Positions 1 to 64,000 of a stretch of DNA of 64,000 nucleotides are shown here, piece by piece (position 1 is the stretch's first letter; the number at the start of each line of letters is the position of its first letter). Both the position numbers and the translations under genes were made by a program. The stretch is from positions 1 to 64,000 of IMG/VR virus record IMGVR_UViG_3300040801_004532. The stretch is one strand, 5' to 3'. Below the pieces are notes generated by a model. The model did not search any database. It was not told the DNA's origin and saw nothing but the letters and a program-made list of their open reading frames with translations. Origin of the DNA: a virus.

Positions 1-203
1 CCTGCTGTAACCTTGCATCCATTACTAACTCCTTCTACCGTAAATCCAGTTCCATCACCTCCAACAATTTGGCAGTCAAAAGGAGCTTGTCCCCCATCCA
101 CCTGTAAAATAGTTGATTCTCCATTATTAACTACCTCAGGTGAACCGCTATCAAACTCTGGTGGGAAGTATGTTCTTTTAAATGTTAGTGATATATTACC
201 CAT
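1..203 (-). CDS. Partial CDS (N-terminal ~67 aa; the gene continues past the window start). Paralogue of the Cys-rich fibre-associated protein at 3687..4571.
   Basis: DNA 120-203 is near-identical to 4487-4571 (…aaatgttagtgatatat(t/a)cccat). ATG (rc 'cat') at 201-203. Confidence 0.4.
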   Translation of the reverse strand, partial: MGNISLTFKRTYFPPEFDSGSPEVVNNGESTILQVDGGQAPFDCQIVGGDGTGFTVEGVSNGCKVTA

Positions 204-232
204 CTACAATATCTCTCCCTACAATCTGCTCA

Positions 233-1747
233 TTATGGACATCTCCACCTTTGGAAGTTGACAGAACAAAAATAACCAGAACTACAACCAACTTCTGTTG
301 CAGTTATACACCAATCTCCACAATATGAACAAATGCCTGGATTCAACCCACCTCCCTCTGCGCATGATTCTTGGAAACCGAAAGATCCACTTATACGACA
401 TGTGTATTGCACACGACAGCCAGGGTTATTATAATAGATCTGTTCTGCTCCAGGAGTGCAACCACCCGAGACACCACCATGACAACTACTCCACCCACCT
501 GAAGTACAACGAACAATTCCAAGAACAGTATTGCCACAAATATCTGTTACTGTAATCTGTGCTGCACCACAAGCAGATCCATTAGCATATAGAGTATTGG
601 TTTTTCCATAAGTTCTTAAATTTTCCAATGAAAAACCAGTTCCCGAAACAGACCAATCATAATATCCACAAGTACCTGTTGAATCAACTGCAACTGTTAC
701 ACCAATTTCATCATCACCTTGAGAAATTATATCAGCACTTATATCATTATCCCAATCTATAGCAATACATGAACTACAATCTACTCCGCCTACAGACCAA
801 CCAACAGATTGTCCCTGATCATCAGTACAAGTAACATCAACATAACCTGAAATACTCTCTCCTGCTGTTATGGAGAAACCATTTTCAGTATCATTAAATG
901 TAAAACCACCTCCATTTATTACTGCTTCACAATCAACTGGAGGCATTCCACCATCAACTGTATAATTAATAGTCTGCCCTGGTTCGATTGTTTCTGATTG
1001 TCCAGAAGGTATGGTTGGAGGAGAAAAAAGTGGGTACCCTGGATAATAATCATCTATATCATCAGGTCCCATTCCATAAGTTTTAACCATCCAATTTAAA
1101 AAATAACCATCCTGGTCAATCGGATCTGAAAATTGCACCCGAAAACCATCAAATCTTTTTTCAATTACCATTAGATCATAAGGAAAAGGACCACTTGAAT
1201 AATCTAATGAAAACTCTAAACTAGCTACAACTGCATATTTTAAAGTGGTCATTTCTTCAGAAAAAACAATATTAGCAGTTGTGTCTCCAGAAGCTATTTC
1301 CCATAGACCGTCTGTTACAATATATGCTGGGTTTAACTCTGAACCATCTATTCCAGATGATCCAGATGATCCAGATGTTCCACTTGTACCAATGACTCCA
1401 GATGATCCAGAAGTTCCTGATGTTTTTGATGTACCAGATGTACCAGATGTACCAGATGTACCAGATGTACCCCCACTTGTTCCAGATGTACCAGATGTAC
1501 CAGAAGACCCAGAATAGCCTGAAGAACCAGAAATTCCAGCCTCACATGATCCAGCTTTCTGTCTTACAGCGCATAAGGTTATGAATGTATCTGCTCGCGT
1601 ACTATCCAGACCATATGTTGGATCGCCAGAGATATTTAGATGTTGCCCATCATAATATATCTCCACTTCGTTGGAATTTTCGGTACGACCCATACGTACT
1701 CTTTTATTTGTTCCAACATATAGTTTTCCATTCTTAACCTTGGCCAT
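233..1747 (-). CDS. Tail-fibre-like protein with a collagen-like Gly-X-Y repeat (GTSGTSGSSG…) and a Cys-rich C-terminal domain
   Basis: 504-aa ORF. About 35 G-X-Y triplets. C-terminal domain is paralogous to 3687..4571 and 4594..6120 (CGYYDWSVSGTGFSLE…TNTLYANGSACGAA). N-terminus resembles the other fibres. Confidence 0.6.
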   Translation of the reverse strand: MAKVKNGKLYVGTNKRVRMGRTENSNEVEIYYDGQHLNISGDPTYGLDSTRADTFITLCAVRQKAGSCEAGISGSSGYSGSSGTSGTSGTSGGTSGTSGTSGTSGTSKTSGTSGSSGVIGTSGTSGSSGSSGIDGSELNPAYIVTDGLWEIASGDTTANIVFSEEMTTLKYAVVASLEFSLDYSSGPFPYDLMVIEKRFDGFRVQFSDPIDQDGYFLNWMVKTYGMGPDDIDDYYPGYPLFSPPTIPSGQSETIEPGQTINYTVDGGMPPVDCEAVINGGGFTFNDTENGFSITAGESISGYVDVTCTDDQGQSVGWSVGGVDCSSCIAIDWDNDISADIISQGDDEIGVTVAVDSTGTCGYYDWSVSGTGFSLENLRTYGKTNTLYANGSACGAAQITVTDICGNTVLGIVRCTSGGWSSCHGGVSGGCTPGAEQIYYNNPGCRVQYTCRISGSFGFQESCAEGGGLNPGICSYCGDWCITATEVGCSSGYFCSVNFQRWRCP

Positions 1748-1756
1748 TAGTACTCC

Positions 1757-3676
1757 TTATGTATTTTCATTAAGGACAAAAACTCTACCTCTATATGGCA
1801 TTATATGACTACTCGGATCTCCTGGATAGCCAGTGCCTCGATATGAATTTGTAGTAACCCATAGATAAGAGTCAACTCCGTATCCTTCCTTTGGGTAAAC
1901 GGTTGCAGTTGCTATCCCAGTAAATAATCTATCAGGGTAATAATATGCAGCATCCCAGTCGGAAAAAAGATGTGCAGCAACTGGTGAATTTTTAACTCCA
2001 AACGTCATTGTTGAGAGATCATATACAAGAATTGTCGAACCTTGAGATCCTTGTACAGATCCACATACATATAACTTACCTTTATATGGTACTATTTTTT
2101 GTATATTACTGAAAGCAGGTTGTAAACTAATTGTAGGTTCAGCAACAATTTGCCAACTACCGACTCCATCATTCCACACACAGACCTTATCATATTGATC
2201 ATAACCAAGATAATCTCCAAACGCAACAAAAAGATACCCGTTAGCATTACATAGTGCTATTGGTCTCCATTTTGCAGACGCACTTCTGTCTGTATTAAAA
2301 TAAGGAGGAAGATAAGACCAACCGCCTCCGTCAGGATACCATGGTCCAAGAAAGTCACCTGCTGTTTCTGTGAATGAAAGTATAACATACAATGGTCCAT
2401 CCTCTGTAATTGGAGAATATTCCTGACCAGAAACAGTTTCTACCCCTGATAATGACGTATATATAGTTTCTCCTTGAGCATAACGTATCGCGTAGTTAGG
2501 ACCAATAACCCCATATGCATTTTCATCTGTATGAGTGACTATATATACACCTTCTCCAAATTGACGAAATCCACAAACAGTCCAATCTGGCTCTGCATAA
2601 TATGGTTGCCACATTCCAACCCAATATTGCATACTACCACCTAAAAATGGAGAAGTCATTAATGATCCATTAGCTTCATGTAAGTGAGTTCTAGCACCTG
2701 TACTGTGCATATCTCGATCTGTTGAAGTCAAAACACTAATTTCTCCACTTCCGGGATAAGTCCATATATCATGATCTGGGGATAAAACTGAGATAGCACT
2801 CCAGTCAGCGGCAAAATATAACGATCTTGGCGATCCTGCTGATTCACCTACTGCAGTAAATAATGGAGTATCCGCATAAAATGACCCAGATCCAAGCTGT
2901 TTAAATCCGGCTCCAGCTACAGCAGGCGGTGAAGAAAACTCAGGATAAGGTGGTGGAGGCGGAGGTGGAATAATATGGATATTCTCTGACTTTGCCACAT
3001 CTTCAACTAACCAATCAAAAACAAAAGCAGAGGAATCAATTGGTTGATTAAAAGCAACCTTAAAACCGTAGGATGTTTTATCAAATATTAAAAAGTTAAA
3101 TGTTGGGTATGGAACATTGGTCCCCCTGAAGTTTATCGATCCAGTTACAGAATAATATTCTACAATCCTTGGAGTTTCAAAAATAATCAACGATGTTGTA
3201 TCACCGGGATTGAGCTCCAACATTCCTGCTGTAACTATGTTTGTTGAATCGAATTGTGTTACTAATGCAGATGTGCCTGAGTTACCGCTACTACCTGAAG
3301 TACCCGAAGTTCCATCTGTAGCTGAAGTTCCGCTTGACCCTGAGGTTCCATCTATTCCACTAGTTCCTGATGAACCCGATGTCCCAGAAGAGCCACTTGT
3401 CCCACTTGTCCCACTAGATCCAGATGTTCCGCTTGTTCCACTAGTACCAGAAGAGCCAGATGTACCACTTGTCCCTGCACCGCCAGCCTTTACATACTCC
3501 TCAAAGACAGATCTAATAATAAAAGTGTTTTCATTAAGATCTTGTACTCCTGCTGTAGGCGCACCAGATATATTAATAGTTTCACCATCCCATTTAACGA
3601 TAACTTCATTGTTATCACCAAAAATAATGGCTTGGTTTGTTTTGATGTTTAGATTTCTATTTTTATATCTGGCCAT
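1757..3676 (-). CDS. Tail-fibre-like protein with collagen-like repeats and a poly-Pro linker
   Basis: Start placed at M 'MARYKNRNLNIKTNQ' (3676) by homology to the N-termini of 233..1747 and 4594..6120. The ORF track extends to 3763. G-X-Y tract and PPPPPPP. Confidence 0.5.
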   Translation of the reverse strand: MARYKNRNLNIKTNQAIIFGDNNEVIVKWDGETINISGAPTAGVQDLNENTFIIRSVFEEYVKAGGAGTSGTSGSSGTSGTSGTSGSSGTSGTSGSSGTSGSSGTSGIDGTSGSSGTSATDGTSGTSGSSGNSGTSALVTQFDSTNIVTAGMLELNPGDTTSLIIFETPRIVEYYSVTGSINFRGTNVPYPTFNFLIFDKTSYGFKVAFNQPIDSSAFVFDWLVEDVAKSENIHIIPPPPPPPYPEFSSPPAVAGAGFKQLGSGSFYADTPLFTAVGESAGSPRSLYFAADWSAISVLSPDHDIWTYPGSGEISVLTSTDRDMHSTGARTHLHEANGSLMTSPFLGGSMQYWVGMWQPYYAEPDWTVCGFRQFGEGVYIVTHTDENAYGVIGPNYAIRYAQGETIYTSLSGVETVSGQEYSPITEDGPLYVILSFTETAGDFLGPWYPDGGGWSYLPPYFNTDRSASAKWRPIALCNANGYLFVAFGDYLGYDQYDKVCVWNDGVGSWQIVAEPTISLQPAFSNIQKIVPYKGKLYVCGSVQGSQGSTILVYDLSTMTFGVKNSPVAAHLFSDWDAAYYYPDRLFTGIATATVYPKEGYGVDSYLWVTTNSYRGTGYPGDPSSHIMPYRGRVFVLNENT

Positions 3677-3686
3677 TAAATAACTC

Positions 3687-4571
3687 CTATTGTGGGCATC
3701 CCCACTTTTGCAATCCCGGATTAGCACCTGAAAAACCAGAATTATAATATCTACCAGTTTCACATCTTCCGCTTACTTGAGCAAATGGAGGATGACAATA
3801 AGATAGATAAGCTGTTGAACCATCTTCACATGAATATGCTGGATTGTTGCCTGCATTTTGACCACCACATCCCCCACAATATAAAGATCCACTATAGGCA
3901 TATCCGTACTTATATAACCCATCTGGAGAAGTTGCACTACGAGCTATCATACATGTATATACATATGATCTAGTATACGTCAAATTTGAGGTTGGAGTAC
4001 AAGTCAACCATGTACCAGAAGTACATTTAACTTCATGTATTACTTCATTACCACAGGCATCAGTTACAGTAACTTCCGCTGCGCCACAAGCGGATCCATT
4101 TGCATGAAGTGTATTAGTTGTCCCATATGTTCTTGTGTGTTCTAGTGAAAATCCAGTTCCTGAAACTGACCAATCATAATATCCACATGCTCCACCGTTA
4201 ATAGCAATTGTTGTTGAGTCATTTTGAGCAACAGAAGTTCCGCTTGTAATATCGTCCCATGTGATTTCTGTACATGAAGTACAATCTACACCTCCAACAG
4301 ACCATGTTCCAGTTGTATTTCCTTGGTTATCTGTGGCTTGAACTTTAATATAACCACTAATATTTTGTCCCGCAGTTACTCTACAACCAGTTTCTGTTGA
4401 CTTAACTGTAAAACCTGTACCCCCACCCCCAACATTTTGACAATTGAAAGGTGCCTGTCCTTCATTAATCAATAACTCTACGGATTCTCCAGATTCAACG
4501 GTTTGCGGCGATCCACCATCAAATTCTGGCGGAAAGTATGTTCTTTTAAATGTTAGTGATATATTTCCCAT
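3687..4571 (-). CDS. Cys-rich fibre-associated protein (receptor-binding-like domain, paralogue family)
   Basis: 294 aa, 20+ Cys. Aligns with the C-terminal domains of the 504-aa and 508-aa fibres. Confidence 0.5.
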   Translation of the reverse strand: MGNISLTFKRTYFPPEFDGGSPQTVESGESVELLINEGQAPFNCQNVGGGGTGFTVKSTETGCRVTAGQNISGYIKVQATDNQGNTTGTWSVGGVDCTSCTEITWDDITSGTSVAQNDSTTIAINGGACGYYDWSVSGTGFSLEHTRTYGTTNTLHANGSACGAAEVTVTDACGNEVIHEVKCTSGTWLTCTPTSNLTYTRSYVYTCMIARSATSPDGLYKYGYAYSGSLYCGGCGGQNAGNNPAYSCEDGSTAYLSYCHPPFAQVSGRCETGRYYNSGFSGANPGLQKWGCPQ

Positions 4572-4593
4572 TTAACTCCTCTTAAATTTTAAA

Positions 4594-6120
4594 TTATGGA
4601 CAGCTCCATTTATAAATATCCATCCAATCAGGTCTTGCTGGCCAAGCACAATTATTCATTGAAACATCGCTATATCCATATTTTTCTAAGAATGGGGTTC
4701 TTCTATCAACTGTTTCACCATCTGGGCAAGTTAGAACATCTTGATCGAATATTCCAGGATCATCACACCCATTAACCTTAACAGATGTTAAGCTATACCA
4801 GCATGCCTGTGCTGTATTTCCACCTGTACAATTTGTACAACTTATAGCACAACCCGAAGGAGAACCGCAATTTATTTGATTTACAGTTCCACATTTAACC
4901 ATAGTACCTGATGTACATTTTATTTTTTCTGTAATAATATTTCCACATGCATCTTCTACAGTTACAGTTGCAATACCACAAGCACTACTACTTGAATATA
5001 GGGTGTTTGTGGTTCCGACTGTCCTTAAACTTCCTAATGAGAATCCCTCCCCTGTTACAGACCAATCATAAAATCCACAATTGGAGTTTGTTGAAGTTGA
5101 ATCAATCGCAATTGTTACTGAGTCATTTGTTCCAATGACAGAAGCACTTAAATCATGATCCCACTCCATAACAATACATGAACTACAATCAGTACCTCCT
5201 GCTCCCCAACTCCCAACATATCTTCCTGCATCGTCTGTTGCACCAACAGTTATATAACCAGATGCTCCCCCGGGGTCAGCAGTTAAGGTACAACCATTAG
5301 TATATGAACCAATTGTAAAACCACTTCCGCTACCAGATTCTTGATAGCAATTATATGGAGGAAGTCCACCATCAATTTCTAAATATATAGTCTCTCCTGG
5401 TTCAACTGAGTCAGGAGAGGTTTGTGAAAATTCTAAAGTTGGATTTCCAATTTGGTCATAGTCTTTTAAAAGAAAATCAATAATATATGTCTTATCAACT
5501 GGACCGTTTACCTTGATTTTAAAACCTGTTGTTGTCTTATCAAATACCAATGCCTTATAAAAAGTATATGGAGGATCCACTGCATAACATTGTGTTATAG
5601 ATACTGTATATTGATTATGAGGTCTTGGCGATGTAAAGGTTAGAGATGCGGTTGTATCTGATGAGGTTGTATCAAATACTAAAGCTCCAGCTAAAACTAT
5701 TAATGAACTTGAGTCTGAAGGAATAAACGATTCTCCGGATGTTCCTGATGTACCAGATGTTCCTGATGTTCCTGGATCTCCCGAAGTCCCACTCGTTCCA
5801 CTCGTTCCTGATGTTGACCCACTTGTTCCTGATGTGCCAGATGTTCCAGAAGATCCCGAAATTCCCGAAGATCCGCCAGTACCAGAAGTTCCTGATGATC
5901 CACTTGTACCCGATGTCCCCGATGTACCGGAAGGAGACCAATCATCCAAATCCTGTCTGGTTACAAACGTATTGCCTGCAGTTCCATCAATACCTGAAAC
6001 TGGAGTTTGATCTGTTCTTACGAAGTAATCATCATAATAAATTCTTCCTTGGTCATTATCACCAAGTTTAATATCTTCATCAGCTCCGAAGAACACATCG
6101 CCTTTTCTAAATTTTGGCAT
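4594..6120 (-). CDS. Tail-fibre-like protein with collagen-like repeats and a Cys-rich C-terminal domain
   Basis: 508 aa. GTSGTSGSSG tract. C-terminal paralogous motif CGFYDWSVTGEGFSLGSLRTVGTTNTLY…ACG. Confidence 0.6.
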   Translation of the reverse strand: MPKFRKGDVFFGADEDIKLGDNDQGRIYYDDYFVRTDQTPVSGIDGTAGNTFVTRQDLDDWSPSGTSGTSGTSGSSGTSGTGGSSGISGSSGTSGTSGTSGSTSGTSGTSGTSGDPGTSGTSGTSGTSGESFIPSDSSSLIVLAGALVFDTTSSDTTASLTFTSPRPHNQYTVSITQCYAVDPPYTFYKALVFDKTTTGFKIKVNGPVDKTYIIDFLLKDYDQIGNPTLEFSQTSPDSVEPGETIYLEIDGGLPPYNCYQESGSGSGFTIGSYTNGCTLTADPGGASGYITVGATDDAGRYVGSWGAGGTDCSSCIVMEWDHDLSASVIGTNDSVTIAIDSTSTNSNCGFYDWSVTGEGFSLGSLRTVGTTNTLYSSSSACGIATVTVEDACGNIITEKIKCTSGTMVKCGTVNQINCGSPSGCAISCTNCTGGNTAQACWYSLTSVKVNGCDDPGIFDQDVLTCPDGETVDRRTPFLEKYGYSDVSMNNCAWPARPDWMDIYKWSCP

Positions 6121-6128
6121 TTATCTCC

Positions 6129-7427
6129 TTATCTTATAATAGACCATTCAAGAATATAATTTTCAGAATCAATTGGATTAGAAAATAGGACTGTAAATCC
6201 AGATGTTGTCTTTGATATAATTGCCATTGAATAGAACGAAATAGGATCATCAACTGTATTAACTAAAACTAAAGAATCAATGTTATAATTTTCATCTGCC
6301 TCTTCAGAATAAAATAAGATAGTTGCAGATGTTGAGTCAACTTCCAAAGGTCCTGCCCCAACTTTCTGATATCTAACTCTATTCCACCTTTCGCCAAGAT
6401 GTTTTATTTCAAGGACTCCAGTATGATCTCTTATTCCATAACCAGTAGCCCCAGCAGTATCTCCAAAATTTAAATATCCGTTTTCTTTAAAAAGAACTGA
6501 ATTTTCATTTGCTGAAGCAGAAGTTATTTTTATAGGTCTGTTTCCATTTATATCTACATACCAATCCGTATTTCCATAAAATGCCAATCCATAGTTAATA
6601 TGACCAAAGTTATTAGATGTAGCAAACGTATCTCCAAATTCAATTCCGTCGGTTGTTATTGATCCACCTGCGCCCCTTATTCCAGTTGAAACTTTATTAG
6701 CATCAATATCGCCACATCCAGTAACACTAGTTGTTCCATAGTTACATTGAATTCCAACAGTATTTGTATTTCCATTATCTCCAAATTTACAAGTACTTAC
6801 AGATAAAACATTTCCATAACTTAAAATACAAACACGGTTATCATTTTGGACTTTAACAGATAAATATGCAAATGCCACCCAGGAATTTTCTATAAAAAGT
6901 CCAACATCCCCCTCTGGTATTTCAATTAATACAGTATCTGGATCATAATTTTGACCAATTATGTAGATAGACCCCTCAGTTCTTCCTCTTATTTCAAATG
7001 TTTCTAAATATGTACCATCGGCTAAAAATATATATGCATAGTAACCATTAAGAAATCTTGGAACCTGTGTTAATGCATATGTTATTGTTGCCCAAGGAAG
7101 GGTTATAGTTCCTTCACCTGTTGAATCACTTCCTGTTGGAGAAACATAATAATATAAATCCTCTGATGCTCCAGCTTCAGTATCAATATATGTTTTAACG
7201 GCTTTTTCTGTTGGAACTGCAGTATCTGAGTTTCCTACTAATGTTCCATCAGTTGAAAATTCAGAAATGGCTGAACCAGAAATTAGAGAAAGACCTGATT
7301 GATCAAAGGTTCCAACAACGGACCCATCACTTTGTATTTCGATCTTTTTAGAATTATCGTCAACAATAACCTTTGTATCTAAGTCAAAAATCCTATTGAA
7401 GAAATTCCATCTGCGATCATAGGTCAT
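6129..7427 (-). CDS. Tail fibre / beta-helix-like structural protein carrying the shared N-terminal anchor and the 'INEFSTDGTL.GNSD.AVPTE.AVKTY.D' motif
   Basis: 432 aa. N-terminus MTYDRRWNFFNRIFDLD resembles the N-terminus of the 1272-aa fibre. Gly/Asn-rich repeats. Confidence 0.5.
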   Translation of the reverse strand: MTYDRRWNFFNRIFDLDTKVIVDDNSKKIEIQSDGSVVGTFDQSGLSLISGSAISEFSTDGTLVGNSDTAVPTEKAVKTYIDTEAGASEDLYYYVSPTGSDSTGEGTITLPWATITYALTQVPRFLNGYYAYIFLADGTYLETFEIRGRTEGSIYIIGQNYDPDTVLIEIPEGDVGLFIENSWVAFAYLSVKVQNDNRVCILSYGNVLSVSTCKFGDNGNTNTVGIQCNYGTTSVTGCGDIDANKVSTGIRGAGGSITTDGIEFGDTFATSNNFGHINYGLAFYGNTDWYVDINGNRPIKITSASANENSVLFKENGYLNFGDTAGATGYGIRDHTGVLEIKHLGERWNRVRYQKVGAGPLEVDSTSATILFYSEEADENYNIDSLVLVNTVDDPISFYSMAIISKTTSGFTVLFSNPIDSENYILEWSIIR

Positions 7428-7491
7428 TTAAAATTTTCTCCTAAAAAGAGGAGCAGTGAAAGATATTCACTGCTCCAATTTTCTGTGCGTA

Positions 7492-10400
7492 TTAGATTAT
7501 GTAGAAATCACTTCCGTCGCTTACAAATGTATATGCTGAATTGTAAGCATCAATTGATTTAGAAGCAAGCCCATCAATTGTTCCCGGTGTTGTTGAAACA
7601 ATTACACTATTCGAATCAGAAGTAATTTTCTTAATTGTAATTTGCGCATCAACCCCTTCAAATAGATCAATATTAACGTCACCTGCTGTTGTATCAACAA
7701 GTAGAATTTCACCATTCACTGCTGTAGTATCTGAGCTAACATATTTAACTTCTCTAAGTGTGTCAATTGAGGTATCAACATATGTCTTAACTGCTTGCTC
7801 AGTCGGAACTGCAGAATCAGAGTTGTCAGTTAATGTTCCATCGGTTGAAAATTCATTTACAGTTGCTCCAGTTGATAAATATAAGCCAGTTGAATAGAGT
7901 GTAGCTGCTGCTTGAGTATCAACATAGAATCTGATATCTGGATTAGATTTTCCTCCTTCCCAAACGTTGATGAAGGTATTTGAGTCTGCTCTTACAAAAG
8001 TTCCGACTCCATCATTCTCAAATATAGTTGTACCCCCACGGAAAATTTTAAGGGATGGAGTTACTGAGTCATCTGCATCAAAATAAGTACTACCACTAAT
8101 TCCAAAAGTAGCACGAGATCCAGCATAAGCTGTTATATTAGTATCAGCTAATATATCTACATTTGCTCCTGTTTCAGTAGCATATAGATAAAGATATCCT
8201 GATGATCCTTCTAAATAAACATAAGTTTCATCCCCAGCTAATCCTAATCCAATCCAATCCTGTGAGTCAGTATCACAATAAATATAATTATTGCTTCCAG
8301 ATAGATTTGTATAATCACCAACATCAAAGAGAGAAACTCCATCACTTTGAACGAAAGATGTTGTAGCTGCTGCTCCAGTGGAGTCCACATAAAACATATA
8401 ATTAGGAGTTTGCCCTATTAAAATGTCTGGATTAGAAGCATCCACATATGCTTTAACAGCTTTTTCAGTTGGGATTGCACTATCTGAATTTCCAGACAAA
8501 GTCCCATCAGTTGAAAATTCATTTACAGTTGCTCCAGTTGTTAAAGTTAGACCAAACTCTGTAAATGTCGCAGCAACAACGCTTGATTCACTTACTGTAA
8601 TTATATTTGATGTTTGATCAATGGAAACATATGCTTCAGATTCATCACCAAGATTAATTCGTTCCTCATTTGCATCAAGAATTACTCTTGTATCAATATA
8701 ACCATATAGATATTCATCTGTAACTAATAATCTTCCTGCTGCTGATGCTTTTCCAATTCTTTGAGTTGAAGAATCAGGATCAAAATGAGCAACTTCAACT
8801 CCATCGGTTACAATTGTTACATAACCAGATGCTGTTCCATCATCTACAACTTCAACATATGAGTCACCTTCGTAAATTTTGTCTCTAGCAACTTGTCCTG
8901 TTGCTTGATCAACATAGGTTTTTACTGCTTTTTCAGTTGGAACTGCATCATCGGAGTTCCCTACTAATGTCCCATCAGTTGAAAATTCATTTATAGATGC
9001 CCCCGAGGCTAATGTCAGACCCTCAGAAGTGAATGTACCAACTGTAGATGCTGCAACATTCATAGTAATATATTCAGGGGCTACTTCAGCATCAGTTGCA
9101 CCAATTTCAATATAATTATTTGGATCATAAAAAACAGATGTAATTCCTCCAGCAATTTTCTCAAATGCTTTATCATTGCCTGAATAAAGGGAAATGCTTT
9201 CTGAAGCTGTAGAGTCCTGTCCAGTACTTATCTTTAAATAACTTCCTACATCTGTAGAACCAAAATAATTATAAGTATAATCTATATCCATGAAAACTTG
9301 CTCACTAAAACCGGTACCAACAGTGTAAGTAAGTTTTGCATTGTCTCCCGCAACAGAGGAATCAACTTTTATTTCTCCTCCGAGAGTTCCCAACCTAATA
9401 TTTGGATCACCACCTTCTGGATCATTTGCTTCAAAATAAGCACGACCTTCTAGAGCTGTACCCAAATAACCATAATCATACACCGTTAGGGTTATTCCGC
9501 CATAATTTGAATCCGCAGTAATAGAACCGTCAGCGGCTATATCTATCACAGCATCTGTTGCTGTAGCATAGATATAAGTATTACCATCCCCGTCTATATA
9601 ATAGTAAGACAAATCGTTTGCCGCTCCTATTCCTACCCATGTAGAACTTCTATAAAGATAAGGAACAGACCCTGTATTATTCGTATAATCCCCAGCATCA
9701 AAAATTGATGATCCATTAGTGATAATTGAACCTGATGTTACAGCCATCTCATTAGATGCACCAATGTTAAGTTGAATCTGTGTATCTGAAACTTCAATTC
9801 TTCCTGCTGCTGATGCTTTTCCAATTCTTTGAGTTGATGATGATGGATCAAAGTGTGCAACTTCAACTCCATCGGTTACAATAGTTACATAACCAGTAGA
9901 AGTTCCGTCATCTACAACTTCAACATAGGAGTCCCCTTCATAAATCTTATCTAAAGAAATCCCTGAAGTTGCATTATCTACATAGGTTTTTACTGCTTTT
10001 TCTGTAGGAATTACATTATCTGAATTTCCTAGTAATGTTCCGTCAATTGAAAACTCATTTACTGAAGTTCCAGATTGAAGTGAAACTCCAGAAGCAGCAA
10101 TTGTCATGACTCCGGTTGTAGCAATACTCATAGAAATTTGAGCGTCTGTTACTTCAATCCTTCCCGCACCGACTGCTTTACCAATTCTTTGTGTTGAAGC
10201 ATCTGGATCAAAATATGCAACTTGAACTCCATCAGTTACAATTTCAACATACCCAGTTGCAGTTCCATCATCACCAATTCTTACATATGAGTCACCACTG
10301 GCCATTGTAACTTCATCAAGAACGTTATCAATTGTAATATAAGCGTCACCAGCAGTGTCAAATCTCTTTTCAGTATCATTCCACCATGGAACTCTTAGAT

Positions 10401-11310
10401 TTACTGGAACATCTTCTCTAGTTGCAACCGCTTGTGTATCACCCACTTCCCCAATTCTGAATGTATCTGAGTCTTCCGAAAAGATAAATTGATAATTTGG
10501 TTCTGTGCCTCGATCTACTTCCATGCCAGCGGTTCCGGCTGTAACACCAGGACCTGTTTCGCCATCATTCACAACAATAATATTATCTGATGTAGTTACC
10601 TGTTGATTATGAATAACGAAGGTTGTTCCGTCAACAAACAGATCCCCGCTTATGGATACGTCTTGTGAGAAAACTGTTGATTCGCCATCTGTTCGTATAA
10701 CTTCTTCGCCATCAATTACTGTAGTTACATACCCTTCCCCAGTATCAACGACCTCAACATAAGAATCACCTTCTGAAATTTGATCTGTAGAAATATTGCC
10801 AATTTCTGTATCAACGTATGTTTTTACTGCTTGTTCTGTAGGAACTGCATCATCCGAGTCTCCAGATAAAGTTCCATCAGTTGAAAATTCATTGATTGAT
10901 GTTCCGCCCGCCAATGTTAATCCATCTGATGTCCATGTTCCAACTGTAGCTGTATTAATCACAACTTCAACATACGCAGTATTTGTACCGTCATCAACAA
11001 CCTGAACCCTTGAGTCATCTTGTGTAATTCTATCTGCCGCAAGAGAAGCAAATTTATTGTCAACGTATGTTTTTACTGCTTGTTCAGTAGGAACAGCATC
11101 ATCTGAATTTCCTATTAAAGTTCCATCAATTGTAAATTCATTAATAGAAGCACCATTTGCCAATGTTAAACCATCAGCATTAAATGTTGCAACTGTAGCG
11201 TTATCAATTTCGATTAAAGCTCGGCTATTTGATACATCGTCGATAACTCTGACTCTACTATCAGAGTCAAAAATTTGATCGAAAATGTTCCATCTTGGAC
11301 TATAAGCCAT
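7492..11310 (-). CDS. Giant repetitive tail-fibre protein (1272 aa)
   Basis: About 6 copies of the SINEFSTDGTL.GNSD.AVPTE.AVKTYVD motif. Near-identical internal ~55-aa duplication (IYEGDSYVEVVDDGT..GYVTIVTDGVEVAHFDP.SSTQRIGKASAAGR). Confidence 0.6.
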   Translation of the reverse strand: MAYSPRWNIFDQIFDSDSRVRVIDDVSNSRALIEIDNATVATFNADGLTLANGASINEFTIDGTLIGNSDDAVPTEQAVKTYVDNKFASLAADRITQDDSRVQVVDDGTNTAYVEVVINTATVGTWTSDGLTLAGGTSINEFSTDGTLSGDSDDAVPTEQAVKTYVDTEIGNISTDQISEGDSYVEVVDTGEGYVTTVIDGEEVIRTDGESTVFSQDVSISGDLFVDGTTFVIHNQQVTTSDNIIVVNDGETGPGVTAGTAGMEVDRGTEPNYQFIFSEDSDTFRIGEVGDTQAVATREDVPVNLRVPWWNDTEKRFDTAGDAYITIDNVLDEVTMASGDSYVRIGDDGTATGYVEIVTDGVQVAYFDPDASTQRIGKAVGAGRIEVTDAQISMSIATTGVMTIAASGVSLQSGTSVNEFSIDGTLLGNSDNVIPTEKAVKTYVDNATSGISLDKIYEGDSYVEVVDDGTSTGYVTIVTDGVEVAHFDPSSSTQRIGKASAAGRIEVSDTQIQLNIGASNEMAVTSGSIITNGSSIFDAGDYTNNTGSVPYLYRSSTWVGIGAANDLSYYYIDGDGNTYIYATATDAVIDIAADGSITADSNYGGITLTVYDYGYLGTALEGRAYFEANDPEGGDPNIRLGTLGGEIKVDSSVAGDNAKLTYTVGTGFSEQVFMDIDYTYNYFGSTDVGSYLKISTGQDSTASESISLYSGNDKAFEKIAGGITSVFYDPNNYIEIGATDAEVAPEYITMNVAASTVGTFTSEGLTLASGASINEFSTDGTLVGNSDDAVPTEKAVKTYVDQATGQVARDKIYEGDSYVEVVDDGTASGYVTIVTDGVEVAHFDPDSSTQRIGKASAAGRLLVTDEYLYGYIDTRVILDANEERINLGDESEAYVSIDQTSNIITVSESSVVAATFTEFGLTLTTGATVNEFSTDGTLSGNSDSAIPTEKAVKAYVDASNPDILIGQTPNYMFYVDSTGAAATTSFVQSDGVSLFDVGDYTNLSGSNNYIYCDTDSQDWIGLGLAGDETYVYLEGSSGYLYLYATETGANVDILADTNITAYAGSRATFGISGSTYFDADDSVTPSLKIFRGGTTIFENDGVGTFVRADSNTFINVWEGGKSNPDIRFYVDTQAAATLYSTGLYLSTGATVNEFSTDGTLTDNSDSAVPTEQAVKTYVDTSIDTLREVKYVSSDTTAVNGEILLVDTTAGDVNIDLFEGVDAQITIKKITSDSNSVIVSTTPGTIDGLASKSIDAYNSAYTFVSDGSDFYII

Positions 11311-11370
11311 TTTAATAAACCCCCATTAGTAATTTATAATTTATTCTAAACTAAAAACAATTTATAATAA

Positions 11371-11958
11371 TTAGACTGCATAAAAATTCGATGCATCGCA
11401 TAAGAAAGTATAAGATTCATTCTCCTGACTAATTATAAATTGGCTATTCCCATCAACCAATCCTGAATTTCCTTGAACATAAACAACATTTGAATCTGAA
11501 GTTATTTTCTTTATAATATATCGTCCATTCCCTGTGTTTATAAGGGTAATGGTTACATCACCATTGGTAGTATCAACAAGGAGAGCTTCTGCGTCAACTG
11601 CGTTGTCATTTGAACTTACATGTCTTAAAGTATATCCGGCTGAAATCGACGCGATTTGGGTGTCAACATAAGTCTTAACCGCCCGTTCCGTAGGAACTGC
11701 AGTATCTGAGTTTCCTACTAATGTTCCGTCTGTTGAGAACTCAGCAATAGTAGATCCGGTTGGTAAAGAAAGGGTAGTAAACTTGCCACTACTTGGATTT
11801 GTTGCCCCGATTGGTCTTGGAGATGCAAACAAATCCTGAGTAGTGATGTTCATTGTTAGATCGGGGTCTTCGCTTACATCTACTATTGCTAACAGATCAG
11901 CATCATCAGCTTGAGTTAATGGATCAAGTTCTGAAATCCTTTTGTCATCATCTGCCAT
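11371..11958 (-). CDS. Short fibre protein sharing the motif and the C-terminal domain of the giant fibre
   Basis: 195 aa. The motif is STIAEFSTDGTLVGNSDTAVPTERAVKTYVD. The C-terminal segment IIKKITSDSNVVYV aligns with ITIKKITSDSNSVIV at the C-terminus of the 1272-aa fibre. Confidence 0.5.
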   Translation of the reverse strand: MADDDKRISELDPLTQADDADLLAIVDVSEDPDLTMNITTQDLFASPRPIGATNPSSGKFTTLSLPTGSTIAEFSTDGTLVGNSDTAVPTERAVKTYVDTQIASISAGYTLRHVSSNDNAVDAEALLVDTTNGDVTITLINTGNGRYIIKKITSDSNVVYVQGNSGLVDGNSQFIISQENESYTFLCDASNFYAV

Positions 11959-11977
11959 TGTATATACTCATCCTTTT

Positions 11978-12256
11978 TTAGTCGTCAACTAAAATTCCAT
12001 CATTTGAGTAAAGTGAATCTAGTTTGCTTCCTGTAAGGGTACCATAATCATTTGAGTATTTTCGCATAGCGGCCTGTAGCAGATTAAGTTTTTCCAGAAG
12101 CTGATATGCTGTACTTACAATCTCGATTTCAATTGGCTCTGGATCGTTCTTGTTTTCTAACTCATCAAGTAACGACGAGATCGAACCGAGAGCACTCTTC
12201 ATGGAGTCTGACTGTAGCTCATTAAGAATGTTGGCTACTTGATTGGGTTTTGACAT
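11978..12256 (-). CDS. hypothetical protein
   Basis: 92-aa ORF in the structural operon. Confidence 0.35.
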   Translation of the reverse strand: MSKPNQVANILNELQSDSMKSALGSISSLLDELENKNDPEPIEIEIVSTAYQLLEKLNLLQAAMRKYSNDYGTLTGSKLDSLYSNDGILVDD

Positions 12257-12338
12257 TAAATTGCTCTCCCTCTTAATAGATTAAAACTTTTATAATGCGA
12301 AATACTTTAAAATTTAATATCCTTACAGTTTTGTCTAG

Positions 12339-12677
12339 TTATTCTATTGATTTCTTTGGATCTGGTCCCGATACAATTTTTGTGATACTTCGTCTTAAAA
12401 GATTTTCTTGTTCTGGGTTTGCCATTTTAATATCGACCATGGTTTTTAAAGCTACAATATTTTTCATATCTCCAACTTCTTTTTGCATCATATAGGCTCG
12501 ATTATGAGATGCCTCAAGATTATCCGCAATAACATTTATTGCACACTCTTCGATTGGATATGTTTCTCCAGTTTTCTCGTTGTATCTCACACCTTTTCTA
12601 TATAGAACACAATTTTCATCACATGGTTTCAAATTTCTAAAAGGACACTTTCCTCTTTTATTCTTCTTTGATAGCAT
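12339..12677 (-). CDS. hypothetical protein (Cys motifs)
   Basis: 112-aa ORF, CPFRNLKPCDENC. Confidence 0.35.
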   Translation of the reverse strand: MLSKKNKRGKCPFRNLKPCDENCVLYRKGVRYNEKTGETYPIEECAINVIADNLEASHNRAYMMQKEVGDMKNIVALKTMVDIKMANPEQENLLRRSITKIVSGPDPKKSIE

Positions 12678-12689
12678 TAAGATTCTCCC

Positions 12690-14498
12690 TTATATTCTTG
12701 TTTGTTTCGTAAAGTTTACGCCCTTTGGACGCCATTCAACATTTCCCACAATTCCTTCTGTTTCCCCTCCATGCTCATGAGATCCAGCTGGTTCAGTTGT
12801 ATCATAATTATCAGGTGCTCGTTTAATTGTAAACCCTTGGCCGCTTGTTGCTTGTCTAAAATAATTAATATTTGTACTATCTACATTCTCCAATGTAACA
12901 GTCAAATCATGGTCATGGTTTCCAACCAAATCAATAACATGCTCATGGGCGGGGAATGTCCATGTGCTTCCAGTTGTATCCGACCCTCCAACCTGACCTC
13001 CAGCCGCAGAACCTTTGGTAATATATACAACCGTATCATCTACATCTGTATCAAGGGTATAACCAATTACTGCTGTGTCTTTATAGAATAGAATTGTTTC
13101 TCCGGAAGGAATGGCTGGTACTGCGTGGTCTGCATCTGTGTGTGGATTGGCTGAAAAACCAGTATGTCCAGATGAACCAAAATCCAGGTTATATAAAGCT
13201 GAGTGATCTGTGGCGCTTGCTTCAACTTTACTATAACCTGCTGAATTTCCTGACATTATCACATAGTTTAATGTGATAGTATTAGTTGACATTATAATTC
13301 TTAATGTGTTGCCACCATCTCTAACCTCAACTGCTGTTGGAACAATTTGTCTATTGTTTGAGTCATCATACCATTGACAAATATAAGCATTGCTTCCATC
13401 CAATTGTGAAACGTCAATATCCTCGTAATAACCAAGTGCATGAACATTGGATGGGGTAACCTGTCCTTCAACACCAAAACCTATAACTACTTTTGGATCA
13501 AAAATCATATCAATTCTGGTTGTTGAATTTCCAGATGAAAGTGCTCTACCAACAACTTGATAAAACGGTCTCGTTCTTACGTTTGTAACAGTTCCAGGAT
13601 CTGTATTTGAAAGGTATAGTAAATCTCCAGTTGAAACAATAGATCCGGTTTCAACAGGAACTTGTTCTACAAATCCAGAAACCGATGCTCGTCCGCTTCC
13701 CCCAACAGCAAGTCCAATTCCTAGGGTAACAATATCAGCTCCAGTATCAACACCGGTGGCAATGGCGAGTTGTGCTACACGGTTGTTGTCAACATAGCAA
13801 AGAGAACCAACTGTAACTCCAGTTGTATCAATTGTATTAATATCAATCGTAACACCGCCAGCGGTTAATTCTCTCCATTCGCTTAAATGACCAAAGAAAA
13901 ATTTATCGTTGGATGTCTCAAATATAATCCTTCCTTGGTCTCGCTCATCGTCAAATGTTGGTCTTGTTACTGCACCACCCGCATAATATCTTAAGTATTG
14001 TCTTTCGTTGGTTGGTGTATCAGGATCGTAATCATAGAGTGCGTCAATGACGTGGGGGGAAACAATATTTAATTCAACGACCTTTAATAGGATATAATTC
14101 GTACTTAGACTTAATAGATTTCGTTCTGTCGGTTTTAAAATCTTGATGCTTGCTTGTGGAGCAGGTCGTGATTTAGCGTATGCATAGTCTAAAACAACAT
14201 AATGATAACCGCCTTGTTGAGGTAAAACTGTAGATGGGTTAACATAATTCTCGGCTTTTGAAAAATCAACCTGATGTGGGCTAGTTATGTGAATTAAGAC
14301 GTCATCCTTAATTGCATATCCTTCGCTAACCACAACGGTATCAGTTGGAGATGTCGAGTCAATTGTAACTTGTAAAGACCCAACTGTCAGAAGCCCCTCA
14401 ACATCGTGGCTAACCATTTGAGTGATCTTATTAACCACATTGCTGTTATAGGATGCAAACGGATCAATCATCCTCTCTTGACTTGGGATACTCGCCAT
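12690..14498 (-). CDS. structural protein (baseplate/tail candidate)
   Basis: 602-aa ORF downstream of the upstream motif/promoter region. Beta-rich, Thr/Ser/Gly-rich. Confidence 0.4.
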   Translation of the reverse strand: MASIPSQERMIDPFASYNSNVVNKITQMVSHDVEGLLTVGSLQVTIDSTSPTDTVVVSEGYAIKDDVLIHITSPHQVDFSKAENYVNPSTVLPQQGGYHYVVLDYAYAKSRPAPQASIKILKPTERNLLSLSTNYILLKVVELNIVSPHVIDALYDYDPDTPTNERQYLRYYAGGAVTRPTFDDERDQGRIIFETSNDKFFFGHLSEWRELTAGGVTIDINTIDTTGVTVGSLCYVDNNRVAQLAIATGVDTGADIVTLGIGLAVGGSGRASVSGFVEQVPVETGSIVSTGDLLYLSNTDPGTVTNVRTRPFYQVVGRALSSGNSTTRIDMIFDPKVVIGFGVEGQVTPSNVHALGYYEDIDVSQLDGSNAYICQWYDDSNNRQIVPTAVEVRDGGNTLRIIMSTNTITLNYVIMSGNSAGYSKVEASATDHSALYNLDFGSSGHTGFSANPHTDADHAVPAIPSGETILFYKDTAVIGYTLDTDVDDTVVYITKGSAAGGQVGGSDTTGSTWTFPAHEHVIDLVGNHDHDLTVTLENVDSTNINYFRQATSGQGFTIKRAPDNYDTTEPAGSHEHGGETEGIVGNVEWRPKGVNFTKQTRI

Positions 14499-14689
14499 TA
14501 GTTTAATATCTCCTTACTATTTATCACTCTAACAAATTAGAAAATTCTTGCTGTAGGATCATCACTTGCATTTTATTTTTGTTCTAAATTTTTATTATTA
14601 TTAGATTTGTACCGAGAAGTATTTTTGGTAATGAGATGGCATCTATATATATTAATAACCGAAGAGGTGAATTTGTCTTGCGGAATTTA

Positions 14690-14727
14690 GAAAAGGAAAG
14701 GGCGCTTCTACATATAGAAGCGCCCGT
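14690..14727 (-). terminator. Rho-independent terminator for gene 14803..15444
   Basis: Perfect 10-bp stem gggcgcttct/agaagcgccc with a 6-nt loop. T-rich tract on the minus strand. Confidence 0.5.
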
Positions 14728-14802
14728 AACATGCTAATAACTATCAATGATAACTCATTGGTAATTTATCATATTTTTGTTCTAAAAACAGGAACACATT
14801 AG

Positions 14803-15444
14803 TTACAATCTTTCTAATGCAGAAGAGATATCTTGTATCCTAGGAGGGTTAGCAGTAATCTCAACGATTTTCCATCCATGTTGCTCAAGTTTTAAATTTT
14901 TATTTGGGTCAATATATGCTTCTTTATTATGCCAAAATGTTTTTGGAAATTGTATTACAATCTTCAAAACCGGGTCACAGAAGTCTGTAATGAACTCAAA
15001 CACGATTCTGCCAGCGACCTCCTGCCTTATCATGTAATCTTTTTTTACATTCGTGAAATAGGCTCTAAGAAGGTCAAGTACCTGATCCTTACTATTACAA
15101 CAAATATCATTGGACTTCTTTTCATTAAGCATTTTAGAAAAATCAATTTCTTCTTCAATTTCAGGTTCTACAACTTCAATCTCCTCTCCCATATCTTCAG
15201 GAAGCTCGTCGATCTTTTCAAGTTCTTCTTTTACAAATACTTGTTTTTCCTTCCCGTATTTTGATGAAGCATTAAATTCTTCTGATGAAAGAGGAGCATC
15301 GGGAAATCGTAATTTATATTCAGCATATTTTATTGAGTGGTTAGATGAAAGATGTCTAGGCGAAATCACCAAAAAGGGTTTACCACAAAGCTGACAAATT
15401 ACTCGTCCTTTTTCATCAAAAAATGGGTGCTCATATTCGCTCAT
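14803..15444 (-). CDS. Zinc-finger plus DUF559/Vsr-like PD-(D/E)xK nuclease-domain protein
   Basis: CQLCGKPF…H…NH at the N-terminus. The C-terminus (EFITDF…WH…GWKIVEI) resembles the C-terminus of 29061..29876. Confidence 0.4.
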   Translation of the reverse strand: MSEYEHPFFDEKGRVICQLCGKPFLVISPRHLSSNHSIKYAEYKLRFPDAPLSSEEFNASSKYGKEKQVFVKEELEKIDELPEDMGEEIEVVEPEIEEEIDFSKMLNEKKSNDICCNSKDQVLDLLRAYFTNVKKDYMIRQEVAGRIVFEFITDFCDPVLKIVIQFPKTFWHNKEAYIDPNKNLKLEQHGWKIVEITANPPRIQDISSALERL

Positions 15445-15511
15445 TTCATTTCTCCTTATAAATTAATATTCAAACACAATTTAATATTTGTTCTAAAATG
15501 GAGGCAATCAG

Positions 15512-15985
15512 GTGGACCTACAAAAATTTATTTGGAGGAAAATTTTGAATGTAGAACAAAATCCACTTCTAGTATTAAACATTGATGAGAAGCTCCCATA
15601 TCATTTTATAATAGGAGTAGCGATACATACTATGAGATCTAAGGAACGTGGAAAAATGTTTCTTAAATATGGACCGCTAAGATTTACTAATGATGATATA
15701 AAAAGACTACAAAACGCAGCGTTATTATCAACCGATAAATTATTCAAAACATCACAGCTAGATTGTATCAAAATTGCAAATGTTGAAGAATTAGTTTCAA
15801 CCTTTAGTGCTATGAAATTATCATGTGCTGTAAATCAATGCAGCCTACATCATTTTTCTTCTGAGTATGATATAGAGGATGAATGGTTTGATACGCTTGT
15901 TAAGATGGCGAATACAGATAAGCACTCGGAGGAATTATTGGATAATGCACAAATCAACTATAAACCATTTCACTTCGGACAATGA
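15512..15985 (+). CDS. hypothetical protein
   Basis: 157-aa ORF. Confidence 0.3.
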   Translation: MDLQKFIWRKILNVEQNPLLVLNIDEKLPYHFIIGVAIHTMRSKERGKMFLKYGPLRFTNDDIKRLQNAALLSTDKLFKTSQLDCIKIANVEELVSTFSAMKLSCAVNQCSLHHFSSEYDIEDEWFDTLVKMANTDKHSEELLDNAQINYKPFHFGQ

Positions 15986-16454
15986 AGAATATAGTAATTT
16001 TTATCCTGTCGAAGTACAATTCGAAGGAATAGTATATCCTTCAGTTGAACATGCTTTTGTAGCAGCTAAAAGTCTAAATATAATGTTCAGAAAAGAGATT
16101 TCAGAGATGCCAGCTGATTCTGCTGGACTAGCAAAAAGAAAAGGAAGAAAAGTTAAACTACGCCCAGATTGGGATCTGATTAAGTTAAGAGTCATGAGAG
16201 AATTGTTAGATCAAAAATTTAGGCAACCTAAATTTAAAGAGAAACTATTAGCCAGCGGAGATGCTGAAATAATTGAAGGAAACTATTGGCATGATAACTA
16301 TTGGGGTGATTGCTATTGTAAAAAATGTATAAATATAAAAGGAAAAAATCACCTAGGAAGACTTATTATGAAAATAAGAGAGGAAATCAAAAATGAAGAT
16401 CTTAGTAACCGGAGATATACACAACGAGTTCGGACGATTAAACGAACTAATTAA
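15945..16454 (+). CDS. NADAR-domain protein (YbiA-like N-glycosidase / ADP-ribose processing)
   Basis: Strong alignment to E. coli YbiA: FYS..DEYSNF…EH.F.A.K…NYWGD…GKN.LG..LM..R. RBS ggagga 9 nt upstream of ATG 15945. Confidence 0.7.
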   Translation: MHKSTINHFTSDNEEYSNFYPVEVQFEGIVYPSVEHAFVAAKSLNIMFRKEISEMPADSAGLAKRKGRKVKLRPDWDLIKLRVMRELLDQKFRQPKFKEKLLASGDAEIIEGNYWHDNYWGDCYCKKCINIKGKNHLGRLIMKIREEIKNEDLSNRRYTQRVRTIKRTN

Positions 16455-17070
16455 CAAGAAACAACCTGATATGATAATTTGTTGTGGGGATTTTGGTTAT
16501 TGGCCAAAAATTGAGTCGCTAGAAAAACTATCAAATATCAAACTTCAATCAGCAAAAAAATTGCTATGGTGTGATGGAAATCATGAAGATCATTGGTCTC
16601 TAAAAGAAAGAGAAACAGATGAACTAGCACCAAATATTTTTTATATGCCAAGAGGATCAACATATACTTTAGATGATGGGAGAGTAATCTTATTTATGGG
16701 CGGAGCAGATTCAATTGATAAAGAGTGGAGAAGACTGGGTGTTGATTGGTTTCCAGAAGAAATAATCTCACAAAAAGATTTTGAAAATCTGCCTGATTAT
16801 AATACTAGAATTGATATTATTATTTCACATACATGCCCCGAGTGCTTAGTTGATGAAATGCGAAAAACTTATCCTGAAAAGGGATATGAACCATCTAACA
16901 CAGCATTATCAAGGCTGTTAAATATCTACAAACCAGATTTATGGTTTTTCGGTCACTGGCACAGTTATAGAGAAGGTGTTGTTGAAAACACTAAATGGTA
17001 TGCTCTTTCAGCTCCTGGTTTTGAAACTAGATGGTGGATGTGGTTACCAGAAAGGAGGCGAGTTTTTTAA
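16393..17070 (+). CDS. Calcineurin-like metallophosphoesterase
   Basis: GDIHN…GDFGYW…GNHEDH motifs. Confidence 0.65.
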   Translation: MKILVTGDIHNEFGRLNELINKKQPDMIICCGDFGYWPKIESLEKLSNIKLQSAKKLLWCDGNHEDHWSLKERETDELAPNIFYMPRGSTYTLDDGRVILFMGGADSIDKEWRRLGVDWFPEEIISQKDFENLPDYNTRIDIIISHTCPECLVDEMRKTYPEKGYEPSNTALSRLLNIYKPDLWFFGHWHSYREGVVENTKWYALSAPGFETRWWMWLPERRRVF

Positions 17071-17119
17071 TTTAATTGCTAGTAAATCTTTTTACAACAA
17101 AACCAAAACGGAGGTCTAA

Positions 17120-18886
17120 ATGACGTTAATCATCATGTTCGTGATCTTTCTACTGGCAGCAATTTTTGTTCCGAAATTCATCCCGGACGTCAAATACAAT
17201 CGTGGATACGATGATGTCCAAACAAAAGATATGGGCTGGATTCGTAATACGGTGCGGGGAGCATGCGTCGTTTTGGCAATCCTATGCTTCCTCAGCATGA
17301 GCTGCTTCACCATTGATTCTGACAGCGTTGGCCATATGAAACGGGTATATTTTGGAGAATCCATGCCCTCTGGCCGGATCATTGCAGATCAAAATCAAAA
17401 GGGGCCGCAGGCAAACATTATCGCTCCTGGATTCCATCTGATGCCATTCATTAAGGTTACCCACGATATCGAAGAACTTCCTTTGATTGAAGTTCCCGAA
17501 GGACAGTATGGGTACCTTGTTGCAAAAGATGGTCGTCCCATGCCCGATGGACAATTCATTGCCTCAGCATGGGAGAATGTAAGTGATATGATCAATGCTG
17601 AAAAATTCATGGGCTACCTGGATGAGTCTGAAACCCCGTTGGGAATCAAAGGTCCCCAACTTACCGTTCTCCCGCCTGGCCAATACCGGGTCAATCGCTA
17701 TTTGTTTGATGTTTATGCCGACACCGCAACAGATGTTCCAATCGGTCATGTGGCCGTGGTCAAGTCCAACGTGGGAGATCATTACAATGGTGATCCGATC
17801 CTTCCGACTGGGGTTGACAAAACCACACTTTCCGTCCCGATTGTTCCGAAAGGACATAAAGGGGTTTGGAACGAAGTTCTTCGGCCGGATCGTTATTACC
17901 TAAACAAAAAAGCATATGATATTATTATCATTCCAACACAGGTTCAAACCTGGAAATATCTAGGAGGATACGAACGTCGTTTTATTGATCTAACCCTAAA
18001 TGACGATGGCAAAATTCAACAACATGTACGAAGCCTTCAGGTTGACATTCCAAAAGATGCAGCCGATGGTTCAGTTCTTCTTCGCGTTGAAAACTGGGAT
18101 GTCTTTCAGGATGCAAGAATCCAGGTTCAGGTCACCCCGGAAAATGCTCCATTTGTTGTTGCAGCAGCGGGAGGAATTTCCGCCATCGAAGACAAAATTA
18201 TGACTCCGACATTTAGGAGTGTTCTTCGTAATGAAGCTGCAAAAAATATTGTAGAAACTACAGAGGTAAAGGGTAAAGAAACAAAAATCAGTCGCCCAAG
18301 AAGAGTTCTTGATCTTCTTTATAAAAGAGAGGGCCTGGAAAGTGCAGTCGAGAGCAAGCTGATTCCAGAAGGCGAGAAATATGGTCTGACAGTTATGGAA
18401 GTCAGATTTGGGGATCCGGTTGTTCCTCCCGAACTATTGGTTCCTGGCAAAAGAAAACAGCTCGCCGAATCCTTGATGGCAACCTATAAACAGGAGCAAG
18501 AAGCGCAAATCAAGCGTGTTGAATCTGAACGAGAACGAGCCCGAGCAGATCAGCAACCTGTCCTGATGAAATCTGAGATTGGAATCAAGGTGGCTGACAA
18601 TGAAAAGAAAGCCCGAATCAAACGAGGTGAAGGTGAAGAAGCTTATTTGAAAGCTGTCGCCAACGGGCAAAGGGCTCAGGCTACTGTACTCGGGCAGGAT
18701 CGTGCCTTCGAACTGGCATATGTTGAAAAGATCCTTGAAGCAGCAGTTAAAAATCCGGAGATTATCAAATACCCCGGAACACTCGTCATGGGATCAACTG
18801 GCGGGTTTGAAGGTGCAGCAGCAATTCTCGGTCGAAGCAATCTCAATATGGGACTGGCAACCCCCGTGCCTGCTGTAACCAAGTAG
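17120..18886 (+). CDS. Membrane protein of the SPFH/band-7 (flotillin-like) family (putative)
   Basis: Two N-terminal TM helices. C-terminal E/A/Q/R-rich coiled coil typical of flotillin/YqiK. Lies in the GC-rich island. Confidence 0.4.
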   Translation: MTLIIMFVIFLLAAIFVPKFIPDVKYNRGYDDVQTKDMGWIRNTVRGACVVLAILCFLSMSCFTIDSDSVGHMKRVYFGESMPSGRIIADQNQKGPQANIIAPGFHLMPFIKVTHDIEELPLIEVPEGQYGYLVAKDGRPMPDGQFIASAWENVSDMINAEKFMGYLDESETPLGIKGPQLTVLPPGQYRVNRYLFDVYADTATDVPIGHVAVVKSNVGDHYNGDPILPTGVDKTTLSVPIVPKGHKGVWNEVLRPDRYYLNKKAYDIIIIPTQVQTWKYLGGYERRFIDLTLNDDGKIQQHVRSLQVDIPKDAADGSVLLRVENWDVFQDARIQVQVTPENAPFVVAAAGGISAIEDKIMTPTFRSVLRNEAAKNIVETTEVKGKETKISRPRRVLDLLYKREGLESAVESKLIPEGEKYGLTVMEVRFGDPVVPPELLVPGKRKQLAESLMATYKQEQEAQIKRVESERERARADQQPVLMKSEIGIKVADNEKKARIKRGEGEEAYLKAVANGQRAQATVLGQDRAFELAYVEKILEAAVKNPEIIKYPGTLVMGSTGGFEGAAAILGRSNLNMGLATPVPAVTK

Positions 18887-18937
18887 AATGAAAAGGTGGG
18901 AGGGGAGTATTCCTCCCACCTTTCCCAAGGAGCTAAA

Positions 18938-19324
18938 ATGTCAGATCAAATTTATATTGGAGCATTTGATGGGTCTGCAAAACCAAATCCTGGCGAAATA
19001 ACAATTGGCGGATGGATTGCAGATTCTGATAAAAAAACGCTTATTTCATTTACCGAAAAAATCGGCTATGGTACAAACAATGAAGCAGAATATCTAGCAT
19101 TTATAAGGCTCCTAAAGGAGGCAAAAGGATTAGGGATTAAAAAATTATCAATAAAGGGAGATTCCTCATTAGTTGTAAATCAAATAAACGGCACATGGAA
19201 AATAAAAGAACCAAGGATGAAGGAGTTAAACAATAAGGCCCATTCTATTATGGAAGGAATGGTTATAAAACTAACTCATGTAAAACGAAAATTTAACATC
19301 GTTGCAGACTCACTAACCAGGTAA
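18938..19324 (+). CDS. RNase H (RNase HI-like)
   Basis: FDGS…GG…TNNEAEYLA…GDS.LVV.Q…W pattern. aaggag RBS 7 nt upstream. Confidence 0.6.
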   Translation: MSDQIYIGAFDGSAKPNPGEITIGGWIADSDKKTLISFTEKIGYGTNNEAEYLAFIRLLKEAKGLGIKKLSIKGDSSLVVNQINGTWKIKEPRMKELNNKAHSIMEGMVIKLTHVKRKFNIVADSLTR

Positions 19325-19381
19325 CCTTGGAATACAACAGTTTCCTTGCATGGTTATCAATTTCAAAGAAAGGATTTCAAC

Positions 19382-20236
19382 ATGCGTATCGAATTGCTAA
19401 TTATTGATCCACAGAATGATTTTTGCTGGCCGGGACTTAACCCGATTGAAGTTTCAGATGAAGGCAAACGAGTCCTTCCTTCTGAAGTATTCAAACCGGG
19501 CGCCCTTTATGTTCCGGGGGCAGAAGAAGACATGACCAGGGTGGCTGCCATGGTTCGGCGCCTGAAGGACAAACTGGACGACATCCACATCACCTTGGAC
19601 AGCCATCACTACATCGACATCGCCCATCCTCCGTTTTGGATTTCTTCCAGCGGAAAGAATCCGGATCCGTTTACCATCATCACAAAAGATGATGTGGCGA
19701 ACGGAGTGTGGCGAGCAACCAACCCCCAATTCCAGGATCGTGTGATGGAATATGTCACACAACTGGAAGTGAACGCCCGTTACCCGTTATGCATCTGGCC
19801 GGTCCATTGTGTCATCGGGAGCTGGGGCTATGGGGTATTTCCGGACCTACTCAAAGCCATCTTGGAGTGGGAATCGGATTTTGCCATGGCAGACTATGTA
19901 ACAAAGGGATCGAATCTTTGGACGGAACATTACAGTGCGGTTCAAGCAGATGTCCCGGATCCCGAAGATCCCGACACCCAGCTCAACATGCGCCTCATCG
20001 AAACCCTCCAGGAGGCAGATGAAATCATCCTGGTCGGCGAGGCAAGATCACATTGCCTTGCCAATACGGTCATCGACATCGCAAACAATTTCGGGGAGGA
20101 AAACATCAAAAAGATGGTTCTCCTTGAAGATGGGTCAAGCGATGTCCCCGGCTTTGAAAACCTTGGGGAGGATTTCGTCAAAGAAATGAAGGGCCGAGGC
20201 ATGCGTATTTCGACCACCACGGAATATCTAAAATGA
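19382..20236 (+). CDS. pncA: Nicotinamidase / isochorismatase-family cysteine hydrolase (PncA-like)
   Basis: LLIIDPQNDFC, WPVHCV, VTKG and LVGEARSHCLANTV motifs align with E. coli PncA motifs. Confidence 0.65.
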   Translation: MRIELLIIDPQNDFCWPGLNPIEVSDEGKRVLPSEVFKPGALYVPGAEEDMTRVAAMVRRLKDKLDDIHITLDSHHYIDIAHPPFWISSSGKNPDPFTIITKDDVANGVWRATNPQFQDRVMEYVTQLEVNARYPLCIWPVHCVIGSWGYGVFPDLLKAILEWESDFAMADYVTKGSNLWTEHYSAVQADVPDPEDPDTQLNMRLIETLQEADEIILVGEARSHCLANTVIDIANNFGEENIKKMVLLEDGSSDVPGFENLGEDFVKEMKGRGMRISTTTEYLK

Positions 20237-20466
20237 AAGGGGGCGGGGAGATAGACTTCATCGCTTCCGATTTAGAAGATCTCCACAGAATCAAGTGGAT
20301 AGCAATTCATAACCCTCATCGAGGGTTGCCACTTGATCGCTCCCCCGAACTCACAGAAGACGACCGAGTTATTTTAGATTTTGAATGTAAAGTTATCAAT
20401 TGCTGCAAAAAAGGCAAGATACCAGCTCAAATAACCATCGAAGATGCTAAGCTGATACAGGGGTGA
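20233..20466 (+). CDS. hypothetical protein
   Basis: 77-aa ORF in the GC-rich island. Confidence 0.3.
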   Translation: MKGGGEIDFIASDLEDLHRIKWIAIHNPHRGLPLDRSPELTEDDRVILDFECKVINCCKKGKIPAQITIEDAKLIQG

Positions 20467-20469
20467 CAT

Positions 20470-20721
20470 ATGTACTTTGTTTGTCATTATTGGGATAATG
20501 GAAATGATTTTTGGATCTCGCCATGCAGTAAACCAGAAGACGTAATCAACTATATTGAATCGTTTGAGCTTGATCCCAAGGATTACTATATTATAAAGGG
20601 ACGAATGCTAAAAGGAATTGAAAATACTTCTTTTAACCTGGTAACTTTCAAGGAGAATGAATATGCCAAGACTGATGGCGACAACGGAGGATCAGGTAAT
20701 CAAGATACCGGGTCCGGGTAA
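20470..20721 (+). CDS. hypothetical protein
   Basis: 83-aa ORF; overlaps the next ORF. Confidence 0.25.
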   Translation: MYFVCHYWDNGNDFWISPCSKPEDVINYIESFELDPKDYYIIKGRMLKGIENTSFNLVTFKENEYAKTDGDNGGSGNQDTGSG

Positions 20722-21421
20722 CTTCCAATTTTCGGCGATTCGAATCGAGGATCTCGGAGCAACAGAATACACCCTGGCCACCCTGGTGGTTGATATTTCA
20801 GGAAGTGTAACCACATTTGCCGATGAGCTACTCGACTGTATCAAAACAATCATCAAAGCATGTCAAAAGAATCCGCGAGCAGAAAATATGCTGGTTCGCC
20901 TCCTTCTGTTCAATGAAAAAATTTATGAAATACATGGTTTCAAAAATCTATCAGATATTGATGTAAACAACTATGAGGCTCTTCGCCCAGACGGATTTAC
21001 AGCTCTATATGATGCAACTTATGATGCAATCGGCGCAACCCTGGAATACTCCAAACGATTGGTTGACCAGGATTTCGATTGCAATGGCGCCGTTTATATT
21101 GTGACGGATGGTATGAACAACCGGGGTAAGATGACCCCAAGTGCAATCGCCCAAAAGATCGGCGAAGCGGTTCATAACGAAGAGATTGAATCGCTTATTT
21201 CAATCCTTGTTGGGCTGCATGATCCCAATAGTTCATGGGAACAGGAGGTTCGGGAATCCTTGGAGATGTTCCACGAGAAAGCAAACCTCACGGAATTTCT
21301 GGACATCGGCGAAGCAACACCACAAAAGCTGGCCAAGTTGGCCGGTTGGGTAAGCGAAAGCGTCAGCAGCCAAAGCCAGGCACTCGGCAGCGGCGCTCCA
21401 AGCCAAACCCTCCAGTTCTAA
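20657..21421 (+). CDS. vWA-domain protein with a complete MIDAS motif
   Basis: VVDISGSV…TALYDAT…IVTDGMNN. Start uncertain: several in-frame Met codons. Confidence 0.5.
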   Translation: MNMPRLMATTEDQVIKIPGPGNFQFSAIRIEDLGATEYTLATLVVDISGSVTTFADELLDCIKTIIKACQKNPRAENMLVRLLLFNEKIYEIHGFKNLSDIDVNNYEALRPDGFTALYDATYDAIGATLEYSKRLVDQDFDCNGAVYIVTDGMNNRGKMTPSAIAQKIGEAVHNEEIESLISILVGLHDPNSSWEQEVRESLEMFHEKANLTEFLDIGEATPQKLAKLAGWVSESVSSQSQALGSGAPSQTLQF

Positions 21422-21524
21422 TGTTTAGAATAATGAACATTAAATAGGTTAATGATGTATATAATGAACATTAAACCGAAAACGGGGGGAGGCAACTCCC
21501 CCCATAAATCTTAGGGAGTAGAAA

Positions 21525-21905
21525 ATGAAAAAAAGTCAGTTGATTGAAACGATTTATCGAAGCAAATTGACCAAAACGAACAAGTCGACAAAGGTCAAAA
21601 AGGGCGTTATGGTGGCCCAACATACAGATGGATATACAGTCGGGATCGGTTTCTCCATGTGTCACAGGAGAGATCGATTTGATTATCATCCCGGAACAGG
21701 TCAAAGAACCCCCGGATGGGGAAAAACGGTAGCAGCCGAAAGGGCCGAAAAGTGGAAGGATCGACTATCAATTGAAATTCCCCAAAGCATTGAACCGGAA
21801 ATGAAAGACTTTATCGGTCGGTGCCGTCGTTATTTCAAAGACAAGGTACTTCCGCCATGGGCCGAAATCCTGATTAACCAGGAATGTGAAAACCCAAAAG
21901 AATAA
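21525..21905 (+). CDS. hypothetical protein
   Basis: 126-aa ORF, gggag RBS. Confidence 0.4.
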   Translation: MKKSQLIETIYRSKLTKTNKSTKVKKGVMVAQHTDGYTVGIGFSMCHRRDRFDYHPGTGQRTPGWGKTVAAERAEKWKDRLSIEIPQSIEPEMKDFIGRCRRYFKDKVLPPWAEILINQECENPKE

Positions 21906-21915
21906 AGGAGATGTT

Positions 21916-23031
21916 ATGACCCAGCCCAAAATTGTTGCAAAATCGCTCAAGACCATTCTGGAGGATCCGGGGGTTCAATGTATTTTGGACCGGTCCTGCA
22001 ATCTTTCCGACGAACTAATTAACGAGGTTCAAGGCTGGTGGGGGTATGATCTGTTCAATAGAAAACCCAGCCCTGCATATGATGAATACGGGGTTTTCTC
22101 CGGCACCGACCTTGACCTGGCATGCTTCCTTTATTCCCTTTCGGGACGCGGTGCAGTTATCAACATCCCCACATACAAATCCCACACCCAAACCAAACTT
22201 CGGGAAGACCAAATGGTCACCTCCAAGGCAAATCGCCATGGCGAAGTTCTTGGTGTTGGTGCCAACAAAATTTTCTTTTCCTTCAACGTCACCATTATGG
22301 ATCAGAATGTTGTCGGGGAAGAAAAGGTTGGCGATTTTCGGACCTTCTCATTAACCGACAAACTCGGTGACTGGTATGATGGGTGGCAGCGAATCGAGTT
22401 CGTGCCAACCCTCAAAGAAAATCGGTTTATCACCGAAAACAAACTATGGACGGGAAGCAAGATCATTTTCAAAAATTTCATTCATCCGAATCGGTGGACA
22501 TCCATGTTCGGTCGGCATTACGTGATCACGAAAATGCTGATCGACCGCCTGGAGGATGAATGTAAATTCATTCAGGCCGAAATCAAGCGAATCCAGGCAG
22601 CCGGAATTGAATTTCCAGAGGGCGAAGGCCCCATAAAATATTCATATGATTATGGAAAGGGTGTTCAGAAAAAATTCCCGGCGTTTGAAACAATGATCTT
22701 TATTCCAGATACCGAAATCAAGGAAGATTATGATTTCTATCCCACCGACCAGGAAGGATTGGTCAATGCATACAACCGACGGAAGCGACTCCTCTATGGC
22801 GTCATTCCTTCACTTCGATTCATGACCAGGGCCTCAGAATTTGCCCATTACAAACATCCGGATCGTTTTCCGGCATGGATGCGTGGGACAAAATGGGAGG
22901 AAGATTTTACCATCCCCGGGAAACGAATCAAGTGGCAACGGCTGAAACTATTTCAACCCAAGGTCGGAACCCAATCAATATCAATCCTGAAACGATCGTT
23001 CGAAAAATCGGCGACAGTTTCAGGCGATTAA
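21916..23031 (+). CDS. hypothetical protein
   Basis: About 371-aa ORF, aaggag RBS. The ORF track starts at 21886 (GTG). Confidence 0.4.
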   Translation: MTQPKIVAKSLKTILEDPGVQCILDRSCNLSDELINEVQGWWGYDLFNRKPSPAYDEYGVFSGTDLDLACFLYSLSGRGAVINIPTYKSHTQTKLREDQMVTSKANRHGEVLGVGANKIFFSFNVTIMDQNVVGEEKVGDFRTFSLTDKLGDWYDGWQRIEFVPTLKENRFITENKLWTGSKIIFKNFIHPNRWTSMFGRHYVITKMLIDRLEDECKFIQAEIKRIQAAGIEFPEGEGPIKYSYDYGKGVQKKFPAFETMIFIPDTEIKEDYDFYPTDQEGLVNAYNRRKRLLYGVIPSLRFMTRASEFAHYKHPDRFPAWMRGTKWEEDFTIPGKRIKWQRLKLFQPKVGTQSISILKRSFEKSATVSGD

Positions 23032-23109
23032 TTTGATACTCGTAGGGAATGGGGAATATTATATATTCCCCATTCCCATACTAAACAGGCTTTTAAATAG
23101 GAGGTTGAG

Positions 23110-23325
23110 TTGCTTCCAAAAACAAAGATCGTAAACTATCCAATCAAAGTTCCGTTGAGTGATTATTGTTGGAGCCATGAGCCTCCGCATACTATATGCG
23201 AAAATTTTGACAACGAGGGCGGACATGCCAGATGTATTTTGTTTCGTAGAGAAACAATTCACAGAAATGATAAAGGGTATTTAAAACCAGAAATCTGTAA
23301 GAACCTTAAAACTAGTTGGGAATAA
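23110..23325 (+). CDS. hypothetical protein
   Basis: 71-aa ORF. Confidence 0.25.
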   Translation: MLPKTKIVNYPIKVPLSDYCWSHEPPHTICENFDNEGGHARCILFRRETIHRNDKGYLKPEICKNLKTSWE

Positions 23326-23343
23326 TACTACCAGGAAGGGAAA

Positions 23344-23778
23344 ATGATTAAAAATTTTTTCTGTCTGACTTTAATAATTGCGTCATTATTCATTTTTTCA
23401 TGTGGTCCAACAATTGACGTTAGAATACCTATAAAAGTAGAAAAGCTTCATATAGATTTTGAAGAAGAAACTGTCCATTTAAAATATCATATAAAGAAAA
23501 CTATATTTATTGATAGCGTTGATAATCTAGAAGAAAAACAAATGATTATATTGGAACGTGCAAAAACCGATTTAATTAATGCTGATTTTTCAGTGGTAAT
23601 AATAAGCGTTCCAGGCGGATCTACAGATATAACCTATTTCTGTGGTCCAGTTAAAATTGGTTTCTCAAATCTAGCAATATCAAGAGCCCTAGCATTGAAA
23701 TTATTTTCTCCATCAAAAGATGACCCATCAAAACCAATTATGTCAAATGAATTATCAACCCCAAAAAAACCACTTTGA
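23344..23778 (+). CDS. putative lipoprotein
   Basis: Signal peptide with lipobox-like FIFSCG. Confidence 0.4.
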   Translation: MIKNFFCLTLIIASLFIFSCGPTIDVRIPIKVEKLHIDFEEETVHLKYHIKKTIFIDSVDNLEEKQMIILERAKTDLINADFSVVIISVPGGSTDITYFCGPVKIGFSNLAISRALALKLFSPSKDDPSKPIMSNELSTPKKPL

Positions 23779-23787
23779 GGAATTTAA

Positions 23788-24603
23788 ATGATTGAAATAG
23801 ATACCTTTCTTGAAATAGGAAGTCAACATCGAATGTGTGAGGATTATATCATTCAGGGAAACGATCCCACGCAATATATAATTTTGGCTGATGGTTGTAG
23901 TTCAGCCAACAATACAGAGATGGGCGCAAGAATTTTATGCCATCTTGCAAAACAATATCTTAAATACCGGGGCGAAGATAATCTATATTCTATTGGTTAT
24001 TCAGACCTTGGTAACTGGGTTATCTATAATGCAGAATTAATTGCAAGGCAGATGGGGTTATCATTATCTTCTTTAACTTCAACCTTGATTGTTTCATTTA
24101 TAAGAGATGGAATGGTTAAGGTTTTTATGTACGGAGATGGTTGTATTATAACAACATCCCCCAACCATGATAGTATAGAGATCACTAGAGTTGACTTTGA
24201 GGGGAATGCTCCATATTATTTGGTTTATCGGGTAGATAAAGAAAGAGGACAAATCTATCACGAAAATTGCCCAGAAAAAATTACATCTATAAATTTCTCA
24301 ACCAAAACAGATTTACCATATACCAATCGTTGTGCTTACGATTATCCCAGCGAATTTACATATTTAATGTCCACACATCCATTGATCATGATCGCATCAG
24401 ATGGGCTGTTTTCATTTTTGATGGGTAATGGTTCATCTGATTTAATAGACCCGATGGACCTTTTAAAAGGCGGATTTATTTCTTTTAAAAATACAAAAGG
24501 TTCTTTCCTCCAAAGAAGACTTAACAAATATATGAAACATCTATCAAAAGATGGAATCGCCCATTTTGATGATTTATCAGTAGGAGCATATTTAAAAAAG
24601 TAG
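23788..24603 (+). CDS. PP2C-like Ser/Thr phosphatase (divergent)
   Basis: ILADGCSS…G (DGxGG-like), STLIVSF…YGDGCII, IASDGLFSFL (SDGL motif). Confidence 0.4.
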   Translation: MIEIDTFLEIGSQHRMCEDYIIQGNDPTQYIILADGCSSANNTEMGARILCHLAKQYLKYRGEDNLYSIGYSDLGNWVIYNAELIARQMGLSLSSLTSTLIVSFIRDGMVKVFMYGDGCIITTSPNHDSIEITRVDFEGNAPYYLVYRVDKERGQIYHENCPEKITSINFSTKTDLPYTNRCAYDYPSEFTYLMSTHPLIMIASDGLFSFLMGNGSSDLIDPMDLLKGGFISFKNTKGSFLQRRLNKYMKHLSKDGIAHFDDLSVGAYLKK

Positions 24604-24612
24604 GAGGGAGAA

Positions 24613-24921
24613 ATGACCGCCATTGATATAACACCTATAGCTGCTGACGTGCCAAAACTTCAAAAGAATTGGCCGACCTTTAAAGCAGTTAATGATTGTG
24701 ATCGAGATAAGATTGAACTGGATATGGAAGTAAGTATAAGAGTTAAAGGAGAAACTATAAGAGTTAAAATAGAAGCTATGAATGATTCCTTATTAATAGG
24801 AAAGGTTTTAACAAAAAAGTTTTATTTTGTTCAACCATTTATAGAAGGTGATATGATCCAATTTGAAAAGAAAAACGTCATAGATATTTTTGACATAAAC
24901 AGAACAGGAGTACTTTACTAA
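24613..24921 (+). CDS. hypothetical protein
   Basis: 102-aa ORF. Confidence 0.3.
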   Translation: MTAIDITPIAADVPKLQKNWPTFKAVNDCDRDKIELDMEVSIRVKGETIRVKIEAMNDSLLIGKVLTKKFYFVQPFIEGDMIQFEKKNVIDIFDINRTGVLY

Positions 24922-25109
24922 TGCCCTATTATCATTGTAGAAAATGTCACCACGAATTTGAACGTATTCCATATGAAAAAGAAAATGTTATTTGTGATTG
25001 GTGTGGCGCCGACCGGCCAATGATATTAGAAGAAAAAACTCCGCTTGAAAAAATGGCTGAGAATGCTGATAAATTACTAGATAAATTGATCAAAGAAGGG
25101 AAAAAATAA
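24921..25109 (+). CDS. small zinc-ribbon protein
   Basis: CRKCHH…CDWCG. Confidence 0.3.
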   Translation: MPYYHCRKCHHEFERIPYEKENVICDWCGADRPMILEEKTPLEKMAENADKLLDKLIKEGKK

Positions 25110-26797
25110 TGGAAATATTTGTGGGGGGTAAAAAGGTTACCTTAACACAAAAGAACTTCGTCGCAAAAGGAGGCGAAGGGCAAATATTTCATCGTAGTAA
25201 TGTTGCATATAAAATATATGAAGACCTTACAAAGATGATTCCGCCCGCAAAGATCGGCGAATTGAATCTCCTGGATGACCCATGTATTGTTAGACCCAAG
25301 GATCTTATTATGAATAATAAAAAGCAGCCAGTGGGTTTTACAATGGACTGGGTAGGGGACTCAAATCATCCATTATGTAAATTATTTACAACAAAATTTC
25401 AGCGGGATAATGGAATTATAATTGATCAAATTATAGCTTTAGTTGAAAAGATAAAAGAAGTAACAAATTTCATTCATAACCATAATTGCCTTATAGTAGA
25501 TGGTAATGAACTAAACTATTTAGTCAAGGGAGATTTTGTAACTCCCTTGTTTATTGATGTCAATTCATGGCAAACTCCATCATATCAAGCAACAGCAATA
25601 ATGCCTTCAATTAGAGATTGGTCAACTGATACATTTACACAATTGACTGACTGGTTTTCATTTGCTGTTGTTTCATTTCAACTTTTCGTTGGAATACATC
25701 CATATAAGGGCAAACATCCAAAGTATAGAAAAAATGATTTTGCAAGTCGAGTTAGAGATGGTATCTCAGTATTTAATCCCCAAGTAAACTTGCCTCCAAC
25801 TACAAGGGACTTTTCTTTGATCCCATCTTCATATAAAGATTGGTTTTATCAAATGTTCGAAAACAAAGATAGAAAACCGCCGCCAACTCTACCAGGAGAG
25901 GCAGGAGTTATACAAGTTACAATACAGGTCATTACAAGCACTGATGCTTTTGAGGTAACTCTTATTAAGGATTATGGTGAAGAAATTTTATTTCATAATC
26001 CAGAGTTTGATATAACAAAAACAAAATCAAAAATCTTTATAGGCAAAACCGATTACCGGGTTTCGAAGGGAGTTGAAATATTATTTGTATCGCCACAACA
26101 AATCCCCATACTTGTAAAAATACAAGATGGTATGGCCCAATTTAAATGCCTTCAAGCTGGTTATGTAATGAAGGGAAATAATATTGCCTGTACTGAAATG
26201 ATGATTGTTAATAATACGTTGTATCTAAAAAATGGAATGAAACTGATTGAAATGGACTTTAAAGAAATGTCCCAAAATATCATTCCAATGCCCAAAACAA
26301 CGTGGACAGTCGAACCTCTTTCAAGTCAAATACTAAGCAATGTTATTTATCAAAGTGTCCTTGGAAAAGCCTTCCTCTGTATACCGGAACCTTTGAGCGG
26401 AAAAAGTAGGTTCCATAACATTCGTATCCCCGAGATAGATTCTCATCGAGTAATTGAGGCAAAATATGAAAATCAGGTTTGTTGTCTTATTACTCACACA
26501 GGGAAAGAATATGAACGTGTTATCATTGTATTTGATAAATCTTTTCAGAAATATACATTGCGAATTATTCAGGGGATTGACTACATTCCATTGAACTTTA
26601 CAGTTCTTGATAATGGCGTATGTGTTATGATCCCCGAAGATAATGTTGTTGAGTTATTTCTGAATCGAATGGATAAACAAGAGGTGAAACGGATTGAAGA
26701 TCCACAAATTGATAGTTCCATGAGGGTATTAAAAGATGGAACAAGAATCAAATTCTTCAAAGATAATAGCTTATATACAATGAAGATGAAAAAATAG
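25109..26797 (+). CDS. Atypical protein-kinase-like protein
   Basis: Gly-loop VAKGGEGQIF, Lys motif AYKIY, catalytic-like LIVDGNELNYLV, IDVNSW (DFG-like). About 290-aa C-terminal extension. Confidence 0.35.
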   Translation: MEIFVGGKKVTLTQKNFVAKGGEGQIFHRSNVAYKIYEDLTKMIPPAKIGELNLLDDPCIVRPKDLIMNNKKQPVGFTMDWVGDSNHPLCKLFTTKFQRDNGIIIDQIIALVEKIKEVTNFIHNHNCLIVDGNELNYLVKGDFVTPLFIDVNSWQTPSYQATAIMPSIRDWSTDTFTQLTDWFSFAVVSFQLFVGIHPYKGKHPKYRKNDFASRVRDGISVFNPQVNLPPTTRDFSLIPSSYKDWFYQMFENKDRKPPPTLPGEAGVIQVTIQVITSTDAFEVTLIKDYGEEILFHNPEFDITKTKSKIFIGKTDYRVSKGVEILFVSPQQIPILVKIQDGMAQFKCLQAGYVMKGNNIACTEMMIVNNTLYLKNGMKLIEMDFKEMSQNIIPMPKTTWTVEPLSSQILSNVIYQSVLGKAFLCIPEPLSGKSRFHNIRIPEIDSHRVIEAKYENQVCCLITHTGKEYERVIIVFDKSFQKYTLRIIQGIDYIPLNFTVLDNGVCVMIPEDNVVELFLNRMDKQEVKRIEDPQIDSSMRVLKDGTRIKFFKDNSLYTMKMKK

Positions 26798-27035
26798 GGG
26801 GATCTATGAATGAGGTAACATTAGTAATTTTAGTATTAATAATGATAATAGATTTTACGTTATACTATATAACAAGAAAGATTGATCCAACCCTCAAACC
26901 ATTTTCCTTTCGTTTTTTCGGGTCTGGAATTTACGCCTTTATATCATACCTAAAACGAATTAAAAAGCAATAGCACTATATATATAAATATTTGAAGAAG
27001 GATAATTTTTATCTTCAAACGAAAGGAGGAGATAG

Positions 27036-27485
27036 TTGGAAATCAAAGGATTGAAGGCGACCCAGAAAGAACTAACTTTTATGAAAGGGGGTGAAAGAGT
27101 GAAAAGAGAAGTAAGGTACAGGGGAATCAGCAACGCAGTTCGTCGGGCAATCGCCAGAAGTGAAATAAGCGGCGAAATCAAAATCCAGGATGTACGGGCA
27201 AAACTCGATGCCAGCAAATGCAGCGCCCCGGAAAAAGTGATCGAAAAATCTCTGTCGTATCTCGCCAACAACGGCGAAATCATTGCCGGGAAAAATGGTC
27301 GATTCTTTACCAAGGACAGTTTGAAGTCAGAGTCGACACCGTCTGCTGTCAATAAGGAATCCCGTTCGGGGATGCTTTTGGGAGCAGGAGATTCGGCCCT
27401 GGTGTCCGGCAAGATCACCTCCATGAGCTATGAAGAGGGGAAGGTGATCGCCACGGTTGAGGTTAAGTCGCTGGATTTGGCTTAA
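27036..27485 (+). CDS. hypothetical protein (GC-rich; TTG start with a strong RBS)
   Basis: aaggagga 7 nt upstream of the TTG start. Confidence 0.35.
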   Translation: MEIKGLKATQKELTFMKGGERVKREVRYRGISNAVRRAIARSEISGEIKIQDVRAKLDASKCSAPEKVIEKSLSYLANNGEIIAGKNGRFFTKDSLKSESTPSAVNKESRSGMLLGAGDSALVSGKITSMSYEEGKVIATVEVKSLDLA

Positions 27486-27513
27486 CTCAACCAAACTAAG
27501 AGATTGAGAAAAG

Positions 27514-27549
27514 AAATGCTCGGGAATCCCCCCGGGCATTTTTTTTGGA
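27514..27549 (+). terminator. Rho-independent terminator
   Basis: atgctcggg…cccgggcat stem followed by T8. Confidence 0.5.
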
Positions 27550-27560
27550 AGGAAAATGAA

Positions 27561-27899
27561 ATGAAGAAAAAATCTTATAAGGAAATGAATTTTGTTTGGG
27601 TTTCCAGTCATTGGGATATCCATTTGAAGGGACTATGTATTGAAGAAGGAAAACTACAGAGGTTCAAAACAGATTATGATACAGAGCTATGTACAATTTA
27701 TCCATTGACCACAAAAGAAAAATTTATATGGTTATTTAAGAAAAAAATGTTTGAATGGTGCGTTGGATACCATTGGACTTATCCTCATAGAAAAACTGGC
27801 AATTTATATCATAGAAGAAAACCAGTTTGGATTCATAAAGGTCTTGTGTGGTTATATTACACAATAACCCTCAAGGAGATACAACGATGGATTCCATAA
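27561..27899 (+). CDS. hypothetical protein
   Basis: Start at MKKKSYKEM. The ORF track starts at 27504, inside the terminator. Confidence 0.3.
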   Translation: MKKKSYKEMNFVWVSSHWDIHLKGLCIEEGKLQRFKTDYDTELCTIYPLTTKEKFIWLFKKKMFEWCVGYHWTYPHRKTGNLYHRRKPVWIHKGLVWLYYTITLKEIQRWIP

Positions 27900-28171
27900 A
27901 AAAATGTCCATGTGAGGATTGTTTGTTACGACCTCGATGTAAAGAAAGATTGATAGCCACATCAAAAAATGATAACTATAAGTATTTGATTATGGAACGA
28001 GCATCATCATGTCCATATATAATAGAATATTTTGGGTATAAGAATTATCTTGATAGGCACGGAGAAAAACTTTTAGATTTTTCATATGATAAAATTTACA
28101 GAATGTGTGATTTATTTGGGATAGATAACCATTACTTTGTTTGGCAAGCAGGTTGGGAATTTACCATTTAA
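27887..28171 (+). CDS. hypothetical Cys-rich protein
   Basis: aaggagata RBS. CPCEDCLLRPRC. Confidence 0.35.
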   Translation: MDSIKKCPCEDCLLRPRCKERLIATSKNDNYKYLIMERASSCPYIIEYFGYKNYLDRHGEKLLDFSYDKIYRMCDLFGIDNHYFVWQAGWEFTI

Positions 28172-28229
28172 CTATATATATAAATTAATGAAAAGAAGTT
28201 ATTTAATTAATCTTTAAAAGGAGAATGTT

Positions 28230-28571
28230 ATGCTTTACTGTGACGGTTGTGCAAAGGCAAATGGGCATGAAATTACCAGCCAAAAACAGAAAGGTGAATG
28301 TGAATTGTGTCGCCGGCGTCTTGGAACCATGAATGTCATGCCAGACAATGTGGTTGATAGCCACATCAACAACGTCAAAAAGGAAGATTTCTCAGCGGCT
28401 GGGATCAAGGTTAAGCAGGTCCCCGGATTTGTTCCGGGAACAAATCTGGATGCAATTGAGCCGGGTGCACCCCACAGATTCCTCAGCGAAACCAAGGTAC
28501 TGTTTCATCAATCAAACCGGTTAATCATCGCGGATATGGAGTCCGGAAAAAGAGTTGAAATTAATTTCTAA
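28230..28571 (+). CDS. hypothetical protein
   Basis: 113-aa ORF, ggag RBS. Confidence 0.35.
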   Translation: MLYCDGCAKANGHEITSQKQKGECELCRRRLGTMNVMPDNVVDSHINNVKKEDFSAAGIKVKQVPGFVPGTNLDAIEPGAPHRFLSETKVLFHQSNRLIIADMESGKRVEINF

Positions 28572-28582
28572 TCTACTGACGA

Positions 28583-28624
28583 AAAAAGACCCGAGCCTGA
28601 TTTCTCAAGCCCGGGTCTTTTTTT
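28583..28624. terminator. Bidirectional hairpin terminator between convergent genes
   Basis: agacccgagc…gcccgggtct stem flanked by A-run and T-run. Confidence 0.5.
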
Positions 28625-28645
28625 TGGAAGGTAGTTTAATTTATC

Positions 28646-28996
28646 CTAGTTTTTTATTGATATTGATTCGTTCACTGGGTTTTGGTTTGTATTGGCTACT
28701 ACTTTATTAAAGGTTTTTCCTTCATCATTCATAATATATGCAACTGTATCAAATGCAATAGTATATTCGCTTCCGTTTTCCAATCTACAAACCAGCCTCT
28801 TATAACGAACACAACTTGAGCACCCTTCTTTTTCTGTTTGGCAAGTACATGCACTATTAATATCAAACAAAATAGCGTCAGTATATGCCTCACAGTCCGG
28901 TCGCCTTAAAAGATCAGTTGAAATACTAACCTTTCTAATACTATCCAACAACCACATTTCCTGGTTGTCTTTATACCGTTGGATTCCTATAATCAT
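28646..28996 (-). CDS. hypothetical protein
   Basis: 116-aa ORF. Confidence 0.35.
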   Translation of the reverse strand: MIIGIQRYKDNQEMWLLDSIRKVSISTDLLRRPDCEAYTDAILFDINSACTCQTEKEGCSSCVRYKRLVCRLENGSEYTIAFDTVAYIMNDEGKTFNKVVANTNQNPVNESISIKN

Positions 28997-29060
28997 GATT
29001 TTTTTCTCCTCTCTAATGTCTAATGTTTTAATGTCTTATGTCTTATGTCTACCTTCCTGT

Positions 29061-29876
29061 TTATTTGTTCTGAGAATTGGGAATGGGATCTATATTAAGA
29101 GGCAATGAATCCACAAATCGGAATACTTTCCACCCTAGTTTTCCAAGGATCGAATCTCTAATTGCATCTTTCTCGGGGTCGTGCCAGTAGGAACCGTCAT
29201 ATTCAAATGCAAGTTTTTCCTCTGGCACGGCCACATCTATACAGAAATCACCCAAAGGATATTCAAGAATTGCTGTCGGATATTTTTCTTTTACCATTTC
29301 ATAGAGTTGTAATTGGGGGGTTGAGATGCGGGGGGCGGCTAACCAACCTTTCTGACCATTAATAATTTGTTGCTTCCTTCTTTTTTTGGCTTTATCTTTT
29401 CCCATTATTTCTTCATAGGTTTTTCCTTTTAGTAAAGAAGGTCGCCCTTTTAAAGCATCTGAAACTTTTTTGGATATTTCTGGATCTTTTAATGGATTTA
29501 ATTCACCCAAAAAAAATTTTTTCCCATGATCAGTTTTCATAATATTTTTTTTACCAAATTTTCTTTTTGTAGTCTTTTCTGACTTTCCTAAAAGTTCTTC
29601 ACTAGAATATCCTATACCTCCATAGAGTTGGTTACATGTTTCTATAATTTGTGTTTCACATTTTTTCCTTCGTTTACTTCTTTTTTCAGAATCTTTTTTT
29701 GTCATTGTAGGAAGGTTGGGAAATTCTTCTCTAACATCACGAATTGTTTTTTTATGGAGTTTTAAGTGTTGCCAATGCAAAAATTGCATTTCTTTTCCGC
29801 AATAGGGACATACTACATATTTAACATCTACTACTAGGTGTATCCTATTTCTTTCTTTTCTTGTTAGCCGTTTCAT
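29061..29876 (-). CDS. Zinc-finger plus DUF559/Vsr-like endonuclease-domain protein (homing-endonuclease-like)
   Basis: CPYCGKEM…H..H.KLH at the N-terminus. The C-terminus (GDFCIDVAVPEEKLAFEYDGSYWH…GWKVFRF) matches the DUF559 PD-(D/E)xK signature. Paralogue of 14803..15444. Confidence 0.5.
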   Translation of the reverse strand: MKRLTRKERNRIHLVVDVKYVVCPYCGKEMQFLHWQHLKLHKKTIRDVREEFPNLPTMTKKDSEKRSKRRKKCETQIIETCNQLYGGIGYSSEELLGKSEKTTKRKFGKKNIMKTDHGKKFFLGELNPLKDPEISKKVSDALKGRPSLLKGKTYEEIMGKDKAKKRRKQQIINGQKGWLAAPRISTPQLQLYEMVKEKYPTAILEYPLGDFCIDVAVPEEKLAFEYDGSYWHDPEKDAIRDSILGKLGWKVFRFVDSLPLNIDPIPNSQNK

Positions 29877-29892
29877 ATTAATTTGTTCTGAA

Positions 29893-29938
29893 CCGACGAA
29901 AAAAAGACCCAGAAGAGATTTCTCCCTTCTGGGTCTTT
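29893..29938 (-). terminator. Terminator downstream of the capsid-like gene
   Basis: agacccagaag…cttctgggtct 11-bp stem. T-run on the minus strand. Confidence 0.5.
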
Positions 29939-29970
29939 TAAAGTTAGGCTAATGTACCATACCCTATTGA

Positions 29971-31422
29971 TTATGCACCAATACTTAAAGTTGCAATCCC
30001 GGATGCCCTAACAAGAGCAGTTGCGTATCTACTTAGGATTGTCAAGCTTGGTGTATAGCCAAGTGGATACGGATGCAAAACTGCTGGCACATATGGGCTG
30101 TAAAAGTAAATAGCCTTTAGTTCTTCAACTGGTTTGTACACCATCAACATTGTTCCTTGTGTTACGACTGCTGATGTAAGAACTTTCCATTTTCCACCAG
30201 CAACTGTGGCTGAACGGTAACCTAGATCACCATCAACTGAGCTTGTTCCTGTATAGTTGAAGGTTTGTAGATCTTCAAGAATAGCAACATCTAGTGGGTT
30301 AGCTAGAATTGTATTTCCAGCTTCGATGTTGGTATCTGTATAGATCTGACCTGATAGTTCGTTCAATGGAACAATGATGTTCTCATGCCAATACTTGGTT
30401 CCCCATGTATATGTAACAGGTGGGGTACGGTTGAATGTCTTTTGATGTGTTGCAGAGTTCAAGCGAGTATTGGCTGTGATTAGAGCATTGATGATTTCTC
30501 TGTCAATGTCTAGCGCTACTTGCTGACCAAGAATGTTTACGATTTCAGCTTGCATTGAAACATCAAATAGAGCTCTCATGTCTTGCTCCATGTTGATTGT
30601 CCAATTTGCTGAGATCTGGCGGTCTCTTGCATATAGACGAATTTTGTCTACATTAAGAGTTACGCTTGGGTTAATTCTGTTTTCTTCTAGTGAAGTGGTT
30701 ACCTGGAAACGAGCATATAGAACTGTTCCAGTTGTACTAGAAATGTCTACAGTACCATTTAGGAAATCAACTTTACCAGAGATAACGTCAGCGGAACCAC
30801 CAACTGTTACACTTGATGAAAAGTGTCCTTCAACAGCAGGTACAATTGAAACGTCTGTCCATGCAGTACCGTCTGTAGAAACACCAGTAATTTCGAAGTC
30901 TCTTTCAAGGTGAGCCTGTGTGCTATTAAGACCAATTACACCAAGAACATCATATGACGAACTTGGAACAGCCATTGAAGCAGAAACAGGTGTACCTATT
31001 GCGGCACCTTGTGAAATATCTGTGCTTGTTACGGGTGCATCATACTGAGAAGGATTGTTTGATGGACTAAACTTGGCTTTAATAAACGCCTTAACTGTTT
31101 CAGGTTTGTCCATTGGTGAAACTGTTACGGCTTCTTTTGCAACTAGTTTCGGATAAAATACACGAAGAATGGGTAGAGTTAATGTTTCATATGGGTTGAT
31201 CTGAAACATTGAGTTCTCTAGAAGGTTAATTCTTGTGTTTTCCGCTAGCTGAACAAAAGCTGCCCGGTCTTTTTTGCTCTCGATTGATTCCGCTAGACCT
31301 TGTACATACGCATCAAAAGCAGCGTCATCAACAAGAACGGCTTTTAGATTACCTGGCTTTGATGGATCAATACCAGACATCTTTTTAGTGGTCGCATAGA
31401 CCTCTTGTAGCAACTCTTTCAT
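29971..31422 (-). CDS. Major capsid protein candidate (T4 gp23-like / HK97 fold)
   Basis: 483 aa, followed by a strong terminator and preceded by scaffold-like genes. Weak similarity of the C-terminus (FYSPYVP…) to gp23. Confidence 0.45.
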   Translation of the reverse strand: MKELLQEVYATTKKMSGIDPSKPGNLKAVLVDDAAFDAYVQGLAESIESKKDRAAFVQLAENTRINLLENSMFQINPYETLTLPILRVFYPKLVAKEAVTVSPMDKPETVKAFIKAKFSPSNNPSQYDAPVTSTDISQGAAIGTPVSASMAVPSSSYDVLGVIGLNSTQAHLERDFEITGVSTDGTAWTDVSIVPAVEGHFSSSVTVGGSADVISGKVDFLNGTVDISSTTGTVLYARFQVTTSLEENRINPSVTLNVDKIRLYARDRQISANWTINMEQDMRALFDVSMQAEIVNILGQQVALDIDREIINALITANTRLNSATHQKTFNRTPPVTYTWGTKYWHENIIVPLNELSGQIYTDTNIEAGNTILANPLDVAILEDLQTFNYTGTSSVDGDLGYRSATVAGGKWKVLTSAVVTQGTMLMVYKPVEELKAIYFYSPYVPAVLHPYPLGYTPSLTILSRYATALVRASGIATLSIGA

Positions 31423-31582
31423 AACCCTTTAACCTCCATAGTAAATTTTTTTTGGGTAAAGCATACATCTCACTCTAGCTTTTGGATTATGTTCTAAACT
31501 TATGATAAGATTGGTTTTATGCTAAAAAGGAGGGATATTTGAGTTTTAAACTGAATTGATAAAATTGGCTTGAGAATTAAAC

Positions 31583-31996
31583 TTAACGAGAAAATCTTTT
31601 ACTAATTGTTGTGAGTGTATTTCTCAAATGGTAATCAAGTTTTTCATCTGATAACTTAGTAATAATTTTAAGTAACACAGTTGTTTCGTGTTTAAGTGTT
31701 CCATCATAAACTAACCCTGAAGAAATAAGTTTATCAATTCTATCAAGTAATTTTGAAATCTTTTTCTTTCTTTTGTAGTCTTCCATTAACCTTTCAAGGT
31801 CTTCCTTGTTTTTCTTAACGCTTATTTTTTTGTTTTCTATTTCTGTTTTAATATCTTCAATTTCGCCAATTCTTGTGGAATAAATTTCGCTAAACAATGG
31901 ATAAACATTTTGGATAATGTTATCTGCCAGAACTAGTTTGGATTCATCAATATTTTCTGGAACAACATTTGGAATAGAGGTTTCTTCTATGATCAT
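31583..31996 (-). CDS. hypothetical coiled-coil protein (scaffold-like)
   Basis: 137 aa. Confidence 0.3.
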   Translation of the reverse strand: MIIEETSIPNVVPENIDESKLVLADNIIQNVYPLFSEIYSTRIGEIEDIKTEIENKKISVKKNKEDLERLMEDYKRKKKISKLLDRIDKLISSGLVYDGTLKHETTVLLKIITKLSDEKLDYHLRNTLTTISKRFSR

Positions 31997-32283
31997 AGTT
32001 CACTCCCGATAGATTCTAGAAGTTCCATTTGCTTTCTTGAGTTCTGGTCATCTAGAATCTCAATTCGTTGTATTATATCATTCTTTATAGTATCGGATTG
32101 TTCTAGTAGAGCATTTTGTTTTTCTCTTTTTTTCCTTAGCGACTCAATTCTATTTTCAACTATTTCTAGTTCATTCCTTAGTTGAAAATTGGGGTCATTT
32201 TTGCATATCAAAAATATTCGATCTACAATTGATGGTAGAAGGACTTGTGGATTTTCTTTTTTGTCTATATTCTCAACTTTCAC
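31993..32283 (-). CDS. hypothetical coiled-coil protein
   Basis: 96 aa. Confidence 0.3.
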   Translation of the reverse strand: MKVENIDKKENPQVLLPSIVDRIFLICKNDPNFQLRNELEIVENRIESLRKKREKQNALLEQSDTIKNDIIQRIEILDDQNSRKQMELLESIGSEL

Positions 32284-32293
32284 ATTAGACTCC

Positions 32294-32704
32294 TTACTGT
32301 TTTTGGTAGGCTTGTTTTTTTATTTCTTTGAATCTATTTGAAAAGAATTTAATCTGATCAGAAATTTTCATCATTCTACCAGAAACCTTTTCTTTACATT
32401 TCTCAGGATTTTTGGCTTTTTGACATTTTGCCATATTCTGTTTTAATTTTTGAAGTTGAAGATTTTTAGCCGTTATCCTTGCTTTTAACATACATAAGGC
32501 TTTTTCTTCGGGCGGCAACGTGCCACATTGTCTAGCTGCTTTTGTAAAATAGTCTTTATATATTTTAAATCCATGTTGTAAAATACTAACTGCAGATAAT
32601 CCAATCCCAACTGCTGCTAGAGGAACAACCTCATCAACATAATTCAAGTGATCAAGATACTCATCAACTAGAATATGTTTTTCCATATTACACCCATCTA
32701 TCAA
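32294..32704 (-). CDS. hypothetical Lys/Cys-rich protein (paralogue of 33370..33912)
   Basis: Shared YK.Y..AA..CG…KC…P..CK.K motifs. Confidence 0.3.
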   Translation of the reverse strand: MIDGCNMEKHILVDEYLDHLNYVDEVVPLAAVGIGLSAVSILQHGFKIYKDYFTKAARQCGTLPPEEKALCMLKARITAKNLQLQKLKQNMAKCQKAKNPEKCKEKVSGRMMKISDQIKFFSNRFKEIKKQAYQKQ

Positions 32705-33350
32705 AGAAAGTATATACCTTCTTTTCGATTAATTTATCAAAATAATCTGGCATAAAACATTGTCCATTTACACAAACAAGACCATTTCTATTTTCAAAAA
32801 GCATGCTTTGCTCAAATTTCATTTCGTTAAAATCAACAACTGCTGCTTGATGTGATGGAGAAGAAACACAATCAAAGGCAATAATTGTTAGAGGAGCTTT
32901 AACCTCATTATAATCAGTTCGTCTTTCTAATTCCGCCAGCCCTCTCATGCTAAATCCAACGCCGGTTTTATCTCTCAATAACCCAAGAAGAATCCCACCA
33001 TTTGGAGTGCTTGTTGTTTCCATTTCAGCATACAACATGTTATTTCTAAATTCATAATCACGAATAATATGAGAAACTTTTTCAAGAGAAACGGTAGTTT
33101 GCCTAATACCATCAACCTGGTTATTTCCAGTTGGTAGTGGATGATCAAGTTCTGAATAAAATGCTCTTCGTCTCATTCTTGACTCGCAATTAGTCATTCC
33201 TTCAGAAAGGACAGAAGAAGGATATAATCTATGGTTCTGATTTACTTCATCCACGGTTTGAATTGGGCATCTGAAGATGGCTTTTGCGGGGGTTTCCCTA
33301 ACCATCTGTGCCTCTGCCAATACAGTACCTTCAATAATTAGCTTACCCAT
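32688..33350 (-). CDS. putative prohead protease / prohead core protein
   Basis: 220 aa. Assigned by position only, between scaffold-like genes and the capsid candidate as in T4 gene order. Confidence 0.25.
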   Translation of the reverse strand: MGKLIIEGTVLAEAQMVRETPAKAIFRCPIQTVDEVNQNHRLYPSSVLSEGMTNCESRMRRRAFYSELDHPLPTGNNQVDGIRQTTVSLEKVSHIIRDYEFRNNMLYAEMETTSTPNGGILLGLLRDKTGVGFSMRGLAELERRTDYNEVKAPLTIIAFDCVSSPSHQAAVVDFNEMKFEQSMLFENRNGLVCVNGQCFMPDYFDKLIEKKVYTFFDRWV

Positions 33351-33369
33351 CTTATTTATCTCCTGATGT

Positions 33370-33912
33370 TTATAGTTGGCCCATTTTTGCTTTTTCTTTA
33401 GAAATTTTTGCTTGTATTTTTTGTTTGCATGTAGTCGGATCTTTGGTGTTTCCGCATTTACTAAGTGCTGATTGCATAGCTTGAATTTTAGCTTTTTGAG
33501 CGTCTTGTTTGAATTTAGACATACAATTTGTTTTTTCGACTCCAGATTTTCCTTTACATGCTTTTGCTGCTTTAGACAAAAATCTTTTATATGCTTTATA
33601 TGCTAAAGCCCCTGCTAATGCAACAACTGCCGCTGCTTGCATACCGCTTGCTTGACCAGCCTTAAATGAAGCACCAATAGGGTCTTTATAGTTATTAATA
33701 GCGGAAACAGCAGCACCCCATCCTCCTTCTCTTAGAGAAGTTTTATCTTTCATAATTCCTTCTATTAAAAGACACTTCATTTGATCCATAGTCGCTTCAA
33801 TAACAAATTGATGAAGCTGCGATTTTTCATCATCTGAAAGATTATCATGTTCATCAATATAGAAACTTGTAAAAATTTTTATATCGTCTAGTTTGCCAAA
33901 ATTTAAGTTCAT
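33370..33912 (-). CDS. hypothetical Lys/Cys-rich protein (paralogue of 32294..32704)
   Basis: 180 aa. Confidence 0.3.
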   Translation of the reverse strand: MNLNFGKLDDIKIFTSFYIDEHDNLSDDEKSQLHQFVIEATMDQMKCLLIEGIMKDKTSLREGGWGAAVSAINNYKDPIGASFKAGQASGMQAAAVVALAGALAYKAYKRFLSKAAKACKGKSGVEKTNCMSKFKQDAQKAKIQAMQSALSKCGNTKDPTTCKQKIQAKISKEKAKMGQL

Positions 33913-33913
33913 C

Positions 33914-34807
33914 TTATTTATCTCCTGTTTTTGCCTGTTTTTTATAGTAATCTTTTATAGAATCATAAACCTCTTTTATGAACTTATAGTATATCACAAT
34001 AATTTCGTTGAGTTTTCCTTTATAAGAGTTAAAGTTAGCAGAGATTATTTCAAATAATTCGATGGCTTGCGATACATAATTTCTAACCTTCAATAACTCT
34101 TCACTTGACTCACTTCCCAAATAGGCTTCAATTGCAGTCATACGAGCATATACTTTTTTTAGTTCATAAATTCTACCTAATTCTGTGGGCGATTTTTCTT
34201 CTTCTTCTTGTCCCATTCCCATATCGCCGCCCATACCTGCTGTTTCATCGCCCATTCCAACATCACCACCAGTATCTCCCAAGTCGCCGCTAGCACCTGC
34301 TTCATCTCCAAGTCCAGCATCCGGGTCAGAACCAGCAGCATGTACTGCTGTCTCTGGATCTTCTCCAACTTCTCCACCCTCTATATCTTCTTCATCAACC
34401 TCTTCATCAGACTCGCCAGTTGCTTCTTCAGCAGATTCCTCACCTGCTGTTGCAGCCATAGCTGCTTCATCCTCTGGATCTAGTTCCTCTTCTCCTTCTG
34501 GTGGTTCAAACTCTTCTTCTTCTGGATCAATATCTTTTGATTTCTTTTTCTTATCCTTTTTTTCATCATCTTCCTGTTCAAGGATTCTTAACCAATCTTC
34601 TTGTTCTAAAGGATAATAGTTGCTTCCAGCTTTCTTTCCTTTTGGTAAAGCAAATGGCCGATGTGTAACATAAGGCGTATCGACGGCATCAGGAACATCA
34701 ATATGATCATCTTCTGGATCATCTGTATATGGAGGATATTGAAAATTAAAACCAGGCCCAAATACCTCATCCTGAAGAAGTTTATGTATCTTTTTTAGTC
34801 TAGACAT
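33914..34807 (-). CDS. Highly acidic low-complexity protein (scaffold / internal-core-like)
   Basis: D/E/G-rich tract of about 150 aa. Confidence 0.4.
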   Translation of the reverse strand: MSRLKKIHKLLQDEVFGPGFNFQYPPYTDDPEDDHIDVPDAVDTPYVTHRPFALPKGKKAGSNYYPLEQEDWLRILEQEDDEKKDKKKKSKDIDPEEEEFEPPEGEEELDPEDEAAMAATAGEESAEEATGESDEEVDEEDIEGGEVGEDPETAVHAAGSDPDAGLGDEAGASGDLGDTGGDVGMGDETAGMGGDMGMGQEEEEKSPTELGRIYELKKVYARMTAIEAYLGSESSEELLKVRNYVSQAIELFEIISANFNSYKGKLNEIIVIYYKFIKEVYDSIKDYYKKQAKTGDK

Positions 34808-36730
34808 TTAGAATGCTGCTCCTCCAAAGCCTCCTCCTGCTCCACCTAAACCGCCCATATCATCTTCATCTTTTTTAGATGGATCAAGCGATTGCTCAAC
34901 ATTTTGGTCAATATTATACTTCTTGATTTCATCCCAATCAAAATGAGATAAGTATTTCTTTTTGGCATATTCTTTTGGAATTCCGATTCGATCAAGACTT
35001 TCAATTAGACCAACAAGCTCATTCATGTATCTTGCCTCTCGTTCATATTGTAGAGATTTTGGTGCAGGAAGATTAACTTCGACGTTATCAAATATTTGTA
35101 GTGCCTCGTCTGGATCTATAATCTCAAAAACCTTTTCTAATAGATCTCTAATCTGCATACTGATATATTTTTGATGTCCAATTACAGTTCTTGCAAATAG
35201 AATATTCTCTTCACTTAATGCTGCCTTATTTGAAAGGTTTTCTTCTATTCCAATAAAACTAGGCGGAATACCCCAAGAGGCTGTTAATTGATCTCGCATA
35301 AATTTTAACTCATCTGTTTTACTTCTAACATCAACATTGCCTTCATTAAATGTACTAATATCAACAAAAGGTTTTCCATCCTTTTGTGGAATGTAAACAT
35401 CTTCGAACGTTGTAATCATACTTGGAATTGTATCAACAGTTCCAAAGCTATCAAGACTAACCTTTCTTTTTCTAAACTCTTCTTTCATCTGTTCAATAGC
35501 TTTTCTTGCATCACGAGGCAAACCAATTTCAACAGCAATCTTTCTTTTCTCTGTTGATCTCGACAATCTTTGAACTGCTAATGCAGTTTCAAGAGCAATT
35601 AAAACTTTAGCCGAATACTGTGAAGAATCAAACACTGACTCCCCATATGGATAATATTTTGTAGATGGAATTTGAAAATGAGTCATCTTGTCCGGCGGAA
35701 CATATCTGATCTCTAGTGCTTGAGTTGGATCAGAATGTTGAATCATATAGACAATAATATCTTTAAGTTCCTGATTATCTTTAAACTCGCCCATCTGTGG
35801 AATTTTCTTTTCAAGATTCCTTAAAATCGACAGACAAATATTGTTTACAGCTTCGTCTTCCAAATTCGTTCCTACGATATTCATTCCCCTAAAAGTAGGG
35901 AATACTAAATATCCAAAACAAACTGGGAACAATGAACTCTGTAGTTTAACAATTGAACTGGGTTTATGAAAAACTAAATGTATATTTGAAACCTTTACCT
36001 TTTTACTTGTATCATTTTGTTCCGAAAAAGATGAATAGTCAATCTTTATATTTAATGATCTATCCTTTTTTCCTTCTTTAAATGTTTCATTCCAAACGGA
36101 CAGATCTCCATTATTTATTTTATTTTGAATGTGGTCACGATATGCGGTTGTTTCACTTAGCATTGATTTGCTTGTAAGAGCAATCTTTGGAGAGGCAATC
36201 TCGCAGAAGAAATCGCCATATAATAGCGTATTTCTAACAACTATATCTAGTCGCTTTTCAAGCCCAATTTCTTTTATTACTTCTTTGACTCGTTTAACTC
36301 TTGACTCGGCAGATTCTTCATCCTCAATATAGCTAGTTGGTTTAACATCAAGCGATACTTTTGTAATATCATCTGGTGAAAGAATATTATCAACAAGAAC
36401 TGCCAACGCTCTATGGGCATAGTTAATATTTGAAATGATGGCTTCATACGTCTTATAACGCATCAACCTAGCGGCTTGACCAAAAGCAGCAGGACCAGCT
36501 TGGGATTGTGAAAATATCCCGCCTGCTGAAAGACCAACGCCAGTTGTTGATTTCGAAATTACAGCTCTAACTAAATCAATATATCCATTTCTTCCACTGT
36601 GGGATTTGTATGTAACAATATCCTTGACAGCTTTATCTAGAGCTGTATCAATTTTCTGAGTTTTCGTTCCTACGACATTCGACTTAAGCTGTGTAAATAA
36701 ATCTGCTAGCTTTTTATTTTCTGGCATCAA
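34808..36730 (-). CDS. portal protein candidate
   Basis: 640 aa, assigned by position in the head module. Gly-rich C-terminal tail. Confidence 0.35.
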   Translation of the reverse strand: MMPENKKLADLFTQLKSNVVGTKTQKIDTALDKAVKDIVTYKSHSGRNGYIDLVRAVISKSTTGVGLSAGGIFSQSQAGPAAFGQAARLMRYKTYEAIISNINYAHRALAVLVDNILSPDDITKVSLDVKPTSYIEDEESAESRVKRVKEVIKEIGLEKRLDIVVRNTLLYGDFFCEIASPKIALTSKSMLSETTAYRDHIQNKINNGDLSVWNETFKEGKKDRSLNIKIDYSSFSEQNDTSKKVKVSNIHLVFHKPSSIVKLQSSLFPVCFGYLVFPTFRGMNIVGTNLEDEAVNNICLSILRNLEKKIPQMGEFKDNQELKDIIVYMIQHSDPTQALEIRYVPPDKMTHFQIPSTKYYPYGESVFDSSQYSAKVLIALETALAVQRLSRSTEKRKIAVEIGLPRDARKAIEQMKEEFRKRKVSLDSFGTVDTIPSMITTFEDVYIPQKDGKPFVDISTFNEGNVDVRSKTDELKFMRDQLTASWGIPPSFIGIEENLSNKAALSEENILFARTVIGHQKYISMQIRDLLEKVFEIIDPDEALQIFDNVEVNLPAPKSLQYEREARYMNELVGLIESLDRIGIPKEYAKKKYLSHFDWDEIKKYNIDQNVEQSLDPSKKDEDDMGGLGGAGGGFGGAAF

Positions 36731-36738
36731 TGGACTCC

Positions 36739-37002
36739 TTATCGTCTAGCTTGACTTCTAACCCTTGGTCCATATTTATCATGGATCATATTTCTGTATT
36801 TATGGTAGAGATCACGATACTTAACCATTCTTTTATATAAGGGGTCGTTTCTTTTTCTTGCTGCAATACTTGAAAGTTGCCCCGCAGCCCTTTTAATTTT
36901 TGATTGTCCTGTAATCGTGGCTTTTGAGGTTAGTTTCGATTCGTCAAGTGAGTTTAGATATTCTGTGACCTTATTATCAATATTGCCTTGACTCATTATC
37001 AA
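36739..37002 (-). CDS. hypothetical protein
   Basis: 87 aa. Confidence 0.3.
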   Translation of the reverse strand: MIMSQGNIDNKVTEYLNSLDESKLTSKATITGQSKIKRAAGQLSSIAARKRNDPLYKRMVKYRDLYHKYRNMIHDKYGPRVRSQARR

Positions 37003-37426
37003 CTTGCCCCTCTTGTTTCTCCATCATGGTATCCATAGAAGATTTCCTGACTTCGTCCGCTTCATAGCGGGTATTGAAATATTCAATCATGTTGAATATC
37101 AGCGTATCTTCATCCCCATAGAGAAACACAAATTCTTTATATAAATTTGGTCCTATTAGCTTAATAACCAATCGAGCAAAATCCTGAGAAATTACATTAA
37201 AATCTTCGTCATTAACTCTTGAAGCATCTAATGAATAAACTAAAATCCTGTCCTTATGAATAATCTCATATGCTTTATTCATATGATATTCTAAAACTGA
37301 TGCGTAATCGGTAAATTTTGTAACTATGTTATTCCTTCGTTTGCTTTTTAAAGTTGCCAGTAAAAGATATACACACGATAGAATTGAGATCCCTAAAAAA
37401 GTTGTTAAAACATATATTATTGTCAT
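36977..37426 (-). CDS. hypothetical membrane protein
   Basis: N-terminal TM helix. Confidence 0.3.
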   Translation of the reverse strand: MTIIYVLTTFLGISILSCVYLLLATLKSKRRNNIVTKFTDYASVLEYHMNKAYEIIHKDRILVYSLDASRVNDEDFNVISQDFARLVIKLIGPNLYKEFVFLYGDEDTLIFNMIEYFNTRYEADEVRKSSMDTMMEKQEGQVDNESRQY

Positions 37427-37427
37427 A

Positions 37428-37700
37428 TCAGTCAGAAATTATATCCTCTTGAATTTCTTCTTTCGCTGTCTCTTGTTGTTGCCCCAATTCAAAATTTTCT
37501 GTGTCTATATCTTCAACTGTAATGGCGGAAATTTTACTGGGTCGGATTATAGTCGAACATGTTGATGTATGCAAAATAGAAACGTTATTACTTTCTAGAA
37601 GACTTGATGTCTTTCTGGTATATTCCTCTATGGGTGTCTTATCATCATCTTTAATTAGAATTGGACTACCCCCGTCTTGATAAATTATGATTTGTTTCAT
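37428..37700 (-). CDS. hypothetical protein
   Basis: 90 aa. Confidence 0.3.
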   Translation of the reverse strand: MKQIIIYQDGGSPILIKDDDKTPIEEYTRKTSSLLESNNVSILHTSTCSTIIRPSKISAITVEDIDTENFELGQQQETAKEEIQEDIISD

Positions 37701-38020
37701 TAGCCGCTCTCTTTCATAAATTTATCAAGTAAAGATTTAGGCTCCTCATTTGATTTATTATCCGAGGGTTTAGACTCTTCTATGATTAGAGGGGGTGTGT
37801 CTATCTTCTGTAACTCTACTTCATCTTGTTCAACCTTTCTTTCATTAGGATCTATTACCTCAAAATTTTCAATTTCAGCCATTTTTAGGGCGATTCGCAT
37901 TTGAATAAGCTCTTTTTCTGAAAGCTCTATTTCAACAGGAGTTCGCAATTTTCTATTTCTAAAACGAATCATCCTATTATTGTCTCTTATTATTAAGATT
38001 TTCATATCTTCCCTTTCCAA
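37700..38020 (-). CDS. hypothetical protein
   Basis: 106 aa. Confidence 0.3.
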   Translation of the reverse strand: MEREDMKILIIRDNNRMIRFRNRKLRTPVEIELSEKELIQMRIALKMAEIENFEVIDPNERKVEQDEVELQKIDTPPLIIEESKPSDNKSNEEPKSLLDKFMKESG

Positions 38021-38088
38021 AACCGACCAAAGGTTAAGCAGGCATCATTACCTGCTTAACCTTCAGGTCTATAAATATAGAGAAAATT

Positions 38089-39096
38089 TTACTCGTCGTC
38101 TTCGATGGCTTCTTTGAAGATTCTAAAGGCTTCTTCATATTCATCGCCTTGATCTTCATTATCCATCTTTCTTTGTAGAGATGGTGGGGGAGCATGACCC
38201 GCTCCCGAACCTTGTTCGTTCATCTCTTTATCGACGTCGAGGTCTTCCTCGTCTTCTTCCTCACCACCTTCCTCGTCTTTTTCTTCTTGCTCATTGTAGT
38301 TTTTGGCCTTTACCATTTTATCATGAATATCTTTTCGTGGAGGGATTTGGCCTTCTGCATCACCTGTACCTGCTTGCTCTGTACCAGCACCTTCCGTATC
38401 TTCTTCTGGGCCTGAAGCTTTCTTTTCTTTTGGAGCTTCCATTCCTGGTTTTGGTCCGTCACCAGTATAGGACATATCTCCCTCTTCTACTTCTTCCTCT
38501 CCTTCTTCTTCCTCTCCTTCTTCATCTTCCATTTCAGCAATCAGTTTTTCAATAACTGCATTTTCTAGACCTTCAGTCATATCTTCTTCTTCTTCGTCTT
38601 CCTCTTCTTCCTCTTCTTCGTCTTCCTGTTCCTTCACATATTTCTTACCTTTAGGAACTTTCTTTCCAGACCATTCGGCTTCTTCCATTTCTTCCTTTTC
38701 GTCTTCTTCGTCTTCTTCTTTCTCGCCTTTTTCCTCTTGTTCCTTGGCTATTTCTTTTGCGGCGTCTTTCTTTGAACCTGAAATATTGCCTGCATCAGAA
38801 GTTCCAGCTTGTTCTGTACCTGTTCCTTCACCATGTTTTTCTGAAGCTGTTTTCTTTTCAGTACCATCTTCATTATAGTCACCTTCTGATACCTCAACAC
38901 CAGCATCTTGTGACTCATTGAAGTAATACCGTTCTAAAATACTAGCTGCGTCCTTATAAACTGGCAACTCGCCTTGCCCGTCCCATTTCAGAATGGGATC
39001 TAGCATGGGTCCTTTAACATCGACAGATTTCGATGTATCAAATTCAGAAATTGCCTGTTTCAATAAGTTCTGGTATGAAACTCTTTTTCTACTCAT
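38089..39096 (-). CDS. Highly acidic protein (poly-E/D)
   Basis: 335 aa with EEEEEEEDEEEEDM tracts. Confidence 0.4.
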   Translation of the reverse strand: MSRKRVSYQNLLKQAISEFDTSKSVDVKGPMLDPILKWDGQGELPVYKDAASILERYYFNESQDAGVEVSEGDYNEDGTEKKTASEKHGEGTGTEQAGTSDAGNISGSKKDAAKEIAKEQEEKGEKEEDEEDEKEEMEEAEWSGKKVPKGKKYVKEQEDEEEEEEEDEEEEDMTEGLENAVIEKLIAEMEDEEGEEEEGEEEVEEGDMSYTGDGPKPGMEAPKEKKASGPEEDTEGAGTEQAGTGDAEGQIPPRKDIHDKMVKAKNYNEQEEKDEEGGEEEDEEDLDVDKEMNEQGSGAGHAPPPSLQRKMDNEDQGDEYEEAFRIFKEAIEDDE

Positions 39097-39198
39097 TTTT
39101 AGTTATCCTCCTAGAATAATTAAGAAAGTAATAACCAGTTTCCTTGGCATTTGATTTTTGTTCTAAACTACATAACCTATAAAACCCCAGTTTAATTC

Positions 39199-40701
39199 TT
39201 AAAGCATTCCTCCCATTCCTGTGAATGTCATTAATTCACAATGACCATCACTATTCTTTTTATCACTTGAATCTCTATTACTTTTTCTTGTTGCACTAAT
39301 AAATTTAAACCTTTCAAAATCAACCTTAAAATCAATCGCTACATTACTTTGTCCTGATCTGTTTTTTCCAATCTTGCCATGAACAAGATTATCATCAACT
39401 GGATCCTTAGCTAAAAGACCAACAAAATCAGCATGTTCTACTTTTTTGATTGATTCTGAAATTTGATCAACTCCAAGCTCTTTAGAGTCATTAATTTTAT
39501 ATGCAGAACGACCCAATTGAGTTGCAGTTATAATTGGTATATTATATTGAACAGCAAGGGTTTTTAATGCTAATGCAATATGCCCAAGCTCTAATCTATA
39601 TATATCATATCTAGTATCTGTTTTTAATAAATCTAGATAATCAACATAAAGTCCTGCAATTTTAGAATTTGGATATTGATCAATGGTATCATCAATAACA
39701 CCCATAAGATCCAATGGACTCATTGAAGTGGGTGGGAAATATTTCATTATGATTGTTGCGCTATTTTCATCAAGACGATCAAAAATCCTCTTTTTAATAT
39801 CTACCTTTTGACTAATCTCTGTTAGAAATTGTTTAATTGTTACATCAAATAATGGTTGATATGTTCTCATTAAAGATTCTTCAATTGTATTTTCCATAGT
39901 TACATAAATGAAAACATTATGAACCTCGCCTTTAACTGGTTGCTTTGCTTCTGGGATTGCTCTCATAGCGGTCGATGTTGCAGAAAATATAATTGAGTTA
40001 TTTAAAATTGTTGATTTCCCTGCTCCAGACCCCCCACCCCAAACATACAACCTTGAAGGTTCATACCCCCCAAATAAAATTTCATCAAGAAGAGGAAATC
40101 CAGTTGGGGTTTTATTTACCCTGTCATATTTCCTAAGGATCATTTCTTTAACACTATCAAAATCATCTTTATATAAATCGAGTGATGCTGCAGCCTCTAT
40201 TGCCATCGCTCTGTTATTTTCCATCATATTTGAATAAAGCTGTTTTATTGTAACCTCATAGTCTTCAATCAAATCATCAATTGAGTCAAATGATCCATCT
40301 TTAATTGACTCCAAAACCTTATCTAGATCATCATAATTTTTAAACAGAGAATTAATTTTCTTTCTTAATCTAACCTGTTTTACAATGTCCTGAAATACTG
40401 ATTCTTTTAATTCCTCGTGAATTTTTGAATCTAGAAAATCTTTGTGTTGGTTAAATTTTTCACTAAAAGCAATACTGTCTAGAACATTCTCGATAGTCTT
40501 ATCCTCAAGAAGAAGTTGGCAAATTGTCTTGAGACAATCTAATTTTGATTTTATTGTGACAGGAATTTCAAATGCCTGTTTGGATTCACTAAATAGAAGA
40601 ATATCTAATAAATCTCGATATAAAGCTTTTGTCTTTTTGATTCTTGAATTTTTATTAAGAATTAATGTAAAACAAGAATTTAGAAACGACTCTGTTATCA
40701 T
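39199..40701 (-). CDS. Replicative DNA helicase (DnaB / gp41 family)
   Basis: Walker A GGGSGAGKST, Walker B YVDYLDLL (DnaB IDYLQLM), H3-like IITATQLGRS. Confidence 0.55.
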   Translation of the reverse strand: MITESFLNSCFTLILNKNSRIKKTKALYRDLLDILLFSESKQAFEIPVTIKSKLDCLKTICQLLLEDKTIENVLDSIAFSEKFNQHKDFLDSKIHEELKESVFQDIVKQVRLRKKINSLFKNYDDLDKVLESIKDGSFDSIDDLIEDYEVTIKQLYSNMMENNRAMAIEAAASLDLYKDDFDSVKEMILRKYDRVNKTPTGFPLLDEILFGGYEPSRLYVWGGGSGAGKSTILNNSIIFSATSTAMRAIPEAKQPVKGEVHNVFIYVTMENTIEESLMRTYQPLFDVTIKQFLTEISQKVDIKKRIFDRLDENSATIIMKYFPPTSMSPLDLMGVIDDTIDQYPNSKIAGLYVDYLDLLKTDTRYDIYRLELGHIALALKTLAVQYNIPIITATQLGRSAYKINDSKELGVDQISESIKKVEHADFVGLLAKDPVDDNLVHGKIGKNRSGQSNVAIDFKVDFERFKFISATRKSNRDSSDKKNSDGHCELMTFTGMGGML

Positions 40702-40709
40702 TAATGATT

Positions 40710-41093
40710 TTACCTCTTCTTTTTGATTTTTTGTTCCAATGTCGAATTAAACATTTCCATGATTTTCTTATCTACTTCCTCAGCAATCTTTTCTGACATA
40801 ATATCTATTATAGATTTTCCCTCTATATAAATATCACTAGCAGAGATAGTATTTGAAAATGCCATAGAATCATCCATAGAAAAAGAAACAAACCCCTCAT
40901 CTTTTTCTCCTGTGGCATTACTAATCCAATCAACCTTCCCTTTTCCTTGGCATTTTCTACAAAAAGGCGTGATGATATAATTAGAATTTTGATCTACATC
41001 TTTTTCTGTTCCTTTTCCGCCACAATGGTCACATATAAGTTCGCCTTCATTGATAACAACCTTTTGACCTTTTGCATTAACCAAATCTTCCAT
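40710..41093 (-). CDS. CxxCxGxG zinc-finger protein
   Basis: CDHCGGKG…CRKCQGKGKVDWI. Confidence 0.4.
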   Translation of the reverse strand: MEDLVNAKGQKVVINEGELICDHCGGKGTEKDVDQNSNYIITPFCRKCQGKGKVDWISNATGEKDEGFVSFSMDDSMAFSNTISASDIYIEGKSIIDIMSEKIAEEVDKKIMEMFNSTLEQKIKKKR

Positions 41094-41348
41094 TTATTCC
41101 GCCTTTTTTCCCACTGCTTTTTCAATCCAATCAATTTTTCCTGACCCAAGACAATGGTGACAGACCAACATAGTATTGTTTGGTACCTTTGGAAATTTTG
41201 ATGTTTTAATAAATTTTGCCCTCCTCACCAAACCACTACCACCACACGTTCTACAAAACTCCTGCCCTTCTTCAAGGGCAATGTAAGTTTTGTTATAAGC
41301 ATTATATCTTTTATTCATGGAAAGGCAATACCCTCGATTTATCATCAA
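41094..41348 (-). CDS. CxxCxGxG zinc-finger protein (paralogue)
   Basis: CRTCGGSG…CHHCLGSGKIDWIEKAVG. Confidence 0.4.
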   Translation of the reverse strand: MMINRGYCLSMNKRYNAYNKTYIALEEGQEFCRTCGGSGLVRRAKFIKTSKFPKVPNNTMLVCHHCLGSGKIDWIEKAVGKKAE

Positions 41349-42708
41349 GATCTACAAACTCATCTTTGGATAAATATTTCTTTACCAAATAATGACAATA
41401 ATCCTCATCTAAACTAGCTAAGACATTAAGGGATCTTGGGATACTATGAGCTTTAACTTTTTGTTTTCTTGTTAATTTTCCTTGGTTTAAAATCCTTGTA
41501 GCTTCTAAACATTCTCTATAAAATTCTTCTTCGTCACCAGATTCATAAATTGGATAAACACGTTCTGCAAATTCTCTCATACCTTGTTGAATATCTGTAT
41601 ATAAATCCAATGTATATAATATTGAATAGACCTTAACATCTTCCCAAAATGTATTTCTACTTGGATCATAAATCCCATCAACATTAATCTTTGAAAACCC
41701 CCACTTATCGGATAGACGATCAAAAATTCTTTGTGTCATATCATGAACAGATAGATCCTTTAAAAATCTCAGATCAAGTCTATCGCTTTTGATACTCATT
41801 TTTCTAATGTAGCCATATTCATCTGCAACATGCATAAACCTTGCGTGCATTACCTGCTTATAAATACCCGATGAATCATAAGTAATGTTCAAATCAATTC
41901 CATGTTTCTTTTTAATAACGACACTAAACAATTCATAAAACAATACATCCCTGAAATTTGCACCACCAAGAATATGAAAATTTAAATGTTTGAATCCATG
42001 TCTTATGGCTTCATTTACAAGCGGAACAATAGGAAGGATATAAATCACACATGGGATTGACATATCACTAGACATATTCGCAACAATTCCGCCTGTACCA
42101 TGATACTTAAAATGTCTGAACATATCATGGTCTCTTAGGAGCTTCGTATAAATTTCCCAAAGTTTGGGGGTACGAAAATGATGAACATATATAATCTTAT
42201 CACGAACATGATCAGGAAGAGATTTGGCTTTTTCATATGACTCAAGATTTAATTTATAAACATCATCAAAATTATGAAAAATCTTGCAACCAGGTCCCGG
42301 AGGAATATCAAGAATAAATGCTTTATCATAAACATCTGCATACTCAACAAGCCACTCATAATATAATTTATAAAGCAAATCAGATTCTGCTCTTGTTAAT
42401 CTTCCAATTGAAATCTGAAAGCCACCACTATCTGCAATCAAATTACAATTATCAAAGAGTCCCCACTCTCGACACTTCCTATATAAATCACCTTCTCGTT
42501 GTTTATATTTATCAAATTTTTTCTTTCCGCCAAAATCCTGACCAAATGAATGAAGAAACCCGGCAGTTGTTTTAGAAAGAAAGTTTGATATGTCTTCTCT
42601 CGTAAAATTATTGTTAAATCTCCCTCTTCGTCCTTCGATAAAATTTTCAAGAATAGTTGCAAGCGTCTCAAATCCTGCTAGAACATATCCACTTCTTTTA
42701 ACATCCAT
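41311..42708 (-). CDS. dpdA: tRNA-guanine-transglycosylase-family protein (DpdA-like DNA 7-deazaguanine transglycosylase)
   Basis: DSGGFQ motif (IADSGGFQISIG). HILGGANFRDV region like TGT LHLxGVG. Confidence 0.5.
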   Translation of the reverse strand: MDVKRSGYVLAGFETLATILENFIEGRRGRFNNNFTREDISNFLSKTTAGFLHSFGQDFGGKKKFDKYKQREGDLYRKCREWGLFDNCNLIADSGGFQISIGRLTRAESDLLYKLYYEWLVEYADVYDKAFILDIPPGPGCKIFHNFDDVYKLNLESYEKAKSLPDHVRDKIIYVHHFRTPKLWEIYTKLLRDHDMFRHFKYHGTGGIVANMSSDMSIPCVIYILPIVPLVNEAIRHGFKHLNFHILGGANFRDVLFYELFSVVIKKKHGIDLNITYDSSGIYKQVMHARFMHVADEYGYIRKMSIKSDRLDLRFLKDLSVHDMTQRIFDRLSDKWGFSKINVDGIYDPSRNTFWEDVKVYSILYTLDLYTDIQQGMREFAERVYPIYESGDEEEFYRECLEATRILNQGKLTRKQKVKAHSIPRSLNVLASLDEDYCHYLVKKYLSKDEFVDLDDKSRVLPFHE

Positions 42709-43140
42709 TCAAATACCCCCCACCCTCCCCAATTCTGTCATTCCCTTTGAGTATGGACTTGTGGCAGCACCACTAGTTCCCGAAATCCCAGCAAATCCAA
42801 TTGATCCAGATACTCCCGATGGTCCAACACATCCACTTGTTCCAGATGTACCCATATAACCAGAAGACCCATTATAATCTGGAGGTTCAACTCCAGTAGC
42901 TTGTTCAATCCAATCTAATTTTCTTTTTCCCCAACATTTAGGGCAAATTGAAATATTCCTACATATTGATCCATCCTTCCTCGCTAATTCAATTGCTCCA
43001 CGCCCACCACAAATGGGGCACACAATTTCTCCCAAATCTTCATCTAGTTCAATTTCGCTTATTCCAGCACCATTGAAAGGGGTGCGTTTAGAAATAACTT
43101 CACCATTTAGATATTTTTTAAAATTATCTAATATTCCCAT
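42709..43140 (-). CDS. Zinc-finger (CxxCxGxG) protein with a collagen-like C-terminus
   Basis: CPICGGRG…CPKCWGKRKLDWIEQATG followed by GSSGYMGTSGTSG…. Confidence 0.45.
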   Translation of the reverse strand: MGILDNFKKYLNGEVISKRTPFNGAGISEIELDEDLGEIVCPICGGRGAIELARKDGSICRNISICPKCWGKRKLDWIEQATGVEPPDYNGSSGYMGTSGTSGCVGPSGVSGSIGFAGISGTSGAATSPYSKGMTELGRVGGI

Positions 43141-43151
43141 TTATTCACCAC

Positions 43152-43676
43152 CTACAATTTTTCTATTACAATACTACCACCAGTGGACGAATCAAATTCC
43201 ATTGCACATTTTAACGCCAACTCAATTCGTTTTACTGGTTCCATATCATTGTTTAGTTCTTGTATTGCTTTCAAAGATCCCAAAGCATATGTACCGCCAG
43301 ATCCAATAGCAGTAAATTCATCCACGGTACTAATATGAAAATCAACCAAAATTTCATATAGCTGCTTTTTGTAACCAATAATAAGATTGGATACCCACGC
43401 TTCAGTTTGGTCGTCTGTAATAGCAAGACATCCCTTTTCTCGACAATGATTTCTCAGATAATCAGGGAAGTCAAGTATATCTTCTGGAGGGTCAAAAAAT
43501 TTAGAATGTAAAATTTGACACCCCCTTGCGCTGCCAACTGCACCCAGCAAATAATTTCCAACTCTAAATATTTTTTGGGCTTTAATGGGACGAATGTCAC
43601 CGCCTTCAGACGATCCTCTGGTATCTGCTCCTATATAAACATTTCCCTTATGTTTTATTCCTACAACACATGACAT
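43152..43676 (-). CDS. HslV-like Ntn-hydrolase peptidase (proteasome beta-like)
   Basis: MSCVVGIKHKGNVYIGADTRGS…AIGSGGTYALGSLKA aligns along E. coli HslV. Ser replaces the Thr1 nucleophile. Confidence 0.6.
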   Translation of the reverse strand: MSCVVGIKHKGNVYIGADTRGSSEGGDIRPIKAQKIFRVGNYLLGAVGSARGCQILHSKFFDPPEDILDFPDYLRNHCREKGCLAITDDQTEAWVSNLIIGYKKQLYEILVDFHISTVDEFTAIGSGGTYALGSLKAIQELNNDMEPVKRIELALKCAMEFDSSTGGSIVIEKL

Positions 43677-43677
43677 T

Positions 43678-44478
43678 TTATTCCCCCTTTAATTTCATAT
43701 CATCTCTCATCCTAAGACATTTTGCTAGATCAAATGAGTAGTCGTATATATGTAACCCTTTACTTGAAGCAAATATTTCTCCATCTTCAATCCCAATCTC
43801 TTCTGTAATATATTCCTTTAATAATTGAATACCAGCAAGATTTGCAGGGAATCCTCCCCATAGGTCCCACGATCTGAAATATGGATAAAAGTGAAGTTTT
43901 CCATCTTGAATCCTTGTATCAATGTGTCTTAAACATGGAGGATCTTGTAAAAGCATATCAGTTGGATGTGCAACTTGTAAAACCATTTGATTATTTCTGT
44001 AACCTTTATTTTTATATGTCCAAATTAACAGTTCAATTTGATTTAAATGCCAATGACCGGTAGAATAAATAATGCCAAGATCAATTAATTCCTCAATTTC
44101 CTCTATGAGAATATTTGGCCAATGACCCTCCTTATATAAATGTAAGGGATAATTTATTGGATACGCAGTTAACCTTTGACCATATGTATATGATTCCCCA
44201 TCTTTTAATGCTCCAGTCATCAAATACGGAAGGTATTCATCTAGATAATCATCAGCTACAGGGTTTGGAATATTATGGTGTGCTTCTATCTGAGGTAAAA
44301 GAGGTTTTGACCAGGGATGTTTAATATGAACATTTACCCAATCAAATTCTAATCTTTTTTGCCCAGCATATGATCCCCGGTCAATTTTAAATACTGAACC
44401 TTCTTCAAGGATTCTAAAAAGAGTTTGAAACCAAGCATCTCCTAAATCTCTGGCTTCAATCGTTTGAACATTAAGCAT
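43678..44478 (-). CDS. Thymidylate-synthase-family enzyme (ThyA or dNMP hydroxymethylase)
   Basis: PC…DGKL…RSWDLWGGFPANLAGIQLL…G…HIY aligns with the ThyA catalytic region. Asn is present at the N177-equivalent position. Confidence 0.55.
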   Translation of the reverse strand: MLNVQTIEARDLGDAWFQTLFRILEEGSVFKIDRGSYAGQKRLEFDWVNVHIKHPWSKPLLPQIEAHHNIPNPVADDYLDEYLPYLMTGALKDGESYTYGQRLTAYPINYPLHLYKEGHWPNILIEEIEELIDLGIIYSTGHWHLNQIELLIWTYKNKGYRNNQMVLQVAHPTDMLLQDPPCLRHIDTRIQDGKLHFYPYFRSWDLWGGFPANLAGIQLLKEYITEEIGIEDGEIFASSKGLHIYDYSFDLAKCLRMRDDMKLKGE

Positions 44479-44490
44479 TATCTATTCCTT

Positions 44491-44817
44491 TCATGATATA
44501 ATTTTAGAATCTTCTTTTGGGGCTTCAAGGGTAAATTCATCAAGTGATTCTCGAGTTTTCTCATCTATAAGAAAACCATAAATTTCGTCAACCTTTAAAA
44601 CCTTCAAGAGGGATTTCCCAATTACCACATCCATTCCACCACGAGGATGCATAACAAGAATATCTCCTTTATTTATACCTTCAACTTTTAATCCAACAGA
44701 TAGAACCTTGCCATATGCTTGTGGATCCTGAACAGTTTCCGGAAGGATTATTCCTCCTGACGATTTACTTCTCTTCAGAACTTGTACTATAACTTTGTCT
44801 TCGATTGCTTCGATCAT
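44491..44817 (-). CDS. groES: Co-chaperonin GroES (Cpn10) homologue
   Basis: IEAIEDKVIVQ…KSSGGIILPE…GKVLSVG pattern. Confidence 0.55.
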   Translation of the reverse strand: MIEAIEDKVIVQVLKRSKSSGGIILPETVQDPQAYGKVLSVGLKVEGINKGDILVMHPRGGMDVVIGKSLLKVLKVDEIYGFLIDEKTRESLDEFTLEAPKEDSKIIS

Positions 44818-45124
44818 TTTGTTTAGCTCCCTTCTTTTGCTTCTTTTTTTTACGAATGATTTTTTCTTTCAACTTCTCCAACTTTTCTTCTTCTTTTTGT
44901 ATTGCTCTTATAGATTGGACTTTTTTTCTTCTTTTCCTATCGCTAGGTTTCTCATAATACATCTTTTCTCTAAACTCTTTGGCAATACCACTCTTTGAAA
45001 ATTTCTTACGAAAGCGTTTTAAAAGTTCTTCATCACTCTCGTCTTTTCTACGAACTACACATATTCCTGTGTGTTCATCAGGATAATAATGTTTATGATA
45101 AGTCATAGCTTGAATATTTGCCAC
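44765..45124 (-). CDS. rpsU: Ribosomal protein bS21 homologue (phage-encoded)
   Basis: VVRR…ELLKRFRKKFSKSGIAKEFREKMYYEKPSDRKRRKK aligns with bacterial S21. Confidence 0.55.
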   Translation of the reverse strand: MANIQAMTYHKHYYPDEHTGICVVRRKDESDEELLKRFRKKFSKSGIAKEFREKMYYEKPSDRKRRKKVQSIRAIQKEEEKLEKLKEKIIRKKKKQKKGAKQNDRSNRRQSYSTSSEEK

Positions 45125-45133
45125 CTCCCTTCA

Positions 45134-45805
45134 TTATACAAATCCATAAATTATATGGTCTCTCGATGAAAAGCTGAAACCATATTTCTCGCAAATATCA
45201 AAAACAGCTGCAGAATTTTTAATGAGATCTACCCTGGTTGTTCCCTCAGGCATAACCCAAACTCTATGGTTCCAACTAAGGTTTTTATAATTAGCGGAAA
45301 TATTGGCCAAAAACTTTTCAATCAACGGACTATCATCATATACAACTTTTATATAAACTTCTGGAAAACTTTCTAGAAGTTTAACATTTTGTAGTGCTGA
45401 TGATAGATCACTATCATTAAAGATTTTTGGCGAATAAACATATCTAACATGTTTATCAGGAGAAACCTCTTGAATTAACTGGAACAATTTATACCCATTT
45501 GATTCAACATTTGCAATTGGATAGTCCAGCTCATTAAGTAATAAAGCGGCTTCATCAAAATGTTTTGGAACCGTTGGTTCTCCACCTGTAATCAAAAGTC
45601 CTGCATTTGTTCTATAAATTGTATCTTGAATATCTGAAAGAAGATGCGGAGCCTCTGCTGAGATTCTCATTTTTACAGAGGTATCACACCAAGGACATTT
45701 CAGATTACAAGTCTTAAATCTGAGAATGATCATTGGTCGCCCGCTATCAATTCCTTCGCCTTGCCATGAAATAAAATTTTCGATTAATTTAACACTTTTA
45801 CTCAT
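45134..45805 (-). CDS. queE: 7-carboxy-7-deazaguanine synthase QueE (radical SAM)
   Basis: WQGEG…CNLKCPWCDT…ITGGEP… Aligns with E. coli QueE and has the same length (223 aa). Confidence 0.65.
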   Translation of the reverse strand: MSKSVKLIENFISWQGEGIDSGRPMIILRFKTCNLKCPWCDTSVKMRISAEAPHLLSDIQDTIYRTNAGLLITGGEPTVPKHFDEAALLLNELDYPIANVESNGYKLFQLIQEVSPDKHVRYVYSPKIFNDSDLSSALQNVKLLESFPEVYIKVVYDDSPLIEKFLANISANYKNLSWNHRVWVMPEGTTRVDLIKNSAAVFDICEKYGFSFSSRDHIIYGFV

Positions 45806-45840
45806 TTATAATTTCCCCTTTCGTTTATTGTTTGTTCTGA

Positions 45841-48800
45841 TTATATAGTTAATAGTTCCGACTTTTCTCTTATATCAGTCAGCGGCTTAAGCATTAGCTC
45901 ATGCCTATCCATAAATGAAAATCTCAATGCTGCGTTTAAATCAGGGACAAAAAATGCTGGTAGCCTCCTTTCTTCATCGGGAATAGCAATTACCTCAAGT
46001 TTATTACCACGCCCAATAAATTTATCATATTTAGCTCTTATTTTTTCTCTTTCTTTATCATCTTGTATTTTATCAAAATCAATTCCTCTAACCCAGAACA
46101 TGTATGCCTTATTTCCAGGTCTATGAATATCATACATTATATTATTCCAGGCTTCCATAGCTCTAACGCCTTGTGGAATTGTTTTATAATCGCTTAGTTC
46201 TTTTCCCCAAGTTACAGGTCGAGCAATAGTTTTATCGCCTTGAATAATAAGATCTTTAAATTCCTTTTCTTTTCTTGACACATATTTTATAACTTTTGAT
46301 AATTTAAATTTTTCATCTTTCAGGATCAGCTCTGAAAGCTCTGATAAAAATTCTTTTGATTTACTTGGATAATCTGATCTTTTAATTTCAACACCCATAT
46401 AATTAATCTTATCAACTTCTTTTCCTTCGTTATTTATAACACGAATTGCATATCTCTTTTTAGCCAAAAACAATCCTCGTGAAATAACAAGCTCATTTTT
46501 TAATTCAAGGCGATTAAATTCTAAATTAACATTGTGTCGTTTAACCATTTCAACAATTCGATGTTTATTTAAAAATTCTTCAACCTCTTTACACCATCCT
46601 TGAATTTTCTCGACTGATAGATCTTTATTTTTAAACCCTCCAAAATAACAGAAAATTGAATCTGTATCGCCTGTTATTATATATTCGTTATTTCTTTCGG
46701 GCATTTCATCTGAGTACATTTCTTTTTTGGTTAAGGGATTGGGGTGCTCGTATTTTTCATTCTTGTCTATGTGCCTCATAAAAGCATCACCTTCAATAAT
46801 TGATGTTTTTAATGCCTCTTGTCCGGATAATGTTACGGCCCCTGCTACATCAATATCAAAAAATCTAAATGCCTTATTAGCTACAACTCCATATAATGTA
46901 TTTGCAAGGACCTTATAAACTAACTGTCTTGTATAAAAGAAATTTTCGGAATCTTTATCTTTTTCTTCAATCGCTTGAAACATCTCTTTTTTATATCTTT
47001 TTCTTGTTTTCATTAACATATCAACGACCTCACCAAAAACAGAAAACTCTTTTTCGTGTGGTAAAAAGAAACATCCGTTGATTGTATAAACTAAATTATT
47101 TTCTTTAACTTTTTTCATTAACTGGTCAGGAGTAATAACCATCTCTTTCTTTTCAAACAATGGATCATATACAACCTCAATTTTCTCCGGAAGATTTTCT
47201 GGATGATATGCTAATTCATAACCAAGATGTGAGTCTTTAGTTTTCATTACATAACTATTCACGCCAATGTTATATGTAATCATAATACTTGGGTATAGAG
47301 ATGCAAAGTCAAAGTCTGTAATCCAATCATATGCGCCTGGAATTGGACTAAAAACAAATGCCCCCGGATATTTTCCTTTTTCAGTATGAGGGTCAGAATT
47401 TTTTGAACCGAAACCTTTATTTCTAAGATATGATACCATCAACGAATCAATTTGACCAAATGATGATACAGAATCAAATGAAGTATTACAAATTATTCTT
47501 AACTCATTAAGCAGGTTAATATGAGCTAATTTATCATCAAGTTGCTCAAGGAGATCTGTATCCCGAATGTTATATTCAATTGTCTTATTAAACATTTTCC
47601 AATACATTTCATTGAAAGGTAAGGGCAGATCTATTTTTGTAATCCCCAACTCATGTTGTGCAATAAAACCAAGTTTATAATTTTCCATTTTTGTAAATGT
47701 AAATGTCCTATATAAAAAGTCCTGATCAATTGCTACACAACCAGGAATATGGCAAACATATTTTGAACCGTCAACATAAAACTCGCCAAATCTATTGAAC
47801 ATTGATTGCTTTAATCCAATCTTTGGCATTCTGTTATATATATATTCAAGGTCGAATGAAATACAGTTCCATCCTGCAATAAAATCAGGATCTTCACTTT
47901 TAAAATCTTTGGAAAATTCCCTCAACAGTTCCTTTTCTGTATTAAAAATTTTAAAATCAACCCCATCAATTTTTTCAATCGGTTCTGTTTTATTGTCAAC
48001 TACATAATGTGTTTTGGTTTTATTGAATATTGTTGTAAGCATATTAATTGGAAATTTGGCCTCTAGAGGACGGGGGAAAACTCGCTCATCCCCTGTATCT
48101 ACCTCAATATCGAAAAACATAATATTTGATTTAACTTTTTTAGCTTCGCCTTTACTGTAATGATAATAATCCATTGCATGTTTCGCTGTTATTCTGACAT
48201 CACCTTCGTATGTTATATCAGGATCTAAATTATATCTATCTCGGTATTTCACCTTAATTTGATTTAAATGATCATAAGGAACAATCTTCTTTCCTTGATG
48301 TCCCTTTTTTATTTGATAACAAACATAATCGTCATTCTCCGTATGATATATTTTTCTATTGTCCTTATCACGAAATATATAAAGGATTTGACTTGTTTTG
48401 TTAAGAAACTGAACATCAATCAATCTATAATCATCTGAATAAAATTGCTTTGGAATCTTATATCTAAATATTCCAGCCCCCATAGATTCAATATCATGAT
48501 GCGAAACCTCTATGTCTTTTCCACTCAACATTGTAGAAATTTGCCCCATCGCTTCTTCAAATTTTGGTTCCCAAACTCCCAAATTTCTATTGACAAACGA
48601 AGGATGAACTATTATGACAGTTTTAAACCCATTCCATTCTGTAACCTTGCCATGAATTTTTGTTATGCCTGATTTTCCCATTCCAAATGCAGACATAGGA
48701 CTTCCGCCCATAATAACAACAAGTTTTGGATTACAAATCTTTGTTATATTTATACAATTGATTTTGCAGTTTTTAATAACATCATCATCTGGGTTGCCGG

Positions 48801-49080
48801 TTGTTCCATCATCATTTAAGGTTTGACAAAGGACAACATTTGTAAGAAGGTAATTGCATTTATTTAAACCAAATTTATTAAAGTATTTTCTAAATAATTT
48901 CCCAGCCTTCCCGACTAATGGATTACCTTTTTTAACTTCTTCTTTACCAGGATTTTCTGCGATAAAAACTACATCTACTTTTGATAAATCATCTTCACAA
49001 TTTGTTTCAAGAATACACGAAGGGAATTCTAAAAGTTTACACTCGGCACAATTTGCAAAAGACTTTTTTATTGAAAACAA
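45841..49080 (-). CDS. Family B DNA polymerase with an N-terminal UDG-like (family 4) domain
   Basis: N-terminus VVFIAENPG…GNPLVGKAGKLF (UDG motif). FFDIEV (Exo I), DFASLYPSIM (motif A), K..ANTLYG (B), GDTDS (C). Confidence 0.85.
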   Translation of the reverse strand: MFSIKKSFANCAECKLLEFPSCILETNCEDDLSKVDVVFIAENPGKEEVKKGNPLVGKAGKLFRKYFNKFGLNKCNYLLTNVVLCQTLNDDGTTGNPDDDVIKNCKINCINITKICNPKLVVIMGGSPMSAFGMGKSGITKIHGKVTEWNGFKTVIIVHPSFVNRNLGVWEPKFEEAMGQISTMLSGKDIEVSHHDIESMGAGIFRYKIPKQFYSDDYRLIDVQFLNKTSQILYIFRDKDNRKIYHTENDDYVCYQIKKGHQGKKIVPYDHLNQIKVKYRDRYNLDPDITYEGDVRITAKHAMDYYHYSKGEAKKVKSNIMFFDIEVDTGDERVFPRPLEAKFPINMLTTIFNKTKTHYVVDNKTEPIEKIDGVDFKIFNTEKELLREFSKDFKSEDPDFIAGWNCISFDLEYIYNRMPKIGLKQSMFNRFGEFYVDGSKYVCHIPGCVAIDQDFLYRTFTFTKMENYKLGFIAQHELGITKIDLPLPFNEMYWKMFNKTIEYNIRDTDLLEQLDDKLAHINLLNELRIICNTSFDSVSSFGQIDSLMVSYLRNKGFGSKNSDPHTEKGKYPGAFVFSPIPGAYDWITDFDFASLYPSIMITYNIGVNSYVMKTKDSHLGYELAYHPENLPEKIEVVYDPLFEKKEMVITPDQLMKKVKENNLVYTINGCFFLPHEKEFSVFGEVVDMLMKTRKRYKKEMFQAIEEKDKDSENFFYTRQLVYKVLANTLYGVVANKAFRFFDIDVAGAVTLSGQEALKTSIIEGDAFMRHIDKNEKYEHPNPLTKKEMYSDEMPERNNEYIITGDTDSIFCYFGGFKNKDLSVEKIQGWCKEVEEFLNKHRIVEMVKRHNVNLEFNRLELKNELVISRGLFLAKKRYAIRVINNEGKEVDKINYMGVEIKRSDYPSKSKEFLSELSELILKDEKFKLSKVIKYVSRKEKEFKDLIIQGDKTIARPVTWGKELSDYKTIPQGVRAMEAWNNIMYDIHRPGNKAYMFWVRGIDFDKIQDDKEREKIRAKYDKFIGRGNKLEVIAIPDEERRLPAFFVPDLNAALRFSFMDRHELMLKPLTDIREKSELLTI

Positions 49081-49221
49081 ATAAATGCCTCCTCAGTTTA
49101 GTTTTGATTTTGTTCCGATTAAAAAAATAATTAACCATTTAAAAAAACATTCATCTATATATATTAATAAGTGAAAGTAGGTTGGGCGCCTAATATTTAT
49201 TACCGAAGAAAGGAGAACAGC

Positions 49222-50043
49222 ATGACCGAACATGAAACGACAGCAATTACCAAGCAAGACGTGGAAAAGGTTGTGTCAGTGATTTCGATCAATGACGCAG
49301 AAAAAATCCTCGGAATCAAAAACGAGCCTCCGTACGACATCAAAAAGCTCCTCCATGAGTATCACATCGGTTTTGAAGTTCTCATGGAAAACCGCGAGTT
49401 CAAAAAGCTTCGCCCTTTGACGGATGCCAAGAATATCATTCTTCGGCACCTCATCGAGAACCAAGTCGAAGAGAACGGCCGGTTCGACATGGAAGGGGTT
49501 ATTCCGTTTGAAGATGCTTGCACGTCTTGCCACGGCACCGGGGAATTATATAAATTCTTCCGGCGAGTCGTCACCCTCGATTGCAAATTCTGCGAGGGCG
49601 AGGGTGAAGTTACTTTAGAGTGCCGGGCCTGCGGCGGATCCGGTCGCTATATACGAGAGTACGGCGACCTGAAGATCGATGTGGCTTGCAAAAAATGCGA
49701 CAAAGATCCCGAAACCGGCGACCCCCTTGGGGTTGTGACTTACAAATGCCGGCGGTGTCGGGGAAAAGGAACATTCCGGAAAACCGTGATTGACAGCAAG
49801 ATCAAATCCACGACCCATTGTAAGGTTTGCAAGGGCCGGGGGTTCATCGTTCCGGATGATCGGTTCCCTCCCCGAAGGGGTCAAACGATTCAAATTGCCA
49901 ACCCGGTCATCAAGGAAAGCGACCTTGAATCAATCGGAAGCGTCATCAAGGAAAGCAAGCCGGAAGCGGCCGAAATCTCCATCGAGGAAGACAACCTGGA
50001 ATCACTCGAAAGCGCCATCAAGGATTCCCCCGCAAGCGAATAA
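49222..50043 (+). CDS. DnaJ-type CxxCxGxG zinc-finger repeat protein
   Basis: Six CxxC.G.G repeats. aaggag RBS. GC-richer than its neighbours. Confidence 0.5.
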   Translation: MTEHETTAITKQDVEKVVSVISINDAEKILGIKNEPPYDIKKLLHEYHIGFEVLMENREFKKLRPLTDAKNIILRHLIENQVEENGRFDMEGVIPFEDACTSCHGTGELYKFFRRVVTLDCKFCEGEGEVTLECRACGGSGRYIREYGDLKIDVACKKCDKDPETGDPLGVVTYKCRRCRGKGTFRKTVIDSKIKSTTHCKVCKGRGFIVPDDRFPPRRGQTIQIANPVIKESDLESIGSVIKESKPEAAEISIEEDNLESLESAIKDSPASE

Positions 50044-50071
50044 TTAATCTCTGGTGCCCAACCAGGCAATG

Positions 50072-50136
50072 AATGGAGGAGCATTTCAAAGCTATTGTAA
50101 CTCAATAGTCGAGAAATGCTCCTCCATTAGTTTTTT
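50072..50136 (+). terminator. Long inverted repeat plus T-run (terminator for 49222..50043)
   Basis: 16-bp stem aatggaggagcatttc / gaaatgctcctccatt followed by agtttttt. Overlaps the 3' end of the minus ORF 50092..50634. Confidence 0.4.
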
Positions 50137-50634
50137 AACAGACATTTTTTCGCTTTTTATTTTTTTCTGTTTTTTTAACTTTTTCTTTTTTGGTTTCTCA
50201 ATTCCCAATGTATCGAAAACCATATCACGTTCATCTGACTTTTCAATTATATCACATAGTAAATATAAATCATCATTTTTCAAATAGGGAATTTTTTCCC
50301 TTAATTTTTCATATAAAATAACCCTTGGCTTTCTTGGATAAAATGTTATATCTCGCCTAGTTATCCGGAAATCACGAACACATCTTTTTATAAAATACAA
50401 TAACTCTTCTCTGCTTAAATATCTTAAATTAATATCATTAAAATATCTATCTAAATATTTATTCAACGGACCATTCTTTAAAAACATTGAAATAACAAAT
50501 GTGTGTGTAATCGGAGAATTATATTTTAAAATATCAGGAGTTATAACCTTACCATTCTCATCTGTTTTTTGTTTTGGTATCTTAGTTTCTCTTCTCCCGT
50601 CAAACAACCAGTTATTAAAAGTTTTGAATGGCAT
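50092..50634 (-). CDS. hypothetical basic protein
   Basis: 180-aa ORF; its 3' end lies in the inverted repeat. Confidence 0.3.
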   Translation of the reverse strand: MPFKTFNNWLFDGRRETKIPKQKTDENGKVITPDILKYNSPITHTFVISMFLKNGPLNKYLDRYFNDINLRYLSREELLYFIKRCVRDFRITRRDITFYPRKPRVILYEKLREKIPYLKNDDLYLLCDIIEKSDERDMVFDTLGIEKPKKKKLKKQKKIKSEKMSVKKLMEEHFSTIELQ

Positions 50635-50636
50635 TA

Positions 50637-50909
50637 TTAATAATCCTTTAAAAATCTCAATAAAATTCCATCACGCAAACCTTTATTACCACAATTATGA
50701 TTAACTAAAAAAGTATCGTCTGATAAATCAACTTTGATCTTTATATTGTATATATCTAATTTGTTAGGTTCACTATTATCTTCTCCGGCTCCAATCTGAC
50801 TTCTTAAAAAATTTTCAACAATATTTGGGACTGCCTCTTTTTTCATATTTGTTGAAATATCAAAACTATCTTTGTTAATATCATATTTCAACTCAACAAA
50901 CAAATTCAT
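50637..50909 (-). CDS. hypothetical protein
   Basis: 90 aa. Confidence 0.3.
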   Translation of the reverse strand: MNLFVELKYDINKDSFDISTNMKKEAVPNIVENFLRSQIGAGEDNSEPNKLDIYNIKIKVDLSDDTFLVNHNCGNKGLRDGILLRFLKDY

Positions 50910-51904
50910 TAAATTGCCCCTTTCATTTCATTACAAATCACATCATAGAATTTATTCATTTGTTCCTCACATAACAGTTTTGGAACATCAACCTTTGGCA
51001 CCCAATCAACATTTGCATTTAGAATATAATCTATTTTTCTCATTAGTTCTCCGGAGGAGTTATACAAGTATTCATCAGGCAGTAGTTCTGGATATGCTAA
51101 ATCTCTCCTAGCCAAAGGGATACAATTATTCATTACAGCATCAACAATTTGATAACCAAATGTATCCTCATGAGCTGTAATCAATAATATTTTTGACGAT
51201 CTCAAATTATAAAAATAATCATACCATGTATATGAAATAGGTCTTTTAATTTCACAGAAAGTATCCTCAACCAATTTCTCAAGAGATTCATCAATCTTCT
51301 GTGGGTTTGATCTTGAGGCTGACATAATTTCAATTGTTTTTTCTATTTCAGGAAAATCAAATTCTAGTGGGGGAAATGGTAAATAAGATACCATTATATT
51401 CCTCCAGTGTGCATCATTTCCAAAGACACTATGGCCACCAACTCTTAGTTTATTTTTATGATAACAACTTCCAACAAAAATCTTATCAAACATTCTACAT
51501 ATGCTTGATTCAATTGGAAATTTATCAGACCTAACTTTTCCATAATAATCTAAAACATTCAATGATGTTGCATGACAAAAAGCATACATTTTCTTTGGGC
51601 GTTTGTGAAATAAAACATGACCAAAAATTCCTGGAAAGCTAATATCCGCCCAAAATAAAATATCATCATCCTTCAAATCTAAATTCATATACTCGTTGAT
51701 TTGAGCTGTTTCAAGTTCAATGGCTTGATTTATTGGAGAGAACATATCTAATCCGCTTCGTCTATGAACCATCTCCTTAATTTTATCTCTCCCAAGAGTT
51801 AGTACCTCAAACCCTCGTTTTTCAAATTCTTCTGGCAGTTTCCAGAACCACCATTCAGAATATCTTAAAGCTGATGGAAATTGTGGTACAAAGATTATTC
51901 TCAC
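50909..51904 (-). CDS. Glycosyltransferase (GT-B, group-1-like)
   Basis: C-terminal ITAHEDTFGYQIVDAVMNNCIPLA matches the E.FG..EA...G.P motif. Confidence 0.45.
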   Translation of the reverse strand: MRIIFVPQFPSALRYSEWWFWKLPEEFEKRGFEVLTLGRDKIKEMVHRRSGLDMFSPINQAIELETAQINEYMNLDLKDDDILFWADISFPGIFGHVLFHKRPKKMYAFCHATSLNVLDYYGKVRSDKFPIESSICRMFDKIFVGSCYHKNKLRVGGHSVFGNDAHWRNIMVSYLPFPPLEFDFPEIEKTIEIMSASRSNPQKIDESLEKLVEDTFCEIKRPISYTWYDYFYNLRSSKILLITAHEDTFGYQIVDAVMNNCIPLARRDLAYPELLPDEYLYNSSGELMRKIDYILNANVDWVPKVDVPKLLCEEQMNKFYDVICNEMKGAI

Positions 51905-52107
51905 TTTCCCTTCCTTTCATTGATTAAATCTGGAATAGGTAAAGGCTTTCTATATTCACAATATAAACAAAGGTCTTGCATATTTACCACTTTTTCAGCA
52001 TTACACTTACCTTTAAAAGTACACCAATCATCCCTTGTTATCTGAAGTGAAACCCAACCTCCTAACCTTTTTACAGACCCCCCTGTACAAGTTGGACCAT
52101 TCGACAT
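51901..52107 (-). CDS. hypothetical Cys-rich small protein
   Basis: 68 aa. Confidence 0.25.
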   Translation of the reverse strand: MSNGPTCTGGSVKRLGGWVSLQITRDDWCTFKGKCNAEKVVNMQDLCLYCEYRKPLPIPDLINERKGK

Positions 52108-52339
52108 TTGAAAAACCTCCTACCCATTTAGAATAATTATATAGATTAAATAAAATTAAAACTGCCATTTGAATTAAGAGGAACCAATGAGTTTTTTGAT
52201 AAAAAATATATGCTTGGCACAAAAGACTAATATTAAACACCATGAAACCAGCAGGGCGCTTCTCTCCAATGAGATAAAGTCCAATTAATGTTGTGATAAG
52301 GGAAACTATTTCTAACCACCTTAGAAGATCCATTTGCAA
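52028..52339 (-). CDS. hypothetical membrane protein
   Basis: 103 aa with TM helices; overlaps the neighbouring ORF. Confidence 0.2.
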   Translation of the reverse strand: MQMDLLRWLEIVSLITTLIGLYLIGEKRPAGFMVFNISLLCQAYIFYQKTHWFLLIQMAVLILFNLYNYSKWVGGFSNVEWSNLYRGVCKKVRRLGFTSDNKG

Positions 52340-52791
52340 TATCCTTCATAAAGTATATATTTCTTTTCATATTTCCAAAGGGATTTTTGACTGGGGTAAA
52401 TTTTATTGAGATAGTCTTCTTTTACTGTTGGGAAAGCTACCTTATGAACATAATGAGCAATCATATTAACCGAGTAAAAAATCACATCTTCTTTTGAGCG
52501 TCTGGCCAATGATTCTCCAATCGCTCCAAACTCTCTATGATCCGGTTGATATTCATAAACAGGATCTGGAAAATAAAAGGTATTGTTTTGACCTAGAAAT
52601 CGGTCTGGAATTTTGTCTTCAAAAATAGTGGTTACTTGAAAATTTTTGGCTAGATTTTCTGTTTCTCTTCTTCTTTCATCTGAAGTACTCTTTGGATAAA
52701 TAACAACAGTTGATCTACTTGAAGTTAAAACCTCAAAACAGCCAATTAATTCATCATCTGGATGTGGTGCAACAATGACAATTTCGCTCAT
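52321..52791 (-). CDS. LmbE/PIG-L-family deacetylase-like protein
   Basis: IVIVAPHPDDELIGC N-terminal signature. Confidence 0.45.
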   Translation of the reverse strand: MSEIVIVAPHPDDELIGCFEVLTSSRSTVVIYPKSTSDERRRETENLAKNFQVTTIFEDKIPDRFLGQNNTFYFPDPVYEYQPDHREFGAIGESLARRSKEDVIFYSVNMIAHYVHKVAFPTVKEDYLNKIYPSQKSLWKYEKKYILYEGYCKWIF

Positions 52792-52889
52792 ATAAATCTC
52801 CTTTCAATTATTTGTTACTCATTATTAAAAAAAGATCTCTCTCTATACATTCTCATATTTTTATGTTCTAACTATATATATTAATAACT

Positions 52890-53280
52890 GATACAGGACA
52901 TTTGGTTTGGATAGAAGGGGTTTTCCGGTTTGTAAGGATAGCGCAATCGGATCTTCGGTCTCCTGGTATGGCGGTGCAAAAACGGCGCCGGCACCGGCCC
53001 TACTTCGGATTCTCGAGAAGCGCAATAAGAAATCTCATGAAGCATAGAATATTGTGCTTCGGAGTAAGGACCACAGTTCCTTGGTATTCCGGAAACCAAA
53101 ACTGTAGATGGTATGCTGTGACCTACTCTTCGCCCTCCTGCCGTGTACACAGGCTACATCCCCGGCCTTGCGGATGACTGCCCACGGCCATTCTGGCGGA
53201 CCGTTTTTCACACCGCCGGCGGCGAGATCAAAGGAACAGAATCCATCCCCCTTCTTTCCATTAACTATTCAAACGGAGGT
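52890..53280 (+). other. GC-rich (about 52% GC) non-coding island; candidate structured RNA
   Basis: No plausible ORF. Three cUUCGg motifs. Local stems ggcgg/ccgcc and cctg/cagg. Long-range tttccgg/ccggaaa pairing. Preceded by both recurrent promoter-like motifs. Confidence 0.25.
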
Positions 53281-53285
53281 ATAAA

Positions 53286-53459
53286 ATGACCTTAAAAATA
53301 TGTTCCATTTGCAATGAACCGTTTGAAAGTAAAAGTAAGAAACCTTATAAGATATGTAAAAACTGTTGTATAACAAAGGTTGAAAATGGAAACGTAAAGA
53401 ATGCATTAGAAAAACACAAAAAGGTCATTGAGAATTTAAGTTTAAAAACAACTAACTAG
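53286..53459 (+). CDS. small Cys-rich protein
   Basis: 58 aa, CSICNEPF…CKNCC. ggagg RBS. Confidence 0.3.
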   Translation: MTLKICSICNEPFESKSKKPYKICKNCCITKVENGNVKNALEKHKKVIENLSLKTTN

Positions 53460-53470
53460 AGGGGGATCAA

Positions 53471-53776
53471 GTGAGTTTGATAAATCCATTTTCTGAAATG
53501 AGCAGAGAGGAAATTATCACCGGCCAAATATTCTTTCGGGAGAAAGCACTAGCAAAAAAATTAGATTTGACAAACAGAAAGATCTTCCTTATCACAGGGA
53601 TTATTGCGATTCCTCCTTTCTTTCCATTCAAGAGCGAGCATATGTATGATTGTGGAGGGATGAATACTTCATCTGAAACCTTATTATCAATTAATCATTT
53701 AGGCAAAGATATACGAGATCTTTCTTTGGGAAGTACCCCTGATCAGTTAATTACAAAACCAATATGGAGAATTTGA
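53471..53776 (+). CDS. hypothetical protein
   Basis: 101 aa. Confidence 0.3.
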   Translation: MSLINPFSEMSREEIITGQIFFREKALAKKLDLTNRKIFLITGIIAIPPFFPFKSEHMYDCGGMNTSSETLLSINHLGKDIRDLSLGSTPDQLITKPIWRI

Positions 53777-53841
53777 GTTTAAAACTCATTAGTTTCATTT
53801 TTATTTTTTAGAACAAAATAGAGAATCATACTTCAAATTAT

Positions 53842-53918
53842 CGGGGCGTGGCGCAGCCTGGTAGCGCGCCTGCTTTGGGAGCAGGAAGCCGGAGGTTCAA
53901 ATCCTCTCGCCCCGACCA
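53842..53918 (+). tRNA. tRNA-Pro (anticodon TGG)
   Basis: Cloverleaf folded by hand: acceptor cggggcg/cgccccg, anticodon loop tttggga, T-loop ttcaaat, CCA encoded. Confidence 0.8.
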
Positions 53919-53957
53919 CCCAATTTTAATTTTAAAAAACATAAAGGTCGAATAGTT

Positions 53958-54203
53958 ATGGTGAGGGTCATCCATAGGAATTGCAACAAACCAGCTTTTT
54001 ATTTTAAAAGCCGATTGGATATTGGGGATATTATATATGCCTCAAATATAATTTTCCTGGATGGATCAACTCCAGAACCGGACACCCCTATGATTTGTGG
54101 TTCATGCAACCAAATGATTTTATCAGGCGAATTAGAACAAGAAGGTTGGACCGACTGGTTTATGGTCGAAGAATTTCACACATTTGAAAACAAGAAAGGA
54201 TGA
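53958..54203 (+). CDS. hypothetical protein
   Basis: 81 aa. Confidence 0.3.
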
Positions 54204-54207
54204 GAAA

Positions 54208-54474
54208 ATGTCGTTGTTTGCAAAGAAGAAAATGACCCATGCTGAAATCGTTGCTCCATTAAAAACCATGGCTGAAACTCTATCAAGCTATATAAAAGAT
54301 CAAGCAGAAACCATTGGGGAATTGAATGTAAAAAAGAGAGAGATCGACAATCAGATTGAATTTTCAAATGAAGAAATTGAAAAATCAAACCATACAGTTG
54401 AGCAGATTAAGAAAATGGTTAACCTTCCCAAAATCAAGAAAATGCCGGCTGATTCGGTTCCTTCGGATGAATAA
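54208..54474 (+). CDS. hypothetical coiled-coil protein
   Basis: aaggatgag RBS. The ORF track starts at 54184. Confidence 0.35.
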   Translation: MSLFAKKKMTHAEIVAPLKTMAETLSSYIKDQAETIGELNVKKREIDNQIEFSNEEIEKSNHTVEQIKKMVNLPKIKKMPADSVPSDE

Positions 54475-54557
54475 CAATATGCCTGCGTGGCGATTAAATT
54501 CTTATATTCGAACCCTAAATTATTTTAGAACAAAAAAATAAAAGGGGTTCGACTATA

Positions 54558-55328
54558 ATGATTTGTGAATATTGTAAAAATAAACACGATGGATCATATG
54601 GATCGGGGAGATTTTGTTCTTCAAAATGTGCCAGGGGGTTTTCTACATCAAAGAAAAGAAAAGACATTAACAAAAAAGTGTCGGAAACTCTTAAAGGATA
54701 TAAAACAATTCCTGGCGGAAAAGTTAAATTATGCGATTATGGTTGTTGTAAAGAAGCAAAATTTCAATTGAAAAACAAAAAATGGTGTTGCTCAGAAAGC
54801 CATAATAAATGCTCAGCTGTTAGAAAGAAAAATTCTAAAGGTTTGACAAAATCGCATAAAAATGGGCGTCCTGCTTTTCCAGAAGGAGCTTATTTAAAGG
54901 GGCATGAGTCATTCAAAAAAAATCTTAAAGAAAAATATAAAAAGTTAAATTTTATTGATAAACCTATAGCAGAAAAACGAAAAATTATATTAAAGGATCA
55001 AAACAATAAATGTGCCATTTGTAATATTGAACAAGAATGGAATGATAAACCTTTAATTTTCCATCTTGATCATATAGATGGCAACAGAAAAAATTGGAGT
55101 AGAGATAATCTAAGATTTATCTGTCCCAACTGTCATAGCCAAACAGAAACATATTGTAGGGGAGGTAATAAGAACATATCAAATAAGCAGCTTAAAAAAT
55201 TACTAATAGAAACAAACTTTAATTTTACAAAAACTTTAGAATTAGCAAACTTATTTCCTGGTGGTTATAACTGGAACCGTGTTAAAAAAATAGCAAGTAA
55301 AATGTGCCAGGGTGATGGAATTTGGTAG
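54558..55328 (+). CDS. HNH homing endonuclease
   Basis: CAICN…HLDHIDGNRKNWSRDNLRFICPNCH. N-terminal zinc finger. The 3' end overlaps tRNA-Leu. Confidence 0.55.
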   Translation: MICEYCKNKHDGSYGSGRFCSSKCARGFSTSKKRKDINKKVSETLKGYKTIPGGKVKLCDYGCCKEAKFQLKNKKWCCSESHNKCSAVRKKNSKGLTKSHKNGRPAFPEGAYLKGHESFKKNLKEKYKKLNFIDKPIAEKRKIILKDQNNKCAICNIEQEWNDKPLIFHLDHIDGNRKNWSRDNLRFICPNCHSQTETYCRGGNKNISNKQLKKLLIETNFNFTKTLELANLFPGGYNWNRVKKIASKMCQGDGIW

Positions 55329-55392
55329 ACATGTATGTTTTAGAAGCATATGCCGTAATGGCGTGGGAGTTCAAGTCTCCCTCCTGGCACCA
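55306..55392 (+). tRNA. tRNA-Leu (anticodon TAG), type II
   Basis: Acceptor gccaggg/tcctggc, anticodon loop tttagaa, long variable arm, T-loop ttcaagt, CCA encoded. Confidence 0.75.
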
Positions 55393-55398
55393 AATCAA

Positions 55399-55872
55399 AT
55401 GAAAGTGAAAACAAAAATGAGCGATCATTTCCTTGAAGCGAGAATTCCATGTTATAAATGCCTTGTTATTTCAGCATGTAAAGAATTTAGTTGTCTTGAT
55501 GAATACCAAAAGGAAGCATTGAAAAATAATTATAGACAAATATGCCTAATGATTCCACAACCTGATTCACAAAATAAAAACTATAAGAAAAGTCTTTTAG
55601 AATGTTGGGCGAATTTAGGACATAGAATTTCTTCAAGTGTACAAAATAGTGAATCAGGCGATGTCAAGGAAGGAGATAGTGTTAAAATAAATCCTTCTTT
55701 ATCTTTTCTTATAAATGATCTATCTGCATTAACACAATGGATTATAAACTCCTCTAGTTGGAGAGAATCAGAATTCTACGAATTTGATCGTTTTGAAATA
55801 TCAAGGCGATTGGAAATTCTATTAAGAATTGTAAATTCAAGCCCGAGTAGCTCAGCTGGCCAGAGCGACTGA
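55399..55872 (+). CDS. hypothetical protein (start uncertain)
   Basis: The ORF track starts at 55312 inside the tRNA. The first Met after the tRNA is at 55399. The 3' end overlaps tRNA-Thr. Confidence 0.3.
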   Translation: MKVKTKMSDHFLEARIPCYKCLVISACKEFSCLDEYQKEALKNNYRQICLMIPQPDSQNKNYKKSLLECWANLGHRISSSVQNSESGDVKEGDSVKINPSLSFLINDLSALTQWIINSSSWRESEFYEFDRFEISRRLEILLRIVNSSPSSSAGQSD

Positions 55873-55917
55873 TTTGTAATCAGTAAGTCGGGGGTTCGAC
55901 TCCCTCCTCGGGCTCCA
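55841..55917 (+). tRNA. tRNA-Thr (anticodon TGT)
   Basis: Acceptor gcccgag/ctcgggc, D-stem gctc/gagc, anticodon loop tttgtaa, CCA encoded. Confidence 0.8.
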
Positions 55918-55938
55918 AAAAAAAGAAAGGATTGAATT

Positions 55939-56106
55939 ATGAATCCAGATGGGTATCATTTGGCATCAACTATATTCCTTCTGGTAAATGGGATTTGGTG
56001 GGGTAAAAATACTCCAATAAATCTTTTAATAAAAACTATATTCTGGAGTCTTGGTATATGGGGGGTAATTATTTGCCTTATTGATTTTGGATTGCTAACT
56101 CCTTAA
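55939..56106 (+). CDS. small membrane protein
   Basis: 55 aa with two hydrophobic helices. Confidence 0.25.
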   Translation: MNPDGYHLASTIFLLVNGIWWGKNTPINLLIKTIFWSLGIWGVIICLIDFGLLTP

Positions 56107-56116
56107 TTTAGATAAA

Positions 56117-56193
56117 GCCCCCGTAGCTCAGCGGAATAGAGCATCTGACTTCTAATCAGAGGGTCGCAGGTTCGAATCCTGCCGGGGGTACCA
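56117..56193 (+). tRNA. tRNA-Arg (anticodon TCT)
   Basis: Acceptor gcccccg/cgggggt, anticodon stem tctga/tcaga with loop cttctaa, T-loop ttcgaat. Confidence 0.8.
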
Positions 56194-56206
56194 CCAAAAC
56201 AAGGAA

Positions 56207-56509
56207 TTGCTAATGCTTGGAATGAGAGAAGAAATTTCAGAAATGATAGAAAATATCACATGTATAATCATAGGGCCACTTATTGTATTTATAGTTTTAG
56301 CAATAACCTCTATTGCTTTTATATTTTATAAAAATCCTTGTAACAAATGTATATTAAAAGTAAGGTGCTCAGAAGTATGTCATCAATCTAAAAAGTGGGA
56401 TTCAGCTCATGACATTTTTAACGACGCTAAAGAAATGCCAATATTGGCGGCAGCGGGTGCCTGTTATATTTTAGCAGTTGGAATAGCATTATATAATCTA
56501 CTCGTATAA
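56207..56509 (+). CDS. small membrane protein with a Cys motif (paralogue of 56761..57063)
   Basis: TM helix followed by PCNKCILKVRCSEVC. Confidence 0.35.
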   Translation: MLMLGMREEISEMIENITCIIIGPLIVFIVLAITSIAFIFYKNPCNKCILKVRCSEVCHQSKKWDSAHDIFNDAKEMPILAAAGACYILAVGIALYNLLV

Positions 56510-56540
56510 TTTGGTTAACCTGAAACAAGGCAGGAATTAA

Positions 56541-56798
56541 ATGGGAATTGAAAATCTTGAAGAGTTCAGAATAATTAAAGAAATTATCAGAAGGGACGGG
56601 GTCGGGATTCCTGATAGAAATGGATGGAAACCAAAAAGAGGTATGATAGTTGAGTTAAAAGACGGAAGACATGAAGTCTTTCGAACTACAGTTAAATCGT
56701 CTCTTGAGGAAACTATTATTCCACTCCTACCGCAAATCGAAAGAATAACATTCATTCTAGATGATGAAGAATATGAATTGGCTATATGTGATTGGTGA
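56541..56798 (+). CDS. hypothetical protein
   Basis: 85 aa. Confidence 0.35.
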   Translation: MGIENLEEFRIIKEIIRRDGVGIPDRNGWKPKRGMIVELKDGRHEVFRTTVKSSLEETIIPLLPQIERITFILDDEEYELAICDW

Positions 56799-57063
56799 AA
56801 ACGCTGCTTATGTTTATACACAAATTATATGGTTGCTTGTACGACTATGGGTATATATAACAGTAAAAGATCCATGTAAAAATTGTTTAATTAAATCATG
56901 CTGTACAGAAAAATGTGAAGAAAAAATTCAAATATTAAATTTCATATATCCTGAAGAAAAAGAAGGCGATGCAAAATTTATCGGGGTGCTTTGTCTATTT
57001 GCATTGGTCGTTCCTTCTTTTCTTTTGATATACTTTACAATTATGATAATTGCAGACCTGTAG
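56761..57063 (+). CDS. small membrane protein with a Cys motif (paralogue)
   Basis: DPCKNCLIKSCCTEKC followed by a C-terminal TM helix. Confidence 0.35.
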   Translation: MMKNMNWLYVIGENAAYVYTQIIWLLVRLWVYITVKDPCKNCLIKSCCTEKCEEKIQILNFIYPEEKEGDAKFIGVLCLFALVVPSFLLIYFTIMIIADL

Positions 57064-57127
57064 CCAAGCGGTAAGGCACGAGGTTTTGGTCCTCGCATCC
57101 CAGGTTCGAATCCTGGCAGGTCTGCCA
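57054..57127 (+). tRNA. tRNA-Gln (anticodon TTG)
   Basis: Acceptor agacctg/caggtct, anticodon stem cgagg/cctcg with loop ttttggt, T-loop ttcgaat, CCA encoded. Confidence 0.7.
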
Positions 57128-57241
57128 ACTCGAAAGGAAAATAAATGAAAGAAATTCAATTTCATCAAGTCAAAATTGATTTCTATTGTGATCGTTGTGA
57201 AGCAAGGGAAAAGGGTGTAAGCGTTCAGGAATGTATTTTCA

Positions 57242-57685
57242 ATGGTCCGCCCATGTGTCAAAAATGTGACGAAGAAATGTCACCGGTCAAAATCTTTCTC
57301 GACAAGTGAAAGGAACGTCATGACCGAAGAGCAAAGGTTTGAGCAGTTAATCGAAGATGAACGTATCAAAAATGTTACAACACTATTAAAAAAGATTGAC
57401 GAAAACGAAGTTCATTTTCAGGATCCAAATATTCAAGCGATTTTAGAAGAACTTTCTTCTTCCGAGAAGAAATTTTACAAATGGGTTTCATTGGCTGATT
57501 CCCTTCCGCGCGGATCCAAACTATTCAAATTATTAGTAAAGGTTCATAAACTCGGTATGATGGGGCATGAGAACTATCAAAAAATCTATGGTGACACGGT
57601 AGATAAGGACACGGAAGTCAGAGATAAATTATACGAAGATACTCCATTTGATAAGTTGGATGTCGATCAGGCATTTTTTGATTAA
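57242..57685 (+). CDS. hypothetical protein
   Basis: 147-aa ORF; the true start may be M at 57320. Confidence 0.35.
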   Translation: MVRPCVKNVTKKCHRSKSFSTSERNVMTEEQRFEQLIEDERIKNVTTLLKKIDENEVHFQDPNIQAILEELSSSEKKFYKWVSLADSLPRGSKLFKLLVKVHKLGMMGHENYQKIYGDTVDKDTEVRDKLYEDTPFDKLDVDQAFFD

Positions 57686-57691
57686 AACAAT

Positions 57692-57781
57692 GCCTGGGTG
57701 GTGGAACCTCGGTAGACACAAGGGACTTAAAATCCCTCGGGAATTATTCCTGTGCGGGTTCGATTCCCGCCCCAGGCACCA
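57692..57781 (+). tRNA. tRNA-Leu (anticodon TAA), type II
   Basis: Acceptor gcctggg/cccaggc, anticodon stem aggga/tccct with loop cttaaaa, long variable arm, T-loop ttcgatt. Confidence 0.75.
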
Positions 57782-58069
57782 ACATTAAGAAAGGAACAGA
57801 ATTTGTATAAGCTGACCTACTGTTTAAATAACCTTGGTGAATATGAAACATTTGCAGAGGCATTCTCTGTACTATATAAAAAATTAAGAGAAGATTCTAA
57901 AGATGGATTTTCATTACAGCTTCTCGAGACAGCAATATGGATCGACCATGATGGATATGGAAGTCCAATCTTCTTTTATGATATAGTAGATAGAGCTAAT
58001 AAACAAAACTTGCTTAAAGATGGCCAACTTGATGAAAAAGTCGTAAAAGAAGCAATAAATAAAGGGTGA
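57752..58069 (+). CDS. hypothetical protein (5' end overlaps the tRNA; true start probably later)
   Basis: 105-aa ORF ending 1 nt before tRNA-Leu(CAA). Confidence 0.3.
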   Translation: MRVRFPPQAPTLRKEQNLYKLTYCLNNLGEYETFAEAFSVLYKKLREDSKDGFSLQLLETAIWIDHDGYGSPIFFYDIVDRANKQNLLKDGQLDEKVVKEAINKG

Positions 58070-58155
58070 GGCCCGATGGTGGAACTGGTAGACACGCTGG
58101 ATTCAAAATCCAGTGCCATAATGGCGTGTGGGTTCAACTCCCTCTCGGGCTACCA
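58070..58155 (+). tRNA. tRNA-Leu (anticodon CAA), type II
   Basis: Acceptor ggcccga/tcgggct, anticodon stem ctgga/tccag with loop ttcaaaa, long variable arm, T-loop ttcaact. Confidence 0.7.
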
Positions 58156-58175
58156 ACTATTTTAGGAGGGAAGTA

Positions 58176-58346
58176 ATGGGTCTTCGAATTAAAAGTGGTC
58201 CTAAATGGGAAGACGATTCTTTAAATGAAATCAGTTTAAGTGCACTTGAAAGAGAGGCCAGAAAGTTTTATGAAAAAACAAGGCCTTGGGAAAAGAATTA
58301 TTGGAAAATAAATCAACGGAAAAAAAGAGATTGGGAAGAAGAATAA
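58176..58346 (+). CDS. hypothetical small protein
   Basis: aggaggg RBS 6 nt upstream. Confidence 0.35.
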   Translation: MGLRIKSGPKWEDDSLNEISLSALEREARKFYEKTRPWEKNYWKINQRKKRDWEEE

Positions 58347-58353
58347 ATTAAAT

Positions 58354-58431
58354 GGACCCATAGCTCAGTTGGCTTAGAGCCGCCGGCTCATAACCGGAAG
58401 GTCGAAGGTTCGAATCCTTCTGGGTCCACCA
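58354..58431 (+). tRNA. tRNA-Met (anticodon CAT; elongator type, possibly Ile-lysidine)
   Basis: Acceptor ggaccca/tgggtcc, anticodon loop ctcataa, T-loop ttcgaat. No C1·A72 mismatch and no GGG/CCC stem, so it does not look like an initiator. Confidence 0.7.
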
Positions 58432-58454
58432 TACTAAATACGAAAGGAATTACT

Positions 58455-59093
58455 GTGATACCAAGTGTCTTTTTCAAAGATTTCGAACAAGCTATAGATT
58501 CAATTATCAAAAAGAAAAACCAACGAAAAGTTACAGAAGAAATTATTGAAAAATTAAAAAGCCACGGATTCCCCCCATCATTGAATAAGGGAATTATAGT
58601 TGATGGACTTTCAAAAATTATTAATGAAGAACTTCCTTTCGATTCTTCTCGAGTTTTAACAGAAATGATTACATTTTCAAAAGCTGTACCCATTAAATTG
58701 ACAAACCATCAGAGATCAAATTTAAAAAAGATTATGGAGTGTATTCTTGAAACTCCAACAGACACAAGTTGCAACCATGACTCATTGGTAATTTCAATAT
58801 CAATTCATGGAGGCGGCTTTACACCAGTAATTAGATTGCCCGAAGTGATCTGTTTATATTGTGGTTTAAATGTCACTCTTTATTCAAAAGAAACAGAAAA
58901 ATATGGTATTGAAATCTCCGATAAAAAAATGAAAGAATTATTCAAATGGGCTATGGAAAACAGAGGTAAATTTGCAGAAGATTTTGTAAAAGATCCGATT
59001 GGATCATATAATAGCTGTGAATCAAAATGGGAGGGAGATATTCCTTTTAGAATAACAAATATGAAAGCATTCGAATCGCGTAGTGGTCAATAA
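58455..59093 (+). CDS. hypothetical protein
   Basis: 212 aa. Confidence 0.4.
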   Translation: MIPSVFFKDFEQAIDSIIKKKNQRKVTEEIIEKLKSHGFPPSLNKGIIVDGLSKIINEELPFDSSRVLTEMITFSKAVPIKLTNHQRSNLKKIMECILETPTDTSCNHDSLVISISIHGGGFTPVIRLPEVICLYCGLNVTLYSKETEKYGIEISDKKMKELFKWAMENRGKFAEDFVKDPIGSYNSCESKWEGDIPFRITNMKAFESRSGQ

Positions 59094-59134
59094 CCAACAA
59101 CTTTCAAGAGTCAAGACTAAGGAGAAAGAACAAA

Positions 59135-59680
59135 ATGGAAATGACAATAACGGAAGGTTTGAAAAGACTGAAACTCCTTGAAAAAAGGATGGCCAGAAAC
59201 TGTGGGGAAATCGAAAGATATTCCTCAATTCTATCAAATGAAAAACCTGCTTTCGATACAGAAGAAAAGCAGAAGCAAGAAGTGAAAAGTCTTATCCAGG
59301 CAAATATGGACCTGGTACAAGAATATGAAAAACTCAAAGCATCAATCGACTATACCAATCTTGTTATCAAGGTTAAGATTGGTGATCAAACCAGGACAAT
59401 CCATGGGTGGTTGACCATTCTGAGAAAGACTGGTCAGTTGCTCATTCAAACCTACAATTCCTTGAGCACGAGGGATGCAACATCAAGACAGCCCCGTTAT
59501 CGGGACCAGAACACAGGACAAAGCCCAACAGTTGTTCGTCTCTATGATGAAAATCAAAAACGGGATGGCCAAAGACTTTGGGAAGACCTTACCAAAGGAA
59601 AAGAGGTTGAAGGTCGTCTTGAAGTTATCAACGCAACAACCCAACTGCTGGATCCGCCCGAACCAGTTGAAAGGAGTTAA
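59135..59680 (+). CDS. hypothetical protein (GC-richer)
   Basis: 181 aa. Confidence 0.4.
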   Translation: MEMTITEGLKRLKLLEKRMARNCGEIERYSSILSNEKPAFDTEEKQKQEVKSLIQANMDLVQEYEKLKASIDYTNLVIKVKIGDQTRTIHGWLTILRKTGQLLIQTYNSLSTRDATSRQPRYRDQNTGQSPTVVRLYDENQKRDGQRLWEDLTKGKEVEGRLEVINATTQLLDPPEPVERS

Positions 59681-59684
59681 CTCT

Positions 59685-60017
59685 ATGAAGAAGTTTGGAG
59701 CATTCCTATTAGTAATTGGTTTCGTTCTGCTCCTTTGTGCTTCTGCAAGTGCTGATGGATTCTATAGGTGTGGCGGATATATGGTCAAGATTGGAGATCT
59801 GAAGTTTCAGGTCCTTCAAAAATGTGGACCGCCAGAAATGAGAGAGTTTGTCGGAAACTCGGCAGAAAGACAAACATATAGAAGGGGCAGAACAAGAAGT
59901 TATAATTACGACATGCCGGTCGAACAATGGATATATGGACCTGACCGTGATCTATGGCATGTTATCACCTTTAAAGGTGGTAAAGTATATAATATCGAAA
60001 GTATCATTCAACGATAA
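59685..60017 (+). CDS. small secreted protein (signal peptide)
   Basis: MKKFGAFLLVIGFVLLLCASASADG. aaggag RBS. Confidence 0.4.
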   Translation: MKKFGAFLLVIGFVLLLCASASADGFYRCGGYMVKIGDLKFQVLQKCGPPEMREFVGNSAERQTYRRGRTRSYNYDMPVEQWIYGPDRDLWHVITFKGGKVYNIESIIQR

Positions 60018-60204
60018 AGTTTGGGTTCGCTGGTCCTCACTGCTGCTTTTGTGCGGTGGGTTGGTATTAAGACCAGAGGGCTACGAGAAGCGGACCCAAT
60101 ACTTCTTTTGGATTCTGTAGTGTAAACAAGTGAAACCGGGGAGCCCTTTCATATTGGGATAAATATGAGACTACAATGGATATAGGTTGATTACCTATAA
60201 AACT

Positions 60205-60310
60205 ATTTCAAGTTTCAAGTATAAATTCTCAAGTCTCACTCGTGACCGCGGCGAGGGTAAATAACCATTTGCGGGTTTCAAGTTTAAAGGGGTAAAGAAT
60301 CAAGTTTAGG
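60205..60310. repeat. Five direct copies of the octamer TCAAGTYT in a non-coding region
   Basis: tttcaagtttcaagt…ctcaagtctc…tttcaagtttaaa…atcaagtttagg. Confidence 0.4.
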
Positions 60311-60408
60311 GCTTGGAATGATTCCATGCGAGAAAAACCCAGGTTTGGTGGTGCATCTCTCCAGCAACATTGCCACTACTGGCTGCTACACGGATCCAAT
60401 CAATTTAA

Positions 60409-60493
60409 TGCGGCGTAGAGAAGCGGTCAATCTCAGAGGGCTCATATCCCTCCGGCGTAAGCCTCACGGGTTCGAATCCCGTCGCCGCTACCA
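60409..60493 (+). tRNA. Unusual type-II (long variable arm) tRNA with a CAT anticodon
   Basis: Acceptor tgcggcg/cgccgct (U1·U72 mismatch), D-stem gaga/tctc, anticodon stem gaggg/ccctc with loop ctcatat, 13-nt variable arm, canonical T-arm acggg-ttcgaat-cccgt, A73, CCA encoded. Confidence 0.4.
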
Positions 60494-60497
60494 AAAT

Positions 60498-60575
60498 GGG
60501 GGCTTGGATTAATGCTTGATCGCCCTGACTCAAGAAGCAGGGAGGAGTAGAGTAGCGACCTACTAGCCCCCACCA
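60498..60575 (+). ncRNA. tRNA-like element (acceptor stem plus ACCA, non-canonical interior)
   Basis: gggggct…agccccc-a-cca. Internal hairpins ccctg/caggg and gtag/ctac. No TΨC-type loop. Confidence 0.2.
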
Positions 60576-60592
60576 TTAAAAAAGGAATAACC

Positions 60593-61168
60593 ATGATAAA
60601 AGAAGATACAACGAATGAAGAACTAGAGAAGGAAAAACAAAAATTAGAAAAAGACCTTGAGTCTTTAAGAAAAAATTATAAAACATTAATGACCAAATTG
60701 ACAAAAACAACTAATCGAATAAGTGAAATCGACAGCGAATTGGATAAAAGAAATTTAAAAGGAAATGATATTGAAAAATTATTAGAAACATTTCCTGAAA
60801 CCGAGACAAAAGAAAAATTGCTGCGCGATCTATTGAGCAAGTTTGATCTTTCAGCAGAAGGATATTTTCCCGATACTGGTCAAAGATGTATCCAAATTTC
60901 CTTGGAAAAGGACAGTAAAGAATCTCTCCAAAAAACATATTATGGTCTTAAATTACTTTTACCATATCTCAAACCAGTAAAAGATGGTAATATCTATGTA
61001 GATATTTTTGAAAGCACTTTATCAAGATTTGGAATCTATACTCTTATTATCAAAAAAGAGAAATTTGAAGTTGAGAAAACAACATGTGGACATCCCGAAA
61101 CAATCTACTCAAATAAAGATTTGAAAAAAGTTTTAGAATATATTCAAAAACATCATTATTACGAATAA
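60593..61168 (+). CDS. hypothetical coiled-coil protein
   Basis: 191 aa. Confidence 0.4.
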   Translation: MIKEDTTNEELEKEKQKLEKDLESLRKNYKTLMTKLTKTTNRISEIDSELDKRNLKGNDIEKLLETFPETETKEKLLRDLLSKFDLSAEGYFPDTGQRCIQISLEKDSKESLQKTYYGLKLLLPYLKPVKDGNIYVDIFESTLSRFGIYTLIIKKEKFEVEKTTCGHPETIYSNKDLKKVLEYIQKHHYYE

Positions 61169-61179
61169 GGAGATAAAAA

Positions 61180-61548
61180 GTGACAAGTTTTAGAGCAATG
61201 AAGGTTTTTGATTTTAAAGATGGGAATTTTTATAGAATCGCGTGTGCATGTGGAAGCTCTGATTGCGATTTAACACTTGAGTTAGAATATGATCCTCAGA
61301 TCAATCATGTTTATTTAAACATGTATAAAACCCTTAGATGGTCTTCATATTATAATGATGGAGATAAATGGTATAAAAATATTTGGTATCGTTTTAAAGC
61401 AGCTTTCAAATGTCTTTTCTTTGGTTATGTAGAAGTTGAAGAATCCTTTATTATAAGTGGTTCAGAACATATGAATGAATATATTAAGGTCCTTCAAGCA
61501 TGCCAAAAACATGTTGATAAAAGAGAAAAAGAAAGTCTGAACAAATGA
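61180..61548 (+). CDS. hypothetical protein
   Basis: 122 aa. Confidence 0.35.
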   Translation: MTSFRAMKVFDFKDGNFYRIACACGSSDCDLTLELEYDPQINHVYLNMYKTLRWSSYYNDGDKWYKNIWYRFKAAFKCLFFGYVEVEESFIISGSEHMNEYIKVLQACQKHVDKREKESLNK

Positions 61549-61883
61549 AAAAGGTTCATATAACAATAATTTACTTCACGCCAGAAAATGATGGGAATGT
61601 AAACTTATTAAAATTTACAAAAACAATTGAAATTGAACTCCCCGTTTTCATGTGTGGAGTATTTATAAAAAATGACGCAATTGAACAACTTGATCTAAAA
61701 GATGGTTATGTTAATTTTGATCCTTATATTAGAGAATACTTTGTTACAAATAGATGCTGTGATGGATTACCTAGGTATGGTTATTACTTTGGTCGTGACG
61801 GATATGATGACCCAAGAATAATTGATATTATCAATAAATTTGAAACTCATGGTTGGAAAACAGAACGATTGAAAAAAGGGTGA
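61545..61883 (+). CDS. hypothetical protein
   Basis: 112 aa. Confidence 0.35.
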   Translation: MKKVHITIIYFTPENDGNVNLLKFTKTIEIELPVFMCGVFIKNDAIEQLDLKDGYVNFDPYIREYFVTNRCCDGLPRYGYYFGRDGYDDPRIIDIINKFETHGWKTERLKKG

Positions 61884-61966
61884 GTTGCCCGAGTCAGGTA
61901 AGGGAGCGGTTTGCTAAACCGTCGAGTGTAAAAGCTCCACAGGTTCGAATCCTGTACTCACCGCCA
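61879..61966 (+). tRNA. tRNA-Ser (anticodon GCT), type II
   Basis: Acceptor ggtgagt/actcacc, G73, anticodon loop ttgctaa, long variable arm, T-loop ttcgaat. Confidence 0.75.
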
Positions 61967-61990
61967 ACAACTTCTAGAAAGGATTAAAAA

Positions 61991-62179
61991 ATGAATGATG
62001 GAAATTTGGCCCTTTTGATGATATTACTTCTGGCTTGGGGAATCTTTGGTTTAGCATGTAGCCTATCATGTGCTGTTTATTCGATTAAAAATTCCTCAAC
62101 AACCTGGTATAAAATTGCAGGATGGGTCGTTATTGCAAATACAGTCATTACTTTTCTAGCTGGAATACTCACACACTGA
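61991..62179 (+). CDS. small membrane protein
   Basis: 62 aa with two TM helices. Confidence 0.3.
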   Translation: MNDGNLALLMILLLAWGIFGLACSLSCAVYSIKNSSTTWYKIAGWVVIANTVITFLAGILTH

Positions 62180-62190
62180 AAGGGGTTGAG

Positions 62191-62391
62191 ATGACCGGTC
62201 GATATGTAGTAACTGGGGTCCAACTTGGTATGCTACAAGTTTTTTTTAAGGAGGGAAAATCTTCTGATGGACTAACTCTTCTTGAAAAAATTCTAGATAA
62301 ACAATTTGTTGGAAATTCATCCCGTGATATTGGGATTGACATAAAACTAATAGAACATTCGAAAACATTTACCAATGAAACTTCTACCTAA
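62191..62391 (+). CDS. hypothetical small protein
   Basis: aagggg RBS. The ORF track starts at 62122. Confidence 0.3.
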   Translation: MTGRYVVTGVQLGMLQVFFKEGKSSDGLTLLEKILDKQFVGNSSRDIGIDIKLIEHSKTFTNETST

Positions 62392-62704
62392 AGATCTTCT
62401 ATATAATCTATTAACTAAATATGGGGAAGACGAACAGCTAAGACAAGCTATGGGTGAATGTGGGGAACTAATAGCTGCTTGTCAAAATTATCATCGAGCA
62501 CAAACATACGGGCATCGAACAGAAACTCTTTCTGTTGTAATAGAGGAAGCAGTTGATGTTTTTTTCATGACTCAACAAATTCGGATTTTAAACCCGGAGT
62601 ATTTTGATGAACTTTGTGATAAAAAGCTTAAAAAAGTTTTGGCAAAATTTAAGAATGAAGTTCCTATTAAGACAAAAACCGATATACATAGTAACAACAA
62701 TTAG
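62375..62704 (+). CDS. MazG-like nucleotide pyrophosphohydrolase (putative)
   Basis: MGECGELIAA…VIEEAVDVFFMT, matching the EE..EL / EE.GDV pattern. Confidence 0.4.
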   Translation: MKLLPKDLLYNLLTKYGEDEQLRQAMGECGELIAACQNYHRAQTYGHRTETLSVVIEEAVDVFFMTQQIRILNPEYFDELCDKKLKKVLAKFKNEVPIKTKTDIHSNNN

Positions 62705-62729
62705 AATATCAAAACCTGAATCTAGGTGC

Positions 62730-62969
62730 ATGAGTTTCTATTATAGTTTAAAGAAAGCAAAAAGAGTAGTTGAATCAAATCAAGGTGACATAAATGAGAA
62801 TGGGCATTATTCATATTGTGTGATTGAAGAAACACTGCCAGGAATGTATTCATATCTCTTAAAAACCAGAAAAGAATGGTGGTTTCGTTTCAACCATGAC
62901 ATAAATAAATATGTGCCATGTGAAAAACCAGAGGAAAAAAGAAACACCATCGCCTTTGGAATGGGATAA
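62730..62969 (+). CDS. hypothetical protein (start uncertain; the ORF track starts at 62604)
   Basis: MSFYYSLKKAKRV…. Confidence 0.25.
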   Translation: MSFYYSLKKAKRVVESNQGDINENGHYSYCVIEETLPGMYSYLLKTRKEWWFRFNHDINKYVPCEKPEEKRNTIAFGMG

Positions 62970-62996
62970 TGAAACAAGATTAAAGAAAGGTATAAA

Positions 62997-63359
62997 ATGA
63001 AATACGAGGAATGTCCTAATTGCGAAAGTTCATATCTTGGAGATATATGGCAGAAAGAAAGAAAGTTACAACAAATCTGTCATGATTGCGGGTGGAAAGG
63101 CGAGGTTAGAACACCGGAGAAAAAACGAATCAACTATACAAAATCGGTTCGGGTGGGCCAATTCTATGGCTACCATTATGAAATTTTTGATAAGTATGGA
63201 CACACGGCAGTAATATCCAGGTATTATGATTCATGGGAGTCTGCGGATGCTGCAATAAAAAAAGAAATTGAAAACGGGAAAACCAACGTCCACGCTGGTC
63301 CCTATACTGGCATCCTATGGCCCCCAACTGTAACGGTAAAAGGAACTCGTTATAAATAA
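62997..63359 (+). CDS. zinc-ribbon protein
   Basis: CPNCESS…CHDCGW. Confidence 0.35.
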   Translation: MKYEECPNCESSYLGDIWQKERKLQQICHDCGWKGEVRTPEKKRINYTKSVRVGQFYGYHYEIFDKYGHTAVISRYYDSWESADAAIKKEIENGKTNVHAGPYTGILWPPTVTVKGTRYK

Positions 63360-63366
63360 GATCTAC

Positions 63367-63455
63367 GGAGGGGTGGTCAAGTATGGCGTGACAGCGGTCT
63401 TGAAAACCGTCGGGTGTAAAAAGCCTTGCAGGTTCGAATCCTGTCCCCTCCGCCA
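63367..63455 (+). tRNA. tRNA-Ser (anticodon TGA), type II
   Basis: Acceptor ggagggg/cccctcc, G73, anticodon loop cttgaaa, long variable arm, T-loop ttcgaat. Confidence 0.75.
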
Positions 63456-63474
63456 TTAAAAAGAAAGGTTCAAA

Positions 63475-63804
63475 ATGGAACTTCAAATTATACTAGCAAT
63501 TATATGGCTTCATTTCATAGCAGATTTTCTATTACAAACTGATTACATGGCTTTAAATAAGTGTAAAAGCATTTCTGCTCTATCTTTTCATTGTATTGTA
63601 TATTCAATTCCATTTTTAGCATTTGGCCCAGAATACGCTTTGTTAGCTGGAATGTTTCATTTTCCAGTTGATTTTGTAACATCAAAAATAACAGCAAAAT
63701 TATATGAACAACAACGAATAGGTTTATTTTTCAAAGTAATTGGTTTAGATCAAGCAATACACATGACCGTTTTAGTTTTAACTTTTGAGTACTTTTTCTC
63801 ATAG
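63475..63804 (+). CDS. hypothetical membrane protein
   Basis: 109 aa, multi-TM. Confidence 0.35.
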   Translation: MELQIILAIIWLHFIADFLLQTDYMALNKCKSISALSFHCIVYSIPFLAFGPEYALLAGMFHFPVDFVTSKITAKLYEQQRIGLFFKVIGLDQAIHMTVLVLTFEYFFS

Positions 63805-63817
63805 AAAGGACCCCTCA

Positions 63818-63952
63818 ATGAAGTGTGTAAAAAAGCATGGAGAGATCAAACGAGTAAATGATAATCTAGCAAAGCAGCTTGTTGAAGAGCATAATTGGTC
63901 TTATTGCCCAAAATCAGAATGGAAAGAAAAAATTAGAAATAAAAAGAACTGA
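63818..63952 (+). CDS. small hypothetical protein
   Basis: 44 aa, aaagga RBS. Confidence 0.2.
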   Translation: MKCVKKHGEIKRVNDNLAKQLVEEHNWSYCPKSEWKEKIRNKKN

Positions 63953-64000
63953 TAGGAAAAACTAATGGGTATAAGAATAATGATATACTGGGAATTTATG

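Follow-up and report, generated by a model that had tools for sequence, protein, structure and literature searches.

The window analysed here, 64,000 nucleotides of an IMG/VR virus record (IMGVR_UViG_3300040801_004532), contains a block of plus-strand genes (15512-26797) flanked on both sides by minus-strand genes, those for tail fibers (233-11310) on one side and those for capsid, portal, helicase, and polymerase on the other. Is this block a single acquired island whose genes act together on NAD and ADP-ribose, as an earlier note proposed for positions 15945-23031, or does it have another origin and function? The opposite orientation of these genes relative to their flanks, on which that proposal was partly based, is borne out, and the block is even larger than described. 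Pfam searches also confirmed the domains attributed to the first four proteins in the following list.

15945..16454, plus strand: NADAR-domain protein (Pfam NADAR, PF08719, 5.3e-22, 79.2 bits against a threshold of 35.1)
16393..17070, plus strand: calcineurin-type metallophosphoesterase (Pfam Metallophos 4.5e-20, phrog_1649 1.3e-35)
17120..18886, plus strand: SPFH/Band-7 membrane protein, 588 aa (Pfam Band_7, PF01145, 2.1e-7, 31.6 bits against 23.6)
18892..18923, no strand: perfect 12-bp G-rich/C-rich hairpin, terminator-like, right behind the SPFH stop codon (dG -22.7)
18938..19324, plus strand: RNase H (Pfam RVT_3 2e-18, RNase_H 1e-7)
19382..20236, plus strand: ISO296, nicotinamidase-like amidohydrolase of the isochorismatase superfamily, cassette gene 1, recognized by its catalytic and metal residues
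20233..20721, plus strand: two small ORFs of 77 and 83 aa between ISO296 and the vWA gene
20675..21421, plus strand: TerY/YegL-type vWA protein, 248 aa, with a complete MIDAS motif and a Ser-rich C-terminal tail
21431..21505, no strand: spacer, candidate operator and terminator, with two exact TAATGAACATTAAA copies and then an 8-10-bp G-run hairpin
21525..21905, plus strand: p126, preceding p381, 40% identical to a 151-aa ORF of phage L040
21916..23031, plus strand: p381 (~371 aa), with no relative of solved fold
23045..23077, no strand: perfect 15-bp hairpin, terminator-like, right behind the p381 stop codon (dG -31.5)
23788..24603, plus strand: PP2C-type Ser/Thr phosphatase, cassette gene 3 (Pfam PP2C_2 2.4e-11)
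25109..26797, plus strand: Hanks-type protein kinase, 562 aa, cassette gene 4, kinase fold confirmed

The GC jump reported at 15945-23031 is real (0.451 at 17101-23100 vs. 0.356 for the remaining window), but the GC-rich stretch is narrower and patchier than first described. It starts at about 17100, and its right edge is marked by the hairpin at 23045..23077. The increase is gene specific, affecting the SPFH, ISO296, p77, vWA, p126, and p381 genes. The NADAR (GC 0.33, GC3 0.24) and metallophosphoesterase (GC 0.35, GC3 0.24) genes have the background composition, as does the RNase H gene (GC 0.36, GC3 0.29), although it lies within the stretch. GC3 values of the GC-rich genes range from 0.41 to 0.56 (SPFH 0.41, vWA 0.49, ISO296 0.56), against 0.15-0.29 for their neighbors, and GC2 is flat at 0.36-0.37. 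As the rise concerns third, synonymous codon positions and GC2 is unchanged, amino-acid composition is not its source. Codon usage is atypical as well: the island RSCU r is 0.46 to Desulfobacterales genes versus 0.09-0.15 to the phage's own genes, and 82% of the Arg codons in the GC-rich genes are CGN, whereas AGA makes up 57% elsewhere in the phage. Fourteen ORFs of the 64-kb window have a GC3 of at least 0.38; six lie inside the stretch and the others are scattered.

Such an anomaly, with its foreign-looking codon usage (Arg CGN, low RSCU r), is what would be expected if the region were one horizontally acquired island forming a joint NAD/ADP-ribose counter-defense module against Thoeris, SIR2, DSR, or DarT. 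Comparison with related phages argues otherwise. In the closest relatives, whose capsid proteins are 88-93% identical, the whole array from NADAR to PP2C and kinase is syntenic. The order p157-NADAR-MPE-SPFH-RNH-ISO-vWA-p381-PP2C-KIN is fully conserved in L033 and L040-42, and the same genes occur in preserved order in L033/L046 and L040. The earlier note had named the presence of the same genes in a conserved core of relatives as evidence against its proposal, and this is largely what the synteny comparison revealed. The stretch is thus present at this site in close relatives (L033 and L040), and we observed no discordant phylogeny. The GC-rich part is as similar to the relatives (59-77% identity) as the sequence around it (44-68%). 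Three distant relatives (L025, L031, and L032) lack the plus-strand block between the HE213 homolog and the capsid gene, so that the site is variable, a point in favor of an island. However, we found no integrase, attachment repeat, or flanking tRNA gene, the tRNA genes of the window being located at 53.8-63.5 kb. The stretch also comprises at least three terminator-bounded units, one of which is the SPFH gene itself. Counterparts of the hairpin behind the SPFH gene were found at the same place in L040, and of that behind p381 in L040 and L046.

The NADAR gene gives the idea of a counter-defense island a functional argument. Its product also matches phrog_1017 (9e-40) and TIGR02464 (77.4 bits, cut-off 73.7). 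The orphan NADAR protein AdfN of T4-like phages is a proven phage anti-DarT1 factor (PMC11825919). Like AdfN, the window protein is a stand-alone NADAR-domain protein of a large myovirus-type phage, a similarity drawn at the domain level; most likely, it erases ADP-ribosylation from DNA in the manner of AdfN. NADAR genes recur within ~6 kb of the cassette described below in several phage lineages, and in L048 between the PP2C and kinase genes. Unlike the genes of the GC-rich part, outside which it lies, the NADAR gene has background GC, and it is not a member of the conserved cassette: although syntenic in L033 and L040, it is a variable neighbor. The NAD theme therefore persists in part. The PncA-like gene supports it, by its invariant residues and by a bacterial homolog divergent from NrtR, but the GC boundary leaves the NADAR and phosphoesterase genes outside the GC-rich stretch. 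Considering also the congruent gene trees presented below, we regard acquisition as a single counter-defense island as highly improbable.

What is conserved is a cassette of four genes, encoding ISO296, the vWA protein, the PP2C phosphatase, and the kinase. Their order and strand are kept in ~45 phage loci of GC 0.24-0.63, and the order was found in L043-45, 34 IMG/VR loci, and MAG-binned phage contigs, with GC 0.24-0.66. The four genes gave neighbor-joining trees that agree with each other and with the capsid-defined clade. The window is sister to L040 in the vWA, PP2C, and kinase trees and in none of the four does it group with GC-rich phages or with bacterial copies. This congruence argues for vertical descent, and on this comparative evidence the cassette appears to have been passed down vertically as jumbo and huge phages diversified widely.

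In nearly all loci examined, the vWA gene is immediately preceded by the ISO296 gene. Among 29 members of its family, which numbers 2392 cluster representatives, the Asp-Lys-Cys triad D9/K175/C225, the Asp/His/His metal site D73/H75/H142, and W139 and C143 of the WPxHC motif are invariant. Both the WPVHCV motif and the triad align with those of yeast Pnc1 (2h0r). Besides these residues, ISO296 shares with PncA/Pnc1 a genomic context, as its bacterial homolog is divergent from NrtR in the same way as pncA-pncB operons (PMC6363681). It differs by its length (~285 aa), with a ~90-residue insertion after the first strand, and by forming a family of its own (at least 2392 clusters) in obligate pairing with a vWA gene. 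We infer that it is a putative nicotinamidase, which would convert nicotinamide to nicotinate.

The vWA protein is identical to P0001, named YegL by JGI, which we take to correspond to COG4245, a TerY-type vWA domain. It has 1389 homologs. Across 28 of them, the MIDAS residues D40, G43, S44 (DISGS), T109, and D145 are invariant, and so are S227, S229, S231, S234, and S243 of the tail. The initial PncA-type and vWA assignments are thus sustained by invariant catalytic, metal, and MIDAS residues, but not by profile scores: ISO296 remains below curated cut-offs (PF00857, 17.3 vs. 27 bits; NF008623, 31.9 vs. 174 bits) and the Pfam VWA match is weak, being obtained for 10 of the 28 vWA members with a best value of 1.2e-5. 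The vWA protein had been considered possible separate cargo; instead, it constantly accompanies the nicotinamidase-like gene, PP2C, and kinase. The same suggestion for the 381-aa protein fails because p381 and vWA are fused into one protein in L036 (Pfam VWA 6.6e-8; hhalign 97%, E 8e-11), which ties p381 functionally to the vWA protein. p381, preceded by p126, is a vWA partner added in the clade of the window. The placement of p126 upstream of p381 is conserved in L040, and family searches with p126 gave no match. Searches with the 77- and 83-aa ORFs were likewise without a match, weak homologs being found in L040 only.

The PP2C gene, of background GC, encodes the ED, DG, SDG, and DD motifs. 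It is found 3' of the vWA gene wherever the locus extends past vWA, except in the bacterial ISO-vWA pairs L086 and L092, and directly follows it in L035, L045, and most IMG/VR loci. The kinase gene adjoins the PP2C gene. Both genes (23788-24603 and 25109-26797) belong with the vWA gene and had been overlooked in the earlier note. In the window, PP2C lies 2.4 kb downstream of vWA, beyond p126, p381, and p144. This distance and two terminator-like hairpins in between suggest that the two genes are probably not cotranscribed here, which weighs against a functional coupling of the cassette.

In contrast to the cassette, the NADAR, metallophosphoesterase, SPFH, and RNase H genes are separate and variably present neighbors. 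The SPFH protein combines its domain with two hydrophobic N-terminal segments forming a membrane anchor. Its gene is restricted to the closest relatives (present in L033 and L040, absent from L034 and L035), and homologs with 35-38% identity stand alone in Vibrio Ackermannviridae phages. The RNase H gene, whose ATG (18938) is preceded by an aaggag RBS, keeps its placement upstream of ISO296 across the clade; it most likely encodes a replication enzyme. The patchiness of SPFH, NADAR, phosphoesterase, and p144, and the variation of the length and content of the region among relatives, are compatible with a mosaic of unrelated accessory genes in a plastic interval between tail-fiber and head genes, without any functional unit. 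GC differences would then reflect different donors, in line with GC3 values that shift from gene to gene even in what is probably one operon (RNase H 0.29 vs. ISO296 0.56) and with the further GC3-rich ORFs dispersed over the window. We nevertheless consider this reading unlikely, as the ISO-vWA-PP2C-kinase order is maintained over GC 0.24-0.66 and across the phage-bacterium boundary and the p381-vWA fusion links both proteins; conservation of this kind would not be expected for unrelated cargo.

The cassette is also found on Desulfobacterales chromosomes, where it is divergent from NrtR, the repressor of the pncA/pncB/nadE salvage genes (PMC6363681). Six MAG contigs (L082, L086, L087, L088, L096, and L097) have NrtR (NrtR_WHD 1.1e-14 plus NUDIX) in divergent orientation to ISO-vWA. 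All four cassette genes are present in two of the bacterial contigs, L087 and L097, whereas L086 and L092 have the ISO-vWA pair but neither PP2C nor kinase. The contexts are genuinely chromosomal, with genes for EF-G, PtsP, Alr, MoaA, LptF/G, and transketolase nearby. Membership of an NAD-salvage regulon applies to the bacterial ISO296 homologs only. Phage L058 encodes an NrtR homolog just 3' of its kinase gene.

The vWA, PP2C, and kinase types recall the TerY-P triad, made of a TerY-like vWA protein, a PP2C, and a Ser/Thr kinase, for which a phospho-switch has been proposed (Anantharaman, Iyer and Aravind 2012, as summarized in PMC11090510). The cassette encodes the same three types of protein, with vWA first, PP2C second, and kinase third; in many loci, L035 and L045 among them, these genes follow one another directly, and the MIDAS motif of the vWA protein is intact. 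TerY-P-like modules are reported as stand-alone defenses (Gao et al. 2020, as summarized in PMC11090510). The three genes might accordingly be a phage-borne TerY-P defense involved in superinfection exclusion or inter-phage competition, with the nicotinamidase-like protein as accessory or effector, and the chromosomal copies in Desulfobacterales would agree with this. However, PADLOC TerY-P HMMs gave no match to the vWA, PP2C, or kinase proteins at E <= 0.01. The kinase ends in an all-beta domain of ~290 aa with no zinc ribbon and no recognizable OB fold, whereas TerY-P kinases have a zinc ribbon or, in the Gao 2020 form, an OB fold. The cassette further differs by the nicotinamidase-like gene 5' of vWA, by the extra partner p381 in the window's clade, and by its distribution: in jumbo or huge phages it shows vertical, near-universal inheritance within a large clade, unlike patchy defense islands, and in bacteria it lies amid housekeeping genes and NrtR, with no link to Ter genes, McrBC/CoCoNuT, or defense islands. 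A defense of the TerY-P type is therefore rather unlikely.

We slightly favor the view that the block is long resident and that its vertically inherited core couples nicotinamide/NAD salvage to a TerY-P-like phospho-switch. By analogy with the proposal for TerY-P triads, the kinase and PP2C would phosphorylate and dephosphorylate the vWA protein, whose invariant Ser-rich tail is a candidate phosphate acceptor. This switch may gate or report the nicotinamidase step leading from nicotinamide to nicotinate in Preiss-Handler salvage. The phage, an uncultured jumbo phage probably infecting Desulfobacterales, could thus keep or rebuild NAD+ while infection consumes it, through host NADase defenses or its own NAD-using enzymes. 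The L086 and L092 pairs point in another direction, as they imply that ISO-vWA can work without the switch. PncB, NadD, NadE, and NrtR were not found in the window, where NrtR was searched directly and the ORFs were scanned in part; NAD rebuilding would consequently need host enzymes.

NAD+ depletion is a major theme in bacterial immunity. Known phage answers rebuild NAD+ via NAMPT or ADPR-PP routes, and two phage reconstitution pathways, NARP1 and NARP2, are known. Similarly, the cassette would provide a phage enzyme acting on an NAD breakdown product, plausibly offsetting NAD+ depletion, and may serve counter-defense. In contrast to NARP1 and NARP2, NAMPT, NMNAT, Adps, and Namat were not found among the window ORFs, scanned in part, and the cassette encodes the deamidation step only, coupled to a eukaryote-like kinase/phosphatase/vWA switch, a combination outside the described pathways. 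Jumbo phages carry NAD synthesis genes (PMC11662467). Possibly, though we consider this doubtful, the cassette and p381 form an undescribed system for NAD+-linked sensing and regeneration. The beta-rich kinase domain would sense NAD+ breakdown or a defense signal, the vWA protein would be phosphorylated and nicotinamide recycling turned on, giving a PncA-based third route against NAD+-depleting immunity that Desulfobacterales would have domesticated under NrtR.

The cassette families have ~1400-2400 members in public data. If the coupling is real, it would link protein phosphorylation to NAD salvage in a testable manner and provide a candidate counter-defense system as well as a function for a large TerY-like vWA family. 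The p381 family, without a relative of solved fold, and the Desulfobacterales host lead for an uncultured jumbo-phage clade are further outcomes. The gene-specific GC3 rise is left unaccounted for by the cassette model. Host-like codon usage was also observed in the L040 orthologs of the GC-rich genes; its retention despite saturated divergence is a separate puzzle, of how phage genes hold distinct codon regimes. Finally, the core of TAATGAACATTAAA in the spacer behind the vWA gene is palindromic, and a search with TAATGNNCATTA returned two matches versus 0.27 expected.

The window derives from an uncultured jumbo phage. Its proteins have identical copies on record in a 248-kb JGI contig, and its Gp23-type capsid gene (29971–31422, minus strand; Pfam 3e-33), only ~25% identical to that of any isolate, is shared at 63–88% identity by 30 IMG/VR contigs, the longest of 312 kb. 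A megablast search of GenBank phages with positions 15500–23500 gave no match, exact-protein look-ups retrieved no record for the SPFH protein or for P0001 (identical to the vWA protein of the window), and IMG/VR single-protein scans with the SPFH protein and the kinase as queries returned no relatives. The genome setting is as follows:

233–11310: tail-fiber genes, left of the plus-strand block
14803–15444 (−): ORF with a ROS/MucR zinc finger
15512–26797 (+): plus-strand block
29061–29876 (−): ORF with a ROS/MucR zinc finger and an additional DUF559/Vsr-like endonuclease domain
Right of the plus-strand block: portal, DnaB helicase, and DNA polymerase genes
53842–63455 (53.8–63.5 kb): 11 tRNA genes, reading AGA, UUA, CUA, UUG, ACA, CCA, CAA, UCA, AGY, and AUG

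The two zinc-finger ORFs flank the block on both sides, have homologs that are patchy across relatives, and look like homing endonucleases. The earlier note had placed in this region a plus-strand island at 15945–23031. The strand was right; the extent and the gene list were not, as the block is longer and also holds genes for a PP2C phosphatase and a 562-aa kinase.

These two genes belong, with those of a nicotinamidase-like amidohydrolase (ISO296) and a TerY-type vWA protein, to a four-gene cassette whose architecture is directly observed. The arrangement ISO-vWA-PP2C-kinase is kept, strand included, in L043–45, which are huge phages from GenBank (three genomes, 462–595 kb), in MAG-binned phage contigs, and at 34 loci of IMG/VR; GC at these loci ranges from 0.24 to 0.66. 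Within the isochorismatase superfamily ISO296 is divergent; it has 2392 cluster representatives. It can be aligned to yeast Pnc1, and both the nicotinamidase triad (D9, K175, C225) and the metal site (D73, H75, and H142, the latter within WPxHC) are invariant; its HMM scores fall below the curated cut-offs. The 248-aa vWA protein, named YegL by JGI, has an invariant MIDAS motif and a Ser-rich tail in which S227, S229, S231, S234, and S243 are invariant. The PP2C match has an E-value of 2.4e-11, and the kinase conserves its catalytic residues and ends in an unassigned all-beta domain of ~290 aa. Neither the vWA nor the kinase alignment, used as a profile, found a match among PDB sequences, and a PADLOC scan detected no TerY-P match, NADAR and the phosphoesterase yielding weak candidate-system matches only. 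The TerY-P triad has been proposed to form a phosphorylation-dependent switch (PMC11090510), and the vWA-PP2C-kinase trio of the window is of the same make-up. Judged from sequence, the cassette couples a TerY-P-like triad with a nicotinamidase-like enzyme; jumbo phages carry it, and in bacteria it is linked to NrtR. The searchable literature yielded no account of such a combination.

The 381-aa protein encoded within the block (p381) has 411 homologs, the top match being an uncharacterized protein of Bacillus phage SP-15, and no Pfam match. In the compared locus L036, positions 10025–11809 encode a 594-aa fusion of a p381-type domain with a TerY-type vWA domain homologous to the vWA family of the window. 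This Rosetta-stone fusion argues for joint action of p381 and the vWA protein. The fusion and the conserved order of vWA with the other three cassette genes also speak against the former suggestion that the vWA part might be a separate cargo. A folE2 GTP cyclohydrolase gene adjoins the L036 fusion and is also found near p381 in L039. In L037, a 219-aa and a 339-aa ORF were rejected as vWA protein and PP2C, respectively, and the kinase is related at the level of the kinase domain only.

The proposal that the region is a single acquired island did not survive comparison with relatives. The nearest, L040–42 (capsid 93% identical) and L033/L046 (88%), match this region in gene content, order, and orientation: the minus-strand ORF HE213, then p157-NADAR-phosphoesterase-SPFH-RNase H-ISO-vWA-p381-PP2C-kinase on the plus strand, then the minus-strand capsid gene. 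Amino-acid identity to these relatives is 59–77% for the GC-rich genes and 44–68% for the flanks, values that we rate as the same. Neighbor-joining trees of the four cassette proteins are congruent. The window groups with L040, L046, L047, L053, and L049, has L040 as its sister in the vWA, PP2C, and kinase trees, and in no case joins the GC-rich phages. A recent replacement from the sampled GC-rich phages or from the bacterial copies was rejected on the basis of the trees. Taken from these comparisons, the evidence indicates no recent acquisition of the block by this phage. The site is plastic: L025, L031, and L032, all distant relatives, have the HE213 homolog immediately after the capsid gene, and 68 kb separate cassette and capsid gene in L015/L049. 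The block has thus been relocated or lost over long periods.

The GC shift itself is real: GC is 0.451 in 17101–23100 versus 0.356 in the remainder of the window. It does not start at 15945, as previously stated, but at the SPFH start (17120), NADAR and the phosphoesterase having a GC3 of 0.24, and it ends at a hairpin (23045–23077) following the p381 gene. Compared gene by gene, the rise is gene-specific.

GC3 of genes in the plus-strand block
NADAR: 0.24
Phosphoesterase: 0.24
SPFH: 0.41
RNase H (within the GC-rich stretch): 0.29
ISO296: 0.56
p77: 0.44
vWA: 0.49
p126: 0.44
p381: 0.51
PP2C: 0.28
Kinase: 0.28

The lowest value in the block (0.17) is that of a 144-aa ORF between the p381 and PP2C genes (23344–23778, plus strand), which has a lipoprotein-like signal (…LFIFSCGP…) and no homolog in any relative.

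With GC2 unaltered, the shift is synonymous and amino-acid composition is ruled out as its source. CGN makes up 82% of the Arg codons of the island, whereas AGA makes up 57% in the rest of the phage; Leu TTA accounts for 4% versus 36%, and Ile ATC/ATA for 52%/7% versus 13%/29%. The island avoids codons read by phage-encoded tRNAs (AGA, TTA, ACA, CCA, CAA, UCA). Over the full set of codons read by the 11 tRNA genes, the bulk of the phage genes use them often, and the GC-rich genes show strong depletion. The relative synonymous codon usage of the GC3-rich genes correlates with that of Desulfobacterales housekeeping genes (r 0.46; 0.59 for the L040 orthologs) and not with that of the phage's own genes (r 0.09–0.15). 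In the sister phage L040 these genes are likewise GC3-rich, and sharp GC3 spikes occur at ISO and vWA alone in the independent lineages L056/L079 and L044. A one-off transfer followed by slow amelioration fits this pattern poorly, because at protein identities of 60–77% synonymous sites should be saturated. The alternative that the GC3-rich genes represent a temporal class is weakened by RNase H, which shares a probable operon with ISO296 yet is phage-type in its codons. Elsewhere in the window, further ORFs with high GC3 occur at scattered positions:

26960–27424 (−), 28230–28571 (+), 52902–53177 (+), 59848–60120 (+): small ORFs, GC3 0.47–0.52, without family hits
49171–50043 (+): 290-aa ORF, highest GC3 of the window (0.60), with a DnaJ-type CXXCXGXG zinc-finger domain (Pfam 2.3e-10)

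Pooled, the codon usage of these five ORFs correlates with that of the island (r 0.49) and of Desulfobacterales genes (r 0.49) and is uncorrelated with the rest of the phage. The 290-aa ORF, the sole plus-strand ORF amid minus-strand replication genes, looks like a moron.

Perfect hairpins of at least 9 bp number just eight in the 64 kb:

18892–18923: directly 3′ of the SPFH stop codon
21482–21505: G-run hairpin, 3′ of the vWA stop codon
23045–23077: directly 3′ of the p381 stop codon
7450–7476, 14700–14725, 29902–29939, 38030–38063: other hairpins just 3′ of stop codons

Outside the GC-rich stretch, hairpins follow the capsid gene, one tail-fiber gene, and further genes of the minus strand. 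The three within it combine a G-rich 5′ arm with the absence of a T-run on the coding strand, and their positions are kept in L040 and L046. By their placement after stop codons, they divide the stretch into three or more terminator-bounded units: SPFH; RNase H-ISO296-p77-p83-vWA; and p126-p381. They are not copies of one repeat, since the GGGAGG...CCTCCC motif occurs once in the window. In the vWA-p126 spacer, TAATGAACATTAAA, with the palindromic core TAATGnnCATTA, also occurs twice without mismatch, at 21431–21444 and 21462–21475, 31 bp apart and with no further copy in the window. The equivalent spacer of L040 has TTAATG...CATTAA palindromes. The pair is a candidate operator.

A vWA profile scan of species-representative genomes yielded 18 MAG contigs, at least 11 labeled Desulfobacterales, Desulfonema, Desulfococcaceae, or Desulfobacteraceae; several of the 18 are misbinned phage contigs, some under archaeal labels. 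A homolog of NrtR, a repressor of the salvage genes pncA/pncB/nadE (PMC6363681), is divergent from ISO-vWA in six contigs (L082, L086, L087, L088, L096, and L097). Flanking genes (EF-G, PtsP, alanine racemase, MoaA, LptF/G, transketolase) confirmed a chromosomal context for L086, L087, and L097. The L086 regulator is NrtR (NUDIX plus NrtR_WHD, 1.1e-14). L087 and L097 have the full cassette, with PP2C and a 563-aa kinase after ISO-vWA; L086 and the Thiomargarita contig L092 have ISO-vWA only. The NAD theme of the earlier note is thus upheld by the invariant PncA-like triad and metal site and by the divergent NrtR in bacteria, the grouping into a single island being abandoned. The bacterial copies form one clade nested in phage diversity, which suggests that the cassette passed once from phage to bacterium or was exchanged long ago, and they point to Desulfobacterales as probable hosts. 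In the 435-kb phage contig L058 (GC 0.63), an NrtR homolog (13327–13971), 41% identical to Desulfococcaceae NrtR, directly follows the cassette kinase gene. Under Thermoplasmatales, Promethearchaeota, and Thorarchaeota MAG labels, L084, L090, and P0124 have the cassette of this phage clade with p381, L084 and L090 also carrying RNase H and HE213 homologs; these have the look of phage contigs that were misbinned as archaeal.

In the mechanism that we propose, the vWA protein is switched back and forth by the kinase and PP2C via its Ser-rich tail, with p381 participating in the clade of the window. The switch would be coupled to the deamidation of nicotinamide, with which Preiss-Handler NAD+ salvage begins, and a phage could thereby maintain or replenish NAD+ while infecting its host. 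That the cassette acts against NAD-depleting defenses is plausible.

The NADAR, Metallophos, Band_7, and RNase H assignments made previously hold at the domain level. No link of SPFH or the phosphoesterase to the cassette emerged from the analysis, and SPFH homologs in Vibrio phages have neighbor genes without shared context. By comparison with the anti-DarT factor AdfN (PMC11825919), NADAR is best read as a separate, putative AdfN-like anti-DarT factor. Its proximity to the cassette recurs across several lineages. The tightest association observed is in L048, where, from position 9978 onward, NADAR is encoded inside the cassette, with PP2C on one side and the kinase on the other.

Follow-up and report, generated by a model that had tools for sequence, protein, structure and literature searches.

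We asked what kind of enzyme is encoded by a small phage gene whose product resembles the protease HslV but carries serine after its start methionine, and whether this enzyme is likely to depend on an HslU-type unfoldase. The gene lies in a 64,000-nt window, the whole stretch of DNA analyzed here, which comes from a 248-kb source contig. This window is part of a T4-like phage, with a Gp23-type capsid protein and a Gp20-type portal; its capsid protein is ~25% identical to those of cultured phages, from which it is very distant. Three ORFs of 174, 266, and 108 aa occupy the minus strand of positions 43152-44817 (Table 1). A sequence-only reading of this region had described the 174-aa protein as a Ser-bearing HslV-like protease adjacent to a GroES homologue. 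Both sequence blocks that it quoted, GNVYIGADTRGS and AIGSGGTYA, were found in the protein, and the ORF opens with ATG-TCA-TGT, giving the Met-Ser-Cys start that it had pointed out. The adjacency was not borne out, however, as a thymidylate synthase (TS)-like gene intervenes and GroES is one gene away. The TS-like stop codon ends 1 nt ahead of the peptidase ATG, and the Shine-Dalgarno-like AAGGGGG motif of the peptidase sits within the 3' end of the TS-like ORF. There was no in-frame start upstream of this ATG, and a propeptide is absent. Because all 44 full-length close homologues begin with MS, the start codon can be regarded as fixed.

Table 1. Features of the peptidase locus and of other genes in the window (window coordinates)
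Feature	Position	Strand	Remarks
Proteasome-family N-terminal-nucleophile hydrolase, Ser1, 174 aa	43152..43676	-	PHROG_1040 'peptidase HslV family' member
Shine-Dalgarno-like AAGGGGG	43683..43689	-	Ends 6 nt upstream of peptidase ATG; read from sequence
ATG-TCA, Met1 + Ser2	43671..43676	-	Ser is residue 1 once Met is removed; predicted nucleophile
Asp18 codon	43623..43625	-	Equivalent of proteasome Asp17; aligned to BPH GADxL Asp
Lys35 codon	43572..43574	-	Equivalent of proteasome Lys33 / BPH Lys37; aligned to BPH QK
Gly48 codon	43533..43535	-	Equivalent of oxyanion-hole Gly47; GAVGS motif aligned to BPH GLAGT
Gly125-Ser126-Gly127, GSG motif	43296..43304	-	Aligned to IGSG of BPH and HslV
Thymidylate-synthase-family protein, 266 aa	43678..44478	-	Pfam Thymidylat_synt 2.3e-10
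GroES (Cpn10) homologue, 108 aa	44491..44817	-	Pfam Cpn10 1.2e-10; phrog_3188 4.7e-11
bS21 homologue	44765..45124	-	Pfam 4e-12
QueE-like radical-SAM protein	45134..45805	-	phrog_2076 1.3e-31
Family-B DNA polymerase (PolB), 1079 aa	45841..49080	-	
DnaJ-type CXXCXGXG zinc-finger ORF	42709..43140	-	Directly downstream of peptidase; collagen-like Gly-X-Y tail
DpdA/TGT-like protein	41311..42708	-	phrog_887 3.5e-5; no Pfam match
DnaJ-type CXXCXGXG zinc-finger ORF	41094..41348	-	
DnaJ-type CXXCXGXG zinc-finger ORF	40710..41093	-	
DnaJ-type CXXCXGXG zinc-finger ORF	49171..50043	+	
T4 gp21-type prohead protease	32688..33350		Between portal and major capsid genes; phrog_207 3.1e-23
PP2C-type protein phosphatase	23788..24603	+	Pfam 2.4e-11
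SPFH/Band 7 domain protein, 588 aa	17120..18886	+	2.1e-7
Three neighbouring ORFs, 504, 668, and 508 aa	233..6120	-	Each with N-terminal-proximal collagen triple-helix repeat

Similarity to proteasome profiles, on which the sequence-only reading had staked its proposal, was highly significant. The 174-aa protein scored 44.6 bits against Pfam Proteasome PF00227 (MEROPS T1), compared to a gathering cut-off of 22.4, and matched the PHROG_1040 profile across residues 1-173 (E = 1.6e-24). When the single sequence was used as the query, the best PDB matches were to BPH (5.9e-5) and Thermotoga HslV (1.2e-4), while a family profile matched BPH at 8e-15 and 2e-14 and HslV at 4e-14. The protein has the N-terminal-nucleophile (Ntn) alpha-beta-beta-alpha sandwich fold, and its predicted structure, a monomer model, is nearer to BPH than to HslV. 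In the model, helix H1 amounts to a single turn (residues 50-54) that leads into a conserved loop containing Pro, and helix H2 is clear (residues 67-81). The shortened H1 changes the side on which HslV contacts HslU, and assembly might be affected as well. The NCBIfam HslV equivalog TIGR03692 gave only 26.1 bits against a cut-off of 157.75, and NF003964 gave 25.3 against 137; by these profile scores, the peptidase is not HslV proper. The HslV-like identity proposed earlier therefore holds for the collinear alignment and the fold, but not for membership of HslV itself.

The peptidase is instead a member of the large phage- and prophage-borne PHROG_1040 family, within the BPH-proximal 'group I' of Fuchs, Alva & Lupas 2021 (PMC8665760). 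AAH is its most likely subgroup, judged on size and phage host range as described in PMC8665760; the hosts of the cultured-phage homologues, which include Firmicutes, Bacteroidetes, and Proteobacteria, are consistent with that description. Like the AAH and CPH members of group I (PMC8665760), the peptidase is compact (~175-190 aa), with no propeptide and no S12/H5 C-terminal elements. It also shares their Thr1/Ser1-Asp17-Lys33-Gly47 set, their carriage by tailed phages and prophages in many phyla, and their lack of a co-occurring AAA+ partner. Its own sub-clade differs in being confined to one lineage of uncultured T4-like phages and in having Ser1 fixed, whereas the majority of the family starts with MTC.

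Comparison with BPH (PDB 5ovs, 5ovu) showed a common absence of a propeptide, a Thr or Ser that Met removal would expose (Ser in the peptidase), and no partner unfoldase (none was found for the peptidase in the window or in 27 related loci), but only ~22-25% identity. BPH is cellular and the peptidase phage-borne, the H1 of BPH is longer, and its long, strongly acidic H2-S7 pore loop (KEDEDDPYE) aligns with a short, partly acidic TDDQTEAW segment that is unconserved in the clade consensus. HslV (ClpQ) and CodW have the same fold, length, collinear alignment, and GSG motif as the peptidase, and CodW also has an N-terminal Ser; in addition to failing the HslV equivalog, the peptidase differs in having no adjacent hslU, nor one in the window, and in the truncation of H1 on the HslU-facing side. 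The long C-terminal helix H5 that forms a coiled coil in Anbu is absent from the peptidase. Connectase has no H1 or H2 and carries a two-helix insertion between S3 and S4, an arrangement that differs from that of the peptidase. PPH, like the peptidase, is a phage-borne proteasome-family protein of group I, but it is ~140 aa long and lacks helix H2, so that a PPH identity was ruled out by the length of 174 aa and the presence of H2. PPH-sized proteins of Caulobacter phages CcrBL9 and CcrColossus matched the peptidase at a TM of only ~0.57-0.58.

Conservation of the active site was assessed at two depths. Met1, Ser2, and Lys35 were invariant across 46 close homologues (29-76% identity). In an alignment of 201 relatives, comprising the close homologues, the best 150 cluster representatives, and 10 cultured-phage proteins, position 2 was Thr in 102 and Ser in 99, with no other residue. 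Position 18 was Asp or Glu and Lys35 was kept in all 201. Gly48 was found in 83%, the remainder being mostly Ser or Thr, and within the GSG motif Gly125 was conserved in 100%, Ser126 in 68% (mostly Cys or Ala otherwise), and Gly127 in 98%. Ser2, Asp18, Lys35, Gly48, and Ser126 align with Thr1, Asp17, Lys33/37, Gly47/50, and Ser129/139 of the proteasome and BPH, where Ser129 (proteasome) or Ser139 (BPH) hydrogen-bonds to residue 1 (catalytic residue roles, PMC5777263). An MTC start was the commonest in the wider family (83 of 150 cluster representatives), with Ser at position 2 concentrated among the closest relatives of the peptidase. For 16 of the 201 sequences, the nearest neighbour carried the other of the two residues, at up to 55% identity. 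Since only Thr or Ser occurs at position 2 across the 201 relatives, this site is under selection, and the repeated swaps between the two are the pattern expected of a working hydroxyl nucleophile under purifying selection. The likeness of the Ser1 site to Anbu- and BPH-type homologues, suggested earlier, agrees with the literature, in which Ser1 is recorded in all BPH outside Betaproteobacteria, in one Anbu, and in B. subtilis CodW (PMC5777263).

These data suggest that the protein is, with a probability of about 80%, an active, orphan proteasome-family peptidase of a known phage family that lacks a propeptide. In the mechanism that we propose, host methionine aminopeptidase (MetAP) would strip Met1 and expose Ser1, a step that is expected because Ser as second residue favours Met removal under MetAP specificity. 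Attack on the peptide carbonyl would then come from the freed Ser1 hydroxyl, with help from the Ser1 amino group, Lys35, and Asp18, and the Gly48 backbone would stabilize the oxyanion. To judge from BPH and HslV, 12 or 14 subunits probably assemble into a double ring that encloses the active sites. Family HMMs matched only the peptidase ORF in the window, giving no sign of a second, alpha-like paralogue. A dedicated phage-encoded unfoldase would not be used, and the substrates would then be peptides or unfolded proteins, or the enzyme would rely on a host factor. For BPH, its closest solved relative, removal of the start Met has been demonstrated by mass spectrometry, and that protein is inert on standard substrates (PMC5777263).

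The sequence-only reading had suggested looking for a partner HslU-like ATPase elsewhere in the genome, but none was identified. Using E. coli HslU and ClpX sequences as tblastn queries (the HslU query matched Salmonella hslU at 97%), we detected neither protein in the 64-kb window of the 248-kb contig or in 27 related loci. No AAA+ Pfam domain was present in the 20 largest window ORFs scanned; for a 1272-aa ORF at 7492-11310, the tblastn search and a Walker A scan took the place of the Pfam scan. Among plausible ATPases in the 64-kb window, the DnaB helicase alone carried a Walker A motif. The annotated neighbourhoods of homologues were also free of AAA+ genes in 10 cultured phages and in four long metagenomic contigs, of which two represent chromosomal prophage or mobile-element regions. 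The nearest ATPase-type genes were a generically named 'ATPase' ~2.4 kb downstream of the homologue in Moorella phage MTATph1 and a UvrD-type helicase ~5 kb upstream in another of these loci (L019).

These results bear on an alternative in which the protein is a functional HslV that docks on an HslU-type unfoldase, either hijacked from the host or encoded by the phage in the 184 kb of its genome outside the window. Its full-length collinearity and its size (174 aa, compared to ~175 aa for HslV) would fit such a role, and CodW provides an example of a Ser1 HslV working with an HslU partner (PMC5777263). HslU-like genes also occur in other jumbo phages, such as those of Erwinia and Salmonella, but the phage groups that carry them (Erwinia, Salmonella, Prevotella, and others) differ from the groups bearing a PHROG_1040-type peptidase. 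The score far under the HslV equivalog cut-off, the truncation of H1 on the HslU-facing side, and a structure nearer to BPH, whose HslU interface is lost (PMC5777263), further argue against docking, as do the failure to find HslU or ClpX in the window or the 27 related loci and the absence of a co-occurring AAA+ partner in the survey by Fuchs et al. (PMC8665760). We consequently consider an HslU-dependent protease improbable.

Other uses of the same fold appear less probable still. The protein could be a non-proteolytic Ntn enzyme, either a connectase-like ligase or transpeptidase, connectase being a ligase on the same fold (PMC8665760), or a small-molecule amidohydrolase linked to the flanking TS-like, DpdA-like, and QueE-like DNA-modification genes. 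The 1-nt gap to the TS-like gene, the retention of the order TS-like, peptidase, DpdA-like in 13 loci, and the nucleotide-metabolism neighbours of homologues elsewhere (TS/DHFR in Geobacillus E3, RNR in PhiF1 and J2-1, and thymidylate kinase in Tunturi_5) are in keeping with this idea, to which we give little weight. A role as a virion-morphogenesis (prohead) protease, or as an inactive structural or decoy protein, is very improbable. Phages need maturation proteases, and processing of phage proteins was among the functions proposed earlier, but this phage already encodes a canonical T4 gp21-type protease, so that head maturation can proceed without need for the 174-aa peptidase. Moreover, the gene lies in a replication and metabolism block outside the structural module, and strict conservation of the catalytic set speaks against an inactive protein.

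The genomic setting of the putative orphan peptidase is stable. It belongs to a co-directional block with the order PolB, QueE-like, bS21, GroES, TS-like, peptidase, zinc-finger/collagen-like ORF, DpdA/TGT-like, two DnaJ-type zinc-finger ORFs, and DnaB, and this order is kept in 13 related metagenomic or IMG/VR loci. Due to this conservation of the block as a whole, adjacency within it tells little about function. In two loci (L004 and L005), the place directly next to the peptidase is taken by other small ORFs instead of the TS-like gene, and in the wider family the neighbours vary by phage, often being nucleotide-metabolism or early genes. The GC content of the peptidase gene (0.37) matches that of the window (0.365), which together with the synteny in 13 loci shows that the gene is stably carried by this lineage of phages. 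Promoter and terminator predictions in positions 40500-49300 did not exceed shuffle expectation and thus defined no operon boundaries. The position of the gene in a co-directional replication and nucleotide-metabolism block points to an intracellular role during infection, not to a virion function.

Across the syntenic loci, identity to the window copies was 40-50% for the peptidase, compared to 70-81% for the TS-like protein, 63-71% for PolB, and 56-76% for the DpdA-like protein, making the peptidase the fastest-diverging enzyme in the block. In other phages, members of the family occur in early gene islands with repair- or counter-defence-type genes (NADAR, Thg1, PARP, and PTH2). The fast divergence and the early-island setting are compatible with a host-interaction arms race. 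Whether the Ser1 homologue is more specifically a host-takeover or counter-defence protease, acting ATPase-free on specific host proteins or via host HslU, is a tentative proposal that we regard as unlikely. If true, it would be the first functional assignment of any viral proteasome homologue. A search with PADLOC defence models gave no match.

A phage-borne proteasome-like peptidase had been considered unusual, a view that the distribution of the family contradicts. Searching 1.84 billion cluster representatives with the clade profile returned 9,559 at E<=1e-3, 6,070 at E<=1e-10, and 613 at E<=1e-30, and a separate search returned 1,867 clusters at 90% identity. Homologues are present in at least 20 cultured-phage records, annotated as 'peptidase HslV family', 'proteasome subunit', or 'Ntn hydrolase', with hosts among Proteobacteria, Firmicutes, Bacteroidetes, Acidobacteria, and one methanogen. 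In BFVD, 31 viral structure clusters share the peptidase fold. There is also a published precedent: Fuchs, Alva & Lupas 2021 described 22 new proteasome homologues, including phage-borne PPH, AAH, and CPH radiating from BPH, with Thr1 or Ser1 in the triad and with neither a co-occurring AAA+ partner nor an informative gene context (PMC8665760). Our literature search did not find a functional study of phage proteasome homologues.

No cellular home for the peptidase clade emerged from a scan of 185,579 species genomes, which returned a single locus, a MAG contig bearing the same phage block. One contig of this type (L016, DAOVGR010000022.1), from a MAG labelled 'Thermoplasmatales archaeon', carries PolB, QueE, S21, GroES, TS-like, peptidase, DpdA, and DnaB, and another peptidase homologue (P0020) lies on a 12.7-kb contig binned as 'Candidatus Heimdallarchaeaceae archaeon'. 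Because the S21, GroES, and DnaB of the block are bacterial-type, this suggests that both contigs are mis-binned bacteriophage rather than archaeal virus. Two variant arrangements were also seen: Vibrio phage vB_VpaM_R16F (L013 3001-3989) has two adjacent 'nucleophile aminohydrolase' genes, and Pseudoalteromonas phage J2-1 (L010 3001-4167) encodes a 388-aa protein in which a proteasome-like domain is followed by a ~210-aa acidic C-terminal extension.

Proteasome-like peptidases are therefore common cargo of large phages, with thousands of sequence clusters, and this locus adds a Ser1 sub-clade member to an already described, abundant family of phage-borne proteasome homologues. Overall, the observation that drew attention to the locus was confirmed in part, and the interpretation placed on it is partly supported. 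Knowledge of the family is not changed by the locus, and the question of role belongs to the family as a whole; what the locus contributes is a well-defined lineage with fixed Ser1 and a stable genomic position. Biochemical work could start from this lineage or from cultured relatives such as Tenacibaculum phage pT24, which also has Ser1, and Geobacillus virus E3.

In the T4 gp31 paradigm, the phage supplies a co-chaperonin that turns the GroEL of the host to folding of the capsid protein. Since no Cpn60 was found among the large window ORFs scanned and a Gp23-type capsid gene is present, the GroES homologue is, by analogy, best explained as a gp31-like capsid-folding helper, an explanation that does not invoke the peptidase. 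The bS21 gene, whose product has a long Lys/Arg-rich C-terminal tail, shares 53 nt with the beginning of the GroES gene. The best model for the TS-like protein was the methanogen-type TS TIGR03283, at 108.9 bits, below the cut-off of 174.55. This protein, 70-81% identical across the phage clade, retains the PC(L)RH cysteine and the RSxD...GxPxN motifs. Judging from these motifs, it could act as a TS or, in DNA modification, as an enzyme of the pyrimidine-C5 hydroxymethylase type. The DpdA/TGT-like and QueE-like genes, identified through profile matches, suggest 7-deazaguanine modification of the phage DNA.

Several further features of the window were recorded. The counterparts of the zinc-finger ORFs in syntenic loci are only 30-46% identical, and the polymerase homologue of one locus (L001), 68% identical to that of the window, has an N-terminal uracil-DNA-glycosylase-like domain (PF03167) fused to it. 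The three collagen-repeat ORFs near the start of the window are probably fibre proteins. The window also encodes an SPFH/Band 7 domain protein and a PP2C-type phosphatase (Table 1), and in Ochrobactrum phage OC a Ser/Thr phosphatase gene lies directly beside the proteasome homologue.

Follow-up and report, generated by a model that had tools for sequence, protein, structure and literature searches.

The S21 gene and its genomic setting

The DNA analyzed here (the window, 64,000 nucleotides [nt] of a viral genome) carries on its minus strand an open reading frame (ORF) of 119 codons, located between a gene for a QueE-like radical-SAM protein and groES (Table 1). Judged by sequence comparison, this ORF is the phage version of the bacterial ribosomal protein bS21. 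bS21 is the most common virus-encoded ribosomal protein. The ORF matched PF01165 with 46.1 bits (cut-off, 27; E value, 4e-12) over residues 24 to 74 (profile positions 3 to 53 of 55) and the equivalog model TIGR00030 with 47.7 bits (cut-off, 28.95), passing both curated models by wide margins. It also matched phrog_21469 (E value, 1.4e-8) and 28 solved bS21 chains at an E value of ≤0.01 (best, 1.7e-7). The preliminary description of this DNA had named the ORF an S21 and proposed a Ribosomal_S21 profile search, which thus returned a significant match rather than none; the basic 119-amino-acid ORF that it had listed is likewise present, with an isoelectric point of 10.1 and 38 lysines and arginines among its 119 residues. 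We looked for the bS21 core motif, (R/K)F(K/R)(K/R)...KxG...(Y/F)xEKPS...(K/R)R(K/R)K, as part of a small and strongly basic protein. The core KRFRKKFSKSG...MYYEKPSDRKRRKK aligned with solved bS21 chains position by position, and its columns are invariant in the family: 24 columns, including RFR, KSG, KPS, and RRK, do not vary among 25 homologues of 53 to 99% identity. An exact-sequence lookup of the protein (P0001) returned no record, and tblastn searches of phages gave four weak matches, two of them to Staphylococcus records that match over the core only.

Table 1. Features of the S21 locus in the window, ordered from upstream to downstream along the minus strand
Feature	Positions	Strand	Details
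Family-B DNA polymerase gene (PolB)	45841..49080	minus	N-terminal UDG-like domain; Pfam families found on homologues; first gene of the module
QueE-like radical-SAM gene	45134..45805	minus	phrog_2076, E 1.3e-31; invariable upstream neighbor; stop codon abuts the S21 SD
Extended Shine-Dalgarno (SD) sequence, GAAGGGAGGTGG	45121..45132	minus	12 consecutive pairs (2 G-U) with generic 16S 3' tail
S21 ORF as listed	44765..45124	minus	GTG to TAA, 119 amino acids
GTG chosen by the ORF lister	45122..45124	minus	Part of the SD; zero spacer after GGGAG
Candidate noncanonical start, ATT	45113..45115	minus	8 nt after GGAGG
Likeliest S21 coding sequence	44765..45115	minus	ATT start, 116 codons plus TAA
Alternative canonical start, ATG	45104..45106	minus	17 nt after GGAGG; product of 113 amino acids
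S21 N-terminal extension, MTYHKHYYPDEHTGI	45062..45106	minus	6 of 15 residues aromatic or His; not in canonical bS21
Ribosomal_S21 core domain	44903..45055	minus	Residues 24-74 of the 119-residue ORF; PF01165 and bS21 chain alignment
Long helix at the C terminus, with the Lys-rich segment	44828..44941	minus	Residues 62-99, AlphaFold2 prediction
groES SD, AAGGGAG	44827..44833	minus	Inside S21 codons (conserved tail 'KG')
Overlap of S21 and groES, out of frame	44765..44817	minus	53 nt, the last 17 S21 codons plus stop
Cpn10/GroES gene	44491..44817	minus	PF00166, 41.7 bits versus 21.1; phrog_3188; invariable downstream partner of S21

The protein is longer than canonical bS21 at both ends. Matches to PF01165 and TIGR00030 start no earlier than residues 24 to 26, leaving an N-terminal extension of about 15 to 18 amino acids ahead of the canonical N terminus, with the family consensus SYHKHYYPxEHxG(I/V)C, in which E17, G20, and C22 are invariant. 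A zinc-binding role for its histidines and cysteine was considered and dismissed: C22 is the sole invariant residue among them, and the histidines are replaced by R, N, Q, M, or Y in relatives. Toward the C terminus, 12 lysines and arginines fall within residues 78 to 102, and the basic character of this segment is kept across the family. Both the N-terminal extension and the Lys-rich tail of the preliminary description are therefore real, and both are conserved in homologues. An AlphaFold2 model, moderately confident overall (pLDDT, 74; pTM, 0.33), places helices at residues 31 to 45, 47 to 58, and 62 to 99, the last with pLDDT values of up to 93; confidence is low over the N-terminal extension, and the distal tail is predicted to be disordered. 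A Foldseek search of the model against the PDB gave zero matches, which is unsurprising for an extended helical protein modelled without the ribosome.

The window encodes tail fibers, portal, prohead protease, major head protein, and 11 tRNAs. A megablast of positions 43000 to 49200 against GenBank phages gave no match, and the window's proteins share at most about 28% identity with any GenBank phage (22 to 28% for the polymerase and major head protein; about 26% to T4-like phage polymerases for the polymerase by tblastn). In metagenomes, at least 189 S21 homologues were found with both hallmarks, an N-terminal extension rich in aromatic residues and His and a long Lys-rich helix; one of these homologues is 99% identical, lies on a 248-kb contig, and was named S21 by JGI. 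One relative had been binned as a Thermoplasmatales archaeon. The order PolB, radical-SAM (QueE-like), S21, GroES was seen at every inspected locus (including L001 to L006), S21 and groES are adjacent at all 78 distinct junctions, and the module occurs on contigs of 92 to 304 kb with a T4-type portal. As read from these contigs, the lineage is one of widespread uncultivated large phages with a T4-like core, in which S21 is inherited vertically in a fixed co-directional module of PolB, radical-SAM (QueE-like), S21, GroES, ThyA-like, and HslV-like genes.

The preliminary description had further associated such genes with phages of Bacteroidetes and marine hosts. That S21 is phage encoded holds, but it is not of the Bacteroidetes type. 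In Bacteroidia, Tyr54 in the C-terminal helix of bS21 stacks on A1534 and sequesters the anti-SD. Two Bacteroidia-type traits, an aromatic residue at the Tyr54 position and a genome generally without SDs, were looked for in S21 and the window, and both were absent. In the best-matching solved chain (9i5v_9), Tyr54 lines up with Arg73 of the 119-residue ORF, an arginine that is invariant in the 25 homologues, and an SD motif, in many cases AGGAG or AGGAGG, was found at 42 of 87 ORF starts compared with 33 of 406 internal control codons (8%). The Bacteroidetes remark therefore probably does not apply here, and we consider a Bacteroidetes host unlikely. The PDB ranking is uninformative on the host, with Bacteroidia-type, Staphylococcus, and Bacillus chains scoring alike at 30 to 35 bits.

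Ribosome-binding site and start codon of S21

The SD of S21 starts 1 nt past the TAA of the radical-SAM gene. Its duplex was predicted at −20.1 kcal/mol over 12 bp, whereas the median in the window is −9.3 kcal/mol with 6 bp. This makes it the strongest among the 87 ORFs ranked, all of which lie within 64 kb of the phage genome. Pairing was scored against a generic 16S tail (GGAUCACCUCCUUUCU), which may not be that of the host; an E. coli-like tail would give about 10 pairs by hand count. Only two runs of at least 12 pairs occur on both strands of the 64 kb (128 kb scanned), and the S21 SD is one of them. The family behaves in the same way, with a median of −20.45 kcal/mol and 12 bp at S21 versus −10.5 kcal/mol and 8 bp at the adjacent groES sites, and the S21 site is the longest pairing run in 35 of 45 loci of at least 3 kb. 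The leader RNA (positions 45075 to 45185, minus strand) gave no evidence of a regulatory hairpin (z = −0.69), an Rfam scan found the 11 tRNAs only and no known leader, and promoter and terminator counts over 42.5 to 50.5 kb equalled those of shuffled sequences, so that transcript boundaries cannot be inferred from them.

The GTG at position 45124 was rejected as the start since it forms part of the SD. In-frame stop codons separate it from the conserved protein in five relatives (L001, L102, L114, L117, and L148), and it is out of frame in a subgroup of relatives with GGAGGTGAT. We compared 80 distinct homologous 5' regions, whose counts are not phylogenetically independent of one another. An ATT, ATA, or ATC (ATH) lies in frame 7 to 9 nt after GGAGG in 71 of the 80 and out of frame in 1. 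In the window, the ATT stands 9 nt after GGAG, the same spacing as that of the groES ATG. SDs of at least 11 bp go with this codon, being found in 62 of 71 loci with an ATH and in 0 of 9 without one. S21 translation thus most likely starts at the ATT at 45115 and otherwise at the ATG at 45106, as far as comparative data can tell. The preliminary description had doubted the exact boundaries of the gene; the ORF coordinates stand, and the 119-residue product starting at GTG gives way to one of 116 or 113 residues. Standard gene finders mis-call the start in this family, choosing GTG, TTG, or ATG at various positions.

A simpler reading is that this is an ordinary phage S21 that starts at the canonical ATG at 45106, the long SD and the ATH being quirks of the lineage without a regulatory role, for example a strong ribosome-binding site serving a highly expressed small gene. 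We regard this as a serious possibility, although it is not the reading we favor. An in-frame ATG or GTG 12 to 20 nt after GGAGG is present in 57 to 60 of the 80 relatives as well as in the window itself, and gene callers have set many homologue N termini there (MSYHK...). SDs of 10 pairs are also reached by some cellular rpsU leaders, those of uncultivated bacteria, in a small control set of 11 loci, and ordinary SDs with GTG or ATG occur in the distant relative L007 and in Salicola phage SCTP-2. However, the 17-nt spacing of this ATG falls outside the 4 to 11 nt seen for the other genes of the window, and in 20 of the 80 relatives no canonical start follows the SD; in relative L117, an ATA is the sole start candidate after an in-frame TAA. 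An ATG in the slot 4 to 11 nt after the SD was found in just 1 of the 80 relatives, though it is a single mutation away from ATH, and the confinement of the long SDs to loci with an in-frame ATH speaks against a mere quirk. In one subgroup (GGAGGTGATC), a fully formed helix would leave only 2 nt before the ATT, and a downstream GTG is therefore favored there. Under the reading that we prefer, with initiation at the ATT, the long SD and the weak start codon together suggest translational control specific to S21.

Overlap with groES

The overlap of about 50 nt with the groES start that the preliminary description had pointed out proved to be 53 nt long, real, and conserved in the family. Among the relatives, 72 of 78 distinct junctions overlap, by 4 to 107 nt with lengths clustering at 8, 23, 53, 59, 80, and 83 nt; 70 share the same phase, and 6 have no overlap. 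Ribosomes that finish S21 would traverse the SD and the start codon of groES before terminating 53 nt within that gene, and GroES synthesis is probably coupled to that of S21 through this arrangement.

Could the part of S21 that is read over groES be functional itself? In such true dual coding, the stretch D-(R/Q)-S-x-R-R-Q would be needed for S21 function; it aligns across many homologues, with D104 invariant in alignment A1, and the reading phase is identical at the 70 junctions just mentioned. However, the invariant 'ND' of this tail is encoded by A-ATG-AT, where the start of groES is translated in the frame of S21, and 'KG' corresponds to the groES SD. Nucleotide variability in the overlap tracks the groES codon positions (0.73, 0.33, and 1.33 bits), and the most variable nucleotides are position 1 of the S21 codons and position 3 of those of groES. 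Beyond the groES ATG, the tail ranges from 1 to about 34 codons, aside from the six junctions without overlap, and its pLDDT is low. We consider dual coding improbable: by these patterns, the last 17 codons of S21 are evolving as a passenger of groES, a by-product of the gene arrangement.

Possible function and comparison with known systems

Taken jointly, the account of a phage bS21 whose translation is driven by a long SD from an AUU or AUG start and is coupled to groES is in our view likely to be right. S21 is probably a host-takeover gene of a known type, with the long ribosome-binding site and the probably nonstandard start codon as its main oddities. Drawing on published phage bS21 proteins and bS21 paralogues, we infer that the phage S21 would be made during infection and occupy the bS21 site on the 30S platform beside the 3' tail of 16S rRNA. 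Its N-terminal segment would lie close to the mRNA exit as well as to the SD/anti-SD helix and might alter which mRNAs initiate well; a bias of initiation toward phage mRNAs is the hypothesis put forward for phage bS21 in the literature (PMC6375957, PMC9723584, PMC7162821). Its own translation would be driven by the 12-pair SD, with initiation at the AUU 8 nt on or at the AUG 9 nt further. The leader of Flavobacterium johnsoniae rpsU offers one possible model for this step: there, an extended SD mediates autoregulation with bS21 sterically excluded, the 13-bp SD/anti-SD helix being incompatible with bound bS21 (McNutt et al. 2023, PMC9976891; Arpin et al. 2026, PMC13000457). In Flavobacterium, the rpsU mRNA is accordingly translated by subunits free of bS21, and by analogy such subunits might translate the S21 leader. 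In B. subtilis, bS21 is reported to be dispensable (PMC9976891).

One could go further and regard the S21 mRNA as a self-priming ribosome converter by which host bS21 is replaced with the phage variant, a scheme that we think unlikely. The helix of 12 to 13 bp would need 30S subunits devoid of bS21 in order to form, or would actively evict the host bS21, an outcome observed in 65% of wild-type F. johnsoniae initiation complexes formed on rpsU mRNA. The weak AUU would make initiation dependent on the long helix, phage S21 synthesized locally would fill the vacated site, and its aromatic extension would favor phage leaders. The neighboring GroES, DnaJ-like, and HslV-like proteins and an initiator-like tRNA (positions 60409 to 60493) might join the same takeover program.

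S21 might instead act off the ribosome, as an RNA chaperone or with a phage or host RNA or protein partner provided by its extensions. At about 45 amino acids more than canonical bS21, it has lineage-specific segments at both ends, it is encoded amid chaperone- and protease-like genes rather than translation genes, and bS21 has been reported in the OLE ribonucleoprotein complex (PMC12054373). We hold this to be quite improbable, given that the rRNA-binding core is strongly conserved with its 24 invariant columns, that the leader specific to S21 is complementary to the anti-SD and so points to a ribosome-linked logic, and that the sole phage bS21 tested so far, that of Pelagibacter phage HTVC008M, is incorporated into E. 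coli ribosomes (PMC6375957).

A cellular gene, whether an rpsU of the host present through misassembly or contamination or one recently gained from a host, can for practical purposes be set aside: bS21 is universal in bacteria and hosts are the presumed source of its phage copies (PMC6375957), but phage genes flank this one on both sides with overlaps and on one strand, the identical module recurs at 78 of 78 distinct junctions, and none of 185,579 species-representative genomes holds a relative of more than 51% identity, the match at 51% being a misbinned phage contig. The matches in that scan are scattered over several phyla (Planctomycetota, Omnitrophota, and Magnetococcales; 27 to 51% identity); they reflect search patterns and so carry no host signal.

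For asking how phage bS21 enters ribosomes and with what effect, the lineage offers a clean comparative handle: S21 keeps the same place in the operon in about 80 diverged relatives, has an anti-SD complement of rpsU length without counterpart in the neighboring genes, probably starts at a weak non-AUG codon whose presence varies together with that of the long SD, and is interlocked with groES. If the S21 leader acts like that of Flavobacterium rpsU, translation by bS21-free ribosomes would be no peculiarity of Bacteroidota and would be exploited by phages. Conversion of ribosomes, if true, would carry bS21-dependent specialized initiation outside the Bacteroidota and provide a defined mechanism by which phages exchange bS21.

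The resemblance to Flavobacterium rpsU lies in an SD that is the strongest by far of its genome or region, with 9 to 13 pairs and less than −13 kcal/mol there and 12 pairs and −20 kcal/mol here. In Flavobacterium, however, all other genes lack SDs, the anti-SD is sequestered via Tyr54, and the start codon is AUG, whereas the window has moderate SDs on other genes, no Tyr54, and likely an AUU start. The mechanism of Flavobacterium rpsU needs other genes without SDs together with anti-SD sequestration, and neither condition holds in the window. infC, which encodes IF3, has retained a weak start codon of the AUU type in different lineages and is autoregulated. The likeness would be that of a component of translation initiation whose own gene keeps an AUU-class start, which for S21 is a candidate drawn from comparative sequence data; an in-frame ATH is found in 71 of the 80 relatives, but an ATG or GTG follows at least 6 nt downstream in the window and about 60 of them. 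In Francisella tularensis, swapping of bS21 paralogues on the ribosome is reported to alter the translation of particular mRNAs (PMC9578407, PMC13374519). The likeness is the exchange of bS21 variants as a mode of action, which is proposed for the phage S21, and the difference is that the Francisella proteins are chromosomal paralogues of one bacterium and S21 is a phage gene.

Among phages, the bS21 of HTVC008M was described together with about 1,300 metagenomic phage bS21 genes (Mizuno et al. 2019, PMC6375957). Like the phage of the window, it is a large, lytic-type myovirus with a bS21 homologue that presumably replaces host bS21 at the 30S platform. Its bS21 is reportedly 54% identical to that of the host (PMC6375957), whereas the S21 family of the window has no close cellular relative, carries extensions at both termini, and lies between a radical-SAM gene and groES; the window's S21 gave no tblastn match to HTVC008M at an E value of ≤1e-3. 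The jumbo phages of freshwater Bacteroidetes (Chen et al. 2022, PMC9723584) are similarly large (293 to 331 kb there and about 248 kb here), with low GC content, many tRNAs, and S21 within about 8 to 15 kb of the portal, protease, and capsid genes. In contrast to those phages, S21 in the window is co-directional within a replication and chaperone module, has the invariant Arg73, and belongs to a genome that uses SDs. Basic or aromatic N-terminal extensions were noted in rpS21 of huge phages, with RNA binding that favors phage mRNAs as the proposed role (Al-Shayeb et al. 2020, PMC7162821), and the aromatic N-terminal extension of phage S21 is thus already described in general terms. The one huge-phage S21 that we inspected (LR756504.1) is unlike that of the window, being short and of the Bacteroidia type, with Tyr54 and no SD. 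By comparison with these proteins, the YHKHYYPxEHxGIC motif and the long Lys-rich helix are specific to the lineage of the window.

A bS21 homologue in phage DNA

The ORF at 44765..45124 encodes a phage homologue of bS21 whose extensions, leader, and overlap are all conserved. It exists as the preliminary description had claimed, and it specifies a highly basic protein (pI 10.1; 38 Lys plus Arg). Its identification as S21 was borne out by wide margins: Pfam PF01165 scored 46.1 bits (gathering score, 27; E = 4e-12), with residues 24 to 74 matching profile positions 3 to 53 of 55, and the NCBIfam equivalog TIGR00030 scored 47.7 bits (cut-off, 28.95). The profile search, set beforehand as the test on which this claim could fail, thus returned significant matches. 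PHROG family 21469 ("ribosomal protein S21") also matched (E = 1.4e-8), a PDB sequence search retrieved 28 distinct bS21 chains at E ≤ 0.01, and the core KRFRKKFSKSG...MYYEKPSDRKRRKK aligned residue for residue with solved bS21 chains. A Foldseek search of the PDB with the AlphaFold2 model found no structural match.

The window is phage DNA, as indicated by several tail-fibre proteins, a portal, a prohead protease, a major head protein, and 11 tRNA genes. A nucleotide search of GenBank phages gave no match, and the polymerase and head protein are only 22 to 28% identical to those of T4-like and other large phages. A 99%-identical protein, named S21 by its source, is encoded on a 248-kb JGI metagenome contig.

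Features of the S21 region and phage genes of the window
Feature	Position	Strand	Remark
Major head protein	29971-31422
Prohead protease	32688-33350
Portal	34808-36730
Queuine-tRNA-ribosyltransferase/DpdA-like	41311-42708	-	weak match, phrog_887, E 3.5e-5
HslV/proteasome-like peptidase	43152-43676	-	phrog_1040, E 1.6e-24
Thymidylate-synthase-like gene	43678-44478	-	divergent
Cpn10/GroES gene	44491-44817	-
groES SD, AAGGGAG	44833-44827	-	within S21 reading frame
S21 ORF as listed	44765..45124	-	GTG to TAA, 119 aa
ATG, alternative start	45106-45104	-	18 nt after GGAG
ATT, candidate start	45115-45113	-	9 nt after GGAG
QueE-like radical-SAM gene	45134-45805	-
Family-B DNA polymerase	45841-49080	-	1079 aa; N-terminal uracil-DNA-glycosylase (UDG)-like domain fused
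DnaJ-type zinc-finger protein	49171-50043	+	strand opposite S21

The QueE-like, DpdA-like, and thymidylate-synthase-like genes together point to a pathway for modifying DNA bases (7-deazaguanine and/or modified pyrimidine), and the UDG-like/PolB fusion (PF03167 + PF03104 + PF00136) is kept in all related contigs. Proteostasis-type genes (HslV/proteasome-like peptidase, GroES, and DnaJ-type protein) lie around S21, and homologues of ClpX and ClpS stand on either side of the S21-like gp193 of Salicola phage SCTP-2; removal of host bS21 by a protease of the S21 phages themselves has been put forward as a speculation by McNutt et al. (PMC9976891). The tRNA genes (53842-63455, plus strand: Pro, three Leu, Thr, Arg, Gln, two Met/CAU, and two Ser) are interleaved with small plus-strand ORFs. 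One with a CAU anticodon (60409-60493, plus strand; 85 nt), called as tRNA-Met, combines initiator-like hallmarks (unpaired U1-U72, a GGG/CCC anticodon stem, and A73) with a class-II-like 3-bp variable arm, an odd combination in an S21-carrying phage; in the other (58354-58431, plus strand), 1:72 is paired, and it could be elongator Met or tRNA-Ile2.

At least 189 metagenomic proteins match S21 at E ≤ 1e-3 (92 to 165 aa among the matches listed), and a scan of 1.84 billion representatives clustered at 50% gave 742 clusters at this threshold and only 22 at E ≤ 1e-10, so the close family is compact. An alignment of 25 homologues (53 to 99% identity) contains 24 invariant columns and reveals two stretches peculiar to the lineage: before the canonical bS21 N terminus, the N-terminal extension (S)YHKHYYPxEHxG(I/V)C and, prolonging the C-terminal helix, a long segment rich in Lys, Arg, and Glu; the extension and Lys-rich tail described previously are both therefore conserved. 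An N-terminal extension as such is already known in general terms, from huge-phage rpS21 (PMC7162821). Every locus inspected has the order PolB (with UDG-like N-terminal domain), QueE-like radical-SAM, S21, Cpn10/GroES, and ThyA-like, with a DnaB-like helicase and a T4-type portal further along.

No close cellular relative was found among 185,579 species (one genome each). The best match (51%) is on DAOVGR010000022.1, a 48.5-kb contig assigned in the database to a Thermoplasmatales archaeon MAG. Because the phage module is present on it as well (PolB, HD-domain protein, radical-SAM, S21, GroES, ThyA-like, and HslV-like), this is a misbinned phage contig. Recent capture from a host is thus rejected, and S21 is an old, vertically inherited phage gene.

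Start codon and extended Shine-Dalgarno sequence

ORF listing placed the start at GTG 45124-45122, giving 119 aa. This GTG is the last part of GAAGGGAGGTGG (45132-45121, minus strand), which begins 1 nt past the TAA of the radical-SAM gene. In 80 distinct upstream regions of relatives, the nucleotides of GGAGGTG(A) are conserved in either of two phases with respect to S21 (R-E-V or G-G-D when translated), and in loci L001, L102, L114, L117, and L148 an in-frame stop separates the GTG from the conserved protein. The motif is therefore a Shine-Dalgarno sequence (SD) and not coding, and the GTG inside it is rejected as a start.

An in-frame ATT, ATA, or ATC (ATH) follows GGAGG by 7 to 9 nt in 71 of the 80 regions, compared with 1 of 80 out of frame. 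Canonical starts in frame (ATG or GTG) are found mostly 12 to 20 nt after GGAGG, and 20 regions lack them altogether; in L117, the stretch from an in-frame TAA to the conserved YHK offers an ATA and no other candidate. The 9-nt spacing of the ATT equals that of the groES ATG and falls inside the 4- to 11-nt range of other window genes. On these counts and spacing, the start is most likely ATT 45115 (116 aa), at about an even chance, and ATG 45106 (113 aa) is an alternative of only slightly lower probability. In the GGAGGTGATC subgroup, the full helix would leave just 2 nt ahead of the ATT, and the geometry described in PMC13000457 would favour a GTG 13 to 14 nt after GGAGG.

Leaders were paired with a generic 16S 3' tail (GGAUCACCUCCUUUCU), from which that of the host may differ. 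Against this tail, 12 consecutive bases of the S21 leader pair (predicted duplex energy, -20.1 kcal/mol), the strongest pairing among 87 window ORFs (median, -9.3 kcal/mol and 6 pairs; runner-up, -14.7 kcal/mol). Only one other run of ≥12 pairs occurs on either strand of the 64 kb: GAAAGGGGGTGA (27083-27094, plus strand), followed 4 nt later by GTG 27099, from which an ORF to 27485 (plus strand) looks GC-richer than its surroundings and lies opposite ORF 26960-27424.

Across the family (n = 80), the median is -20.45 kcal/mol and 12 pairs for the S21 leaders versus -10.5 kcal/mol and 8 pairs for the adjacent groES leaders; among 45 loci of ≥3 kb, the longest coding-strand run belongs to the S21 leader in 35. 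SDs of ≥11 pairs occur in 62 of 71 leaders with ATH and in 0 of 9 without, the latter combining SDs of ordinary strength with canonical starts at the usual distance. In more distant phage S21 genes (DAOVGR010000022.1, Salicola phage SCTP-2, and LR756504), the SD is ordinary or absent. A control set of cellular rpsU leaders (n = 11) was too small for a baseline. Leader RNA structure was not significant (z = -0.69), promoter and terminator scans around S21 were uninformative, and an Rfam search of the window returned only the 11 tRNAs and no known leader. The protein family is unstudied and its leader unusual; a literature search found no paper tying phage S21 genes to extended SDs.

The overlap with groES

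The overlap with groES, previously put at about 50 nt, is 53 nt and is conserved in relatives. About 90 loci gave 78 distinct junctions, of which 72 overlap by 4 to 107 nt, with 70 sharing one phase. Overlaps of 8, 23, 53, 59, 80, and 83 nt predominate, the points at which the S21 frame meets stops in the conserved groES 5' coding sequence. The conserved tail motif of S21, KG...ND(R/Q)SxRRQ, is the groES SD, the ATG (A-ATG-AT = Asn-Asp), and the GroES N terminus read in the S21 frame. Over groES codons 2 to 11, the variability of groES codon positions 1, 2, and 3 is 0.73, 0.33, and 1.33 bits, respectively, and it peaks where S21 has its codon position 1. The AlphaFold2 model has a helix from residue 62 to 99 and low confidence past residue 100. 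Given the origin of the motif, the groES-phase variability, and this low confidence, the last 17 residues are most simply regarded as a passenger of groES, with the functional C terminus roughly at the groES start. The overlap should couple groES translation to that of S21.

Possible role, host, and comparison with known systems

Published work would place the phage S21 on the 30S platform in place of host bS21, beside the anti-SD and the mRNA exit: the bS21 of HTVC008M enters E. coli ribosomes (PMC6375957), and bS21 paralogues alter translation in Francisella (PMC9578407). The aromatic N-terminal extension may contact leader RNA (from PMC7162821). Synthesis of S21 would be set by the long SD and a weak start codon, and the leader possibly senses or creates bS21-free subunits.

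In Bacteroidia, bS21 contributes to anti-SD sequestration through Tyr54, which stacks on A1534 (PMC7797042, PMC13000457). Tyr54 of the best-matching solved chain, 9i5v_9, aligns with Arg73 of the 119-aa ORF, which is invariant across the family alignment, and an SD motif lies 3 to 12 nt upstream of 42 of 87 window ORF starts versus 33 of 406 internal in-frame start-like codons. This residue and the SD use of the phage genes suggest that the host is probably not a member of the Bacteroidia; neither the nearest cellular bS21 in the species-level scan nor the PDB ranking gave a host signal. The window S21 family differs from the S21 of LR756504.1, a 636-kb uncultured phage, which is a short Bacteroidia-type protein (…KAIYVQQ, with Tyr54) whose A/T-rich leader lacks an SD.

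All the Bacteroidetes-phage bS21 proteins of Chen et al. are aromatic at the Tyr54 position, and their gene lies in reverse orientation amid TerL, portal, and MCP genes (PMC9723584); the window S21 has neither the aromatic residue nor that setting. Flavobacteriales rpsU requires a 9- to 13-bp helix and is translated preferentially by ribosomes lacking bS21, which a 13-bp SD helix sterically excludes (PMC9976891, PMC13000457). As in that system, the window bS21 gene bears by far the longest SD; unlike there, other genes in the window have SDs and Tyr54 is absent, so the parallel is one of resemblance and not of membership.

Follow-up and report, generated by a model that had tools for sequence, protein, structure and literature searches.

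The GC-rich island that precedes a tRNA array in the window (the whole 64,000-nucleotide stretch of viral DNA analyzed here) very probably encodes a conserved, structured RNA of a family that is absent from Rfam 15. Homologues that occupy the corresponding locus in related uncultured phages (eight lineages), compensatory changes in the predicted helices, the lack of a conserved open reading frame and the lack of an Rfam match all bore out the headline of a preliminary description of this DNA, which had proposed a structured non-coding RNA outside the usual families. Among the three options offered in that description, a novel phage RNA fitted the results best. The most satisfactory explanation, to which a probability of approximately one half (0.45–0.55) is assigned, is a stable, trans-acting RNA whose copies would associate with each other via two symmetric loops, and which would thus be a functional analogue, not a homologue, of ROOL and GOLLD.

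The G+C content was 0.49–0.515 across positions 52900–53299 and 0.25–0.37 in the flanks (calculated in 200-nt windows), and that of the phage DNA around the island was approximately 31%. These values confirmed the GC-rich island that had previously been placed at 52890–53280, although its structured core was slightly narrower than those bounds (52909–53259, or 52904–53266 with an extended closing helix). As had also been described, the flanking genes are divergent. A PIG-L-like gene on the minus strand (52321–52791) has its start facing the island, and a 57-aa Cys-rich ORF on the plus strand (53286–53459; 53275–53459 including its ribosome-binding site, GGAGG) lies directly 3' of the RNA and outside it. 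The gap between the two start codons measures 494 bp, most of which is occupied by the island. In the window, the GGAGG ribosome-binding site lies 16 nt 3' of the closing helix P1, and the 57-aa ORF is followed by a 101-aa ORF and then by an array of 11 tRNA genes on the plus strand (53842–63455; ARAGORN and Rfam). Same-strand tRNA genes downstream of the RNA were also detected in L013/L052, L025, L084, and L089, and were present in every locus with enough contig to show them.

The DNA originates from an uncultured tailed phage with genes for a portal protein, a DnaB-like helicase, and a family A DNA polymerase. Its major capsid protein shares only approximately 25% identity with its counterparts in jumbo phages (for example, phiR1-37 and AR9), and related contigs reach 244–248 kb. 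The polymerase, portal, and capsid matches, together with the 11 tRNAs, showed that the element is encoded by a phage and situated beside a tRNA island, as are RNAs of the ROOL/GOLLD kind. HNH endonuclease genes were observed within the tRNA region and NAD-salvage-like genes were observed nearby (PnuC-like in the window, NAPRTase-like in L013). Speculatively, such a neighborhood of tRNAs, HNH endonucleases, and NAD-salvage-like genes would be typical of auxiliary or counter-defence regions.

The DNA polymerase was used to reach related IMG/VR contigs, and the first homologue found was that in L013, where it sits between PIG-L and an ORF of the 101-aa family. Relatives of two neighboring proteins led to L025/L026, L075, L076, L084, L085/L088, L089, and L090. 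Scanning of metagenomes for GGGGTTTTCCNGTTTGTAA, a motif common to the window and L013, yielded 48 matches and added L053. Only L053 and L052/L063 (identical to L013) were true homologues among these 48 matches; most of the others were the terminal part of an unrelated multi-copy element found in bog samples, and L023 and L045 were chance matches. Full-length homologues were available from the window, L013, L053, L084, and L089/L090, which represent five independent lineages, and partial homologues from L075 (5' 236 nt), L085/L088, and the combination of L076 (5' 100 nt) with L025 (L025/L026 covering the 3' half). L076 originated from the same sample as L026, and the P1 strands of L076/L025 are perfectly complementary. 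An nhmmer profile of four full-length members matched the window at 52901–53274 (E = 8e-77) and found L013, L053, L084, L089, L090, L075, L085, L088, L076, and L025 (E-values from 1e-86 to 6e-9), with no other matches.

Identity between lineages was 46–68% for the RNA and approximately 50–60% for the adjacent PIG-L proteins. Absence of the region from related phages, which the preliminary description had named as evidence against an RNA, was indeed observed in L014, L077, and L017, but other relatives keep the RNA, even where the neighboring protein is only approximately 50% identical. Two-block pattern scans of IMG/VR returned nothing beyond L022, which is the L013 contig, and L094, a chance match in coding sequence, while pattern scans of GTDB species-representative genomes returned nothing or chance coding matches. 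Since these wider scans gave just chance matches, the family looks rare and confined to this phage clade. In cultured phages, no homologue of the window RNA or of the L053 RNA was found by blastn against 50,697 phage records, and megablast of 6 kb against phage records gave tRNA matches alone. Exact 20–22-mers from the window had no match in IMG/VR, a scan with the 57-aa ORF had no match, and neither P0001 nor the PIG-L of the window had an exact-protein record. The 12 loci obtained in a first PIG-L scan of IMG/VR were all without the RNA. No description of this RNA family was found in the literature searched.

Evidence for a conserved fold came from two sets of helices. In a MAFFT alignment (A4), 33 base pairs of helices P1, P2, P3, P7, and P8 were 93% paired, and pairing fell to 31–54% when partners were slid by 1–3 columns. 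Changes on both sides were found for 17 of these 33 pairs, and none of 500 shuffles attained the observed values for pairing, double changes, or covariation score. This analysis, which had been suggested as a check in the preliminary description, came out in favor of a structured RNA. Because MAFFT misplaces differences in loop length, strands of P3a, P3c, P5, and P6 were extracted by hand. Their 16 pairs were 99% paired (12 with double changes; slid controls 29–43%; matched by none of 500 shuffles), a second covariation result that depends on the choice of strands. At least ten helices showed compensatory changes. Fourteen G-U cells on the plus strand correspond to A-C mismatches on the other strand, and the RNA was therefore assigned to the plus strand, which is also the strand of a promoter-like motif and of the tRNAs.

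Mechanically called ORFs that cross the island measure up to 91 aa on the plus strand and up to 89 aa on the minus strand. However, no conserved ORF was found, as every frame is interrupted in at least one homologue, and L089 and L090, which are 96% identical, differ by two 1-nt indels. The earlier statement that the island holds no credible ORF was thereby upheld, and the combination of compensatory substitutions with the lack of a conserved ORF is that of a structured RNA gene. Folding energy, which had likewise been put forward as a check, was only mildly unusual (z = -2.46 for the plus strand and -1.36 for the minus strand). When imposed on the window, the comparative fold has an energy of -120 kcal/mol, as compared with -131 kcal/mol for the unconstrained fold, and thus lies 11 kcal/mol above the minimum. 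Since folding energy by itself is only mildly unusual, the case for the RNA rests on the comparative evidence.

The comparative fold predicts an RNA with approximately 11 helices (52904–53266 on the plus strand), which is approximately 350 nt long in the window and 296–355 nt in relatives. Its 5' and 3' ends are joined by P1, a heavily covarying helix in which GGAUAGAAGGGG (52909–52920) pairs with CCCCUUCUUUCC (53248–53259); nine of its 12 pairs show changes on both sides. The corresponding strands are AAAUUAGAUGGGG/CCCCAUCUAAUUU in L013, AAACAUGGGG/CCCCAUGUUU in L053, and GGAAGAUGAAGGG/CCCUUCAUCUUCC in L076/L025. An invariant UUU linker connects P1 to hairpin P2 (UCCGGUUUG...CAAUCGGA, 52924–52951), whose eight pairs are 100% paired, three with double changes. 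The long P3 arm (52954–53017) consists of UUCG:CGAG, P3a, P3b, P3c, and loop A. P3 is 96.9% paired, its base reads UUCG:CGAR across homologues, and seven of the eight hand-curated pairs of P3a and P3c show double changes. P4 (53017–53060) is a variable expansion hairpin with a conserved GAAG at its base; its long form is restricted to the window and L075, in which it covaries, and it is short or absent in L013, L053, L085, L089, and L084. Hairpin P5 (AAGGA-CCACAGU-UCCUU, 53066–53082) has five pairs, two of which have double changes, and an invariant ACAGY in its loop. In P6 (GGU-AUUCCGGAA-ACC, 53083–53097), double changes were found for all three stem pairs. The P5 loop possibly pairs with CUGU at 53102–53105, within the nearly invariant junction linker AAAACUGUA (53098–53106), to form a candidate pseudoknot. 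This ACAGY:RCUGU pairing can be formed in every lineage and shows one compensatory change (C-G in L013 vs U-A elsewhere).

The 3' domain (53107–53247, plus strand) comprises P7, P8, P9, and a variable interior. P7 (GAUGG at 53107–53111 with CCAUC at 53243–53247) abuts the 3' strand of P1, reads RAYGG:CCRUY across homologues, and is 100% paired with two double-change pairs. A conserved UAUG/AAU internal loop separates it from P8 (CUGU at 53116–53119 with ACAG at 53236–53239), in which three of the four pairs have double changes. P9 (UCUUCGCC at 53127–53134 with GGCGAGA at 53221–53227; core UUCGCC:GGCG) and the interior of the domain, which differs between clades, were read by hand, and a further branch, P10-P11, whose AGA/AUA internal loop is conserved, occurs in clades other than that of the window. 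Invariant single-stranded motifs are UUU, GAAG, ACAG, CUGUA, UAUG/AAU, and AGA/AUA. Some elements that had been noticed by eye in the preliminary description have a place in this fold. Its ggtgc/gcacc stem is real, corresponds to P3c, and covaries, and the closest relative retains its ggcgg/ccgcc stem. The three CUUCGG motifs are present, but as helix strands (5' strand of P3, 3' strand of P3b/P3a, and 3' strand of P4) and not as tetraloops. The proposed long-range tttccgg/ccggaaa pairing had to be abandoned, as it is not conserved in homologues (L013 has UUUUCCAG vs UCUAGAA).

Two terminal loops carry palindromes. Loop A (AAAAACGGCGCCG, 52978–52990, plus strand) caps the P3 arm; it is 13–17 nt long and has its palindrome toward its 3' side. 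This palindrome is GGCGCC (52984–52989) in five lineages (window, L075, L076, L085, and L089), GGCGCGCC in L013, and GGAGCUCC in L053; in L084 the arm is short, its loop is a plain AAAA, and the palindrome is missing. Loop B, on P6, carries a palindromic hexamer, UCUAGA in L013 and L089/L090 and UCCGGA in six lineages, which in the window is extended to UUCCGGAA (53087–53094, plus strand). The stems beneath loops A and B both covary, and the P6 stem of L089 is weak.

In OLE L9.3 and GOLLD L21a, switches from one palindrome to another were taken as signs of symmetric intermolecular kissing loops (Kretsch et al., Nature 2025; PMC12286853). The kissing-loop tetranucleotide of OLE, for example, switches among GGCC, GAUC, and AGCU, and such switches point to an intermolecular contact because adjacent loop nucleotides cannot pair within one chain (PMC12286853). 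Loops A and B were likewise palindromic in each form to which they had changed, in a small number of independent events (one or two in loop B and two in loop A) and with L084 lacking the loop A palindrome. Palindromes of six nucleotides are not rare in the present GC-rich RNA, and 8 were counted in 355 nt vs approximately 5.5 expected. The two terminal loops may serve to join copies of the RNA.

Rfam 15 was searched with the window at gathering thresholds, with region 52700–53500 at E ≤ 10, and with seven homologous loci at E ≤ 1. tRNAs alone were found in the window at gathering thresholds and in the seven homologous loci at E ≤ 1, and nothing credible was found in 52700–53500 at E ≤ 10. tmRNAs are characterized by tRNA-like ends and a tag-peptide reading frame, and none was detected by ARAGORN, which reported 11 tRNAs, or by Rfam. 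The ROOL model gave no match at its gathering score, at E ≤ 10 (52700–53500), or at E ≤ 1 (seven homologous loci). The GOLLD model gave no match either, and the length of 296–355 nt compares with more than 800 nt required for that class. The Rfam scan that had been suggested in the preliminary description thus returned no family, and the difficulty it had reported in placing the RNA by eye among tmRNA, RNase P, 6S, and riboswitches was shared by Rfam 15 and ARAGORN.

A promoter-like motif, CTATATATATTAAT (52872–52885, plus strand), lies approximately 20–35 nt upstream of the RNA. Three exact copies, all on the plus strand, are present in the window, and at most two mismatches gave 8 matches in the window vs 1.9 expected, a result reached in none of 100 shuffles. 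The same motif lies upstream of the RNA in L013, L053, L084, L085, L090, L075, and L076, and in related loci it precedes the RNA or tRNAs. Promoter-like motifs had been described upstream of the island in the preliminary description; a sigma-70 scan found nothing at 52872–52885. The slot that follows the motif varies in content. In L077 it leads directly into tRNA genes, in L014 directly into a 105-aa ORF, and in L017 into an ORF and a different structured element. As these close relatives do without it, the element is dispensable. Alignment of L013 with its close relative L014, the flanks of which resemble those of L013, showed that L014 lacks, through an indel, precisely the segment from P1 to P1'.

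The ORF adjacent to the RNA also differs between lineages. It is the 57-aa Cys ORF in the window and its 52-aa homologue in L025, a member of the 101-aa family in L013 (where a homologue of the 57-aa ORF is missing) and L084, and an unrelated 109-aa ORF in L089, in which the RNA comes after a 117-aa ORF and not after the promoter motif. The 101-aa protein family often adjoins the RNA, occurs without the RNA in L014, and is not beside the RNA in L089. No intrinsic terminator was detected 3' of the RNA when the window, L053, and L089 were scanned. In view of the variable content of the slot, the exact indel in L014, the changing adjacent ORFs, and the lack of a terminator, the element behaves as an RNA gene cassette complete in itself, inserted at the start of a stable-RNA (tRNA) transcription unit with which it is probably co-transcribed.

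In the mechanism proposed here, a clade of uncultured huge phages would carry a stable, trans-acting, highly structured non-coding RNA of approximately 350 nt. It would be transcribed on the plus strand from the conserved CTATATATATTAAT motif at the head of the tRNA island and, because no terminator follows it, one transcript probably spans the RNA, the downstream small ORFs, and the tRNAs. From this transcript the RNA would be processed to ends close to those predicted, with the long closing helix P1 releasing or stabilizing it. The fold would be a junction of P1 with a 5' domain (P2, the P3 arm, the variable P4, P5, and P6) and a 3' domain (P7-P8-P9 and variable branches). Symmetric kissing loops at the tip of the P3 arm and on P6 would join copies into dimers or larger assemblies, which would group the RNA with ROOL, GOLLD, and OLE as RNA-only multimers. 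That so compact an RNA (approximately 300–350 nt) could assemble protein-free, with each monomer contributing two symmetric kissing loops to a closed oligomer or cage, is a more doubtful extension of this scheme.

An unlikely, but live, alternative is that the element is a cis-acting structured leader, either riboswitch-like or a protein- or tRNA-sensing 5' UTR, for the downstream small ORFs and the tRNA operon. The preliminary description had listed a long structured 5' UTR among its options, and it keeps a place, second to a novel phage RNA, because no terminator-like site follows the element and the ribosome-binding site lies 16 nt after P1. Consistent with a leader, the element stands directly after the promoter motif, a ribosome-binding site occurs 16–40 nt downstream in the window, L025, and L013, and the pyrimidine-rich 3' strand of P1 (CCCCUUCUUUCC) could in principle compete for an SD-like sequence. 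However, the gene immediately downstream is not the same in different lineages (57-aa Cys, 101-aa family, or unrelated 109-aa), the RNA of L089 is preceded by an ORF instead of the promoter motif, and L014 has the same downstream gene and promoter motif without the element. Furthermore, neither a terminator/anti-terminator nor a conserved alternative-pairing expression platform was found, and, with 300–355 nt and approximately 11 helices, the element is far larger than known leaders of such type. Somewhat less probable still is an RNP scaffold, in which the palindromic loops and conserved junctions would bind a (dimeric) phage or host protein instead of RNA. The several invariant single-stranded motifs are as expected for protein or tertiary contacts and the 101-aa protein family is a frequent neighbor, but no neighboring protein strictly co-occurs with the RNA, as L014 and L089 illustrate for that family, and the symmetric double substitutions and insertions in the palindromes are more simply explained by self-pairing.

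A mobile or catalytic RNA, such as a degenerate ORF-less intron or a tRNA-processing ribozyme (for example, a divergent RNase P-like RNA), appears very improbable. Presence/absence polymorphism exactly at the P1 boundaries, the HNH endonuclease genes in the tRNA region, and the position beside tRNAs would fit such an element, but no intron, RNase P, or small-ribozyme model of Rfam matched at E ≤ 10. The sole intron-like match, to a group II domain 5 (53010–53066; 22 bits vs a gathering score of 61), was rejected because it lies in the variable P4 hairpin that most homologues are without, and no host gene is interrupted, the element being located in an intergenic leader, which argues against group I as well as group II introns. 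Bacterial RNase P RNA has a P4 pseudoknot with conserved GAGGAAAGUCC and ACAGAAcCCGG motifs. In the window, an ACAGAA that adjoins the 3' strand of a long-range helix recalls its CR-V, but this sequence is ACAAU in other clades, the helix that it flanks (P7) is nested and not pseudoknotted, no bacterial RNase P model matched 52700–53500 at E ≤ 10, and neither a P4-type pseudoknot nor a GAGGAAAGUCC-like motif was found in the RNA. Equally remote is an element that acts at the DNA level, such as an origin, a packaging site, or a group of operators whose palindromes would bind protein, or else a GC-rich piece of foreign DNA that persists without function. The GC-rich island does contain several 6–8 bp palindromes and its presence among relatives is patchy, but compensatory changes link positions 130–340 nt apart (P7 and P1) and the strand-specific use of G-U pairs points to selection on a single-stranded plus-strand transcript. 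Neutral decay is incompatible with 46–68% identity alongside 93–99% pairing. The foreign-remnant option of the preliminary description was therefore rejected, as the structure is under purifying and compensatory selection.

Large ornate RNAs of unassigned function are rare, and each new class is instructive. What is new in the present case is the family itself, with its architecture and size; large ornate phage RNAs next to tRNA islands, with signs of symmetric kissing loops, are a known kind. If the more doubtful assembly into a closed oligomer or cage is correct, the RNA would join ROOL and GOLLD as a tRNA-island RNA multimer, one that is specific to huge phages and whose small size would make it a tractable model of such RNAs during infection. 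Should it form cages, one possibility is that these would sequester or protect tRNAs or translation factors against host defences that target tRNAs. Natural controls are provided by L013 and L014, with and without the element, and by L084, in which one of the palindromic loops is missing.

Several known RNAs share individual features with the element. Stable RNAs "species 1 and 2" of phage T4 (bands C and D) are small, lie in the T4 tRNA cluster, and are co-transcribed with it. They resemble the present RNA as stable phage RNAs of unassigned function among tRNA genes; however, they measure approximately 120–140 nt and have no reported palindromic loops, and no sequence relation is expected. 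The dimerization initiation site of HIV-1 is a hairpin with a 6-nt palindromic loop, which exists in the alternative forms GCGCGC and GUGCAC and forms a kissing-loop homodimer. Alternative palindromic forms are thus shared with loops A and B, but the HIV-1 site is a single hairpin in a viral genome and not a stand-alone multi-domain RNA.

The closest parallels are ROOL and GOLLD, phage or prophage RNAs that often occur near tRNA islands and that form RNA-only multimers in the form of cages, and OLE, which forms a dimer (PMC12286853). Like the present RNA, ROOL is encoded by phages or prophages, highly structured, and a neighbor of tRNA islands; it acts independently of protein, its function is unassigned, and it assembles through kissing loops, one of which is symmetric (PMC12286853). 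With approximately 500–600 nt it is, however, longer than the 296–355 nt found here, its helix layout differs, and oligomerization of the present RNA is a prediction from its palindromes. GOLLD shares the location in phage tRNA islands, and its loop L21a covaries between palindromes (PMC12286853), as loops A and B appear to. In contrast to the much smaller, two-domain junction architecture proposed here, GOLLD is longer than 800 nt and assembles into a 14-mer cage. OLE is a large RNA that dimerizes by a symmetric kissing loop with palindrome switching (PMC12286853), but it measures approximately 600 nt, is bacterial (Firmicutes), has known protein partners, is neither phage-borne nor adjacent to tRNAs, and its Rfam model did not match the present RNA. 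The RNA described here has its tRNA-island position, phage origin, and apparently covarying palindromic loops in common with features of this group, while it is unrelated to ROOL, GOLLD, and OLE in sequence and approximately half their size. If it self-assembles, RNA multimerization beside tRNA genes would be a recurrent strategy of phages, for which this family would offer a smaller system in which to probe its purpose.

Alignment of positions 5440-5900 of L013, a related uncultured phage locus that carries an RNA homologue, with positions 5740-5945 of L014, a locus without one, revealed a clean indel of approximately 340 nt that corresponded to the entire RNA module. These two closely related phages represent a natural pair with and without the RNA. 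A conserved family of 101-116-aa proteins, for which no Pfam or PHROG matches were found, frequently adjoined the RNA. Members were encoded on the plus strand of the window (53471-53776) and on the minus strand of L013 (5133-5450), L014 (5493-5810), and L084 (1609-1959), another RNA-carrying locus. Residues G18, Q19, and R23 were invariant, as was a C-terminal (I/V/M)WR(I/V) motif. The family was present without the RNA in L014 and was not located beside the RNA in L089.

In the homologues from L053, L085, and L089, a UACAUUU motif was conserved directly 5' of P5, the hairpin with the invariant ACAGY loop. This motif and the linker AAA(C)UGUA are complementary, and their pairing would compete with the proposed pseudoknot between the P5 loop and the linker; it may therefore represent an alternative conformation of the RNA. 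The sequence CTATATATATTAAT occurred in three exact copies in the window, all on the plus strand (14643-14656, 49155-49168, and 52872-52885). The motif was not detected in a sigma-70 scan and probably marks a class of promoters peculiar to this group of phages.

Around the pattern match, about 25 bog/peat-type metagenome contigs (including L029, L031, L032, L035-L037, L039-L042, L048-L051, L058, L064, L068, L072, and L074) shared an almost identical stretch of approximately 60 nt that ended in ...GCCGGGGGTTTTCCCGTTTGTAATAA, after which they diverged completely. This stretch, which resembles the end of a multi-copy mobile element, was rejected as an RNA homologue, the shared 19-mer being attributed to chance.

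Several mechanically called ORFs overlapped tRNA genes of the window and are probably spurious. Between tRNA-Pro and tRNA-Leu, a Cys-rich ORF of 256 aa (54558-55328, plus strand), whose 3' end ran about 20 nt into the start of tRNA-Leu, showed weak, sub-threshold matches to HNH endonucleases in Pfam. On the minus strand, a short ORF resembling the NMN transporter PnuC (52028-52339) overlapped a PIG-L-like deacetylase gene (52321-52791), and inspection by eye indicated resemblance to nicotinate phosphoribosyltransferase of a 385-aa ORF in L013 (3974-5131, minus strand) and L014. These NAD-related and sugar-modifying ORFs beside the tRNA island may constitute an NAD-salvage or counter-defence module.

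In L017, a relative that shares the gene order, the slot before tRNA-Pro was occupied by a different GC-rich element of approximately 190 nt (5490-5700, minus strand), distinct from the RNA. For this element, which had no match in Rfam, folding predicted a pair of long hairpins (MFE -77.6 kcal/mol, z = -5.5), and it is possibly a further stable RNA that lacks annotation.
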